Source: Pelomyxa schiedti | Taxonomy: Eukaryota; Protista; Evosea | Assembly (NCBI GenBank): GCA_020536535.1 | Contig: JAHLWZ010000291.1 | Location: forward strand, 131,524-195,523 | Direction of reading: 5' to 3' | Length of the DNA stretch: 64,000 nucleotides | In this document: piece by piece, positions 1 to 64,000 of the stretch | Layout: each line of letters begins with the position of its first letter | Position numbering within the stretch: the stretch's first letter is position 1 | Translations under genes and position numbers: made by a program | The notes under the pieces: generated by a model | What the model saw: the letters and a program-made list of their open reading frames with translations, nothing else | What the model was told of the DNA's origin: nothing | The model's database searches: none

Positions 1-1735
1 ACCATTGTCAGTTCCAGTGCCAGTGCCAGTGCCAGTTGGTTGAGTTGGTGCCGGGGACGGTGAAGCCGACACAGAAGGGGCGGAGCCCGGGGTGTGCTTG
101 CTCGCGTGGTCGTGGTGGTGGTGGTGGTCCTTGCCGTGGGCGTGGCCGTGCTCCTTGCTGTGGTGGTGGTGGCCGTGGTGGCTGTGGTCGCGGTCCCTCT
201 CGCCGCGCTCGTGGTCGCGGTCGCGGTCCCTGTGCTCGCGGTCGCTGCGGTCGCGGCTGCGGTGCTCGTGGCGCGGGCTGGCACTGCTGCTCGCGGTGGT
301 GGCGATGCTCTCTACGGACGGGTGGTGTCTCCGGCTTTGCACGTCGTTCCAGTTGCGCTCCCCGACTGCCGATGGTGCAGCTCCCTGGAGGGGTATATAA
401 GGACAAGGAAAAGGAAAAAAAAAAGGAAAACGATGTATGTGTGTTGGGAATGAAGGAAGGAAGGAAGGAATGGTTGGGGAATGGAGGGAGGAAGAAAGAA
501 AGAAAGGAAGTATGTATAGGGAGTGGACATACTTTTATCCAAGGGTGGTCGAGGCACTGCTCTGCAGAGAGACGCTTTGTTGGGTCTTTGATAAGTAACT
601 TGGAAACCAAGTCCTTGGCTTTGTTTCCATAAGTTAGAAATATATGCTACTGCTTTGCATTCACTCACCTTCTTCAGATACTACTGGCTTTTCGGGCCAA
701 CGGTATGCCCCAGTGAGAATTCGTTTATAAAGTTCTGCTACATTTTCATGCCAGAACGGGAAGCATCCAGTCAGTCTTATCGAACCATGAGGTTAGAATG
801 TCATTCATAGATGTTCACTCACAGTATATAAATTATGACTCCAATGCTCCACATGTCCACCTGGTGATCATACTCAGTACATTGTAATACCTCCGGAGCT
901 TTGATGAATCAGACAAGCGAAAATTTCTCACAAATTACACTACCTACATACTCTGGACAAGTATTAGAAAGAGCGAAATTGGAGTGAAAATGTACCTGGG
1001 CTGCCACAGCAGGTCCGCATCATAGTATGCTGTGAAAAGATTTTGGATAATCTTCAGGATGTAAGGTGCAGAAGAAACATTAGGCGGTACCCAAAATCGG
1101 CCAGCCTGATGTCTGTTGGACCATTTCCTGTGCAAAGTAGGTTCTGTGGCTAAGGCAAATAAGAAAATGAGTGATGAGTATTGATAATAAACCTTACTAT
1201 CAATGAGAAAAAGGGAGGAGGAAAGAATTAGAATGGAAAAAGGGAATTGTATGAACTAACAGATCTCTGTGAGCTATTCCTTGTTTGTGCAGGTACGAAA
1301 TAGCCTCAACAATCTGTGGGGGTTTTTTTTTAAAAAAAAAGTGTTCAAGGTTCGACAGAGGAAAATGATTTCAAATACCTGCCGAACAACAACACTGGCA
1401 TCTCGTTCTGAGTATTCTCCATGGTTGACAATATGATCAAATACCTCCCCTCCTGTGGCAAGCTCCATTACAATATAAACGTTCTTTGTTTGATCAACAG
1501 AAAGAAAGAAATGGTCACAAAATTACCTTCCTAGTTATAAAGACATCAAACAATTCAAGGATGTTGGGATGGCGGCCAATTTTCTTCATGATTTCAATTT
1601 CTCTCTGGAGCGTTGCTGGTTGTGCAAAGGACAGTGGAACAATTTTGACAGCAAAAAAACCATTTGTCTCCAGAGATTGTGCTCTCTTCACAACTGAAAA
1701 CCCTCCACTATAACCCAACAGGCAGTGTGAATGCA

Positions 1736-1768
<33 letters not shown>

Positions 1769-1921
1769 AAAACAAAAAAACAAAAAAAACGAAATTGTTG
1801 GGCTAAGCACACACTGTCCTAGGGTCTCCAAAGTTCTATATTTTGCCAGGAAATTGGCGTAGCCCTCATCACTCTCGTCGTCCTCAGAAATTTCACCTTC
1901 AGCAAGCGCCTCGGGCTTCAT
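1..1921 (-). CDS. CAMK-group Ser/Thr protein kinase (MLCK-A/CaMK-like), multi-exon, His-rich C-terminal tail; 3' end runs off the window start
   Basis: ATG at 1921. Exons encode G-x-GGFSVV, FAVKIV, HPNILEL, MELATGGEVFDHIV and LIKDPTKRLSAEQCLDHPWIK. The last visible exon (from ~385 down) reads HSHHGHHHHSKEHGHAHGKDHHHHHDH with no stop before base 1. Confidence 0.9.
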
Positions 1922-2320
1922 TTATGACACAGCCTCAAAAGTGTTCGTAGCAAAACGTGGGTGTTGCAATTATGGGACACGCGTCGTCGCCCCCAGTACT
2001 CGCTCCACTTCACTCACAACAGATTCACACCCGACACTAAATAGAATAGACTCAAACCCACAACGACACGACCTGGCCCGCAGTTTTTCAAGCACTTTTT
2101 CCTTGTTTCGCTCGTGAACTTGGGTTTCACGGTTTCCCAAGGGAACCCCGTTGCTTTTTCCAAACAGAGCAGGATTGCTGTTGTTTTTGGTAACGAGACG
2201 GTTTCCTTTTGCTAAAACGTGATCAATAACCTGTAACAGAAAAGAATCTGCTTGTGCAAAAGTTTCCCAAACAGTTCCTTAAGAAACCACACAGGAACAA
2301 TGCATGCTTCAGGTGAGTTT

Positions 2321-4554
2321 TTAGGAAAAGTGCAGCTCAGACACACTGGACACGAAATCGCGTGAGTTGAGCATACAGTTCCCTCCAAGAAGAAACTGTA
2401 TGGGAGTGGCTCCTGGTGGTGGAGGGGTGTTGTTGAGCTCGTGTACAGCAGCAGCCTCGTGGTATGTGGCCCCTCCTAGTATAAACACCACCACGTTGGC
2501 ATATCGGTCCCTTTGTGGGGCGTGTGTCTTGGCAATGAGCCAATCTGTGTCTTTGAACCGCCCTTTCAGTATGGCATCCAGGGTGTAAAACAGCTGAGGT
2601 TGGTGTCGTGTGAAAACACATTGCACGACCTGAGTGGCTTGTAAGTGGGGTTATATGAATGAAACAGGGATACCCGGGGCCGGGCCATGGCAGCTTTTGT
2701 TCGCTGAAGAAAGGAAGTTTTTTCTCGGGGAAAAAGATCACCACCACGGGAGTGATTGCCGCCATACTTCAGCATATGTGGAACAATCTGTACCGCGTTT
2801 GCAAAGATGTCAAGGAAAAGTGACTCACTTTAATTTCCTCAGGTTTGAATTTTTCTTTCATTGCTGTAAGGACTTCATCAAGTTTGCCGTGTTCTTCGTA
2901 CCTGTAACAAGTAAGATCCTGCCGAATACCCCGATTTTGTTGGGTTATACCTTAAGGCATATAGTAGTACAAGTCGGAGGAGGTCATCTTTCTTGTATGG
3001 CCCCCTGAGGCATTCGATAACCCGCTATTTTAATTAAAAATCACCAATTGTGGTAACTGGGTACCTGAAACACATTGCCATGATCCGATTCGCAAACAAT
3101 ATCTTGCTGTAGCTCACTTAGATCGAATAATTGCCTTGCCGAGATTTGGGCAGACAACTCACTAGCAAGAGTTAGATGCTTATTCACGTTTCCACTGAGT
3201 TGTCGAAATTCTGGATATGTTTCAATGAACCTGCTTCTAGTTATAACAAGATTTTTTTCCTTGCAAAAAAACCGCTTTATGTCCTCTGATCATAGTTAAT
3301 GCCAATAAGAAAAGGGATGTGCAACCTAAAGACTGGATATTTTGATTGGTGTTCATGTGGGCCTTATAGTCATCCACGAGGGTCTTAATGGCTTCACATA
3401 GCTCAGCATAGTCAGAAAAAAGGTGTTGACGGAAAAAGTCATCTTGGCATATTGACAAAGTGATTTCCTGTCCTGTGGCAGTCAGGCTGATACTATTGCT
3501 TTAAAAAATAACACCCACCCGGTATTCCTCTTGTACACCAGGCACATGGGCCAAACTGACACGGTTCTTTGTTATGCCAATCAATTCATGCACCATAGCT
3601 TGGTATGTCCACTAAAGGTTTGGTTGGATGCAAGTAGGGATAAAGGTTGTGCTACTGGAAGTATCAAGGGAGTCACAGGGTCATCTTTGCGGTCCATAAC
3701 TAACAAAAGAGTTCCTCGATCACCGAAATTGAAAAAGTCCGCGTGTTGTAAGACTTGGCTCTGTTTGATGATATGTATAAACGGCAATTGACAAGGAAAA
3801 GTACTGCAAGTTCTTGTGCAAATGTGGCAGCAGTGCTGGATGCACTGTGATATTTTCTGTTCGATGTAAGAATGGATTCAAAGTTATTAGTCACACACAT
3901 TACAGGGTGAAGCCTCAGAGATAAGAGGAGGCTTAGTAACTGTTCAGATACTCTGCCAATTTGCCTAATAAACAAATTACTACCATAATGCTAAAGGAAG
4001 ATGAGAATACTGCGGGAGCTGGGGCTCTGCTAAAGATAGCATTCGTGGCACATTGCAGATGAACAGGTAGGGATTTATGGCGTAGTAGTCAGCATAAAAT
4101 TCTTGCACTTCACGAACGAGCTCATATTCATCTGCTTGAGCCAATTCGGCCACTCCTCCAACAATGTTGTTGAAAACTGGGAAGAATTCAGTACTCGGCA
4201 GGAACATTGGGTATTACATATGTGGTATTCCCCGAATTTTGGATCTCTGAGCTCCTCCTTCAAGGCAGCGAAGTTTGCGTCAATCGGCCTCAAAAAGCAC
4301 ACGGCGCGAACGTGGGGAACTGCATCCCTCGTTCGATTTCCCACCCTGTCGAACAAGTAAACTTCCCGCTGCATCAGAACACTCTGCGGCACAACCGACG
4401 ACAACACGCCGGCCGTGTCAGCATCCAACAAAATAGCTTTCATCCCAGACACGCAAGTGGCCATACGAGACACGTAATCGCTCATTACGTCGTGCACGTT
4501 CAGCGACATGACATTCGCCGCAACACTCGCCGTTGTGCTCGTGCTGGTCGCCAT
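2321..4554 (-). CDS. VPS45: Sec1/Munc18-family vacuolar sorting protein Vps45, multi-exon
   Basis: GMKAILLDADT, QREVYLFD, AVCFLRP, ELRDPKFGEYH, LAQADEYELVREVQEFYADY, DRKDDPVTPL, FILGGATYHEA are Vps45-type motifs. Confidence 0.9.
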
Positions 4555-5265
4555 CACCGCCTGGTGTCCTTTTCTTTTTGTTTGTGAGATCTTCAACTTG
4601 TTCACACAATCACCACCCGAAAACCGGTCAGGGAACTGGTGGCAAACTCGGTTCGAATTCGGTAAAAACAGAGTGCGAGCACCCTCAGAGGGTGAAAGAA
4701 CTGAAAGGGCAAGGCAGTTGCACCCTTTGAGATTTTATATCTTGAATTCGGTTTTTCCCTAATCAAAATCAAGCGAATAAGACAGTGGCAATGATCTACG
4801 ACACAAACTCACCCCTATATCGCTCGTTTTTGGCCACGACAGGCCAGGCCCTTAATCTCCCCAAGGACACCGCCCGGTTGGTCCTCCATCTTTTTTATTT
4901 CTCTCTCTACTCACAAACAAACCAAATACTCTGTTACTAATACAAAAAACCACGTGTGCAGGAAACCCAACTTCAAGAAAGAGAAGGACGCGAGGCCACG
5001 TGAGTTGATAGAATAACCACCTGACGTCTCTCACTTACAATCCACTGTCACAATGACCTCTCCGACAACTATGTGATCCTTGGTGTTACCCAACCGTTGG
5101 TTTTAAATGATTGTGCTCTCTCTCGTTTGAGGCAACACCCGTTGCCATTTCCCCAACCAAAAACTGCGAAAAGGAAACGGGTGCGGGATCAACAGAACCA
5201 AAAAAAATAAAGAAAAAACCCACACACCCTCCGGTGTTTGTTTGTTATTTTACGTAAAACGACCC

Positions 5266-7732
5266 ATGGACAACTATGCATTATTGATTAACAGTCTCGT
5301 GGCGTGGGTAGGCGGTGCCTTTTTTTTTTTTTTTTCTCCCTACCTTTTTGCATGCTGGGGTGCACCTTTTTTAAATGATGTTTGTGAAGGTTAGGACATT
5401 TAAAGTTCCCAGAGAGTGCAATACACTCAGGGACTTGTCTGACGGCGTAATATTATATTCCGTGCTTACTCAAATGTACAACATGCACACCAACACAAAA
5501 GCACTCTCCAAGCAACACTTACTTCTTCTGTATCACTTGCCACTCTTTCACATTTACATTCACATTTGCATTGACACCACGTGCGTCGTTGGGGGGAGCA
5601 ATGCACACCACAATTAGTGTTCCCTCGTCAGAATACCTGAGCACGCACAGCTTAATGGAAAACTGAGACCAGGATCAGCCCGTGGGGCCCACCTTAACGC
5701 CGTTTTATCTCTGCTTGATTATTACTACGAGGTCGAACTTTCTATGCCTAATAACGTTCATTTTGAGGAAGCAAAAATACAAATGGTGTGTAATTCTTTG
5801 CAGCCAACATTTTTTTTTTAAAAAAAAATAAACAAAGGGGGACACCCACGAAATAATGAACGTTTTGCAACTCATCATGGGTGTATTAATGGTATGTAAG
5901 AACCGCACTTCGTTGCTTGAACGAGTACAACAAATGGAAATGCACCACCAAGAACAACTGACAATATTCATCGAAAATGTGGAAGCTTTTTTGTTTCTTA
6001 GTTTCTCATCATGAAACTGCAGGCAATGCAACAACACTCATCTGGCCATGGTACAAGTAAAGAACCAGATGAACCACCTCCACCTAACAGTGATATAACT
6101 GATACATTTGAAAGCACGCAGTTTGTGGGTGAGCAAGTTAATGAGGAAATTTGTGAGACTGATTTGGTTAGTGCTTCCATTTTTTTTGCTTCAGCTAATG
6201 CTCTCAGGAAGCAGAAATTGAATCTCTTAATGCTGCTTTAGCCAAATCTGAGGCTGAGAAGGTAAGACAAATCTTAGCAAGGGGCAGGGATTACTAATGT
6301 GTTCACAGGAAATGTTAATGCAAGAAAATGAGCGGCTCCATTACCTGGTGTCCACTCAAGATAACGATGACAAACCAGTCACACAACCTGAACCCGTTGA
6401 CATTCAACCACTTGATCATGGCCCATGGTAGCATTAAGCACTTCCATTTTACTTAATTCACTCATGTTCTACGTAGTTCCGAAACTTCTGTGCAGTCTAA
6501 AGAGCGTATACAACAAATGGAGGCCAAGGTATTCAAACAAAAAAATTAAAAAGTTTAATTGAGCCATCGAAGGTAGAGACTCTTACCTCAGAGCTGGAGC
6601 AAAAAATGGCAGATTACCATACACAGGAGGAGCAGTTATCACTTCTCAGAGAGCAAATGGAAGCACAAGGAGTAAAAATGGCGGAAATGGAAACTCAGAT
6701 AGCAGTAAGTAACCCCAATTACAAACACAGTAAGATAGGCTTAAACTTTATAGACACTCGACAACGACAAAAAATGTCTATGCAGTGAAAATGAGCAACT
6801 GCAAACAAAGTGCCTCTCCCAGGAGAAAGAGGTTCGCAGTTTACAACAGACTTCCGATAGACAAAGATCACAGTTATCTCAATTGCAAGGAATCGTTGCC
6901 GATCACCAACTGCAGCTGGGTAGACTTGAGTTGAATAACTCCCAGTTGACAAAAAAGCTGGCTGCAGCAGAAGGGTAACAAATCCAGTTTGGCAATTTTC
7001 TCACAATGGCCAGAAAACTTGTCAAGCAAGAGGCAAACTACAAATCCATGATAGCAGAACAAGACAGAAAGATGAAAAGTTGACACACGTGTATTTAATC
7101 AGCCTAATTGTTAACAGGATCTGAAGCAATCGAAATACCTATAGTTGCACCGAACTCAACTTCCATTAACCCCGATGGTTCAGTGGAAGCCTTGAAAAAA
7201 GAAAATATGAACCTTCAAGTTGATGTTGCCAAACTTAAGGAAGAACTGAGTACGATGAAAACTCTGAAAGAAGAGGTTGAAGAGCTACGCCAACACAAGG
7301 CGGAGGTATTAAAACTTAAGGAAGAGGTTGAGGACCTCCGAAATAAGAATTTCCAAGCGAAGCAGGTTTTTCCCAGTTACCTAAAACGTTTTGGCTGACT
7401 CCTTAAATTCCCATAAATAGTGGATAAGAAAGCTAAAGCAAGCAAGTCCTCTTCTAAACACCACACATACACCAAGTGCAACAACCGCTAGCGCTTCCAG
7501 CGCTCCAACACCTTTGGTCACTCAACTGCAACAAACCATTGAAGACAGAAACAGAGAAATTGACACGTTACGAGTATGTTCTCATTTTGTTCGCATCAAG
7601 CTACCACTCACCCCATCTGTGCAGAAAGCTATTATTGCTACAGAACAGGAGCTTAACCTTGTTGTAACAGCATTTTACACCATGGCTGCTCATTTGCCAT
7701 TACAAGACTCATCCCCAAGTAATCTTTCCTAG
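5266..7732 (+). CDS. Hook-family protein (N-terminal CH-like Hook domain plus long coiled coil), multi-exon
   Basis: Spliced N-terminus LINSLVAW|VRTFKVPRECNTLRDLSDGVILYSVLTQ, heptad-rich exons (LKEEVEELRQHKAEVLKLKEEVEDLR), and C-terminal EQELNLVVTAFY resembling the Hook EEKLIVSAWY motif. Confidence 0.7.
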
Positions 7733-7890
7733 TGTCTAGTCAGTTCCCAACATCAAGGCCGATACCATGTAATTCCACCATTTGAAATGTAGCAAACAAA
7801 TTAAGAAAAGTGAGAAATCCATGTGTTCACAGGACAAGTTTTTGTTTTTCCAGTTCAACCAGGTGTCCTGGCAAAGGGAAATTCAAAGAA

Positions 7891-9904
7891 CTACAGAACA
7901 AGGGGGTGTTGGTCACCACCAGTCTGTATGTTGCCTTCATTGTTGTAGGGGAGGTAGGTGTCTCCAAGTCCATCTCCGTTGGTGTCAGTTCCAAGATAGT
8001 TATTCCAAAAATTCCCGGCTATTTCCGGTCCTTGTATAATATTTGGTCCTGTGATGGGTGGGTCAATAGCCCACTTGACGGATGTACAGGAAGAATCAGC
8101 TGAGGCTGTTCGGGAGTATTTATCATTGGAATAAATTGCGTTGTTGAATACAGAGCTTGCAGTAGTTGCTATCAAATGGATACCCCAGCCTAGAGCGATG
8201 CCGCTTATCGTGTTGTCACTCACAGTGTAGCCTGCCTTCAGGTTAATTCGGATATGGAGGGAGAAAACCTGTTGATTCAGTGTGGTCATCAGGTAAATTG
8301 AGATAGTAAAACTGAGAAGAGGGAAAGTGATCCAGGCCGTCTGTGTGCAAGTACAGAGCATCTTTCAAGTTTCCTTGAAAGAAATTTCCTTGGATAGAGT
8401 TCCTCTGGCCATGGTCAATTTCAATGCCATTCCTTTTGTTGAACGAGATCTCGTTTCCCTGAGAATATATGAACTGGCCAAAATGGATACGCATGAAATA
8501 CTTCAACAATGGTTCCATCATGAGAGTACCCAAGCCAAAAGCCGTAGTTGGAAGAGGTCGCTTTGTTTTCTATGAAGTGATTTCCTCTTGGAATGTTAGA
8601 AGCTTTCAAACCAGGTCAAAGACTGTACGTTGAGAAAGTGGCCTCAAAGGCGTTTGCTCCAGCACTGGAGCAATCGTTGCCTTGGACTACGTTATTATCG
8701 CTAATCTATCGTAACTGAAACAAGTTAATAAAGTTGCTCGAATACCTCGGGATGCCCCACTCGTTTCCAATGAAAAATCCATCCCCACAATCCGTAGCAC
8801 TGTTTCTTAGGATCTTGTACCAAGTGAACGCTTTCTAAACATATGTGGTATGATATTACCTTATTATCTGAGGAACCTTGAACAAGTAAAATACCAGCAG
8901 AGTCCCCAAGATTACTTCTAGTATTTCTGTCAAAGAAGCTATTCGAGATTGTATTAGTTCTAGATCCGGAAAGATGTATCCCTGCGTATAGTTCATGGAA
9001 GTAAGGAGAGTTGAGTTGTGTACCCCATCCGGTATTATCTGTGGCATTGCAGGAGTCAATTGTGCTCTGAGTGACGGAGTACATATCAAACCTTTCATGT
9101 GATGAGTGCTCCTTCCCACCCCACCAAGTTCCATACCCATTTTCTTGCTGGCAAGCTCTGCATTTGCTTAGATAAGCATTTGTTACATTATTGAAAAAGA
9201 ATCCTAAAATAGGTTGAGAATTTAATAGCTTGTGGTTTGGGTACCGCCGCCTAGATTTGTGTGATCAGCGAGGTTTGGAGAGCAATTAATGTCGAGCCTG
9301 TAAATCGGTGGGATTTGGCAAATTGGAGAAAAGGACTACCAAGGAGGAGAAGAGCCTTGAGACTGATAGAGAGCTTGGGAATAAGGAAAATGAAAACAGT
9401 GAGAAAATTACATTTGGGTCCACCCAATTCGTGGAGGAATCGACTTCGAGAATGGTAACATCAGATGAATCAGTAACAATGACACTGGGATAATCGTTAT
9501 AGTCTTATAACTGGGGTTAGAGCTCACCCATAGAAGTAATTCTGCAAATAGCCAGAGAGAATAGTGACATTTGTTCTCCCAGATATCGAAATGCCCTGGC
9601 TGATTTTATAAGGTGAATAAAAAGTGTTCCTGGGGAAAAACACTTCTGCCAAGAACTTCCTTTCAAAGTTGCATGATTCTGCAACCTCCAGTTAGTTAAC
9701 TTTATCATCCAAATGAATAGAAACCATATCCAAGACCAGGTCATCTCCAGTGATAAAAATTCCATTTGGAAGTGCGTAAGAGCCCTCAGTCAAAACCGTA
9801 CTCGTGCTTATGGACATCCCATCATAAGGAACCACCTGGCACCCAACATACTCCATAAATACAACCGCTGCCACGACAACTCCCAACCACCAATCCCACG
9901 TCAT
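7891..9904 (-). CDS. Secreted right-handed parallel beta-helix protein (NosD/CASH-like), multi-exon
   Basis: Signal peptide MTWDWWLGVVVAAVVFMEYVGC; PbH1-like repeats (GIHLSGSRTNTISNSFF, GILLVQGSSDNK, GIEIDHGQRNSIQGN); C-terminal GNFWNNYLGTDTNGDGLGDT motif. Confidence 0.75.
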
Positions 9905-10142
9905 TCCACTCAAACCCAAAGGCTAGTTGCGAGATCTGTACAAAGAACTGAATGAGGCACAATACGGCTAGTGTCCTCTGAATTGATTTGAAAAAAGCCT
10001 CAATACGCAACGTTCGCCCCCGTTCCCCAATTATTTTTTTTTCCTTTTCGCCGCATTTCGTTGTCATCACTCCCCTGCCATCTGCAAGCTCTTGAGGGCG
10101 TACAAGAAAATAACATAAAAATTAAAAATCGTCAGGGGGGCA

Positions 10143-11891
10143 ATGGCGTGGCTGCGGTGTACTAGTAGACTTGTTCATGTAGTAGTGTGTTTATTCTTTC
10201 TTGCGGCTGTTGCTCTTGATGTGGTGGTGTCACAGTGCTCAGCAGGACCTTGGGCTGTGGAGACTATAATTGGAGACCAACAACCACTGGAACTCTATAA
10301 AAATGGGACTTTAATTTTGGAGTCGAACTACACCAGCCTCTGTAGTGGAAAAGTGTCCACGGGTTTGTTTCGCGATTTACCGCCTTACTCTCGTTCAAAA
10401 CTTTTGTTCCTAATGCAAATCAAAGAGGTGTGGTACAATTTTGTTCCACTAATGGATGGAATTGTAATTTTGGACACTTGCCTGTGTGATTGGGACACTG
10501 TCATTGAGGTTCTCTTGCTCAAACCAGATGGTTTCATGACATGTGGTACAGGCACAGGGTGGGTCATCTTGTGATACAAGATATTGCGTTGGATGGGACG
10601 ACGACAATGAGAACTGCAATAACGGAAATAGACAGTCCTGGTTACAGGTGCCAGTGTACGCCAACTACATATACAACTTCAGACTTCGCCACTACTCTGC
10701 GGGGTACGTTATTGAGGAGGATTATATCTTCCACATCCAGTTCCAGGAGTCCTATTATTGTGAGTCCCACTTCTACAACCTTCTTCTTATCCTCTTATGA
10801 GACTGCCCTTCAAACATCGACTACATCTATGACTATTCTTACAATTGGGGTGACCTCACTATGGCTGACACCCTTGACGATGGTTGTTGGAATACAGGAT
10901 ACTGGACAACCTATGGTATGGGTTGTTTATTAACACTTCCAATGACCATACGACTGCAGGTGACTGGTACTCATACACTCCTGCAAGTTATAGTTCAGCA
11001 CTGTACTTCTGTTCTTCCTACACTATCCAAATTTCAGTTTAGTTTAAATACCGTGCCTCATGAATCTCTCTAAGCATGACTGTAGATCGTTAGCGATTTA
11101 TGTGATTATTACGGAGTTCCTCAGTGCACTGACACATATGAAACGTATGGTCCCTGGTATGATTCCGAATGTGAGTACAGCTTAACCTTGTGGTTCACAT
11201 CCACTGATACCAAGTACATTCTTATAAGCAGGCATGCCAGCTATCATCCCAATCCGTCTAACGTTATTAGCTTTGAGTATGGAATTGATTACACTATTAG
11301 CACATATGACTTGTGGCCTTCCTCTGAGGACTGGAGTGACGATTTTTCAACATGTATTTTTTTTTTTAGTTTTTTGTTAAGTTTTTTTTTTTTCTTCTTC
11401 TTCTTTCTCACAAATCGGCAGTCTGGATGATAACTGGAATAATCTTGGGTGTATTTGCTGTATCGGCCCTCGTTCTAGGTTTTGGTGCTTTCTTATGCCA
11501 TAGGCGAACAATGAGAAGGTTTGTGAAACCATTTAACCAAACTGACATATTTCATCGCTCAGGAACTCCTATGTTACTGTTCCAGTAGCTTCCAGTACAA
11601 CAACTAATACAGGATATGCCCCACCATCCACACCACCTCCGCCAAATTTAACTACTTTCTCACCGGAGTACCCCGCATACCCGGCTCCCCCACCCATCTA
11701 CCCTTCCGAGTACCCGCCTGTTACTGGCTACCCCCCTACATTCACTGGTTACCAGTAAGGCTCACTTCCTCACTTACTTACACTAACAACAAAATAGGGC
11801 TGCACCCTACGTGCCTTCCAACCCATATCCTGAACCAACAGCACCTACTGTGCCACAGCCAGGGCAGCCGCCTTCGTACCAGTCCCTCTAA
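10143..11891 (+). CDS. Type I membrane protein: signal peptide, Cys-containing ectodomain, TM segment, Pro/Tyr-rich cytoplasmic tail; multi-exon
   Basis: Hydrophobic N-terminus; TM ITGIILGVFAVSALVLGFGAFLC at ~11430-11500; tail PEYPAYPAPPPIYPSEYPP...QPPSYQSL*. Confidence 0.65.
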
Positions 11892-12302
11892 TCTGTACTA
11901 CACACGCCGAAATGTAAGATAATACGCACCGGGTGCAACATTTTTCCACGCCGAAAATCTTAATCGGAAAAGAGTGCAAGCAACTGCCACGGCTTGGGCC
12001 CAAGCAATCAATGTGTAGTAGTGGAATCACACTTTGTTTCGTTGTGTCCAAATATAGGCAGAAATCAGAAGTCTTCACTGATCGGAAAGAACAATGAGAG
12101 AGCACTGTACGAAAAACTGGAGCCGAAACCAATAGCAGTTGCACAAAAGGGGCAGTTCTGAAGTCATCTCTGCACAAAACGGTCCGCGAGGAAAACGAAT
12201 TGGAAAAAAAAAGAAATAATAATCCGAAGTTGCGTTTTCGGTTATCTTTTATTTTTACAACGTTAGAGAAGTGAGAAGGCATTTTTGACGCGTCAACGAC
12301 TA

Positions 12303-15300
12303 ATGAGAAGGCACGCCAACGAGAGGTTTGTGCGACACAAAATCGCGATTCCTCTCCCTACTTCCGCTCGTTTCGCATTTTTGTTTTTATTTGTGTATTG
12401 GTTATTGGTTAGTTTTTTGGGGAAATACCTTTGCTCCTTTGAGACTCTTACCGCTGGTTTCAACACAGATTTTTGGTGGCTGTAACTGGTACTAGTTGTA
12501 AGTTCCCGGCAGCAAGAAACATCGACGAGTATTATGAAGTATTACATAGTTGCGCCGATGCCGTGAGGCAGGTTCCGGCATACAAATTCGACACCGGTGT
12601 GCACTGTACTCCTGGCAAAATAAAAACGCCGTTTGCTGGGACTCTGGAGGAGCCAGTTACTCATTCTGATGCTTCCTTCTTTGGACTATCTGGGAGGGAG
12701 TCTTCCTTTCTGGGTCCAGTTCAGCACCAGTTGTTACAACTTTCTTGTGAGGCCTTGGCAGATGCCGGTGAACCGTTTCCGCGATCAAGTTCTCCCTCAA
12801 CCAGCAGAGAAGTTCTTCCTGGTGGCGCATCAACTGGAGTGTTTGTGGCAAGCTTCGGAATAGATTGGCCAGTGATACTCATGCTTACGGAAGCAGACAT
12901 ATCTCCTTACACTTCCAATGGGGCCGCACTGGCAATGTTGAGCAATAGGCTCTCCTGGTTCTTTGATTTTCGTGGCCCCAGCGTCACCGTAGATACCGCC
13001 TGCAGCGGGTCAATGGTGGCCCTGCATTTAGCCTACAGTAGTATGAGAGCTGGCGAGTGCTCGTCTGCTCTTGTGGCAGCGTCTAATCAGCTGTTGTTGC
13101 CGCAGTTTGCGATGGCCGTATCCAGAGCAGGGATGACTACAACCTCTGGAAGATGTAACACGTTTGGCTCTAATGCGGATGGTTATGTTAGAGCGGAGGG
13201 TGGTTCAGCATTCTTTTTGAAGGTTGCATCTCGAACCTAAATATAGTTAACCGAAAGTTAAATAACCTAAATGAATTGGAAATAAGTTCCAAAAACTGAG
13301 ACACTATTAGCCTCTAGCTGACGCTGTGGCAAATGGAGACCACATCTACTTCGTAATTTCAGGTACTGCTAATAACCACGACGGCAGCAAGCAGTTCATC
13401 AATCGGCCATCTTCGACGGGGCAGATAGCAGTACTCCAGCAAGCCCTCCATGTGGCTCAAGTGGATCCAACAGAAGTTTCATACATTGAGGCGCATGGAA
13501 CAGGGACACCAGTTGGTGATCCAATTGAAATTGACACCCTAAGGACAGTATTTTCAAATGCAGAGAGTTGTGGCAAGAGAGGCCCATGTTTTGTTGGTTC
13601 CGTGAAAGCCAACATTGGACATACTGAGGCAGCTGCGGGATTGGCAAGCCTCACTAAAGTCATGCTTATGATTCAGGTAACAATTCGAGTTTCCTTTTTA
13701 CCGGACTAAAACGATACAAGCATGATGAAATATTCCCACAAAGACCAGTGCCGCTGGATCCACATATCAATTTTGGGAGTCTCTCTATTTCATGGAAGGG
13801 TGAACAGTGGAGCAAGATTTCTTCCAAGAAGGTTGCAGTTGTGAATTCATTTGGCTTTGGTGGCAGCAACGCAACAGCAATTATTGAGGAGTACAAGGAG
13901 CCAACCGGTGATGATAGTATTTTGGAAGAGAACCCTTCTGATGAGAAGCCATTTTATTTTGTGCCAGTATCTGCTCACAACAGCACTGCTCTTGCTGGGA
14001 GTGCCAAGAAGTGGCACTCGTTTCTCTCTTCAACCTCTTCTTCTTTGTCCGATATCATTTACAGTGCTGGTAAGCGCTCAAATCACTACTGTCAGCGTCT
14101 TGCTGTTTTTGGCCGCACAGCTGGGGAAATTGGGACAGTTTTGAATAACTTTGAGCAAAATTCAAAGCAACAAGAAGAAACTTGGAGAACTGGCGCCTCT
14201 CAACTTCAAAAGAAGAACAACAAGGTGCTATTTGTCTTCTCCGGACAGGGACCCCAATGGTATGCAATGGGGAGGCAATTATTCACTGAAGACATTGTGT
14301 TCCGTGAGGCCCTTACCAGAGTTGACAGTATAGGGAGAAAGGTGATGGGCTGGTCAGTTATTGAAGAGTTACATAAAGCCGAGTCCGAATCACGAGTTAA
14401 TCAGACACAATTTGCTCAGGTTCTGATCTTTGCAGTTCAAATTGGACTGAATGCAATTTGGCAACACTGGGGAATCATTCCCGACGCTGTTACTGGGCAT
14501 AGTGTTGGGGAGGTTGCTGCGGCTGTTGTCTGTGGTTACCTTACCTTGGAGGAGGGAGTTCTTGTGATAAGTGTAAGGTCCCGCCTTCAGCAGGGAATAA
14601 GTGGGAAAGGCCGAATGCTTGCCGTAAATATGTCGGCTTCCAAGGCAGAACAAGTGATAGCCTCCGTAGAACATGTAGATATAGCTTCTGTGAACAGTGC
14701 CGATTCAGTTGTTTTGGCAGGGGATCCTGAGGCTTTGAAAGGCATAGAAAACTCTCTCAAAGCTCAAGATCAATTTGCCAAATTTCTGCACGTTCAAAAT
14801 GCCTTCCACAGTTACCAAACCGAACCCCTGAAAGAGCAATTAATACAGGAACTGCAATCTCTGGCACCAGCAGCTCATCCCAAAATCCCAATGTATTCTA
14901 CTGTACTGGGAAAAGTCTTGGTTGACCCGCCGGGACCAGATTACTGGTGGAGAAACGTCCGATGCAGTGTTTTGTTTTATCCTGCTGTTTTATCTGCCTT
15001 GGCAGATAAATTCAATGTCTTTGTAGAGTTATCGAACCATCCAGTTCTCTCAATGTATCTGGCAGGAACGGCTGTGTCAACACCAAAGAACCCATCTTTA
15101 ATTGTCCATTCAATTGAGAGAAATAAGCCCGAACGCCTCACAATGCTATCGAACCTTGCCTCTCTTTATGTCAATGGCATTTCTACACTGAATTGGGAAA
15201 ATCTCGCTAAGCATCCACTTGTCTCTGCTCCACGTAAACCCAGGTGGATTAGAATACCTAATGCCCCAGTTTGGCAAAACATTGTGCAAATCTTTGAACC

Positions 15301-18300
15301 GAAGCAATTCAACAGCTACAAGCGAGGGTTGAATTCCACACACAACATATTGGGATCCCGTGATGATTCCCCAATTCCCTCCTGGAGTAATGTGGTTGCT
15401 CTTAATTTGTACCCATGGATTTCAGACCATAAGGTAAGCGCAGGTGAGGACATTGTTGTCCCTGGTGCCTTCTACGCTGAACTGGCAACCCTTGCAGCAA
15501 GAGAGGTCTTCAAAACCAATCAAGTTCGAGTAGCCAACCTCACCTTCCACAGTCCTGTTGTGTTATCCCCAGACTCGTATGTAGAATTCAAGTGTGTAGT
15601 GACAAACTACCACTCTGCTTCCAAGAGTATGGGGTTTGAAGTTCATACCAAAGCGGAATTGGAGAAAGCCCTATCCAAGCGAGCATCTTGCACGATAGAA
15701 CTTGTCACTACCCCTGTTTCAGTACCGAATTACGATATCTCGGCACTCAAGACAACTTGTAAATTGCCAAAGGGTCATTCTGCTGTGTACAAGGCATTTT
15801 CAGAAATGGGACTGAACTACGGGCCACTCTTCTCTCCCATTTCGAAGATATTCGTCAATAATACAAGTTATGACGAAGCTGTGGGGGAGCTTACGTTCCG
15901 CAATAGTGTAATAGATTCCCTCGCACAAAACTCCGCTCTGCACCCAACTGTGTTGGACGGCTGTTTTCAGTGCATTATCGGAGGATTGCTGAGCTTACCT
16001 GATCTTCGGGGATCCAGCATTCTTCTTCCTGCCTCAGTTGGTGATCTTCAGATTCATGCTCCTCTTAGCGCTGCTGACCAGCACCTTGACTTTCAGGTCA
16101 ACATAAAGGATGAAAGTCTGCTTCCCCGGTACGGCACTGAGCAGGAAGGACGACTGTCTGAGGCGGTATTAGAAAACAGACACCTGGTGATGTTATGCAA
16201 ACACTATTCCGCACTTTTTTGCAAAAGTGTGGGCGACACAACGGACTGGATTCCAAGCAAGCAAAAATATATCAACTGGCATAGAAGTCTTTCAGAAGGT
16301 TTTGAAAGCAATGACGAGATTCTTGCGCATCCTTTCAGAGTCATGAGTATTGAAGCAGACCTGATAAGAAGCATAGGAAGCAGACTGGTCGAGGTTGTAA
16401 AGAATGCCGCCTCCCTTTTCGAAGATGACAAGCTTTCGAAATTTTACACCAACTCTGTTACCTGCAATATCAACACAACATCTTACCCTGTGCTGCGGAA
16501 ATTACTCCAGTGTGGGAAGAGAATCAGGATTCTGGAACTAGGTGGGGGTACAGGTGGTGCCACAAAGCAATTTTTACCTATATGCCAAGAGGCCTACACA
16601 AATGGCTGTGACGTGGAGTACATCTTCACAGATGTCTCACCATTCTTTGTGAGCAACGCAAAAGAAATGTTTGCGCACCTCCCTTTTGTACAGTGTACGA
16701 CTTTGGATATCTCAAAGCCGTTCCCAGAGGAAATTAGGGATGTAAATATCGTTATAGCTTTTGCAGTTGTCCACGTTGTCCCTGTAGTTGGAGTGATACT
16801 GTCACGGATTTTTGAGGCCCTATCTCCAGGCGGTATCCTCCTCCTCACTGAGCCAACCAGGAAGGATTTTGTATTTTTCAATTTTGTGTTTGGATTATTT
16901 GACCAATGGTGGGCAAATGACCCTTCAGACAGAGACCACGTTTGTTTAGACAGAGGGGAATGGACCAAACGCTTGTTAAGTGCAGGATTCTCTGACGTGA
17001 TTTCTGATACAGCAGGGCCAAAGGGCCTTGAGTTGGCCTTCTCATCATTTTTGGCTCAAAAACCAATCACAGCTACGCGGTCTTTTTCTTCTCTGTGGTG
17101 CCACACAAAAATCCGCGATTTTGTTCCCCAGAAATCATTGGTTGGGGATGCTGTTCTGATGGACGCGACAGGAAAGCCTCTAGTTTCCATCAAGAATTTG
17201 ACTTTGAGCAGCGTTTCAAACAAGCCAGCTAACGTTTCAATTGGGAAGGAAAAGTGGGTACCAATTCCGCTGAGTGCACCCGAAGCACTCGAAATTCCAT
17301 CCAAGAACGGAATTCTACTTCTACTGTCTTCCCAAGAAAGCCCACTGTCTACGGCACTTGCCCGCTCCATGAATTTGCATTATGAAAGAATAGTTGCAAT
17401 CCAACAGAGCCCCAGATACGAGATGATTGGGGATGTAATATCGTTAGATCCGTTGAATAAGGATCACTGGGTCCAACTATTTAAATCAGTTGGCAAATCT
17501 ATCCGTCATATCATTAATACATGGCCTGCAGCACACTACAAGAGTCAAGAAGTGACTAGTGAAGATTTGACGAGAATATCTTTAGAAACTACTATGCACA
17601 TCGCTCACATGTCTACTGCCCTGAGCCAAGCTGATATCTCATGTGGAGTGGTTGTGGTTACCCAGGGGGTCCATGATCCTCAGGAGAAAAGATGCCACGT
17701 ACCAGCAGTATCTCTGTTCTCCATAGGTGGTGTGGCACGTGTACTTTGCGCAGAAACATCACTGCAGGTTAAGGTTGTGGATCTTGATCCCTGCAATGAT
17801 ATCAGTGATTCTGTAGCCCAAATTGCTCAAGAAGTTGTTTATGGATGGAAGGTCCCATTTGATACTGAAGTGTGTATCAGCAATTCTCAGCGATTTTGTG
17901 AAAGAGTGAACTTCTGTGATTTCAAAGAGGGAGCTTCTCAGTTACAGCTGCAATCTGATCCTATTTCCACTGAAGAAGGATGGGAAGTGCAACTTGATGA
18001 TGCTAAGAACATCTCCTTTGTGAAAATTGATATTGGTAGGGCACTGGCACCAAACGAGGTCTGCACCGAGATGAAGTACATCGGCCTAAACTTCAAAGAT
18101 TTCTTGATCTCACAAGGCCTCCTTGGCGTGGAAAGAGCTACCGACCACTGGCACAAATACGGCAAGCTTGGCCTTGAGGGGTCGGGTGTAGTGAGGCGAG
18201 TAGGTAGTGCCGTCACCCATGTTAAACCCGGAGATGAAGTTATTGTGATGACCCGCTTGGGGACACTGTGTTCACACTTAATTTCCACCTTCTACTCCGT

Positions 18301-21300
18301 TTTTCCGAAGCCAGACACTTTGTCAGGAGAAGAGGCTTCTGTATCTATGCTCCCGGCCTGGACAGCTATATACTCCCTTGTGCATTGTGCAAAGGTGAGA
18401 AAAGGAGAATCTGTTTTTATTCACTCGGCCACTGGAGGAGTAGGCCTCGCCTTCATTCACCTAGCGAGGTCCCTAGGATTAAAAGTGTTCGCTACAGCTT
18501 CTACAGAAGCAAAAGTAAATTACCTCAGTGAAGTTCTTGGCTTAGAGCATGTTTTAATGGCGAAAGACCCAACCCTTGTCAAGAAAGTCATGGATTTGAC
18601 AGATGGTCGAGGTGTGGATGTTATAGTCAACCCCTACACTGGAACACTCGCAGAACAATCAGTGCAACTTCTTGCAAGTAACGGCCGTTTCATTCAGCTC
18701 ATCCCTGGACAACAATTACCAGTGAGTACACTATCAGAGAATCAGTCTCTCCACGTTGTTGAACTGTCAAGAATTCCAGACCAAGAGATATTTTATGAGC
18801 TTAGCCCGCAGATTCTCAAATTTGTGTCAACCATGTCCAGGGTTCTCCCAGTTAAAACTTATGATGTCTCCCACTTAAGAGATGCATTGGATCGATTTAC
18901 CAAACCAGATCACATTGGAAAAGTGGCCATATCTCTGGGTGACCATGCCGAAGTCGATATTAAACCCATGTGTACGGGCCACTCGTGGATGTGCCATTCC
19001 AACGCATCCTACCTTGTCTGTGGTGGTTTGAGTGGGTTTGGCTTTTCTGTTGCCACTTGGCTGTACTATCATGGAGCCAGAAATCTCGCACTGGCCTCAC
19101 GAGAAGGCAAGCCAAAAACTGCTTTTGAAAAACAAACAATCGAGTGGCTTAGAAGGCATGGGTGCAAAATTCTTTGCCTTGCACTCGATGTGTGCAACTA
19201 TGATTCAGCCTTGGCCACAATCAAAGTGATAGAAAAAGAGATGCCGCCAATTGAAGGAGTGTACCATAGTGCCACTTTACATGGTGATTGCTCTCTCTAC
19301 AACATCACCAATGACAAGTTTAGTCGTGTTTGCTTCCCCAAACTCATTGGCGCATGGAATCTCCATAAAGTAACGCTCTCACATCCGATCAAGAAATTTG
19401 TTATGTTTTCATCAGTTTCGTCTCTCTTTGGTAGAGGCGGGCAAGCACCATATGTGGCTGGAAACTATTTCATGGACAAGTTCGTGCAGTACAGGCACTA
19501 TCTTGGATTACCGGCTTTGTCGATCCAATGGGGTGCAATTGGCGAGTCTGGAGTTTTAACTACATCTCCCTGGATGGCAATGTCCTTGGCTGCTGATGGT
19601 GTTAACCAAGTGCCAGCTTCTCAGGCGCTGGACTGCCTATATTCCCTGCTCTCTTGCAAGGAATCTGACACACCTTTTGCGGTGTTCTCCATTGACATGA
19701 ACGTATTTTACACAAGCAACAAGGCTACTTTGAATTTAGCTCGCTTCTCTGAGAACCAATTTGTTGATGAAAGTGTTCCGAAACTTGTCTCAGGAAGTTC
19801 TTCTGTTTTTTCCCTATTAAGAGCACGTATTGCGAAGGCCCTTGGGATTGAAGAACAGACAATTGGAGAAGACATGGTTTTGGCTTCTCAGGGAATAGAC
19901 AGTCTTGTCGCTACAAGTTTGCGAACATGGATTATGTCTGAACTGGGTGTTAACATTTCTCCGTTGAAATTACTGAGTGGCGTTTCAGTGGGAGAATTGG
20001 CAGCAGAAATTTCGGGCTTGCGGGGCGAAGTGGCTTCAGACAGTTCCACGTCACCTCAACCTGCCTTAGGTGATGAACAACAAGCCCCTCCACAACGGAA
20101 AGAGTCTGCAGCTACTCCCGCGAAACAAGAAGATATCCTCCCCAAAGAGCTTGCTCCCAAAGTTCCGGCAGAAGTGACACCTTTAGAAGCAAGTCCCGCG
20201 GTAGTGAGCAGCTCTGATGCACCTCCAGCCAATTCCACTACTCACTCCCCACATCGGCGGGCCTTGTTCGAGTGGCCTGCCCCTCAAAAACGCCGTATTT
20301 CCTCCTTCACTGTTCAGTTGAACAAAATGAGGTCTGCTGGAATCGTTATGCACCACTTGGACATTGATCACTACGGTAAAAATAATAAAGTCACCTTCAG
20401 AAACGCCCCAGGGTCTTCGGGTGAGCTAAAGACAGCACTGTTGCTCCAGTCAAATAACTATCACGGTTTGTACAATGATCCAAGAATGATTACGGCCAGT
20501 CAAGAGAAGGCCCTTATCAGTTCTCTTGGCAGTCCCCTCCAAGCAGGAATTCTTCCAGATCAATCAGCACTGCAATCCGAAATTGCAGAATTTTGTCACT
20601 GTGAAGGAGCACTTATTACTCCATCTGGATTCACTGCTAATCTTACTCTTTTATCAGCGGTTGCTCAACCTGGTGACTACATTTTCAGTGACGCACTTAA
20701 CCATGCCTCAATAAACGACGGTTGCCGTCTATCCGGGGCCACAATTGTTATATACAAGCACATGGATTACTCCCATCTGGAGTCTCTCTTACAAGATACT
20801 CCACAAAACGCAGGCAAAGTTATAGTCACTGACGCAGTATTCAGCATGGAAGGCCACATTGCGAATCTACCTGTGCTAGACACACTCGCTCGGAAATATG
20901 ACTGTGTTCTTGTTCTTGACGAAGCTCATTCAATGGGAGTACTGGGGGCGACGGGTAGAGGCATTGAGGAACACTTCCACATGTTTGGATCTGCCCATTG
21001 GAAGACTGGAACTCTAAGTAAGGCCATATGTTCTCTAGGAGGCTATGTTGCTGGTGAGTTTTAGTTTTACACTTTAAGTGAGTTCTGACAATTTCACAAG
21101 GTCCAAAGGATGCTATTGATTGGCTGGTGTACAATTCACGCCCTTATGTATTCAGCACGGGAATATCTGACATGCAGTGTAAAATTGCTCGCACTGGCTT
21201 ACGGATTATCCGAGAAGAACCCTGGAGAGTTAAAATGATCCAAGATAAAGCATCAGCCTGGAAGAAGGCACTGGAGGATGCCGGCTTCGTAACTTTTGGC

Positions 21301-21885
21301 ACCAACACCCCGATTGTCCCCATACTCATAGGGGACGATGAGACATGCATCGCATTCTCTCGCAGGATGCTTGACTGCAATCTCTTCGCCACGCCTATCA
21401 TTTCTCGCTCGGGCTCAGTTCCCCCGGGGACAGCCAGAGTCCGCACCAACGTCAACTCACACCACAATATGACCGAGCTCCTCCGCGCTGCGCAAATTCT
21501 CAAGTCCATCAAAGCAGAGTTCAAGACTTTCCCTGGAGACCCAGCACCACTCGGGTCAATCCCGCCGGCAGTTCCCATGACATTTGACACCCCTGATGAG
21601 CCCTCCACGTCGCTCAACACCTCTTCGCACGATGATATCATCCACGAAGAAGAAGAAGAGCAAGAAAGCGGATTCATCGCAGACCCGCCGCAGGCTCAAC
21701 ACCTCAGGAGAAGAATACAAGAGCCGAGCGACGAGCCGATGGTAGCGAACTACGACCCGATAGCAGCGAAAATGTCGCAAATGGGATCTCTGGAGACCAC
21801 CACCAAACCACCGCACTTCCAGATCTCCTCCTCCACCAACGCGCGAGTACCTTCGTCGTGGCTTAACTGGTGTTCCGTAATGTAA
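12303..21885 (+). CDS. Highly reducing iterative type I polyketide synthase KS-AT-DH-cMT-ER-KR-ACP fused to a PLP-dependent alpha-oxoamine synthase (AONS/SPT/KBL family); ~3086 aa; exons 12303-12325, 12469-13222, 13311-13676, 13721-21053, 21101-21885
   Basis: KS DTACSGS / EAHGTGT / NIGHTE; AT FSGQG, GHSVG, AFHS; DH His in DHKV..VVPG and LDGCFQ; MT ILELGGGTGG; ER IHSATGGVG; KR GGLSGFG and YVAGN; ACP GIDSL; AOS SNNYHGL, NHASINDG, DAVFSMEG, DEAHSMG, GTLSKA. All four introns are GT-AG and preserve the frame (9261 nt total). Exon 1 is the least certain. Confidence 0.93.
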
Positions 21886-22639
21886 TGTTTATTTTATTTT
21901 TTTTTTTTTCCTTTTCTTTAATGCCGTACCTGCAAATTGCCTGTTGCTTCTTCCCAAGAAAAAAAAAAGACAAGTTCGATACAGGCAGCATGCCTGCCTG
22001 CCGCAGAAGCATCCATCAACAATTTCATTTTTTTTCCTTTGAACATACGTGAACGCCGGGATTCTGTAGGTTAACCTAATTGGGCCCGTGAGCTTAGACA
22101 GAACAGTCCATCTTGCTTCTTGCATTACTACGCTTTGAGGTCGTAGGAATGCAACAAAAAGAGTGTTGAGTGTTTCTCGCACAGTCTGGAAGTGGAACTG
22201 AGGCTGATTGAACAGATTCCGCAACTACCCGACAAGCGGATTTTGCGTATATCGAACGGTTACTACCGCTTCTGGTGGCGCCACAATGCGACGCGTAGGA
22301 AACGGCACTACTGGTGATTATGGGAGTTTTCGAGGCCCACCTTGTGGCGCCCGTTTGCACTGTTTGTATCAGAGTACGCTTCAGCAAAGTTCGCGATACG
22401 CACAGCAGCGCCATATGAACCGCGAATGAAGAAGACCCGGGCAGTTCTGCTGTATGTGATTGGGCGAAGCGCCGTTGAACAACCTGAAAAAGATGGAGAG
22501 CTTTGCATGTTCTTGCATTTTCTTTGGGGTGGCGAGGGCCGTGGGGCGTCTCGTGAAACGTACGCTGGCATGTCTTACTAGATTGCTCTTGCCGCTTTAA
22601 GGCGGGAAAAGGCGTGCAGTGAAGCATTGCAATTGCAAC

Positions 22640-23879
22640 ATGATTCTCAAAGATTCACATCAGACACAGCTTTTTCTGGGACAATTTGGCGGAATAAAAA
22701 AAACACCAGACCGCCGAGACTGGGCGATGACTACGAAAATGACAGCGTTCCGGTCTGTTGATTATTTTATTTAGCCATTTACTAACTGGCTATTACAAAA
22801 ACAGATCAGTAACTACTTTCTGGGTTTTCCAGAGCTCTTTGGACAATTTCCAAAGAGAAAGTGGCTGAATTGCGTGCACTTGAGGAGTGTGTAGAACCTG
22901 TGAATGACTGGTTGGCCAACCTGCCAAAACGCTTTTTCACGCGACTTAACTGCAGCCTTAGTAGTGAAGCTAACCAGGAAGGGAGAACCAAATAACGTAC
23001 GGTGGAGACCTGAACATCTTGTTTAGCACTTTTGAAACCCATCATACAAGAAACTTTCAATCAGTTTATGCTTTTCCAACACCCAAAGAGGTTATTCGTT
23101 CTTGTACACACAAACATCGTGAGTAACCTTCAGTTTCCAGCCAAGGAGCCAAGGCAGAACTAGTTTTTGATCATGCCCTTGGAAACCTTTGGTCCGAGTT
23201 GGAGGATGTGGACTCGACTAAAGACCTATGAATACACAACACTTAGAACTATAGCATCTGAAGACACGAAAACGGTACTCAAAAGAACTGAATGTGGTGG
23301 CAAGAACCCCCCACTGAGAAATACGCTCGAGCGTATAATGCTCTACACAGGCACACCAATAAGCACTTGGTCAAGGTTCTCACCTCGAAATGGATCAGAT
23401 CAAACCAAGTTGAGTGCCAGCTGAGTCCTTGCTATGTGGACATTCCCAGAACTGAACACTACCTCGCAGCAGCTGTATACACAGTACTTGTAGCACTTGA
23501 GACAATGCATTCATGCAACGTGTACCACTGTGACATAAGATGGGTCAACACAATGCGTTCATGCAAGGAGGGCCACTGGATGCTTGTTGACCTTGAGTGG
23601 GCACAGGTTTCGAAGGAGGGAGTCCTCAAGTTGTATACAAATGGAGAAATGACCGGCCCCCAGCTGGTATTTAGGAAATTTAATGAAGGACGAAAGAGTG
23701 GAGAAGCTCCTTACACCAGCTGGAAGATCACTTGCAGACAAGTTGAAATCAGAGGAACCAAGATCTCCCATCCTTCATGCTTTTATTTCAAAGAATTTCC
23801 ATTCCTTCAGGAACACCACCAACCAGAGCAACCACTGGTACAGCCCATGACAGGTTCCCCCGTCTACCACCACAACTAA
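22640..23879 (+). CDS. Divergent kinase-like protein of the HxDIRWxN type (Crinkler/FunK1-like); 5' structure uncertain, possibly degenerate
   Basis: ORF 23292-23879 has VLVALETMHSCNVYHCDIRWVN...WMLVDLEWA (catalytic loop plus DxE metal motif). Upstream exons were not resolved with confidence. Confidence 0.5.
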
Positions 23880-24078
23880 GGACTCCAATGATACAGCAGC
23901 CAATCACAAGGAAGTAACCCGCTGTTACGCAGCCACAGTCCCCAACAACAGCATTCCCTCTCCCAAATTGGTTGGTTCCAAGAGGCCCAACCAGAGTCAA
24001 ATAACAAGAAACTCATAGCCAACCTCAAATAATTTCTTTCAAGCCAAACCAACAAAAGTCATTTCTTTTCTCATTTGA

Positions 24079-25361
24079 CTAAACGGTTCTTTTCCAACCT
24101 GGTTTGAGGTGGCTGAGTCTCATGCCCATACTTCTGGATAAATGTCTCTTTGCTCTGCTTGATTGTCCCCCCCTCCCTCTAGAACTGGCTCGCCCTCGGC
24201 CCCTCCCAGGGGTACTTGAACGGCCTCTTGTTCCTGTTACTGTTCCTCTTCCACTTCCTCTCCCTCTGCCACCTCTTCCTCTTCCCGCTCCAATACTTGT
24301 TCCTCTGGTGTTACCTCGTCCACCTCTGGAACTTCCGGTTCCTCTGCCTCGTCTAGTGTGCTGGTGTAGTTCGTGTGGCTTGCCGGAATGTGCTCCCGGG
24401 GCTGGTTTGTTGTTAAATGTGAAATGAATACAACGGTAAGAGGAGGAGCGCACAAATTTTCACTGCCTTTGTTACACTGAGACGGAAGCCATTGAACGGC
24501 ACTTGGTTTTTCGCTTTAATGGCTGCAATGGCAGCATCCGGGCCAGAAAATATGGCGAAGCCACAACTGCATTGTTCTAATAAATGGAATGCCTCAAGGG
24601 AAAAGTGTAGTACCACCGAGATGAGCCGTCAGCATTGGTCAAAAGTCTGAACTCCATAAATCCTTGGCAATCCGAGAACAGTGCCGCCAAATCCTCGCGT
24701 GTGACCAAAGGACCAAAGTTTGCCACATGACAAGTTTTATCCAGGTCACTCCTCGAGTGCTTAGCAGGGCTAACGAAACCCTCGAAAGACCGACGTTTTC
24801 TACCTGCAAGCTACACAGTGTACTCAGCAGTAAGTAAAAAAAAAAAGAAGAAAGAATGAGGAAACATCGAGGCAAGAAGCTCACCGGCCCACTTTGGTCG
24901 CCGTCGCCGTCTTCGTCGTCGTCGTCGTCTTCGTCTTCGTCGACCATGTCGTTGACATACACCAGTGGCATCGTAGGTGTCCCATAACCGTGGCCCAAGT
25001 CCACTGGCTGCGGGAGGGGGATCTCGTCGGCCACTCTCCGCGGAGGGGCCGCCGCCGCCGCCGCGGAACTCTCCGATGCAACAACAGAGGGAGCGGGTGG
25101 AGGAGGAGCTGCGAGTTCGGATGTTTGTTGTTGTTGTTGCAGTTGCTGATTGGCGCAGGGCTCCTGTGGCTGGGCCGCCGGCACTGCGACGCCCTGCATG
25201 GCACTCTGAGACATGGGCAGAGATTGTTTAATTAGTGCTTGCAACTGCACCTGATTGGTCACACTGAAGCTCCGAGGGAAGTGACTCTGAGTCAGAGGAT
25301 GGCCCCAGGGCTTTTCGAGGAGCCGAAACCGTTCGGAGGTGCCGGGAGATGCGGACTCCAT
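24079..25361 (-). CDS. RRM RNA-binding protein with acidic stretch and C-terminal RGG/RG box (start could be the ATG at 25214)
   Basis: RNP2-like TCHVANFG and RNP1-like CGFAIF, ending NGFRLSV; poly-Q and DEDEDDDDDED stretches; tail GRGRGGRGRGSGRG. Confidence 0.75.
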
Positions 25362-25492
25362 CGATGTCGAAGGGAGTCAGCTGATCTTGATCTACTTTTT
25401 CGTTGTTTCGTCTAATTTCGTTTCCTTAATTACGCTCTTTGTGGTCTTGCATGAGTTCAGCACGGCAGAGTGCGGCAATCGCGGGGCTGACC

Positions 25493-27222
25493 ATGGCCCA
25501 CCCCATAGATCTGACAACTGACGCGGGGACGCTCGCGGCCACGGCGGCTGCCAAGCCAGGGGACGACTTACCCAACGACGTGAGAAAACGTGTGCATGCT
25601 CTCAGATTCCTTGAGGTTTCCTTTTTTTTTTTTTTTTTTTTTTTTTTTGTTTTTTCGTTACCCCGTTGTTGTCTTCTATGTGTTTGAATTGACTGCAATA
25701 AAGGACGAGCACGCCAAATTGATGAAGCGATTGACTGAAGAACAAGACCAATTGGTACTCAAGTATGCTGGACTGGCACAGCCTATCTTTGATGCAGTTT
25801 GTCCTCACAATTCAAATTACTACCTTTATTGTATGCGTAGTAGTCATATTGTACTTTTTAGAGGCGCGCAATTGTAACAGGCGAAAAAGAGCCCACAGAA
25901 GAACAGACTGTTGGCTTCAGTGAACATCCCACAGCACCCCCTCCCGCAGGTACAGAGACTCCAGGGGTTAAATTCCAGTTAAAATGAAAGGAACAGGCAA
26001 AGGAATTCCTAAGTTTTGGTGCAAAGCTATTCTTCATAACGACGTAATTTGTAACTTGACGGAGCTCTCTCCACATGATGTTGAAGCGTTGGAATACTTG
26101 CAGAACATCCAAACTGAACTCATCCCGAAGCAAACGACTCTGGTCAACGGGAAAGAACAGCAGATGGTACTTCCCCAAATGTTCGAAAAAACCAAGCTCA
26201 CACCCGGAATCTTCTTTAGTATGGGTTCACGTTGCTTTTCACTTTTTCTCCAAACCCATTCTTCTCTGATGCTACCCTCACCAAATCTTTTTTCTTCACC
26301 GTAAATGATTCTAAGTCAGAAATTCATCACACAGAGAGGTAAAAAGATTTCCTGTCTTAATTTCTTTATAACGATTGTAGTGCACCCCCACACTGGAAAG
26401 AAGGAAAAATTCTCACTTTAACTACAGTGAGGTGCGTTCATTCATGTGTCCCTCGACCCATCCTACCAGTATCAATAAAAGAATTAACTTATGATAAAAA
26501 CAAGGCATAGGAAAAATGGTCGTATGGAAACTGTAACAAAGCCTAGAAAGAGTTTCTTTGACTTTTTTGTGCCACTTCCTCCACTGTTTTTCCAACTAAG
26601 CTCTGCTGTATGCATAGTTAATTCATATTCTTACAATACTCATTACCAAAGGACATGAAAAAAAGGAGCATTGAGGCAACAGGTAGCACTCCCTGTCTAA
26701 TATCAAACTAAATTCCTGCAGTTGGTTTAGAATTCAAAGAGGTTCTATGCCCAAATGCACTTGGGTGGTATTTAGGGGAAATGGTTTCCGAAGAGCCAGA
26801 GACTGACAGTGACGAAGCAGAAGGCCTTTTTGATGATAGCGACGGTGAAGGGGATGAGGATGGGCTGCAGAATTTGGGTGGGGAGGATAAAGATGAGGAT
26901 GATGACGAGGAAGAGGAACGCGAGGAGGAAGATGATGATGAAGAGGATGACAAACCTTTACGGTTTAGGGGAAAGAGACCCAGATTTGCTCTTTCGGTAA
27001 TTGTTTCCCAACCTTGTTTTTCTCTCACACTAAAATGAACCAACAAACACAAAACAGGCTAAATCGCTCAAGGACACTAAAGCCAAGCACAAACCTCTTT
27101 TCTCAACACAACCACAAGCAGTATCTTCCACAACAACATCCTCAGAATCCCCAAAAGCACCAGTAAAAACAGAAACAAATAAAGAGCCACCCGCTCCTCC
27201 CCCAGAATGCAAGAATCAATAG
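25493..27222 (+). CDS. NAP1: Nucleosome assembly protein 1 (NAP1) family, multi-exon
   Basis: LPNDVRKRVHALRFL, RRAIVTGEKEP, GIPKFW, FSPNPFF, SFFDFF, acidic tail, and C-terminal PPECKNQ* matching the NAP1 CKQQ-type prenylation motif. Confidence 0.88.
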
Positions 27223-27257
27223 AAAAGAGGGAAATTTTCTGTTTTTTTTTTTGTGAG

Positions 27258-28694
27258 TTACAGTCCACGCCAAAAACCAAGCCATGGTTTCTTGGTGACT
27301 TCTTCAATGGCCTTTTCATCCATGTTGAGAGGCTTTATGATCACAGAGACAGTAGGTACACTGGCACCAAGGAGTTTGCCAAAGAACCCTTGTTTGTGAA
27401 CACTGCTTTCCCAGTAGGTAACAACCCGGCGGAAGAATTCGCTTCGTTTGTCCCACAGCATCATTGCCCCGGAGAAGTTATTGGCTGCTTGAATGTGAAG
27501 AACTGTTCGCAGAAGGTCATCTTCACATCCAGGCTCACACCATGGATTCCCTAGAGTGAACACACGGCTCTTCATTCCGTCTTTAACCACGGGCTGCAAG
27601 AAAGGTAGCTTGGAGAGAATCCAGATTATTGGTAAAGTCCAGCACTGTTATGTAAAAAGAGTTAGGATTAGGAATCTTTTAAAGGACACATACATGCAGA
27701 ATCTGAAGCGGGAACATGTTTGCTTGGACTCCGGCAGTGATGTGTCCATCCCTCTTGAATACGTAATACGTATTCACATCAAGGGTTTCTTCTGGTTCCA
27801 CACAGAAGTGGTCAGAGTACAGTTTTTCCAGACGTGCTACCATGGCACTTCGCTCTGATGCACTGAGCAAGCTAACATTAGGTGATTTCTACAATTAATT
27901 AGTTTCTGTACAAAGGGAAATTGATGTACAGGTGGTTTTCTCCAGGAAACGCCAGTTGCTGACATCTTGCAAGCCACGCTGGCATCCACAGTAGTGGAGG
28001 CCCCAAGAGACGCGTAATTTGTGTCCTCAATAAGGGCCCAGGTGAGGCCAGGCTCCTGCGAGAAGACGGTTAATTTTCTTCTTGGGCTACGATATTTTCA
28101 GAACCTTTCTTATTTGCTTTGTGTAGTCGAGTCCATAAGCAAGCAATTCTCGGGCCAATCCTCGTCCTTGTGCTGCAGGTGAAATGCAAAGGAATTTTAC
28201 GTACTGTAGCCAAAGATCTTGAGGTACTCCTTCGCTAATGATTTTGGAAGGGTGTCTGTGCATTATATTAAACAAAAGGGGGGGAAAAAAGGGCAATTTA
28301 CGCACTGAGAGTGCGTCAAAGCAAGAAGTCCAGCCAGTTCACCCTTCTTTGATGGAGAACCCTGCACAGGCCACCTTGCTTCAACAACAGTGGCATGTTT
28401 TTCCTATAGGCTCCATTATGAAAAGAAAATGAACAACAAGCACACCTTGAGTAGGATTTTTCCCAATTCCAAGTTTATGTATAGCAGTGCGCTGGTCCCA
28501 TAAGGCACTTTTTCAGTGAACTCCACGTGTTCTTGTGTGAATCCATCGACGTGGCCCAGGACTAGGCCCGATTTGGCCCCACGGTGCCCGCGCTTTTTGG
28601 ACAATCGTGTCCTGATCGACTCAACGACCACCCATAATAGAATCAACCCTCCAACAATCCCAGTCGCAGCCGACAGCACAAACACCACACCCAT
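27258..28694 (-). CDS. Membrane-anchored GNAT-family acyl/acetyltransferase, multi-exon
   Basis: N-terminal TM (GIVGGLILLWVVV); acyl-CoA motif A YVKFLCISPAAQGRGLARELL. Confidence 0.6.
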
Positions 28695-28938
28695 TCAGGG
28701 GACAAAAGAAAGCGTTGTTTTTGGGTTTGAAGAGATTGTTTTTTTTCTTGATTCTATGTTGGACGTTGGTAACATTGTGCAAGTAGTGGATCAAAACCGG
28801 TCAAGAAAAGTCACTCTCAAATCTTGAAAACATACTTCCGGGTGCACAAGGTTCGTTTTTGGGTTTTTTTTTCGCCTTGTTTTACGTAAAAAAAGGGAAG
28901 ACAATACTACAGTAGGGTTGGTTGGTTTGTGGGTCTTT

Positions 28939-31219
28939 TCAGTGGGATGAAGCTTCACGTGCTTGTTGTATAAGTGGTACAAGTGCGGCACCGTTCGATG
29001 ATTTGTTGACAAAAACATGCTGGAGTTTTGTAAGTCAGTCTATGTTGCCGGAAAATGAATGTGGGAGAAGGGATACACACAGCAAGCATTGGGTTGGCCT
29101 CGGGTCGGGTGTCTACGTTGGTGTCGAGGCACTTGGCCAAGAAGTTGTGGAAGTCGGGGCTCCACGCCGACGGATTCTTTAGGCCGGGAATGCCTTTAGT
29201 GGTGATAAGGAACAACGCCCTGAGAGGAGGCAGTTCCTGTTGGAGTATAAACTAGAGAACAAAAAAATAAAATGCAAACCAAGTAGGGAGGTTGCCCCTC
29301 AGCCATTTCCATGATCATAATTCCTAGAGATGTTACATGGTAACTCGGGATAAAAGCGGTTACCTAAACTCCAAATATCAACTTTAGTTCCATAGTCATA
29401 GCCTCTTATAAGTTCTGGGGCCATCCAATATGGCTGTTTGAGTTGGTCGTTATTTTTTGTTTACTGTGTCTAGAGAACATACTGTTCCAACAACAGTGTT
29501 GCGTTTTTGTCTGCTCTTAGTAAGCTGCGCGGCATAGCCGAAGTCGGCTAGGAGAAGTTAGGATAAAGAGCTTAAAAGGGGTGTTTTCTACCAATTTTTA
29601 CCGCGCCATCAATGCCAAGTAAGATATTGTCACTCTTAATGTCCCTTGTTGCTACGTAAGAGCAAGTAGGTACACAGAAAGGATTTACCTGTGAACTCGG
29701 TGAAGATTGTGTATATAGGCCAACGCTTGAAGAGTCTTGTTGAATGGAGTGAGTAAGATAGTGGTGGTTGGGAGAGCAAACTTCACGGCATATATAAGCT
29801 ATATGATGCTCTTCAAGTGGAATAGAATCGTGGCAGTCGAGTAGATCGGTAAGACAACCACCACCCATGAACTCCATGATAACCCATATTTCTTTGTCTC
29901 CAATAAGGTACGAGTCAATGTACTCCACCTTCGAAGAAGTTTGTACGGACATTATTTTGGTAGTATGTCATACAATATTTGGCTGAGAACTGGTTTTCAT
30001 TATACCAATCTCTGTGGCCAGAAGCTTCTCATTTTCAGCACTTATGTCCATTTTCTTCACAGCAACTTGTCGTCCATTCTTTGTATATGTGGCGAGATAG
30101 ACCTTCCCCGCGGCACTAATACCATGAAAAACATATTTTGTTTTCGAATTGCATACCCTTCACCAACAAGTGTCATACCAGTAAAATATGCAGTGGGATT
30201 TTCTTGGATGGCAAGGTCAGCTAGAAAAGTGTGAGACAAAAAGCCCAAGTAAAATCTATACCTAAAGCAGTATTTGACAGATCTTCAGGGAAAGCAACTG
30301 CATCGGGTGTGGGGGTTGGGTTATTCAAAGCCTGTGTAGAGGAAAGCATTAAATTTTGTTTCGTAGAAGTCAGTTACGCACTTGCTGACGTTTCATTTCA
30401 AAGTCAAGTACAGCCATCACCTGCATCAAGTAAGTAACTACGAGAGCAAATATAAAAGCTACCTGCTGTTGATTATTCCTTTGCTCTTCGTAGGAGATAC
30501 CAGACGATTTTAACAAAGCCTCCCACTCAGCAGGTAGGCCCTAATACAAATAAGGAGGTAGTGGAGAATCCACATTTGCTAACCACAAAGCCCATCTTGG
30601 GATCGAAGCGGACGTGCGTATTCTACAGCGGTTACAAACGAGAATGCCTAAAGAATTCACATACATGGGCGACATTAAAAGGTACTCCAACTGTGCTAAC
30701 TTCACTGCCCTTGTCAATAGCGGACATCCAAGCTGTCATTTCGGCTTTATTGGGAGCCTAGAAAAGATACATAAGGATCGCATAAAAAACGGATTTGCTC
30801 CGAACTTGTATGTAGAATTTTTTCGTTACACCATTTGACCTAGAAGTGAGGCAAAAGCAATTATCTTTGCCAATGGACGCTGGCTCAATGTGGCATGCAG
30901 CAAGGGGAACCTCACCAACTGGTCTCTCATCCTAATTGCAACGAGTAAGAACACCAATGTTGGTTAGCGATTCTATGTACAGTTCTATCTTTGAAGTAGA
31001 ACAGTTTCCCGTTTTTGAGTCTGAACCACCTGTTCTTCCAACTTTTCACCACATGTCCTAATCAACACCAAACGTAAGTTTAAGTGCCAAATTTGATTTT
31101 GTTAATCATTGTATGGTTTTTTTTAATAAAAAAAAAAAACCACCTTGTTTGCACATCATTCCCTCTTTTTCAGGAGAAGACCAAGCGGCTGCGGAGGTTG
31201 ATGTCGAAGTGGTGGCCAT
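28939..31219 (-). CDS. p21-activated kinase with PH and CRIB domains (PakC/Cla4-like), multi-exon
   Basis: PH: KEGMMCKQG|[21 protein letters not shown]; CRIB: VGVPFNVAH|NTHVRFDP..|[10 protein letters not shown]; kinase: [43 protein letters not shown]. Confidence 0.9.
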
Positions 31220-31779
31220 GTCTACGTACTACAAAAAAGAGGGGGGTTGTTGTGTGGTGTCGTTAGTTTTTTTTTCTCTTTTAGTTTTAAACGCGATTGA
31301 TTTTGATCTTCTTTTTAGTCTCCAAATTTGGAGCGTTTATCTGGAGCGGTTTTATTTCTAAATCTCTCCGCCTCCTTCACGTGAAGGGCACCCAGACAGG
31401 AAGTAATGCAGATCTTAATTGAACCGGCAATAAGATTCTGTGCGTTGTCTGGATGTTGCCGAAACCATGTCCTCCGACTCCCACAATTCTGCAGAAGCAG
31501 CCGATCGGGCACTGTGGGGAAGCAACGTGAGGAAAAACGTGAGATCAGTGATCACTACCAGAAGGAGCCTGTAATCAGCCGAAAAGAAACCCGTTCCGTG
31601 CGGAGAAAAGCCACAGCGGAGAAAAAGCCACCAACATAAAGAGAACACGAACTGGAAAACCACAAACAAAAAGCAAAAAGCAAAAAGCAAAAACCAACAA
31701 ACCAACACAGCTTTCGTAAATGCAAGGAGGTCGCAGCGACAATGTGCTTTGGAGGGTACCCACTCCCTCTGTGTCTCCC

Positions 31780-34658
31780 ATGCCAATGATGGCAATGATG
31801 ATGGGTGGTGGTGATGGTAAGTTTATGCCCCACCTCACGCACTGTCGTTTATTTTCCCTTTTGTTTTTCGTTCTGACCGTTGTGCTCCCAGTCTCAGCAG
31901 CCGCTCAAAAGTTCGTAAGAGGCAGAATTGAGAAGTTCCTGAGGACTGGCACTTGGGAAATGATCCCACTCCCGTTTTTGAGGCCTCCTTGTCTAGTAAA
32001 TGGCTTGATTACAATGTACTTGAAAGTTCCACTGCTTACCTGTACTTACCTTCTCCATTGACAGTGAAAATGGGCTGGTGACCAGCGGTACTATTGAGGG
32101 TCTAATAGGTTATCCAATCGAACTAACGATGCCACTTGTGCCTGACTCTTAACATTTTAAGATGTCCTCAGTTTCCCTGGACCACCTGATACAAAGGAGT
32201 TTCTCACCTCGTTCTTGTTTACGATGCATTTTGTTACTACATACGCCGACGTTTTGCGGAACCTCTTCGCCAAGTAATAGCTCTCTAGGATTCCTCGTTT
32301 TGATAGTAGATATACTAGGTACTTGGACCCTATTGATATGCCTTTCCGCATTGAAGCCTTCAGCAATGATGACTTCCACGAAAGTGTCCGTTGCACGTAC
32401 GGCTTCACTTGATATCCCAATATTCTGATCTTAATTTTAACCAGAGTACTGCATGCATGCTTATGCTGGGCCAGCTTACCTAAGGTTATGTTGAAACGAG
32501 AACCTGAGGCTGTGGAACTTTTACTCAGATTCCTTTCGGAAACTATCCTCCCCAATCATAAGCCATTTGCTCAGACCATACTGGTACCACTGAGTGCCGT
32601 TGCGGCAGATGTATTTTCCCATATCTGTGTAGCTTTTCAGTAATGGACAAAATAGTTGGGATTGAAAAGACCCCTAGTGTTGGAAGGGACTGTCTCTACT
32701 GCATTATCGTCACTTGGGCCATCACCAAACACAACGTCTACAGCTGCCGCTCCAACAAGTGCTTTATGTACACCAGAGCAAATGGCGGACTTGTGGATGA
32801 AGTCCCCACACTGTAAGGCAAGAAGGAAAAATCTCATCAAGTACACGCGTTCCTTTCCTGGTTAGTGGCAATTCAAGTCACACCCATTGCTCACTGTTCC
32901 ATAAGCACATAAAATACTCCAGTCTACTATGGATCAGTTACACATGTCAATGGAAGAAGTGGGTTAGCCAACAATTTTTCTATGTACTCACTGACTTTTC
33001 AACGCAGATCAATAGTATTGCGGATAAGATGCTCGAAAAAGTGATAATAAAACCGACGGTTGAGAAATCCAAATCAAAAGTCCTCCATATGAACTGGACT
33101 AAAGGAAAATAGTGAGTCTTATCAATCCTTAAGTTTATGTTTACTTACGCTCTAAAAGCTATTACTTTCCGGAAACGGAGGTTTGACACAAATCCTTTGT
33201 GCTATGATTTACATTATTCCCAGTGTACAGAGTACACCCTAGCGCAGGCCTGGATGAGCGGAAAGTATTGCAAGAAGAGAACTATTAATTTTGTAACATA
33301 TAAGCACTGCTTCCCCGGTAGGAAACAAATCGTACTACTCTTGCATTGATCTCCCATTTAGCTACCAAGGCCGCGGCAGATGCAGCAAAGACATTTTCTA
33401 TTATGGAGGAACAAGTTTGTACAGTGGCCTTTGAAATGCTACAACACGAAGTCATCAAAGCTGTTGTTTCATTGAACGGAAAGATTTTCAATACTGCTCC
33501 AGATGTATTGTGTGTATAACAGTCCCTAAGACCAAAATCTTACTTCAATTACAGCTATTACTTCCCTGTGGAGGCAAAGGTTGTAGATCTATTTGCCCTT
33601 AATGTGTTCTAATTTCAGAGAAGAAAGTAAAGGGGGATACTACTTCCTTACCCACACCCATTTTTGAAACCAGTGCCTCTGTAAGCTTCTCTTTGCGGTT
33701 TTTTTGGTTCACCATTTTTAGGGGGTAAAACTCTTATCCTTGGATCCAGTAGAAATTTCCCGGCAAGTATGATTGAACACAAATAAAGCAAATCTAAAGC
33801 ATGCATAGTTGTGTATCCTCGTTTCCTCCTTGTATGATAATATTTCTGTTTATGAGTTCGCCAAGACGGTTCTTTTTTGTTTCATTTATTATTTTAGTAA
33901 CTGCTTTGAAGGCATGGAATAAAAATCAAGCTGTCTGTCCAAATTTGATGAACTTCATTAACTTTAGTACGAAGGTAGATGCCCGCCACAGTGATAATGC
34001 ATTTACCAATGACAGACATCCAATTGGGTTGTACAAGAGATAACCAGAGAGCCAGAAAATCCCAACAGGATTGCACATTTTATTGCTATAGCAAGTGCGA
34101 CAACCCTTTAAGAAACTCGCTCCTTACATTTCACAGATAACTGCCTCAAACTCAATAACTTCCAATCGTGCTTCGATATTGCAATGAAATTACAGTCACC
34201 AGAAGTCTCCCGACTTACAACTGCCTGGGAGGTACCACTCCAATAAAAACCATTCCGCAGATTTGCTCATTTCGGGCTTGCAATAGGCGTTACCATCAAG
34301 TGCCAAGCAAACATTCAACTCTCTGGTGGAGCTTGTAGATCCATCCAAGGAGCACAAAACTTACTTCCCAATGTTGGGTCAAGCTGTGGGACCTTGTATC
34401 CCATTTATGGGTATGCTATGCAGTAATTCGCATCAAGAGGTAACAAAAAGCAATATCATAGGGTCTTGGTTGAAACAACTTGCTTTGGCTGATGAAGCCT
34501 TGGAGTTGTTCATCACAGAACAGGGACAACAGAGGGTGAACTTCAGTTACATGACAATAATGGGCAAGATCTACAAGTGGTTTGCAGGATACCAACAACT
34601 CAAGTACAACTTCACCCCAGTGACGGAGATCCAGACCTACCTCGTCAATCAACCATAA
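31780..34658 (+). CDS. Ras guanine nucleotide exchange factor (REM plus CDC25 domain), multi-exon
   Basis: REM-like GTIEGLI near 32090; CDC25 features including C-terminal PCIPFMG, VNFSYM and YQQLKYNFTPVTEIQTYL. Start codon approximate. Confidence 0.75.
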
Positions 34659-34886
34659 CCACGTCACACTACGACCGTCCCACCCCAGATTTGTTTATTC
34701 AAAATAATAATAAGCATGAGTTTCTGTTTATTCTCTCGGCGTGCCGTTTGACATCGTTTGCCGGCATCGTCTTGTCTACGGACACGCCAGATCTATCTCA
34801 TCAAGCTCCGATTTACGTTGAAACAGAAAACAAGAAAGAAAATAAAAAAAAAAACGAACCACCAACAAGCACCGATCCTCGATGGT

Positions 34887-39581
<4,695 letters not shown>

Positions 39582-39707
39582 TCCTATTCATATTTAAAAT
39601 GTAAAACCGAGCAGCATGAACACTTTTATTTAGCTTGTATCTTGAAGGCTGAGGCGTCCCCGAGTTGGGTGTCCCCTTCCACCATTCAATGAACTGGCTT
39701 TTTTTAG

Positions 39708-40987
<1,280 letters not shown>

Positions 40988-41394
40988 GCTCCTGTACCAC
41001 CACTTCCAGACAACAACCAGAGAATACAAATGGACTTTTCATTGAGCGATTAACGGGAAGAGCAGGAGTCTTGTTGAATGTGGTAAGCACTGGGCTCTAT
41101 CCCCCTTCCTCTCATTCCGCGTTGTTGAGCCACTGGTTTGGCAAACAACTGCAGGAACAGACTAGGTTTGGGGAAAAGGACACCCTTTGTACCTGCCAAG
41201 ACACACTAATTCCCGTGTTCATGAAGTTCAGGTTTTCTTCTGGTTGTTGGCCAACAGAACCATTTTGAATATTAAAAAAAAAACTTTCTGTTTATCTTTT
41301 TTTCCCAATCTGCCTGCCTTGGCCAGGGTACATGTGATGTCGGTGATCAAGTTATAAGAAACCAAAAAAAATTGGTCGATTCAAAGGAAAAAAA

Positions 41395-44300
41395 ATGTTC
41401 GGTCGCAAGAAGACGAAGGGGTCCGGGGAGAAGTCCACGGCCAGCGCCTCCGCCGCGGCGGCCTCGACGCCGGCGCCGCCCCCGGCCAGCAGCTCCATTA
41501 GCACGCCCAAGCACTCCCACCACCGCCACCACTCCCACTCGGACGACGAGCGAGACGACGACGACGACGCAGCCACGCCCACGTCCGCCTCCGCAGTCGA
41601 CGAGCCCGCGGCGGTCCCCAGCGCCAAGCCCGCGTCGTCGTCGACGACCACGAGCGCCACCACCACCCCCTCGTCGTCTCCCCCATCGTCCAGCCTGGCT
41701 CCGTGCAAGGAAGACCCCCTCCTGCACCCCTCCGCGGCGGCGGCCGAGTCCCCCAGCGACCCCTCCGCGTCGTCCTCCTCCTCGTCCTCGTCCTCGTCCA
41801 CGTCCGCCTCCGCACCCGCCGCCACCACGGCGGCGGTGGTACCTGGTGTGAAGAAGGTGTCGACGCCGGACCCGAGCCGGACGCGGCGGTCCAGCGTGAC
41901 GTCGTCGACGCCGTCGGTGCTGGCCGGGGGCGTCAGCGCGTTTGGGGGCAAGATGGACACGGAGCCCGACCGCATCCAGAGGCACTACTACCAGATTGTA
42001 AATCACCTTTGGCACCAGTTTGGTTCCACTTTCCCTGGCTTGAAGTTGGTCTTCTCTGGGCCTGTCACCCTCACTTTGACAGTTCCTTCAGTTTGTTTGT
42101 GGTTTTTTTTTTTTTTTTTTTGACCCCACCTAAGAAATAATGTGCTCGACATTATATAATGTCGTTAAAATTGTTGTGGTTAATCATATCTTCTAGAACT
42201 CAATTACGAAAACTGTGAAGTTTGATCTAAAGATGACAACGACTGAAGTACTTACTCAGGTTTGCTCTGAAGAGTTTTCTTCTTTTATTTTTTTTTTTTT
42301 ATAGTGGTGTTAGATTGTCAAGGACTTGGGGAAAAAAGTTGTTGATCAGGACCCTTCATTGTATTGCCTATATCTACATGTGGGTGGTTTGGCAACCCAA
42401 AGCAGGTTTGTATTCTTCTCGTGTTATCTGATGGCAAATTCACTTTCAAACAGCACATCTCCAGCTGAATGTTACAAAATGATGGATGGTGCACCCTTAT
42501 GGCTTTTCCACTTTACATCACATGTATTTCGATTGGCATTGCCTTCATTTATAAGCATTTACGCCATAAAAGGATGCTGTGGAAATCCGAAAAAAACCTG
42601 CAGTGGAAGTAGAGGATAGTGTTCTGCTGAAGGTCTTGGTACCAGAGCAAAAAGTGAGCTGTACTATAAAATTTCCTGTCCTTTCTACACTCGAGACTGT
42701 CTTGCAGGTGGGCTGACAAATTTCTTTGTTGCTGGACTCAATCCATTTTTTATTCACTTCAGGGCGTTAATCAATTCAACTGGAGTAACCTTGACGTACA
42801 GTATTTACCAATACTGTCCAAACATCTCAAATATTATTCCCTTCTTTATCTTTCTCCAAATCAAGGATGGACTGTCCTTGAAGACCACCTCACACTACAA
42901 CACTACAGCCTTCCAAATTTGGTAACTTTTTTATTCTATCCACTGTGAACTGACGACAAGCCAAGTCCATTGTAGTATTAGCTCGCAAGCCTCTTCTAGA
43001 GCTCGAATACGAGCGCGCATCAGGTCCAATTGAGGATTACATAAGGTACCATCATATTATTTTCGTTTTATTTTTCACACTTAGTAGTACCTGTGAAACA
43101 GACATTGCCTCAAAAAGTAAGAAGGTCACTTTGAATCTGGAAGAACCGATTGGCGGTACAATGTGCAACCTCGTTAAATGGTCTGAAGCAATGTACGGAG
43201 CTCCCCATTTGCTGCATTGAGTTTCTTTCTCATGTTCGATTTTCAGGTTTGGAAGCATTCCTTGGACTGTACAGGAATCAGCAAAAAAAGGTAGGACCCC
43301 TACTTTTTTTTTCTTTTTAAAGACAGCATCAAAAGAAGTCTTGCCAGTCAAACCAGCAAAGATAAAACCCAAGAAGTCCGCTCCTTCATCCCCTCGCCTT
43401 GTATGTGTTACTTGAAATGCTACTTCATCACAATTAAGCATGGATAGTCAAAATCAGAGAGTGATGAGGAGCCTGACGACGACGAGCCTGATGACACACC
43501 ACACAAACCAGAAAAACCAGAAAAACCGGAAAAACCACCTGTTGTAGCTAGTATGTAAACACTCTACTGTATTATTTCCTAACTGAACGCATCTTTTTGC
43601 TAGAGCCTTCTCGAGAGTTTTCAGATGACGAAGATGAAGATACCGGAACAAAAAAAGTTGGTAATACCACTACCCGTCTTGTTTATCCTTGTCACTGGGT
43701 TTAGAAGCGCCAAAAACTACATCTACTGCAGCTTCCAGTCCGACCTCAACAACAACAACTTCGAGTAACTTCTCAGTACAAGCGTTTTCCTTACCAACCA
43801 CTAGGCAGCTTCGAGTTTCAGTTGTGTGTTTATGGAAATAGCCTGGACTTAGCATCCACAATGGATGAAATTGACTGGAAGATTGGGGTTTGTGACTTCC
43901 TTTTCGCCAACTTTTAACACGAAAAAAGCAAGTTCTAACTCTGAAGATGGGCAAAAACGCGTTAGAATTCCTTGTAACCTATTGTCCCTCAGCAGAACTG
44001 CAAGATCAAATAGCTATCCAAAGTATGAACCGTCTGTACTTCCTTCTACTAACATTATGAAAGCTGGTATCGAACTGGAAGGGGAAGAAATTGTGATTGA
44101 TATTGTAACCCATGTGAGGCATCTCTATATTCCTGCCCCTGCTACCTCACTTACCACCCCTGTCATTGTTATGGGCTACATGTTTATCACCAATTACCAA
44201 CTAGTCTTCCGAAGCTATCAAAATTCACAGGTCACTTTCTTTTCGTTTTGCCTCGTACTCATTTTCGTAGAAAGATGAAATAAAAATTCCGCTTGCATCT

Positions 44301-46450
44301 ATCACAAAAATCGAGAAGTTTGGAGGGAAGACCAGTGCACTCGATAAATATTATGTTGATCTCACCTGCAAAGACTTCAGGACTGTGAAGTTCGGTTTTC
44401 CTAAGAACTCAAATTCCAGAAAGATGGTTGTCAAGAAACTTGTGTGTATCTATTCATGTTTAACCAATTTATTGACTTTCGGAAGAATGACTTATGCTTT
44501 GTGCATCCGAAAATTGAAAAACTATTTTCCTTCTCCTACAGACCACCTTATGAAAACTTAGGGTGGTCAATCTACGATGTTGAGAAAGAATATGAACGCC
44601 AGGGATTAAGCTTCAAGGTGGGAGTAAAGTTTTTAGATCCCAAATTACCAGTAACACAATTCAAACAATTCAGTCCGGCTGGAAGTATTGGACACAGAAT
44701 AAAACGTTCTCTGTTTGTTCGACATATCCACCAGTTCTGGTGGTACCTGAAGCAGCTAGTGATGAGATGATCCAAGCTGTTTCTGGATTTAGGAGCAGGC
44801 AACGTCTTCCTGTTTTGAGGTAGGAAGGGCCTTTTTGTTTGAAATCTAGTTCTCACGTCATCATAGCTGGCGGAACCCAAATAATGGTGTGAGCATTTCG
44901 CGCAGTAGCCAGCCATGTGTGGGGCTTACAGGAAACAGAAGTACAGCTGATGAAGAGTATCTCCGTTTGATACAGAAGACAAATCTTGTGAATCCAGCGT
45001 TCTTGTATATTTTGGTATACAATAAATTATAAAATTAATGCCCAGTCATGCACATTTTCTTACCGAAGTAGGATTCACGACCCAAAGCAAATGCAATTGC
45101 CAACAGAGCACGTGGAGGCGGCTACGAAGATACCGGTCCTTTGACTGGGTACCCGACATGCAAACTTGAATTCGAAGACATGTAAGAATTAGAGATTTTA
45201 TCTCTCCTTACGAATCCCAGTGCAAATATCCATGTTGTACGAGAAAATTATTTGAAGTTACGGGATTTATGTTCTCCTGCAACCGTTGAAGATGGATTGT
45301 GGTTCTCACTTCTAGATCAAACACACTGGCTGGATTTACTTAAAGTTCATTTTCTTTTTTCGTAAGCTTGCAATCACCATACTGTGTAGGTACTTCTCAC
45401 AAGTGTCACTAAAACAGTCAAGTTGGTCGATAAGATGCATGTGTCAGTTCTCGTTCATTGCAGTGATGGTACCGCACCTCTTTTTTCTGATTTTTTTGTC
45501 ATCAAAACACTAATCTCCCCCTTACTTAACAACACAGGGTACATTAGATTTCTTTCTCCCCTCCCCTTCCATCTAACCTATTGTGCTAAAAAGTTGGGAC
45601 CGCACTGCCCAGTGCACTTCTCTAGCCCTTTTGTGCCTCGATCCTTACTACAGAACTCTCACAGGATTCGAAGTCTTGATTGAAAAGGAGTGGCTCTCGT
45701 TTGGGCACAAATTCCATACCCGTTATGGTAACCCCCAAACCGCAAAGTTTCATCTTCAGTAAAAAAGAGCAATTTCCCTAGCTCATGGAGACCCCAAGCC
45801 CTCGGAACAACGGTCGCCGATATTCCCACAATTCGTTGAATGTGTCTACCAACTCCTGTGCCAGTTCCCAATGAGCTTCCAGTTCAACGAACAGATGTTA
45901 CTTGCAATCATGGACCATCTGTACTCGTGCCAATTTGGTTTGTTTGAAAACTCCCCCGTTATTGACGCATCCCACAATTCCTAACCACCACACACCAAAG
46001 GAACCTTCCTATGCGACTCGGCAAAGCAACGTGCACATGCGTCGCTCACTACAAAGACCGTCAGCCTCTGGTCTTACATCAATTACCAGCCGGACCGCTA
46101 CGTAAATCCGTTCTTTGTTCCAGATGACACAGTGCTTTACCCGGACCCGTCGATCAAGACACTCAAATTATGGGAGTCATATCACCTGAGATGGTACTAC
46201 AAACTTGAAACAGATTCACCGGTTTCTATGAACCGGGAGAAGCGGTCATGTGATGTAATGGCAATGGAATGGAAATCAAAGTGTGAAGCTCTCCAAAGAG
46301 AGGTTTGTTTCTTTTTTTACCCTCATTCTAAACTGTACTAACGGTGCACGTTTCAAACCCCACCAACAACTTTCTTGGTTCACAAAATAGATTTTGGAAA
46401 TGAAGAGTGCTGCGAAAAGGAAAACCACGGCGTCATCTTCCAAGTCATGA
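41395..46450 (+). CDS. Myotubularin-related phosphoinositide 3-phosphatase with a long N-terminal extension, multi-exon
   Basis: PH-GRAM ([13 protein letters not shown]), [27 protein letters not shown], catalytic VLVHCSDG|[24 protein letters not shown]. Confidence 0.9.
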
Positions 46451-46731
46451 ACAAACAAAAAAGAGAACACGGAGGAACAACCTTTGTAAATTACCCACTT
46501 CCAACCACTTGATGAGAACCCCAACCCCAAAAAGAATTCTTTTTGGCATTGCGCCAAGACTGATGTCAAGATGTCAATCCGTTCTCTGTCTTTTTTTGAA
46601 CTGATCGTTTTGTGAACATCAAAAAATTTCGCAGCCAACGGTTGAAGCCATCAAAATCAACAAAATTAAAAAAAACCTGCAACCCTTATCACCCAGAGCC
46701 TAGTGCAGCGACGTTATTGTCCATATCAACG

Positions 46732-49003
46732 ATGACGAGGTGGCCGATTTTGTTGTTGGTTGCTATTGTGGGAGTGAGACTGGCAGATTGCATTGCTTGC
46801 AACGAGGCCATTCAGATTCCCAGTTTCCCTTTCGGTTTCGAGGTAAAATTGCGTGTCCTTGCTTTTCTCCTTCATTTAGGCATTTGTGTGGGAACTTTCT
46901 GGTTAATAATGCTATTCCAGGGTGAATTACAGGCTGACACTAGCACTGTGGGACCTGGATGTGCTTGGAACGCTCCCACAGGTTACGAAGTCTGTATGGA
47001 ACTTGGGTTGTTTTCTCACAATTTCTTAGATTCCATGTGGTTTACCTTTCAAGGTGCTGATGAGTGGGTCATCTTCGAAGTTTTCAATGCTACGTTCAAC
47101 GTTGGTGTAGAGGTGAGCTTCAGTATTGCTCTTTGCTACTCTAACTTAGTTTTACAGATAGATTATGGCACGTGCTCGACTCTGACGTGCTCTGTTTGGC
47201 CTGATGACACTCCTCTTCCATACTTCCCTTTCTGGTCTGTGGCAGGAGTAACATATTACGTCATTGTCTATAATCCGGATGACACATACACCAGAGATAC
47301 AAGGCAATTCTTCTCTCTTGGAGTATACTTGTACGCCGACCAAAGCGCTTCATCAATCTATTTAGGAGGTAATTAGGTGGTAAAGGTTGCTTTGTTGTTA
47401 ATGCATTCCAGAGTGTGGAAATTGGTTAGTAGAACCAGGGGAGGAGTGTGATTCCGGTGAGGGCTGTGATGAAACTACGTGCCAATGCCAGGATGGGTAC
47501 TTTCCCACAAGACCTCCTTCTTACCAATGTGTCACACAAGGTAAGAGATCGCTAATTATCTAATGTGCAAAGTGTAAATGGTCTCCTTTAGACCTCTCTT
47601 GTTTCACATCAGGATCAATCGTTATGGGATCCTGGCTTCCATTTTTCTGGTACGCTCACACAAGTTCTTTTTCTTCTACGGAATCTTATTGTACAAATAC
47701 ACCGCTGTCCGGTATTTCTTACTGTGGTACATTTTATAAGTTGTTTTACCCTCATCAGGCACCTGGTTCTGGTATAACCAGTACATAGAAGATGGAACTA
47801 CTACAGAAACTCAGATAATTTTTTCAACCTGTAGTTATTACACAGAAGTAGACACCGTCCTGGAGGTAAACACTGCAGCCTATTTGTTTTATTAAAGGAA
47901 TACAGGTCTATACCGGCAGCTGTGCAACCGGATTCTCTTGTGTTGCTGTGGATGACGACACCACTGACACCAGCTGTCCTATAGGCTCCTCGAAGATTGA
48001 ATTGACGATAGACCCCTACAGTGACTATTGGATCCTTGTTTATGTAAATGAAGGTTCAGAGGGATGGTATGATTTCTCCATTGATACGCCATATTATGGA
48101 GGTAGTTGCGCTTTTCGTGTTTGAAAATCATTTTAATGAATTTCAGTTTGCCCAACTTCATATGTACAGCCTACTCTTGGTGAAGCTATTCCAGAGACTT
48201 TGACCTGGAACGATTGGCAAGATACATATGGTTGCTGGGACTACTTCAACAGCGGTATTGCTTCTATACACTCAACCCCTCTAACAAATCACAGGGAAGT
48301 GGTACTCCCTGGCTGATTATGAACCTGGCACATATGTTGTGTCTGCGTGCAGTTCCTCTTGCTCTGGGGATCTTCAAGTGTGGGTATGCATTTCCATTGC
48401 GTAGTTGTATCCCCCGATGTTCACCTAAAACAGCTCCTATCCGGCATGTGCATTCCAGATTACTGGTCCACTCCGGGCTGTGCATATCACACCTCCGATG
48501 ACCTGCAAGGTATGTGCGAAGACGGAGCAAGCTTCCAGTTTTTAGTGTACCCTGATGCGGACGCCTGGATCCTTGTTTCTATGTAAAGCTATTCAACTGT
48601 TCCGAGAGACCTTAACAAATTCAGGGATGATCCCCCATGCGAGTACACACTTACTGTCTCTCCCGTTTCTCAGCCTAACCAGCCATCGGGAAATGGAACT
48701 GCGGTCGCAATGGGAATATTATTCGCCCTGTCCACAATCGGACTTTTGCTTGCCATAGCAGGCTTTGTAGTCTATATTAGATTATCACCGAATCAGAAGC
48801 AGGCATTGTAAGTTCCACAAAAGAAACACTCGATTACTTACCAAACAACACAGGAGCCTTCGCCTGCACGGCACCCCAGTGATTGGTGGATTCTTCCCTC
48901 CAGGAACAGCAATACCTGGAGGTACATCATGTGTACCTGAGGCCACTCTCACAGACGCAACAAAGTATGTAACAGAAAGTTTCAATCTTCCAAACCACAG
49001 CTA
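46732..49003 (+). CDS. Cys-rich type I membrane/surface protein with a DUF4215-like CGN..GEECD repeat, multi-exon; 3' end approximate
   Basis: Signal peptide MTRWPILLLVAIVGVRLADC; ECGNWLVEPGEECDSGEGCDETTCQC; TM AVAMGILFALSTIGLLLAIAGFVVYI at ~48700-48780. Confidence 0.6.
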
Positions 49004-49270
49004 ATAATGGCTTCAGTCAAAGTTGATACCGAGTATGGCGTTTCCCTCTGGGGAAAAAAAAGCCCCTCAGGGAATTAAAACTCTGATATCATTTATGTCA
49101 CCACTTCCCTTCTACCATGTAGAATGGAGAAAAGGGTGTTTAAAATATCAAATGATCTTAGAATCATCACCAAGCCTCGCTTTTTTTTTTTTCTTGCTCC
49201 TCCATTACATAACCAGTCAGTGGTACCATCAATTATGGGAAGTTCTTTCCCAAACAGCTTGCTTCGCTTG

Positions 49271-50638
49271 TTACGAAACAGTAGAAACATAGTACTTGCA
49301 TTTGTTGGTTATTGTGAATATCACTGTTCCAGACGCGGCATCAATTACCTTAATCAGGTTTGGGTCAGAATACTCACCAGGCTCCTCCACCAGCAGACCC
49401 TTTCCCACAGCTGATGTTCCATGTCGGGCCACCGCGTGTTTATAGAGCAGCTTCCCCGGGTCCTTAAGGCTGTACACCTCCCACACTTTCGGATAGCAGT
49501 CGCGCTTCAGTACGTAAAGCGGCCCACCAATATGCTGCAGGAAGGCGTCTATTCCAAGATCGGTCTGCTTGCCAGTGGTGAGACACACCAGTGTTCTATC
49601 CTTCAGTGTTGCGTAGGCCTTTCCTTCCCAGAACATTTGGCGCCACATGTGTTTGATGATCGGGAGGGTGCTTTCTCTCGCCACCATCTTCCTCTGTGCC
49701 AGGGTGGCCGGCATGTCGACTGTCAGCATGAGGCCGTCCACGTGACCCGACCTGAGAAGCATAGAATCGCACTCTAGAGTAGAACTCTCACCAATGGCCA
49801 TGCTAATATCGCCACCCGGCAAAGCTATCCCGCCGACCTTGGCTATCCCACAAGCGCCATCACCTCCGGCAACAGAAGCAGCCATCTCGGCCTCAATGCG
49901 ATCAAAGTTCCACAGAGTCATGCCGAATTCCTGCGAATCTTCCGGCACCGCGGCGGCCCACCTCCTGCTGCAACACCAAGGCGTGGCCAGTCCCAGGCGC
50001 TCCGCCAGTTTGACAACAGCCTTGGTTCTGATGTCCATTACGCAGAGACTGAAGGAATCATCGACGGGCCGGGTCGTCGCGAGTGCAAACCTGTCGGGCC
50101 TAGGCCCGACCCATTCCATGAATAGAAGGCCGCCAAAGTCGACGGCGACGGGGAGACTCACGAGGCCCAGGGTCGGTGAAATCGAGAACATCAAGTTCAC
50201 CTCGCTGCAGCAGCTCTTCTTGCATAGGCCATCGAAACCCCCAAGAGAGAGCTCTTCTCCCTCGCCGTCGTCCACGTCGTCGGCGTAGGGGGAGTCGTAC
50301 GCTCTGGACTCGAGTGACACGACGTGGTTATGGGACGGAAACACGATCCACTCGCGGCCCATGTGGGACAGAAGCTGGGGCGTGAGGGACCTGACGTGGG
50401 AAGAGCCTCCGCACCGTCCCACAATTACCCCTGCGCCCAGGGAAACAAACTGGCTCCGGGCGTCCGTGCGCACAGCGGCCACGTCGAACGAAGCCGGGCC
50501 CGCACCCCCCGGCGTTGGGCCAAAAAGACTGTAACGAGGATCGAGGAATTCAAAGTCAGAGTCTGGCCCGGCGTCGATGGGGAATGTGTCGTTGTTGACG
50601 TTCGTGTCTTTTGTGCTTCCTGTGGTAGGACAGTTCAT
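49271..50638 (-). CDS. Intronless 455-aa hypothetical protein (lineage-specific; possibly beta-rich C-terminal part)
   Basis: Single uninterrupted GC-rich ORF with ATG and stop, flanked by AT-rich DNA; no domain recognised. Confidence 0.7.
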   Translation of the reverse strand: MNCPTTGSTKDTNVNNDTFPIDAGPDSDFEFLDPRYSLFGPTPGGAGPASFDVAAVRTDARSQFVSLGAGVIVGRCGGSSHVRSLTPQLLSHMGREWIVFPSHNHVVSLESRAYDSPYADDVDDGEGEELSLGGFDGLCKKSCCSEVNLMFSISPTLGLVSLPVAVDFGGLLFMEWVGPRPDRFALATTRPVDDSFSLCVMDIRTKAVVKLAERLGLATPWCCSRRWAAAVPEDSQEFGMTLWNFDRIEAEMAASVAGGDGACGIAKVGGIALPGGDISMAIGESSTLECDSMLLRSGHVDGLMLTVDMPATLAQRKMVARESTLPIIKHMWRQMFWEGKAYATLKDRTLVCLTTGKQTDLGIDAFLQHIGGPLYVLKRDCYPKVWEVYSLKDPGKLLYKHAVARHGTSAVGKGLLVEEPGEYSDPNLIKVIDAASGTVIFTITNKCKYYVSTVS

Positions 50639-50830
50639 TTACTGTACGTCCGATTTAATTTCGTGTTTTTTTTATTTCTCCGTTTTTCTAACTGGGAATT
50701 CCAAGTGGTGTCATTGGAGGGAGGAGGGCCAAATGACGCTGTGAGTTCTTTTTTTTATTTTAGTATTTTTTTTCTTTAACCCTGGGCTGTTATGTCCCAT
50801 GTGCCTAGAATTAGAGTAATTCCTAATAGG

Positions 50831-53053
50831 ATGATTGGTTGGACAAAAACCTGCGCAGGTTGACGGCACTTGTATTCTTGTCCACTGTCACTTTCACTTT
50901 GGCTCTGTGTATTTCTGTGTGGCACAAGTCTTCTGTGAAATCCATTTTATGGACACTGTTTTGCTTGTCCCTGCTGGTGGTTGTTACAAATCATGGTTCC
51001 ACTGTTCAGGTAAGACTGCCGAAACGGAATATCTTCAGTATAATGAAGCATCTTCACATAGCAACACGGTGCCTATAACCTTCTGGGGTTCTTTTTCTTT
51101 TTCCTTCCAGAGATTTTTATTGTTTCTGTGATGCGATGCTCATTTTCCTTCTTCCGTACTCGTGTATTTCTAAGGTTATTTCCCTTGAAAGAGAAAACGG
51201 TAACAACTGTAGATACAAACGTGTTCTGCTTGCTGTGGGAGTTGTTTTACTCCTTTTTTTTTCTTATATCCTTCTGTCAAGTAGCTCCAACTGGGGTGAT
51301 GGGTTGTTTGCCAGGAAAATGGAACCTAGTTACAAGGTTGCCTTTCAGTTTGTTTTTCCTTATTGATTTGAAATTCATGAAGGCCTGCCCCATTTCCTAC
51401 CCAGTTATTTCTTGGTGTGTATATGGGCCGCAACTGACACACTGACCTGTCCCACAGGGATCAAATTTACGAGGTTTCAGCACCTGTCTCATTTTTTTGT
51501 GAGTCACACAGTTTTGACTTCAGAGTACCATTGGCAAAGCTTACTCTTACTGGGCTTGGAGGAGATGCCCTGCAGTTCCACAATTCTCCACTCCGAGTTC
51601 AAACAACACTGTGACTATTGATTGCCCTGCTGATCGCTCTGCATCATACACAGTTCTACCTCTTCTTGAAGGAAGGCTGGGAAGATTCATGGGGATTTAT
51701 GTTCAAGAGAGGACTGTAGTCAACAAATACAATGGTCCTTTCCCCCTAGAAACAGATGCTGCTATTGCAACTTGTGGGGCTGATCACAATGTGCATATCA
51801 CCTGCAACCGAAATCCCGATGTGATTGAGAGGCTGACTTCTCCAAAGAATGGACACCAACACTCCCCATCACCCCTTGCGGGAGCAGTTCCAAATATCAT
51901 ATTCGTCTTTGTTGATGCTGTCTCCAGAAGTGCGTGGCACCGCAAGTTCTCATCCACACTGGCTTTTTTGGAAGGACTAAAAAACAGCCCCAATGCAGAG
52001 GTGTTCCAGTTCTTGCGATTTCACTCCATTGCACATAAAACCAGGGACAACAGCAGAGCAATGTTCACAGGAAATATTGAAGACCCTTTCGCCACTATTT
52101 GGGAGTTGATTGATGACAAATACGTAACAGGCATTGTTGACAACACTTGTCACGAGTGGTCGGCAAAGTACATATTCTTCGTCTTCCTCCTCCCACAAAA
52201 TCAGATGGAATTGATTTCTTATGTATCCGCAGTTATCTCTTTGGTCGCTCTTCAATTGCTGACCACAGGCTGAATTCGCTGTGGTGCACACCCGAGTACA
52301 ATGGAAATGGAAGAATGGAAAGCTACAATCTCCTCCGGGGGCCGTGGAGTGCACAGAGAAGGTGCATTGCCGGGCAACTTGTTCACGATTTGGCATTCAA
52401 GTACGCCAATCTCTTCCTTGATGCTTACAAAGACCAGCAGAAGTTCTTACTTCTCAAGGTGGTTTTACTGCCCCATCCGGCTTTTTAACAACATCAGTTC
52501 ACAGAGGGCCATGAACCAACCGGAATGATTGTGGGGATGCTCGACGACCCTCTTGCGACGTTCCTCTCCACGCTCGATTTCAACACCACCGCTTTGATCA
52601 TGGTGTCTGACCATGGGCTTCACATGGGCCCCCTTTTCAGCTTTGGATTGACCTCCCAACTCGAGAGCCTTCTCCCTGGTTGGTTTATGGTGCTGCCCAA
52701 ATGGTGGCTTGGCGGCACCAGGTCACAAATTCTAATGTGTGTTTGTTCACTTATTTTACACAATGACTCTAATGGCAAAAACACAGGGAAAACGAGCAAG
52801 CACTGGTTTCTCCTTATAGTGTGCATCATTTTCCTTTCCCACCGTATTCCATCCTCTAAACATTCAAGACATATTCGCCACTGTGTTGGAAATTGCCGGA
52901 TTTGACATTCCTACTAAGGTCAGCACAAGGTCTCACTTTGCCCAGAGCGTTGCATCACACAACCTAGTAGCCAATTCGTGCCTGTCTGCTGGTATCCCTC
53001 AACACCTTTGTCTGTGTGAGGTTCACCCCAGCACTAACCTTGTGCCTCTGTGA
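50831..53053 (+). CDS. DUF229-like protein of the alkaline phosphatase/sulfatase superfamily with N-terminal TM helices, multi-exon; start approximate
   Basis: PNIIFVFVDAVSR, FQFLRFHSI, TALIMVSDHG and C-terminal CLSAGIPQHLCLC are DUF229-type motifs; hydrophobic N-terminal exons. Confidence 0.65.
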
Positions 53054-53086
53054 TAACTCGTGAAATTTCAAAAAAAAATAAAGTTT

Positions 53087-56000
53087 TCACAACAAGGAAG
53101 AGACACTGTGGAATTGGAGCGTGACAGTTACGTACTTGGGTGGGGTGGGAGGCGGGGCGGCAGGGGGTTGGTCAGGAGACACGAGTACGAAGTTGCAACC
53201 TATTGTGTTCGCAAAGTTGGTTTGGTGACTGCTTTTGGGTGTTTACCTGGCGGTGTGAGGAGCTCCGCTTCTGTCAATCCAAACCAAGAAAAGCCAGTGA
53301 TGTCATACGCAAGAGGTGAACGAACTTCCAGCAGCAACCCCCTCTGTCCTTGCATTGCAGTAAACGCCACCGCCACAGCCCTGTTCCTTGAAATGCTTGA
53401 GAATCCGTACCAGCATATATTGGTTGAGCGGCTTTGTGATAAGTAGGTCTCCCACGATTCCGGCAGCGTTCCAAACCCGCGGTAGGCTACTACGTCAGTC
53501 ACAGGCTTGAGCTTCGCGAGTGCGGTGAGGAGCAGCTTTGTGTATGGCTTCCATGGAGCCAATGATGCATTCGTTCTGTGTGGATCCCTCAGTGCCCAGT
53601 TCAGTGCTGCAAATACTTTGGGCTTATTTTTCGTGTAAAGAACAATAGCTGCAGCTTCTTCTGTTGTCATTGGCTCACCAACAAAGGAACCATTTCCAGA
53701 TGCCCTCGTGACCAGACCCTCCTCTATGACCTTGGTCCTGCAAAGAGCCACGGCATCAGCGAGGTACTCTGCTGTGCACCCAACTTCAGAGTGCAAACCG
53801 AGCAATGCAGCGCCGAGGGAAACTGTGGGCACACCCTGCAGAAGGTTCACAAGTGGCGGAAGAACGATGGCGTCACTCAGACCGGCATCAATCATGATGG
53901 TGGCAAGCGGTGGGGCCTGAAGCTGCTCACTTATCTCCGGACTGCAAACGATAAAAACGGAGCCATCACCGCCGTCCTTCACAATGCCAAAAGATGGGTC
54001 CGTATCAATGCGACTCATGCAAAGTTGTGTCAGGATGCTTTTAAGCACTGATTGCGATTCGTCAGTTCTTTTGAACCTGCCATTCGGGGAAAAAAAAATG
54101 GGTGAAGCAAGTACGCTTAGCCAGAGAGTTAAAAAAAAACACACTTGTTGAGCTTCTTTGCGTGAACATGGACGCCCCTCCACACTGCGTCAAATGTTTC
54201 CCCATAAAAATCATAGTAAACATGCGCCTTCAACTCTGGGATTCCATAAACAAACCCATTCGCACTGGCCAACCCAAGAAGTTTGCTTGACACAGCTAGT
54301 GTCAGAGAATCCCTGCTTGTGGGTTGCGTTGGATTCCACCTTTTGAGTATGGCGGAAAGTTGGCCCGTTTTTGCTGTCACAAGAATGCTGGCATTATCAA
54401 TGAGCTTTCTGGAAAGTTCCTTTCCCACCCTGTTGCCTTCCTTCACGGGGTCAATGCACCTGAGGCACTCTTTGGAGTGTGACTCCTTCCATTCCGTGTC
54501 ATACGTGCATACAGCTTCTCTGATCGCATTGGCAGCAGGGAGTATTAAAAAACCAACATAGAGCGTAAGGGGTATCACAATCTGCCATATTGGGAATCTT
54601 GATTCATCACATGATATGCAGTCGACAAGGTTGTTGTTGATCAGACGAAGGTGCCTCGACAGTGGTTTGAAGAAATTGGAAACAAACTGTCTCCACATCG
54701 GCTTCAGAGCGGCCCACAGATATCGGTTGAATGTAAACTCTGTGCTCCTTTCAACAGCCTGAGGCCAACTGAGCAGAATGCCCTTGCTTTGGCTTGCTTC
54801 GAAGACAGCTTCCTTGGCAATGACATCTATTTTGACCAAAGTGTCTCTCGCTGCCTGCTGCACCAAATTCGAGCATTGGGATATGATACCATTTTCCCCT
54901 CTTTTCAGCTGCTGGACAAAACATTTGCACGTCGCGATTCCGTGTTGAAGTTCTCCAAAAGAGATCATTGTGTCAGCATACGTTCCACATGGACCGCATA
55001 TCCCCTCACAGCATCTCAAAATCGTGGTGTCCAGTGTCCGTCCAATAAGTGCTTGCAATCTTCTTTCAAAAATTTGGGACAGCTCTGCGTACTTTGGTTG
55101 GTTTGTGACTTCTTTCCCGCAACGTATTCTGAGAAAACGAAGGGCAGAGAGTTCAGCCCAATAAGGGGAGGTTGTCCTGACAGGGTAGTGTAGCAGAATG
55201 TCTGGGGCAAGAGCTTTCAGTTCAGAATAAAACGCATCAAGCACCATGTCAGGAGGTTCTTGGTTAACCTCCACTTCCTCTTCAAAAAGGGTGTCCACCT
55301 TATTCCCAACGAAAAGAATGGGCACAGACTTTTGAATCCCAGTCTTGAGCAGCGTCTTGATGGCATCAACGTCTTCCCCTTTGACCGCCCCAGAGTTGAT
55401 ATCAAGAATGTAAATTGCACCAACAACGGTTTTCAAGGCGTTCATTATCACCGCATCCAACTCCTTGTTCTCACCAAGGCCTGGAAGGTCAATGAAATCA
55501 AATCCTGAAACCGGAAGCTTGGTTTGTGCTGCATCTTCTTTGCCAATGGCATTCGTTTCTCTCTTTGCAACATGGGGGAGGTACACCTCCACAACCGAAG
55601 ACGCCCCACTTACCCTTTGGTCCGCACTCAATGCCACGGCCTTATGTGGCAGCTCTCCGGTGAATTGGATCGGACCCTCGGTGACTGTTCCATCAGGGTT
55701 TTTGATGGTGTACTCCCTCGTATCTCCTGCCTTGATCACGGTCACACGACTTGTGCACTTTAGCTTCCGCGAAGGTAGCACAATATCTCCCAGTATTGCA
55801 TTGCAGAGCGTGCTTTTCCCAGCCTTCATGTCACCCAGAACTGGACTGGCAATTAGAGGTTCCAGAATCTTTTCACTTGATGTAACATACTGGCAATGGC
55901 AGCTGCTGGCCAAGGATACTCAGCAGGTTCACTACTCTTTTCTTGTGTGTGAGTCGTTGGAAAGAAAAAATAAAAGAGGTACATTGCATAGAACACGTGT

Positions 56001-56746
56001 GGCAGAGTGTATTTTTGTCAGTTCGGCTTTGGTCTGTGCAAAGCTTTTAATCGTTGTTTCTAGGGACCCCTTCTTCTCTGGTGCTTCGTCTTCATATGGC
56101 ATCACTGTCTGCCTTCTTTCCGCTCCTAAATCTGCTGCTGTTGCCACCCTTGGATCGAAGACTTCCTTTTTTAGTTCCTTGAACCTCCTGAGCCACTGTG
56201 AGGTCTCTTGCTCAGACGTTGATTGGAAGTCCCAGATAGCTTTTAAGAATGAGTCCAAGATGAAAAATTACATGACCCTGGCAGACCAGTTTTTGTTGTG
56301 AGGTAAAACCCATCGAGTTTGTAGGTGGTGAAGTCCGCAGCCAATCCAACAGAGATCATTTCCTCCACGGGTATTTCTCCCTAAAATATGTCACTGCATT
56401 CTTTCTTTGTTTTTTTTAAGAAGGAGATAGGGATACGAATCGCCAATGGAGTGCAACGTCGCTCAACGTTGTAAATAAACGCATTCTGCCAGTTGCTGCC
56501 AGGTACCCTTAAGTATTGTGAACATCACATAGTGCAAACGATAAAACAACCAGAGAAAAAGAATGTTCTGTTGCAGGCAGTATTGCTTGTTGCAGAAGTG
56601 GCAGTGCCAATTTCCTCTGGAACATCTCTCTCCGTTTCAATAGAACCTCCCCTCTCGACTACCACATTGGAAGTGGTAGTGGTGCCTTGTTCAAACACTC
56701 CCGACAAATTAGTTTTATCAGGTATAACGACTTGTCGCATCTTCAT
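53087..56746 (-). CDS. PH-like + dynamin-like GTPase + kinase N-lobe remnant + NAD:arginine ADP-ribosyltransferase fusion protein (paralogue A), about 8 exons; start approximate
   Basis: G1 GDMKAGKST, G2 CTSRVT, G3 DLPG, G4 NKVD; intron 54077-54144 joins this in frame to an ART exon with EAAAIVLYT, LNWALR, AYRG, GFSSIS, EAELLTPPG; N-terminal exons give STSEQETSQWLRRF. Confidence 0.8.
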
Positions 56747-57600
56747 TCTCTTTCAGATAATGGTATATATATAAAAAAGGTTCCAACCACTCCTTTCCAC
56801 AAAAAGCCTCTCTCTGGGTGGTAAATGGCAAACTGAAGCATATATGTGTCATGATACAAAATGTGTTGGCCAGAAAAATAGTTTCCACGCCTGCAAGAAA
56901 ATAAGTAGTGCAGGAAGTACACGTTAAACTTCACGTGTGTTTAGATAGCGGGTATAGCCTCCATAGTGGTTTCCCATCATGTACTTGGAGGAAAGCCGAC
57001 GTAACATGGTGAGTAGTAGTTAGGTGGACAACCAAAGCCAATACGATTTCACCCGCAGCAAGTGTGGATGTTGTGGCGTCGAATTCGAATGTAACCGCCT
57101 GTGCCATCGGTTGTTGTACAAAAATCGAACTTTCGTGTGGTTAGTGTGTTGTTGGAAGTTCCTTAGCGCTCTACCACTTCGCCCAGCAACGTCTAAAACC
57201 AAAAACGACCTTCGAAACCAACTTTTCCAATACCTACTTGGTTGTATGGTTTTCCAAACTAAAAACTTGTATCGGGAAGCCACCTTTTTTCCAAAAGTCA
57301 AGTTGTGATGGCGGCGGTGACGTTTGAATTCAACGGTATAACACACGCACCGTGTGAAGGTGAAACTGTTCTGGTTTTAGTTCGGTTGCCAGTGTCTTGG
57401 TCTGTCTGGAAACAGATACTCTGGCGTCGGCGGCATCCAGCACGTTGTAGGCTGTACTCGCTGCCTCAATACGATAGGTGCTTTACATATAACCTCTTCT
57501 TTTTGTTGTAACCCAAACAGAGAGCACAATTGCTTTTCTGGCCGACATTCTCTGTTTCCTGACACATACTGGGTTCAGTTTGCGATTTATCACCGAGACA

Positions 57601-60600
57601 ATGGATTCTTGTGGAAAGGACCGGTTCGTTCCACAAGAATCCTGCATCACTTCTTTTTGTTACAACTTCCTTCTTAAACCATTCAAGGAACAAAAAGTTG
57701 TTGTGCCGACCAAAACCAATGTGGTGGGGGTATTTGGACCAAGTGTTACCACATCCAATTCAACTGACGAGATGGAAGGCTCATTTAACGGGCCAAATGA
57801 GGTAGAGGCAGAAGCGCCTGAGGAAACTGGCATCCCCACTTCAATGGTAGATACGGCTTGCAATAGAACCTTCTTTTTCTCAGGTTGTTTTCGTGTATCC
57901 ACTACCCAATATTTATGATGCTTCAGGGTATCTAAATGGCTGGTTTACAACGTTGAGCGACATTTCCCTCCGTTGGCGATTTGTAACCAGTCCCTTTTTT
58001 TCAAAAACAAAGTCAGTGACAAACATCACAGGGAGAAATACTCGTCGAGGAAATAGCCTATGTTGGGCTGACTGCAGATGTCACCGAATACAAACTTGAT
58101 TCATTTTACATCACAACAAAAGCGAGTGGTATCAATTTTCATCTTCTTTTTTCCCTCATTCTGAAAAGGAATTTGGGACTTCCAATCGATTTCGGAGCAA
58201 GAGACCTCACAGTGGCTCAAGAAGTTCAAGGAATTAAAGAAGCCTGTGTTTGACCCCAGAGTCACTGCATCAGATGCGGCGGTAGAAAGAAGGAGGGTGG
58301 AGATTCATTATGATGAAGAAGCAGAGAAGAAGGTGTCCTTGGAAGCCATGATTGAAAACTTTGCGCAGACCAAATCTGAACTGTCGGCAATACATTCTGT
58401 CACACATGACACATGTAATGTAAGCCCCTCCTTTTTTTTTCCCCAGAACTGGCTAGTGCCACTCACTGCACTCCATATACTCAAAAGAGTGGTCCCAAGT
58501 ATCTGTGGCCAGCAGCCTCTGTTGCAAGTGTGTATTAATTGAAAAGATTCTGTGACCCCTAATCACCTCACAGTTCTGGGAGACATGAAGGCCGGGAAAA
58601 GCACACTCTGCAACGCAATACTGGGAAACATCACTTTGCCCTCCAGAAGGCTGAGGTGCACAAGCCGGGTGACAATCATCAAGGCAGGAGCCGCAAGGGA
58701 GTACGTCATCCAGAACTCTGGCGGGGTGATCACTGAGGGCCCGATCCCGTTCACTGGTGAGCTGCCACCAACTGCTGTGGCGTTGCCCTCAGACCAAAGG
58801 CTGAAGGGTGCCTCGTTGATTGTGGAGGTGCACCTCCCTGTCGAGCCTGGAGCACGCCTTCCAGTTCCTGGATTCGATTTTGTTGACCTTCCAGGCCTCG
58901 GTGAGAGTAAAGCGCTCGATGCCATAGTTATGAACGCCCTGAAAAAAGTCGTTGGTGTGATTTACATCCTTGATGTCACTTCTGGAGCGGTCAAGCAGCA
59001 GGATGTTGATGCAATACAGACGTTGCTCAAGTCAGGGATTCACAAGTCTGTTCCCATTCTTTTCGTTGGGAACAAGGTGGACCGGCTAGACAACGAAGAG
59101 GAGGAGAACCAAGAGAGTCCTAAGACTGTGCTTGATGCATTTTACGCTGACCTGAAAGCTCTTGTTCCTGACCTGCTGGCACGTCATCCCGATAGGGAGA
59201 CTTCCCCTTATTGGGCTGAACTCTCTGCCCTGAAGTGCCTTGCGATACGTCGTGGGAAAACCGTCAAAAACCAACAAAAGCATAAGGAGCTGTTTGATAG
59301 TTTTGGTAGGAGGTTGCAGGGGCTGATTGGACGCACTCTGAATACCACGATTCTGGGAGGCTGTGAGGAAATATGTGGCCCCTGTGGAATGTATGCCGAC
59401 ACCATCATCTCTTTTGGAGAAGTCCAACACGGAATCTCCACATGCCGCAGCTTTGTCGAGCAGCTGAAAGGCAAGGAAGAAGAAATAATACGCCAGTGCT
59501 CTGCTTTGGTGCAGCAGGCAACAAGAGACACTTTGGATGACATGAACGTCATCGCCAAAGATGCTGTCACACAAGCAAACAAACACAAGTATATTCTTAT
59601 CAGTTGGCGCCAGGCCATGGAAGAAAGCACTGAGCATGCCTTCAATCAACATCTGTGGGCCACTCTGAAACCAAAGTGGAGACAGTTCGTTGCCCATTTC
59701 TTCAAACCTCTCTCAAGGCACCTTCATTTGGTCAACAACAACGTGGTCGACTCCATATCATGTGACGAATCAAGAATCCCATTATGGCAGATTGTGATAC
59801 CCTTGGCGTTGTACGTTGGAATTGCCGTGATTCCTCTTACCAACGCGATCAGAGAAGCTGCGTGCACGTATGACAATGAATGGAAGGAGTCGTACTCCAA
59901 AGAGTGCCTCAAGTGCATCAACCCTGCGAAGGAAGGCAACAGAGTGGCGAAGGAGCTTGCCAGGAAGCTCATTGAGAACGCCGGCATTCTTGTTAAAGCA
60001 AAAGCGGACCAGCTTGCTGCCATAATGGAAGGGTGCAACCCCGCCCAAACCATAGGCACAGATGCTCTGACAGTTCTCGCATCAAGCAAACTGCTTGGGC
60101 TGGCAAGTGCCAACGGGTTTGTTCATGGAATCCCAGAGCTGAAGGCACAGGTCTGCTCTGATTTTTATGGTGATACATTTGAGGCAGTGTGGAGAGGTGT
60201 TCCTGTTCACGCAAAGCGGCTTCACAAGTATGGTTTTCCGACCGTATCTCCACCTTACTAAATTCTTCCTCGCATAGGTTCAGCCCGGAAACAGGACCCT
60301 CAGTGCTGAAAAGCATCCTGACACAACTGTGCACAAGCCGCATTGACATGCACCCATCTTTCGGCATTGTGAAGAACCACAGTGATGGTAACATATTTGT
60401 CATCTGCAGTCCAGAGATAAGTCCTCAGCTGCAGTCCCCGTCACTCGAGGCCATCATGAATGACGTTGGTCTGAACGACGCCGTGGTCCTCCCACCGCTT
60501 GGGAACATCCTTCAGAGCGTGTCCATGGTCTCCCTTGACGAGGCTCTGCGGGGTTTGCACCCCACCATTGGGTGCACAGAGGAGTGCCTGACAAACGCCA

Positions 60601-61261
60601 TTGTACTTTGCAGGACCAAAGTAATCGATGAGGGTCTTGTCACGAGGGCATGCGGCAATGGCTCCTTTGTTGGTGAGCCACTGACAACAGAAGAGGCAGC
60701 AGCCATTGTTCTTTACACAAGGGACAGCCCACAAGTGTTTGCAGCAATGAACTTGGCGCTGAGGAATCCCCACAGAACGAGTGCCTCACTGGAGCAATGG
60801 AAGCCATACACAAAGCTGCTCCTCACCGCACTCACAAAGCTCAAGCCCGTGATAGATACCACAGCCTATCGGGGTTATGGAACACTGCCTGAATCGTGGC
60901 AGACAAAGTTCTCACCACACCGTGAAACCAAGATATGCTGGTATGGATTCTCAAGCATATCCCGGAGCAGGGTAATTGCTGCCGAGTTTGCTGCAATGCA
61001 AGGACAGAGGGGATTGCTGCTGGAAGTTCGAGCACCCCTTGCGTATGACATCACCGGCTTCTCTTGGTTTGGATTGACAGAAGCGGAGCTCCTCACACCG
61101 CCAGGTAAGAATAAAGTTAGTTTAAGTTTCCAAACCAGCTCAACCACAAACCACAAACCACAGGATGCAACTTCACACCCCTGTCGCTTGACGACTCGTC
61201 ACCCAAATATGTCTCTGCCACAATCCAATTCCACAGTTACTCTTCCTTGTTGTATGAGTAG
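57601..61261 (+). CDS. PH-like + dynamin-like GTPase + kinase N-lobe remnant + NAD:arginine ADP-ribosyltransferase fusion protein (paralogue B), ~1100 aa, about 8 exons; start approximate
   Basis: Same motifs and intron positions as paralogue A. Frame-preserving introns include 57884-57926, 57983-58031, 58420-58487, 58528-58573 and 60228-60277. Confidence 0.8.
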
Positions 61262-61650
61262 TGTGCCAGACAAAAAGAACCAGAAATGGATGTTTTATTA
61301 ACCAAAAACGGGAACACCCAAACAAGATTCCTCACATAACCCCCAATTTGACAGTAGGCAACTTGGGGGCGCGACCAACTAACCCAGAGACATCCCACAA
61401 GTACCACGCGCTGATGTTGGCACGTACCCCGTGATTGCTGGCATGGTGGATTAACTCCCGTTCCCATGTGAGGGTGCTGCGTGGTACTCTAGGTATTTTT
61501 TGCAGCAGTCCTATGTCCAATCTTGGCGGAGCCGGTCAATACCTTTTTTTTGCAGAAAACTTGTCACGTAGTTGTGTTTGCCTTTAAAGACTTGTTCAAC
61601 CAGTTAGAGAAAAAAATTTTCTTTGACTTTTGTTTGTAAAACAGGCAAAA

Positions 61651-64000
61651 CTAGGTGCGCTTTTTTGTGGAAGCGGGAAGAAAACCACTTAGAAGAGTGG
61701 TGAGGGGTCCTGGTTGTCCTTGTTGGAATTGAAATGACTGCATAAGGTCATCATAAACGCCTCTGCTTGCGCATCCTCCTGTTGTTGGTGAAGTGAATGA
61801 CGTAGAGTTGCGAACCGCCTCCAATTCCTGAAGTGCTTCCAGGTACTCCTCGTCGTCATCACCTCCTTCCTCTTCATCCTGACTGACACCTTCACCTCCC
61901 ATTTCATTATCCTCATCATCAGCTTCTTCTTCACCTTGTCGAGTGTAAAGTTTGTGCTGGGAAAGAATGGTACTGTTCGACATACCTTTGAGTGCTCTTT
62001 CCAGTATTTTCTTCACTCGGTCTGCATTGATATCGTCACTGCTGTGGGACCTGTGTAGTAAAGACACCACAAAAAGGAGAGGAACAAAGAAACAAACACG
62101 AAAAAATCCAATTTTTAACTGAAGGCACAATGTAAATAAATAAAGGAAAAGCAGAGGGGGCATACTGCTTTTGGGAGTCAGTATCTGCGCCGTACTCATC
62201 CTCATTGCCCTCGCTATCACTCCCTCCACCGATTCCCTGAAAGTCGGACTTGGAATTCAAAAATCTGCTCAGGGAAGATTCTAGGGAAGATGCTGGTTCG
62301 GCAGCACTCTCAGCAGTATGATCTTTCATCTGGAATTGTGCCAGATCTCGTTCAAGGTTGGAGAACATTGCAGCTGGTTCAGATTCCAACCATTCATCAC
62401 TGTTATATCAAGTTGTTATTTTTGACTTGAAATTATGACTGGGTGGTTGCCTGTCAGGTGGCGGTAATGAGTCTGCAGGAGGAAAATTTTCATTGCTTAT
62501 ATCAGGGTTTGCTGAGCAGATAGCATCAACTTCAGAGGCAAAAGTATGGGCAATGTGCCGAGCTATCAGCCTGGGAAGGGTCACATCAAACATGAGCTGA
62601 GGGAAAATACATGGGGCTTGTGGGTGGTGTCCTGGCTGCGGATCTCCTGCCGCACTGGTACGCAAGCTCAAAACCACATGCCTTCATGAACGGATAAGCA
62701 TAAAAGACTTTAGTTTTAGTTAAGTGCTTACAAGTTTACATCCAAGGATTGCTGGGGTGAATAAAATATCATCTGGAGCTGGTAACTGGCCAAAAGGGGC
62801 AGGCCGCACGATCTGCTGACTGTGTAACATTGCATAGTGACTGTGTGTCATACTAATACGAACAACCACCTCACGTCCACTACTCTTATTATTGGTGCTG
62901 AGGTCCCCTCCACCAGGGAGAAACCTCTCCATCAGGGTGCACACCTATTTTCCGTTGAATACAGGGAACTTGCTTCTGATGAGAACGTACCCTCCACTCC
63001 TCCGGCGTATGTTCGCACAGAGCGTGTATGGCAAGAGATATAAACTGTGGGTCACGTCTAAGGACAAGAGCACAGTGTAGAGGGAGAAGGGCATTGGTGC
63101 AATGTAAATTCTGTCTGAAATGAGTGATCGGAGATTGAGCTTCTGGGGATTTTTGTGGATTGGGGGTGCAGAAACATTCTAGGCGTGAAGAGATTGCAGA
63201 CTGAATGGGTGGTGAGGCTCTTGTGTCGACTGGTTGGGTGCAAAGGATTCTGAGTGCGGTACTAACATTAAGTACTGAGGGAATGACAGGCAGGAGGGCA
63301 GGAGTGTGTGGTAAAGGAATTAAGTGAACCATGCCATTCCGAATGAATACCTGCACATTTTCTTCAATTTTTTACAGAAGATATTCACGAACTCCGAAAA
63401 CAGTACACATACTCTGTTCTCAATCAAGCCTGATGGGGCCTCTTCAACCCACAGGGGCAGAACTTCAGCCGCCTCAATCAACATAAACTCACCATCTCCA
63501 TCCTGCACACTTATGGGATATTAACTCCAAAGAACAAAACCAGGAACAAGGGCGGGGAAAAAAAAAAAACACAAGGGAACGGAGTTCATACGTTGCAGCT
63601 ACGACTACGTCGGGCATTTCCAGAGTCAACCGCCGCACGACGTGGACAACGAACCACTCGTCGTCGGGGCACTCCCCGAACGACACGCACCCCTCCACCG
63701 TCCCACACTCCCAGTCCCCTGCCCCCTCGCCCTCGCCCTCGCCCCGCTGTGTCTCCCTCTCCCTCTCCCTCTCCTTCCTCCCGCGGTCTCCCCCCTGGTC
63801 CCCGCCGGCCTCGCCCCCGGTGCTGGTGGGGCTCGCGGGAGGGGCAGGGCGGGGGGAGGGAGCGAGCAGGGCGAGGGTGGGCGGCTCCTTGTGCCACAGG
63901 TACCCTCCCCACAGGCTCTCCAGGTGGCTGGCGACGGCCTCCGCCCGGCTCCTCCGCTGCTGGGCTTCGGATGCAGAGGAGGAGCCGGGGCCCTGCTGTT
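61651..64000 (-). CDS. ECD: Ecdysoneless/SGT1 (ECD) family protein, multi-exon; 5' end outside the window
   Basis: GCVSFGECPDDEWFVV, DGDGEFMLIEAAEVLPLWV, ENRV|FIRNGMVHLIP, LRRDPQFISLAIHA, acidic C-terminus ending QPGPLTTLL. Confidence 0.85.

Follow-up and report, generated by a model that had tools for sequence, protein, structure and literature searches.

The closest described systems in which a polyketide chain is released by an alpha-oxoamine synthase (AOS) are bacterial and fungal. The best functional model for the gene described here is PfSgaA + PfSgaB (with SgaC) of Pseudomonas fluorescens MYb115, where the chain of a single-module reducing type I polyketide synthase (PKS) is released by a PLP-dependent AOS, with C24–C28 sphinganines made from serine by Pseudomonas SgaA + SgaB (PMC12134224). 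The first-pass annotation of our locus did not name this characterised two-protein precedent. RkpA/RkpG- and WcbR/WcbT-type homologs are counted with SgaAB among the PKS-sphingolipid systems, and the pairing of a reducing single-module PKS with an AOS is again found in our protein. In fungi, Fum1 + Fum8, Alt1 with its AOS, and the sphingofungin and myriocin clusters combine a eukaryotic highly reducing PKS, with a C-methyltransferase (cMT) and no thioesterase, with AOS release (PMC4936691, PMC13612406); Fum1 and Alt1 chains are released onto alanine or glycine (PMC4936691). SxtA of cyanobacteria and dinoflagellates, which is nuclear-encoded in a eukaryote, joins a methyltransferase and an ACP to a class II aminotransferase (AOS) (PMC3097229). 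Among amoebozoans, the dictyostelid PKSs, including Dictyostelium steely, are iterative type I PKSs with a fused release enzyme; in the available part of that source the steely enzymes end in chalcone synthase and an AOS end goes unmentioned (PMC3188802).

The gene studied here lies in a 64,000-nucleotide stretch of a Pelomyxa schiedti contig (the window) and differs from each of these. SgaAB are two bacterial proteins with a clustered reductase and no CaaX end, whereas ours is a single chain, and no KDSR-like reductase was found in the window, either by tblastn with two such SDRs or among its 259 open reading frames of at least 75 aa. The methyltransferase region of the SgaA-like homolog examined, which stands in for the MYb115 protein, is decayed, unlike the cMT of our protein. 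The fungal systems are separate proteins clustered with tailoring genes, and no such arrangement of stand-alone AOS, reductase and tailoring genes occurs in the window. SxtA, set apart here by its description rather than by sequence, is MT-GNAT-ACP-AOS without KS, AT or reductive domains (PMC3097229), and thus would not elongate a chain. Finally, serine palmitoyltransferase (SPT), whether bacterial homodimer or eukaryotic LCB1/LCB2, shares PLP/amino-acid residues and, it appears, the fold with our AOS, but draws its acyl group from free acyl-CoA or a separate ACP, while our AOS is fused to its PKS.

Gene structure and catalytic domains

Five exons are spliced to a coding sequence of 9,261 nt, encoding a single protein of 3,086 aa whose sole stop is at the end (Table 1). 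Each of the four introns is GT...AG and its removal restores the frame. The splice sites are predictions supported by reading frame and by alignment with KAH3766105.1, a separately annotated P. schiedti protein that is colinear over the full length and 73% identical: the three internal junctions are gap-free in this alignment, and N-[ED]-R-F-L-V-A-V is matched by the homolog across the first junction (row P0413). The breaks in the tblastn alignments reflect the introns of the window, not the gene structure of the homolog. Because one 7.3-kb exon encodes both the ACP and the AOS as far as the PLP lysine, the fusion is no splicing artefact.

Table 1. Coordinates of the PKS-AOS gene and its domains within the window
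Feature	Position	Strand	Details
Exon 1	12303..12325	+	ATG, 7 codons + 2 nt; N-terminus agrees with homologs across the junction
Intron 1	12326..12468	+	143 nt, GTTTGT...ACAG
Exon 2	12469..13222	+	N-terminal KS; catalytic Cys in DTACS (12992)
Intron 2	13223..13310	+	88 nt, GTTGCA...TTAG
Exon 3	13311..13676	+	C-terminal KS; both His, in EAHGTGT (13488) and NIGHTE (13611)
Intron 3	13677..13720	+	44 nt
Exon 4	13721..21053	+	7,333 nt, uninterrupted: KS end, AT, DH, cMT, ER, KR, ACP, linker, AOS through PLP lysine
Acyltransferase (AT)	14231..15181	+	GHSVG (14495), Arg, NAFH (AFHS 14801)
Dehydratase (DH)	15341..16069	+	His (DHKV), Asp (HPTVLDG)
C-methyltransferase (cMT)	16415..17077	+	Tyr, ELGGGTGG, His (VVHV), Glu (LTEPT); aligned with CurJ/PksCT-type cMTs
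Enoylreductase (ER)	18044..18931	+	LNFKD, HSATGGVG
Ketoreductase (KR)	19004..19543	+	GGLSGFG, Lys, Tyr (YVAGN)
ACP	19814..20011	+	Ser 19901 (GIDSL 19892)
ACP-AOS linker	20012..20302	+	Pro/Ser/Ala-rich; 37% identical to homolog
Alpha-oxoamine synthase (AOS)	20303..21522	+	Asn (QSNNY 20447), gatekeeper Ser 20531, His (NHAS 20699), Ser (FSMEG), Asp/His (DEAH 20918), PLP Lys 21020, C-terminal Arg (ARVRT 21433)
Intron 4	21054..21100	+	47 nt; splits AOS
Exon 5	21101..21885	+	AOS C-terminal domain, low-complexity tail, stop
C-terminus W-C-S-V-M	21868..21882	+	C-S-V-M at 21871-21882

The first-pass annotation had proposed one spliced reading frame with a complete reducing PKS and an AOS, and the gene model, Pfam order and catalytic residues bear this out. 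Its gene start and end were correct and the AT, ACP and AOS motifs are where it had placed them; it had recognized introns 3 and 4 and missed the first two, and its AOS (~20400-21530) was rightly located, with the 5' boundary in fact slightly further upstream. The domain scan it had called for, run with Pfam, gave all eight domains in the claimed order (KS, AT, DH, methyltransferase, ER, KR, PP-binding, Aminotran_1_2) and no thioesterase or other release domain. Every catalytic residue checked is intact; none of the PKS active-site motifs is missing, and the homolog has kept them all. The AT carries the motifs of what we take, by rule, to be a malonyl-type enzyme. The best matches of the cMT, whose Pfam core is 83% identical to that of the homolog, are the cMTs of CurJ, PsoF and the citrinin PKS (11 PDB matches), and the dictyostelid Pks16 (PDB 9nju) is the third-best PDB match of the homolog. 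The PKS part is thus a highly reducing type I module, KS-AT-DH-(cMT)-ER-KR-ACP, and as this one module has no other PKS as partner within the window, we infer that it is used iteratively.

The AOS domain has all residues characteristic of its family (PLP lysine, PLP-stacking His, Asp/His, Asn and C-terminal Arg), and agrees with the residues that hold PLP and amino acid in Sphingobacterium multivorum SPT (N52, S81, H138, S185, D210, H213, T241, K244). At the position equivalent to ThAOS V79 it has Ser, like SPT, BioF and SgaB-type AOSs, whereas KBL has Val and ALAS has Thr. Its specificity loop is unusual, reading G-S-P/A-L-Q-A-G instead of G-S-R-x-x-x-G, with a three-residue deletion ahead of it in both fused Pelomyxa-type copies; the substrate therefore cannot be read off from SPT. 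Scored as two exon pieces, the domain fell below every NCBIfam cut-off, with BioF and BioF/Kbl models ahead of those for SPT: 212+84 bits (~296 summed) for TIGR00858 (BioF; cut-off 426), 181+78 for KBL (460), and 179+60, 160+51 and 140+22 for the bacterial SPT models NF047600, NF047599 and NF047603 (640, 500 and 670). A fold-type I structure was found in a model (pLDDT 95.7) of a 53% identical Mastigamoeba homolog rather than of the window protein itself, and as this model matches ThAOS, SPT, AONS and KBL about equally (TM 0.85–0.89), it does not discriminate among AOS subfamilies.

Relatives of the fusion and its C-terminal end

The AOS is the best-conserved domain between the two P. schiedti proteins (90% identity against 73% overall). 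Its closest relative, a Mastigamoeba enzyme, is annotated as a stand-alone putative KBL and has no CaaX end. In trees built without fungal sequences, the AOS and this enzyme share a clade that has good support and lies outside those of KBL, BioF, LCB2 and SgaB/RkpG. The clade is separate from that of SgaB/RkpG in the best tree (100/98 against 100/100), with a union that the AU test did not reject (p 0.071), and our AOS is 30% identical to the SgaB-like homolog (again not the MYb115 protein itself); it is also separate from LCB2, with a borderline AU result for the union (p 0.047). Unions with LCB2 or SgaB/RkpG are thus weakly disfavoured. A link to Bacteroidota SPT-like sequences is unsupported (75/61). 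The separate KS and AOS phylogenies that had been suggested gave, in the best tree, a clade of its own for the AOS and no supported sister for the KS: in a FastTree phylogeny of KSs (101 of 639 domains; dictyostelid, fungal and animal sequences left out), the three Pelomyxa-type KSs sit on a long branch. The KS homolog matches, mostly multi-module bacterial PKSs, were uninformative on origin.

The fused layout itself is widespread among bacterial and metagenomic sequences, which contributed 29 other reducing PKS-AOS fusions to the best 120 matches. Bacterial KS-AT-DH-ER-KR-ACP-AOS fusions (Planktothrix WP_042158693.1, Stanieria, Blastopirellula, Limnospira) have the same domain order in one chain, and one (P0429) also has the cMT and hence all eight domains. 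They are only ~27–35% identical to our protein, have neither introns nor a CaaX end, and, where included in the tree, belong either to the SgaB/RkpG clade or to a further bacterial one; we found no characterised product for any of them. A metagenome scan gave AOS loci at five of 40 pattern matches, all distant (33–40% identity), and a genome scan gave 80 prokaryotic loci with at most 49% identity; a full AOS domain was recovered from 79, in no case within a reading frame of > 700 aa. The claim that the fusion is undescribed in Amoebozoa thus holds in that we found no description of a single-chain PKS-AOS in a eukaryote, and the homologous PKS goes unmentioned in the two Pelomyxa genome papers and in their supplements as far as these are searchable, but the layout is no novelty among bacterial sequences.

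A feature that the first-pass annotation did not mention is the C-terminus, W-C-S-V-M, which we take by motif rule to be a predicted CaaX prenylation box. The homolog KAH3766105.1 and a metagenomic PKS-AOS fragment end in WCSIL and WCVIS, respectively, so that all three have a CaaX-like end (CSVM, CSIL, CVIS), the first ‘a’ being Ser in two. Among 343 AOS-bearing proteins examined, a W-C-x-x-x end occurs in three, and these are the very PKS-AOS proteins that belong to this clade; the C-terminal tails of the window protein and the homolog are otherwise just 30% identical. These ends suggest an enzyme anchored to the membrane by prenylation. The two proteins have no transmembrane segment in common; the one hydrophobic peak, at aa 1391, was rejected as one because it lies within the methyltransferase core and is absent from the homolog.

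Proposed product and competing explanations

We consider it probable that this intact, intron-containing eukaryotic gene encodes a single-module reducing PKS, likely iterative, whose AOS would release the chain onto a small amino acid to give a 3-keto-sphinganine-like amino lipid at the membrane, where a predicted prenyl anchor would hold the enzyme. The chemistry proposed by the first-pass annotation, an iterative reducing PKS with PLP-dependent decarboxylative release, fits all residues checked. By analogy, the enzyme likely works as Pseudomonas SgaAB or fungal Fum1 + Fum8 do, in a single chain. A PPTase, which P. schiedti has, would load the ACP and the AT would load malonyl-CoA; repeated KS/KR/DH/ER cycles, at least one of them including a SAM-dependent C-methylation, would then probably build a long, mostly saturated, methyl-branched acyl chain. 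The AOS, expected by likeness to be a homodimer, would form a PLP aldimine with the amino acid and cleave the acyl-ACP thioester with loss of CO2. The product would be reduced and N-acylated by unlinked cell enzymes, or used unmodified. Several observations speak against this reading: neither a KDSR-like reductase nor any further lipid gene was found in the window, the closest AOS relative is annotated as stand-alone, and acetyl-CoA carboxylase and prenyltransferase are both missing from a curated metabolic table of P. schiedti, although in a selection of this kind absence is a weak argument. In our judgement serine is the most likely amino acid, at about an even chance, with alanine about half as likely, glycine less so and any other least likely.

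Two alternatives concern what the product is for. If the enzyme were the main housekeeping source of sphingoid bases, in place of fatty acid synthase and SPT, CaaX anchoring would put it at SPT's place of work, and the strong conservation of the AOS would fit such a role. Moreover, the P. schiedti metabolic table lists elongases and neither a type I fatty acid synthase nor SPT; yet absence from this table is weak evidence because it is a curated selection, and sphingolipid genes are omitted from it altogether. Entamoeba has no de novo fatty acid synthesis, but its ceramide synthesis is described as using a myriocin-sensitive SPT (PMC11340893). In Mastigella eilhardi, a close relative of Pelomyxa, the first (PLP) half of a two-domain protein groups with LCB2-type SPT halves (100/100), and three homolog searches, bounded by word index and length, gave no fused copy from Mastigamoeba or Mastigella. 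Because the sister genus thus has an SPT protein of the ordinary type, we favour a specialised lipid or signal, made alongside ordinary sphingolipids, over a housekeeping route, which we regard as improbable, and it is less likely that the cell obtains its sphingoid bases from this enzyme alone. A secreted non-membrane amino-polyketide (a sphinganine-analogue inhibitor, pyrrole or similar), directed against competitors or used for symbiont control, differs from the membrane lipid that we prefer mainly in the fate of the product. Its chemistry would be that of Fum1/Fum8 and the myriocin clusters, and P. schiedti has a PKS paralog (64% identity in the PKS portion) that carries C-A peptide-synthetase domains at its end instead, which has the look of a small family of secondary-metabolite enzymes whose nitrogen-adding ends have been exchanged. 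However, no tailoring, transporter or resistance genes lie nearby, and by sequence the AOS is distant from fungal SphA (E 7e-16, compared with 1e-38 to bacterial SPT; fungal sequences are outside the trees). We regard this reading as unlikely.

Much less likely is that this one protein leads to KAPA, the precursor of biotin, in which case the methyltransferase would act like BioC, the PKS would make pimeloyl-ACP and the AOS would act like BioF, or else that the AOS is simply a KBL. The highest NCBIfam score is indeed for BioF, the gatekeeper Ser is shared with BioF, and the Mastigamoeba homolog is annotated as KBL; but that score is well below the cut-off, the AOS belongs neither to the BioF clade nor to that of KBL, the methyltransferase resembles cMTs, BioC being absent from its 11 PDB matches, and there is no esterase domain. 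The ‘biotin’ entries of the P. schiedti table are only biotinidase and biotin ligase, with bioA, bioB and bioF in a symbiont, and P. schiedti has a separate, ordinary Val-type KBL (Pelo_5832). Contamination by bacterial DNA, mis-assembly or a merger of two genes might be suspected, as the nearest non-amoebal PKS matches are bacterial or unnamed and Pelomyxa, according to the available part of one source, carries endosymbionts (PMC10579272). Such an artefact is strongly disfavoured, and we give it hardly any weight: besides the four frame-restoring introns, the ACP-AOS junction within one exon and the same fusion in the homolog, GC and GC3 are even over PKS and AOS (0.44, 0.47), and the flanking genes are eukaryotic (kinases, Sec1, NAP, RasGEF, USP, actin). 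Together with the nearest homologs in Pelomyxa and Mastigamoeba, introns and neighbours support the amoebozoan setting assumed at the outset.

It was only in 2025 that sphingoid bases made by a PKS were demonstrated in bacteria, from a two-protein system; the fused forms seem to be uncharacterised so far. A eukaryotic one-chain version would be a test case for AOS control of chain length and for release from an iterative PKS, as steely has been for type III enzymes. A wider proposal, which we offer tentatively, is that anaerobic amoebae, together with one or more other microbes whose protein bears a membrane tag of eukaryotic type, possess an undescribed prenyl-anchored, one-protein sphingoid-base factory, its AOS a separate clade with a remodelled substrate loop. 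It might turn malonyl-CoA and serine into a methyl-branched or unsaturated base without fatty acid synthase, SPT or oxygen, and so provide a diversity of membrane lipids for which aerobes rely on oxygen-dependent desaturases and hydroxylases. Anaerobic amoebae have been described as scavenging and elongating lipids; with this enzyme they would be able to make unusual amino lipids de novo, which may serve in membranes, in cysts or in control of endosymbionts.

Gene model, catalytic residues and flanking genes

The fusion of a reducing polyketide synthase (PKS) to an alpha-oxoamine synthase (AOS) is, as predicted from sequence, a real and intact gene. Once four introns are removed, an ATG at 12303 leads to a stop at 21885 through 9,261 nt and 3,086 aa, with no internal stops; because no intron length is divisible by three, each intron is required for frame. 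Two of the four donors (GTTTGT at 12326, GTTGCA at 13223) lack a purine at +3. Pfam orders the domains as KS, AT, DH, methyltransferase (cMT), ER, KR, ACP and aminotransferase class I/II, with no thioesterase match in the predicted protein, which bears out the first-pass annotation of one spliced ORF ending in an AOS instead of a thioesterase. ACP, linker and AOS, the last to beyond its PLP lysine, share a single 7,333-nt exon, so the ACP-AOS fusion is independent of predicted splicing, which matters for the AOS in its last third only.

Features of the window
Feature	Position	Strand	Remark
Long ORF of the gene region	12443-13240
Long ORF of the gene region	13658-21064
Long ORF of the gene region	21082-21885
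Intron 1	12326-12468	+	GT-AG
Intron 2	13223-13310	+	GT-AG
Intron 3	13677-13720	+	GT-AG
Intron 4	21054-21100	+	GT-AG
Exons	7894-9264	-	match right-handed beta-helix / NosD-like
Actin gene, then GC-rich stretch	39708-42140		stretch: 57-60% GC, open frames on both strands, zero Pfam matches
Two exons	51518-52902	+	weak DUF229 matches
Dynamin-like GTPase ORF	53203-55919	-
Dynamin-like GTPase ORF	58543-61298	+	copy of the preceding in divergent orientation, likewise followed by an ADP-ribosyltransferase ORF

Of the long proteins, P. schiedti KAH3766105.1 (P0004, 3,099 aa) matched the AOS region best; it is 73.5% identical to the gene model end to end, with the internal splice junctions gap-free in the alignment. 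The window's own protein was absent from the homology search results, and P0004 may be either a sister-species ortholog or a paralog. Identity to P0004 is high in every domain (KS 85%, AT 81%, DH 79%, cMT 83%, ER 79%, KR 81%, ACP 86%, AOS 90%) and falls to 37% in the linker and 30% in the tail. The complete reducing PKS described from sequence earlier is indeed present, with these motifs in common with P0004: KS Cys/His/His, AT Ser/Arg/AFH, DH His/Asp, ER and KR nucleotide-binding motifs, KR Lys/Tyr and ACP Ser. In the cMT a SAM motif is joined by the Tyr, His and Glu of CurJ-type cMTs, and among solved structures the domain is closest to CurJ, PsoF and the citrinin PKS cMT; in an SgaA-like protein, by contrast, the methyltransferase region has decayed. 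We take the intact PKS and cMT motifs as a sign of activity, and AFH presumably marks a preference for malonyl-CoA. A P. schiedti paralog, KAH3766393.1 (P0413), has the same PKS module, 64% identical over that part, and continues through a starter-AT-like region and an ACP into condensation and adenylation domains (an ACP-C-A end), stopping within the adenylation domain, where the gene model may be truncated. The PKS of Mastigella eilhardi (P0416/P0532; ER-KR-ACP-KS-AT-DH-ER-KR-ACP-TE) is unrelated and not near Pelomyxa-type PKSs; its two ER-KR-ACP blocks are close copies of each other.

The gene is flanked by housekeeping genes of eukaryotic type (kinases, Sec1, NAP, RasGEF, ubiquitin hydrolase, actin, myotubularin). 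No biosynthetic cluster surrounds the gene among all 259 stop-to-stop ORFs of at least 75 aa outside it, a scan that misses shorter exons, and nothing in the window matched two reductases taken from PKS-AOS clusters of bacteria. Each dynamin-like ORF is directly followed by an ADP-ribosyltransferase (ART; PF01129) ORF in another frame, and the two copies suggest that a dynamin-ART fusion gene was duplicated in inverted orientation.

Placement of the AOS domain

When 1.84 billion cluster representatives were searched, the closest single-domain match was the stand-alone AOS m51a1_g8897 of Mastigamoeba balamuthi (P0248; identity 59% across the query and 53% across the domain). The AOS phylogeny proposed in the first-pass annotation, here a maximum-likelihood tree of 81 domains picked from 421, joins the window AOS to P0004 (100/100), then P0248 (100/94), and with the metagenomic P0247 and P0251 forms a six-row clade (100/98). 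Outside it fall KBL and BioF rows, LCB2-type halves (100/100), and SgaB/RkpG/WcbT-like rows with cyanobacterial fusions (100/100), in a tree built without fungal, SxtA, ALAS, characterised SPT or SgaB sequences and with SgaB-like and RkpG-like homologs chosen by gene order. Since the constraint tests carry little weight (they do not reject a union with the SgaB-type clade, p 0.071, and barely reject one with LCB2, p 0.047), the separate clade is our best estimate and no proof of independent origin. P0251 again groups with Pelomyxa-type PKSs in the ER-KR-ACP tree of 51 of 155 rows (SH-aLRT 94, with a long-branch warning). P0247, of 2,140 aa, combines an enoyl-CoA hydratase, two AOS and two HMG-CoA synthase domains; both AOS domains lie in the window AOS clade (98/92), with altered His and Ser motifs.

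In alignments the window AOS retains the PLP- and amino-acid-binding residues defined for S. multivorum SPT (PMC10196870). The position of ThAOS V79, which is Val in KBL, Thr in ALAS and Ser in AONS and SPT (PMC11906848), is Ser here, which argues against a glycine-only enzyme and does not separate Ser from Ala as the likely substrate. The loop that follows is unusual (S-P/A-L-Q-A-G), and the three residues before it are missing in both fused Pelomyxa-type copies.

C-terminal box and proposed function

The window protein ends in W-C-S-V-M, P0004 in W-C-S-I-L and P0251, a metagenomic ER-KR-ACP-AOS fragment (1,409 aa, about 33% identical), in W-C-V-I-S. While C-x-x-x ends occur in eight of 343 AOS-bearing proteins, W-C-x-x-x is confined to these three. 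By the general CaaX rule, this end is a predicted prenylation signal. As the window protein and P0004 share no transmembrane segment, the putative box would be the membrane anchor, in keeping with a lipid product. The earlier description of the protein stands for its PKS-AOS core and had overlooked this conserved box.

In fungi, an AOS detaches the Fum1 and Alt1 chains by joining them to Ala or Gly (PMC4936691). By analogy, a single chain here probably does the same, the AOS releasing a methyl-branched PKS chain onto an amino acid at the membrane. A secreted amino-polyketide, which differs mainly in the fate of the product, seems unlikely. A housekeeping role is quite unlikely: the LCB2-type protein of Mastigella speaks against it, even though the curated P. 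schiedti table (PMC10579272) names elongases and no fatty acid synthase or SPT. The M. eilhardi protein P0253 (922 aa) holds two AOS domains in one chain, the first among the LCB2-type halves of the AOS tree, and resembles the coccolithovirus single-chain SPT. A biotin or KBL role is highly improbable, given the AOS tree placement, the cMT type and a separate P. schiedti KBL, Pelo_5832. The structure predicted for the Mastigamoeba homolog (pLDDT 95.7) confirms the AOS fold and matches all AOS subfamilies alike.

Distribution and precedent of the fused layout

Among the best 120 matches to the cMT-to-AOS region (word-indexed search, 7,986 candidates of 1,357-4,319 aa scored), 33 contain an AOS and 30 KS plus AOS (29 without P0004). 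Most are unnamed, and the named KS-AOS carriers are bacterial (Blastopirellula, Stanieria, Limnospira, Magnetococcales, Vicinamibacterales, cyanobacteria); one fusion, P0429, has all eight domains, and a Planktothrix plasmid bears an annotated PKS-AOS fusion. The layout is therefore not new as a sequence pattern. RedL-type bacterial proteins likewise have a fused AOS. Dinoflagellate SxtA is a eukaryotic ACP-AOS fusion that has no KS (PMC3097229), and in steely PKSs the C-terminal domain is a chalcone synthase (PMC3188802).

In the full-text literature searched, which lacks most subscription journals and with them much natural-product enzymology, no eukaryotic protein that fuses a reducing PKS to an AOS was found described; nor did it contain a relevant paper on Pelomyxa polyketides. 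'Polyketide' and 'sphingo' are absent from the main text of PMC8887013, PMC10579272, PMC10711303 and PMC8136499, as are the PKS accessions from the six supplements of PMC10579272. Within that scope the first-pass remark that no description of this fusion was known from Amoebozoa stands; the layout itself has bacterial precedents. On the sequence evidence, known chemistry and a layout familiar from bacteria occur here in a eukaryotic protein whose AOS probably forms a clade of its own and whose C-terminal end is a predicted prenyl anchor.

Follow-up and report, generated by a model that had tools for sequence, protein, structure and literature searches.

DSTYK (dusty protein kinase, also named RIPK5 or SgK496) is likely to be the family closest to the Pelomyxa schiedti protein considered here, a kinship overlooked in the initial annotation of the locus. 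Like that protein, DSTYK carries a Dynamin_N G domain with motifs G1 to G4 and a stalk of similar length, whose end bears a 'WK' helix followed by kinase subdomains I-II, and it extends over 796-845 residues after G1 (824-886 in the fusions described below). Some DSTYKs already carry a Dynamin_N tag in databases. In animals, DSTYK is described on late endosomes/lysosomes and on vacuole membranes, which are enlarged upon its overexpression (PMC6981171). A second set of described systems, comprising Nostoc BDLP (2j68), MFN1/MFN2/Fzo1 and IniA, has in common with the P. schiedti protein the G-domain fold, a helical bundle and a stalk with a putative hydrophobic tip, whereas the P. schiedti protein differs from all of them by the presence of an enzyme at its C-terminus. 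This predicted enzyme is an ADP-ribosyltransferase (ART), a domain whose fold, including its N-terminal helical part (Z 13-18), and whose aromatic-R, aliphatic-R and E-x-E motifs are also those of the R-S-E mono-ADP-ribosyltransferases ART2.2, HopU1, Tre1, Vis and ExoS.

Within the window (the whole 64,000-nt stretch of DNA analysed), the gene encoding this protein (gene A, Pelo_3837) lies at 57308..61261 on the + strand and encodes 1163 aa in 10 exons (57308-57477, 57521-57623, 57688-57883, 57927-57982, 58032-58128, 58169-58419, 58488-58527, 58574-60227, 60278-61104 and 61164-61261), with its stop codon at 61259-61261 (+). The spliced model is identical, letter for letter, to the P. schiedti database protein Pelo_3837 (P0001). 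Its nine introns are all GT-AG, 40-68 nt long, and their phases are common to a head-to-head paralog, gene B (Pelo_3836; 53087..57107, - strand), which repeats the 10-exon layout and the domains of gene A, to which it is 68% identical in amino acids and, by blastn, 73.8% identical over 3.4 kb. The 200 intergenic nt (57108..57307) between the divergent start codons (ATG 57107, -, and ATG 57308, +) are likely a promoter common to both genes. The start had first been placed at 57601, about 290 nt downstream of the true ATG, leaving out two exons kept in the paralog; it was rejected because conservation of these two exons follows a different frame and no ATG stands at that position in the paralog.

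The union of GTPase and ART depends on intron 8 (60228..60277, +; 50 nt, GT-AG, phase 2), which connects the GTPase exon with the ART exon: its retention leads to a stop codon, and its removal brings both domains in frame, as the initial annotation had proposed. The paralog has an intron at this position, in the same phase, but of 68 nt and diverged sequence, and of six isoform proteins derived from Pelomyxa sp. JSP transcripts, four cross the junction. The GTPase and ART exons each pass the Pfam cut-offs. It is practically certain that the GTPase-stalk-ART architecture is genuine.

The G domain (dynamin superfamily, BDLP/mitofusin class; aa ~299-550, 58488..59310, +) is recognized by Pfam Dynamin_N at 44.7-46.2 bits for a cut-off of 27. 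All four GTPase motifs, described from the start as intact, were located in the GTPase exon: G1 (GDMKAGKS, aa 307; 58579-58602), G2 (Thr 334; 58660-58662), G3 (DLPG, aa 409; 58885-58896) and G4 (NKVD, aa 471; 59071-59082), all on the + strand. The best PDB sequence match of the domain is Nostoc BDLP 2j68, and the fold search with the AF2 model retrieves MFN2 with a Z of 25.4 (rmsd 3.2 over 302 residues) and BDLP with a Z of 20.2; a single-sequence AlphaFold model of the protein was unusable (pLDDT 32). The next segment (aa ~551-815, 59311..60105, +), helical in AF2, is the stalk, with a DSTYK-like end motif, and contains, after an amphipathic helix, the predicted hydrophobic paddle: aa 706-724 (59776-59832, +) form the most hydrophobic stretch of the protein (KD19 2.15). 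KD19 ranges from 1.2 to 2.5 across the seven GTPase-ART fusions (DLP-ART proteins) scanned, the paddle being strongly hydrophobic in some members only, and the stalk tip is poorly modelled by AF2 (pLDDT under 50). The BDLP/mitofusin-like layout originally suggested agrees with the Dynamin_N, 2j68 and MFN2 matches. Outside the G domain, however, BDLP-type groups have no detectable likeness to the gene A protein, in which no Dynamin-like_hel_bact or Fzo_mitofusin Pfam match was found.

The segment that follows the stalk is likely the key to the origin of the protein. According to its AF2 order (beta1-beta2-beta3-alphaC-beta4-beta5) and its alignment to the DSTYK profile (kinase subdomains I-II), aa ~826-899 (60136..60407, +, spanning intron 8) would represent a kinase N-lobe stub, with Lys852 in beta3 (60214-60216) and a degenerate Gly-rich loop. 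For a catalytic C-lobe, neither a Pkinase Pfam match nor an in-register HRD motif was found in the gene A protein, and no fold search or Pfam search matched the stub to a kinase; the GTPase takes up the result lists of the fold searches, so that no kinase, PH domain or CBM appears in them. At the profile level, HHalign aligns the family with DSTYK (Nematostella, Lingula, Ptychodera, Saccoglossus and Tubulanus proteins) at 100% over 543 columns that run from G1 into kinase subdomain II, and at 88.7% (E 2.6e-6) without the G domain; among the corresponding controls, the four bacterial-type DLP groups give E values of 0.096-0.62 and the Branchiostoma DLP-kinases 0.11. The stalk (9.3%) and the stub (28.2%) score weakly when taken alone.

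Phylogeny of the G domain, from which near-identical isoforms, fragments and multi-G-domain rows were omitted, points in the same direction. An LG+G4 tree (13 of 79 rows dropped) contains a 21-row clade, with support 99/97, that includes all eight DLP-ART rows and five named DSTYKs, and in which C-terminal modules vary between a kinase, a pseudokinase with LRR (P0075), and stub plus ART. The same clade is recovered (88/97) in a second LG+G4 tree, built on a 27-row subset with P0164, the sole Fzo1-like row (a label from sequence layout), which falls outside the DSTYK/DLP-ART clade in the trees; in the mixture-model tree (42-row subset), the clade of DLP-ART and DSTYK rows is not separated from three outsiders. 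Compared with DSTYK, the gene A protein has lost the kinase C-lobe (HRD, DFG, APE) and has an R-S-E ART in its place, its paddle is more hydrophobic, and its N-terminal beta-sandwich and PH-like segment are Pelomyxa-specific. Because only ~75 residues of N-lobe precede the ART, with no HRD, the protein is considered a DSTYK-clade variant rather than a DSTYK proper. The specific likeness after the G domain, and a predicted N-lobe stub devoid of its C-lobe, make it likely a DSTYK-clade GTPase with a swapped output enzyme; its body appears, with moderate strength and from profile and tree, to be of DSTYK type, neither bacterial nor mitofusin, and a DSTYK origin with a kinase-to-ART swap is considered probable.

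The ART domain (R-S-E class, ARTC-like; aa ~911-1160, 60441..61252, +) passes the Pfam ART cut-off (26.6 bits versus 22.3) and is modelled by AF2 with a pLDDT mostly over 85. Its fold matches rat ART2.2 (1gxy) with a Z of 17.9 (rmsd 3.2 over 209 residues), then HopU1 and Tre1 (both 17.8); the ART exon, when searched against the PDB as a single sequence, gave no match. The R, S-x-S and E-x-E signature reported initially was found in AYRG (aa 1052), FSSIS (aa 1080) and E-A-E (aa 1124-1126), and the residues R1054 (60870-60872), S1082 (60954-60956), E1124 (61080-61082) and E1126 (61086-61088), all on the + strand, are present in all eight family members and in 84, 87, 84 and 86, respectively, of 87 ART rows. 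ExE is a mark of arginine specificity in ARTs, and E1124-A-E1126 fits the [QE]-x-E pattern of the ARTT loop. The aromatic-R motif in beta1, given as a defining feature of the R-S-E (ARTC) class (PMC6829252), is present as Y1053-R1054. At the STS position (S1082-I1083-S1084), the middle Ile deviates from S-[TS]-[STQ], and this residue is varied in relatives (T in 39, C in 22 and A in 11 of the 87 ART rows). In addition to this Ile, the domain differs from ART2.2, HopU1, Tre1, Vis and ExoS by its fusion to a GTPase and its predicted intracellular location. Among the matches listed, the sequences closest to it are ART modules that combine promiscuously with LRR, ARM, MORN, PTP and other partners, and the Pfam scan of matches found ARTs of this type fused to LRR, ARM, MORN, UCH, tyrosine-phosphatase and kinase domains. 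The 'toxin' label initially attached to the domain is overstated: this ART belongs to a widespread module that in protists joins many different partners.

The N-terminal region only partly corresponds to its initial description as a PH-like module. The segment concerned (aa ~150-235, exons 3-6, 57862..58251, +) is indeed conserved, with 76% identity between paralogs and a dN/dS of 0.23, and it fits a PH pattern only by eye. No tool backed the PH label itself: Pfam and PDB searches with the segment gave no match, and of the seven-strand sandwich and C-terminal helix with a conserved Trp that characterize a PH domain, AF2 predicted only a helix with a Trp at 217-234, leaving aa 100-224 unmodelled. 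An N-terminal beta-sandwich had in turn been overlooked: aa ~2-96 (exons 1-3, 57311..57702, +) are modelled as all-beta by AF2 (pLDDT mostly 73-87), in a domain found only in three close P. schiedti copies. Weak leads for this domain include Atlas CBM_20/AMPK1_CBM clusters (0.77-0.78, under the 0.9 level), which would point to a glycan-binding module of the CBM20/CBM48 kind; a Pfam search gave no match. Matches of the N-terminus to uS13 and to a CEACAM Ig domain (E ~0.1; 0.11 for the latter) were taken as due to chance or as fold-level only.

How widespread is such a fusion? A G domain and an ART occur in one chain in six of the 150 best phmmer matches (of 956), self included, Pfam having been run on 102 of the 149 non-self matches and our own G and ART profiles on all 150. 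Transcript-derived DLP-ART proteins come from Pelomyxa sp. JSP and Pyxidicula operculata. Word-indexed protein searches returned only three P. schiedti copies or little more, and the family surfaced in the full phmmer scan only, its members being mostly 20-26% identical to one another. The ART tree (5 changes) does not show a single origin of the fusion. An Atlas search with the whole protein gave no match, and NCBIfam returned sub-threshold GTPase matches only, as did PADLOC. When DNA patterns were scanned for, viral contigs and prokaryotic genomes yielded no relative, and the metagenome matches were all unrelated GTPases that lack an ART; such absence is weak evidence because these scans are insensitive. 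No earlier description of a dynamin-class GTPase joined to an ART was found in the literature covered, which was incomplete.

Considering the domains together, the predicted architecture supports the proposal that a GTPase would gate an ADP-ribosylating enzyme. The starting point of this mechanism, taken as established here, is the single open reading frame in which the G domain is followed by the stalk with its paddle, the stub and the ART, on a body that appears, by profile and tree, of DSTYK type. From what is known of BDLP and mitofusins, the paddle would insert in a membrane, and GTP binding would trigger G-G dimerization and oligomerization, which may in turn cluster or free the ART. As the ART sits where DSTYK has its kinase, ADP-ribose would replace phosphate as the output mark, the N-lobe stub possibly serving as a hinge or spacer. 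A parallel that works in this way is found in ROCO proteins (LRRK1/2), where a GTPase controls a kinase, as a G domain would gate a C-terminal enzyme here; ROCO has a ROC-COR rather than a dynamin-class GTPase, and Pfam Roc matches gene A only on the P-loop (E 0.11). The lysosomal location of DSTYK and the phagotrophic, symbiont-bearing life of Pelomyxa suggest that the membrane could be that of a food or symbiont vacuole, whose trafficking would be altered, or whose cargo disabled, by the mark. One symbiont of P. schiedti is described as residing in host vesicles (PMC10579272). A GTP-switched, membrane-assembling ART acting on arginines of proteins at endo-phagosomal or microbe-containing vacuoles is thus the preferred reading, with a probability of about one half.

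Alternatively, the protein may be a dedicated effector of cell-autonomous immunity or suicide, whose GTPase would sense an invader membrane, oligomerize and free a toxic ART or NADase, with the death of either the invader or the host cell as the outcome. The presence of at least four paralogs in P. schiedti, the variable C-terminal modules across the clade, the patchy occurrence among the phmmer matches listed and the structural kinship of the ART with HopU1, Tre1 and ExoS would all fit, as would the cell death that DSTYK overexpression can trigger (PMC9573974) and the functions of dynamin-class GTPases in immunity (bioRxiv 10.64898/2026.10.19.760177). This possibility is nevertheless considered improbable, given that copy number is small and that every segment is under purifying selection: dN/dS between genes A and B is 0.31 overall (95% CI 0.26-0.36) and 0.23-0.44 for all parts (0.33 for the ART, 0.28 for the kinase stub), with purifying and no diversifying selection overall on this pair. 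Moreover, the gene A protein has no sensor repeats, PADLOC finds only a weak LeoBC match (E 0.0014), ARTs of this type commonly serve as signalling-style modules in fusion proteins, and eukaryotic mono-ARTs have been described as post-translational modifiers (PMC3417536).

A role without any microbe link, as a housekeeping GTPase for membrane fusion or vacuole biogenesis comparable to animal DSTYK, in which the ART would be a modest regulatory or self-modifying module, appears about as improbable as an immune function. It would account for purifying selection, for the occurrence in two distant amoebozoan lineages and for the lysosome/vacuole role of DSTYK (PMC6981171), but less so for the absence of a model-amoeba DLP-ART fusion among the 30 matches whose source was looked up, or for a fast divergence and paralog turnover that are unusual for core trafficking genes.

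More doubtful still is a scenario in which a bacterial-type DLP or a mitofusin independently acquired a stray kinase fragment and an ART, and in which the likeness to DSTYK reflects convergence or deep homology only. The G1 motif and the best PDB match (Nostoc BDLP) would agree with it, as would the weak stalk-only score and an AU test on the 27-row subset, in which a tree joining protist rows and the Fzo1-like protein without DSTYK stays unrejected (p 0.096), but this scenario conflicts with the continuous and specific likeness to DSTYK after the G domain, missing from bacterial groups, and with the clade present in both LG+G4 trees. Finally, although the assembly derives from amplified single cells (PMC8887013) and annotation wrongly joined the neighbouring copy P0003 to ecdysoneless, a prediction merging two adjacent genes is scarcely credible in view of the joining intron common to both paralogs, selection across the junction and the transcript-derived proteins of other amoebae that span it; a chimera of whole-genome amplification was likewise rejected, given that identity between the copies is only 74%.

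If the preferred reading of a GTP-gated ART is true, this would be, within the literature searched, the first dynamin-class GTPase found wired directly to an ADP-ribosyltransferase, and a clean natural case in which a single membrane-remodelling scaffold exchanged phosphate for ADP-ribose as its output. More speculatively, DSTYK might be what remains in animals of an ancient eukaryotic clade of mitofusin-like GTPases whose C-terminal enzymes can be exchanged. An undescribed protist branch of this clade would have replaced the kinase C-lobe by an arginine ART, giving a GTP-gated, self-assembling ADP-ribosylation machine that would form a coat on food or symbiont vacuoles and control the microbes inside them. 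DSTYK is a human disease gene with unexplained lysosome/vacuole phenotypes, for which the gene A family sharpens a testable idea, namely that the N-terminal two thirds of DSTYK may be a BDLP/mitofusin-like GTPase body; its protist relatives with intact G motifs would offer tractable enzymes. For P. schiedti itself, an amoeba reliant on three endosymbionts, the protein would be a candidate tool for the control of vacuoles and symbionts.

Pelo_3837 (57308-61261, +) encodes a single chain that combines intact G motifs, a hydrophobic stalk tip, a predicted kinase stub and the catalytic residues of an ADP-ribosyltransferase (ART), and that is under purifying selection. The initial annotation recognized an R-S-E ART with an ExE motif (ExE being a mark of arginine specificity), and the domain call holds: aa 911-1160 match the fold of rat ART2.2 (Z 17.9, rmsd 3.2, 209 residues), HopU1 and Tre1 (both Z 17.8), here placed on a GTPase chain. 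All eight members of the ART-fusion family (dynamin-type G domain, stalk and ART in one chain) have R1054, S1082, E1124 and E1126, which occur in 84, 87, 84 and 86, respectively, of the 87 ART rows in the alignment. The domain shows both the aromatic-R and the E-x-E used as ART criteria (PMC6829252), its STS motif being S-I-S. The label "toxin" is not implied, because the closest sequence relatives among the listed matches, one of them an Entosiphon protein, carry many different partners (LRR, ARM, MORN, UCH, tyrosine-phosphatase, zinc-finger and kinase domains), as a promiscuous module does. That Pelo_3837 is a dedicated toxic immune effector is considered unlikely, and a plain housekeeping role equally so.

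Sequence and model both assign the G domain to the BDLP/mitofusin class, as first proposed: its best PDB sequence match is Nostoc BDLP, the modelled fold matches MFN2 (Z 25.4, rmsd 3.2, 302 residues) and BDLP (Z 20.2), and G1-G4 are intact. Proteins named DSTYK, the dusty kinase of animals, occur among the listed phmmer matches (Nematostella, Lingula, Ptychodera, Saccoglossus, Tubulanus), and Dynamin_N is accompanied by a kinase in 7 of 51 Pfam-scanned proteins from these matches. The ART-fusion family profile aligns with that of DSTYK across 543 columns (probability 100%), a stretch that begins at G1 and ends in kinase subdomain II; without the G domain the probability is 88.7% (E 2.6e-6, 288 columns), whereas four bacterial-type dynamin-like protein (DLP) groups and Branchiostoma DLP-kinases then give E 0.096-0.62. 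Taken separately, the stalk (9.3%) and the stub (28.2%) score weakly against DSTYK; stalk end and stub together reach 79.7%. In the G-domain tree (66 rows), all eight ART-fusion rows, the five named DSTYKs and eight other rows form one clade (99/97), and the ART-fusion/DSTYK group is retained at 88/97 with a Fzo1-like row added. The similarity beyond the G domain argues against an origin unrelated to DSTYK, which is very improbable even though a tree in which the Fzo1-like row replaces DSTYK is not rejected (p 0.096); a quick mixture-model tree does not separate the ART-fusion/DSTYK group from three outsiders. The case for a DSTYK-clade origin of the body is good but not final. Another C-terminal variant of the clade is seen in the database protein P0075, which carries a whole but degenerate kinase and then leucine-rich repeats after its GTPase; the DSTYK-like P0092, with G motifs and kinase intact and a strongly hydrophobic paddle (KD19 2.61), branches outside the named animal DSTYKs.

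Both DSTYK and Pelo_3837 run from G domain through stalk into a region of kinase subdomains I-II, but Pelo_3837 lacks the kinase C-lobe and has an ART in its place. In the alignment-based structure model (mean pLDDT 72), aa 826-899 follow the order of a kinase N-lobe (three strands, helix, two strands), and in the alignment Lys852 corresponds to the lysine of subdomain II. Since the ART fold starts at about aa 911 in fold comparison, a C-lobe would not fit in between, and the HRD, DFG and APE motifs that four kinase-bearing relatives possess were not found in register. This segment is thus a predicted N-lobe stub whose catalytic C-lobe is gone; fold searches and Pfam scans never name it as a kinase. 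As most family members show the stub, by eye, in this same position, a single replacement of kinase by ART is suggested; the ART tree fails to show a single origin of the fusion (5 changes).

With phmmer, 956 matches at E <=0.001 were obtained among 1.84 billion representatives; of the best 150 of these 956, 63 have the G domain only, 81 the ART only and six both in one chain (self included), with Pfam agreeing for the five non-self proteins. These are a transcript-derived protein of Pelomyxa sp. JSP (39% over query aa 220-1160), the further P. schiedti paralog Pelo_3428, a transcript-derived protein of Pyxidicula operculata and two further database records; four truncated-looking members (P0014, P0030, P0039, P0115) reach, by eye, the start of the ART helices. 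The intron 8-equivalent junction is crossed by four of six JSP isoform proteins, the others stopping within the stalk; this supports the architecture at transcript level in relatives and does not bear on Pelo_3837 itself. At the N-terminus, aa 2-96 form a beta-sandwich in the model, with weak fold leads (CBM20/CBM48-like or Ig). The PH-like module of the initial annotation fared less well: 76% conserved between paralogs, this segment matches nothing in Pfam or the PDB and is left largely unmodelled in the alignment-based model; the JSP protein start matches its last helix. Both parts are lineage add-ons, because Pelo_3428 and the Pyxidicula protein lack them.

The region is a spliced eukaryotic gene, with Dynamin_N above the curated Pfam cut-off in a 572-codon open frame and an ART match above cut-off in the next, and a ten-exon model built on GT/AG sites translates into the database protein (1163 aa), identical at every letter. 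Its nine introns (40-68 nt each; the genome has 7.43 per gene, 98.41% GT-AG, PMC8887013) all have a same-phase counterpart in the paralog, including 60228-60277, which joins GTPase and ART, and the fusion within one gene is confirmed; the start lies at 57308, and 57601, as first placed, is too far downstream, since the paralog also conserves two upstream exons and lacks an ATG at that point. This paralog, Pelo_3836 (gene B, 53087-57107, -), identified like Pelo_3837 by protein search, is an inverted, diverged, head-to-head copy upstream (73.8% identity across 3.4 kb); a third copy was found on a 7.1-kb contig. Between the two genes dS is 0.70 and dN/dS 0.31 (95% CI 0.26-0.36), and nine segments taken singly all lie within 0.23-0.44, indicating that all parts are kept as protein. 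An artefactual fusion is extremely improbable.

At gene B exon 8 (55579-55626 region, -), database Pelo_3836 is 16 aa shorter than our model; as the missing stretch lies inside the G domain and is conserved in other copies, the database model likely calls a false in-frame intron. An ecdysoneless/SGT1 gene adjoins the locus (61651-63520, -), and the 7.1-kb contig carries a second ecdysoneless copy and gene B without a copy of Pelo_3837. P0003, annotated as a single fused 1725-aa ecdysoneless-gene B protein (84% to Pelo_3836), probably reflects wrongly joined gene models on a segmental duplicate or haplotype. Elsewhere in the window, a highly reducing type I polyketide synthase (12443-21885, +; KS, AT, DH, methyltransferase, ER, KR, ACP) of this anaerobic amoeba ends in a PLP-dependent aminotransferase class I/II domain, suggesting a long-chain amino-ketone or sphingoid-like product that would be released by amino-acid condensation. 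An actin gene (39842-40987, +) was recognised from translation, a short divergent kinase-like frame (23292-23879, +) matches Pkinase below cut-off (E 2e-5), and the long open frames 46600-47376 (+) and 49271-50638 (-) have no Pfam match.

In the titles and abstracts searched, no paper describes a dynamin-like GTPase-ART fusion or assigns DSTYK to the dynamin-like GTPases; a citing passage credits Nicastro et al. 2023 with placing eukaryotic dynamin-like GTPases among immune effectors, and that study could list the fusion. The fusion is unmentioned in passages of reviews on Dictyostelium dynamins (PMC8565484), Mx/DSP evolution (PMC11789081), RIP kinases (PMC9573974) and conflict systems (PMC3417536), and of a ParA preprint. 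The DSTYK-dynamin link is already implicit in database names.

From what is known of BDLP and mitofusins, the stalk tip would insert in a membrane and GTP would drive dimerisation or polymerisation, while the position of the ART suggests an output module in place of the DSTYK kinase, gated by assembly. The target membrane may be that of a food or symbiont vacuole, because DSTYK resides on late endosomes, lysosomes and vacuoles and, when overexpressed, enlarges these compartments (PMC6981171), and one P. schiedti symbiont is enclosed in vesicles (PMC10579272). With a probability of roughly one half, Pelo_3837 would be a membrane-assembling, GTP-gated ART with a DSTYK-type body, acting at the food or symbiont vacuole.
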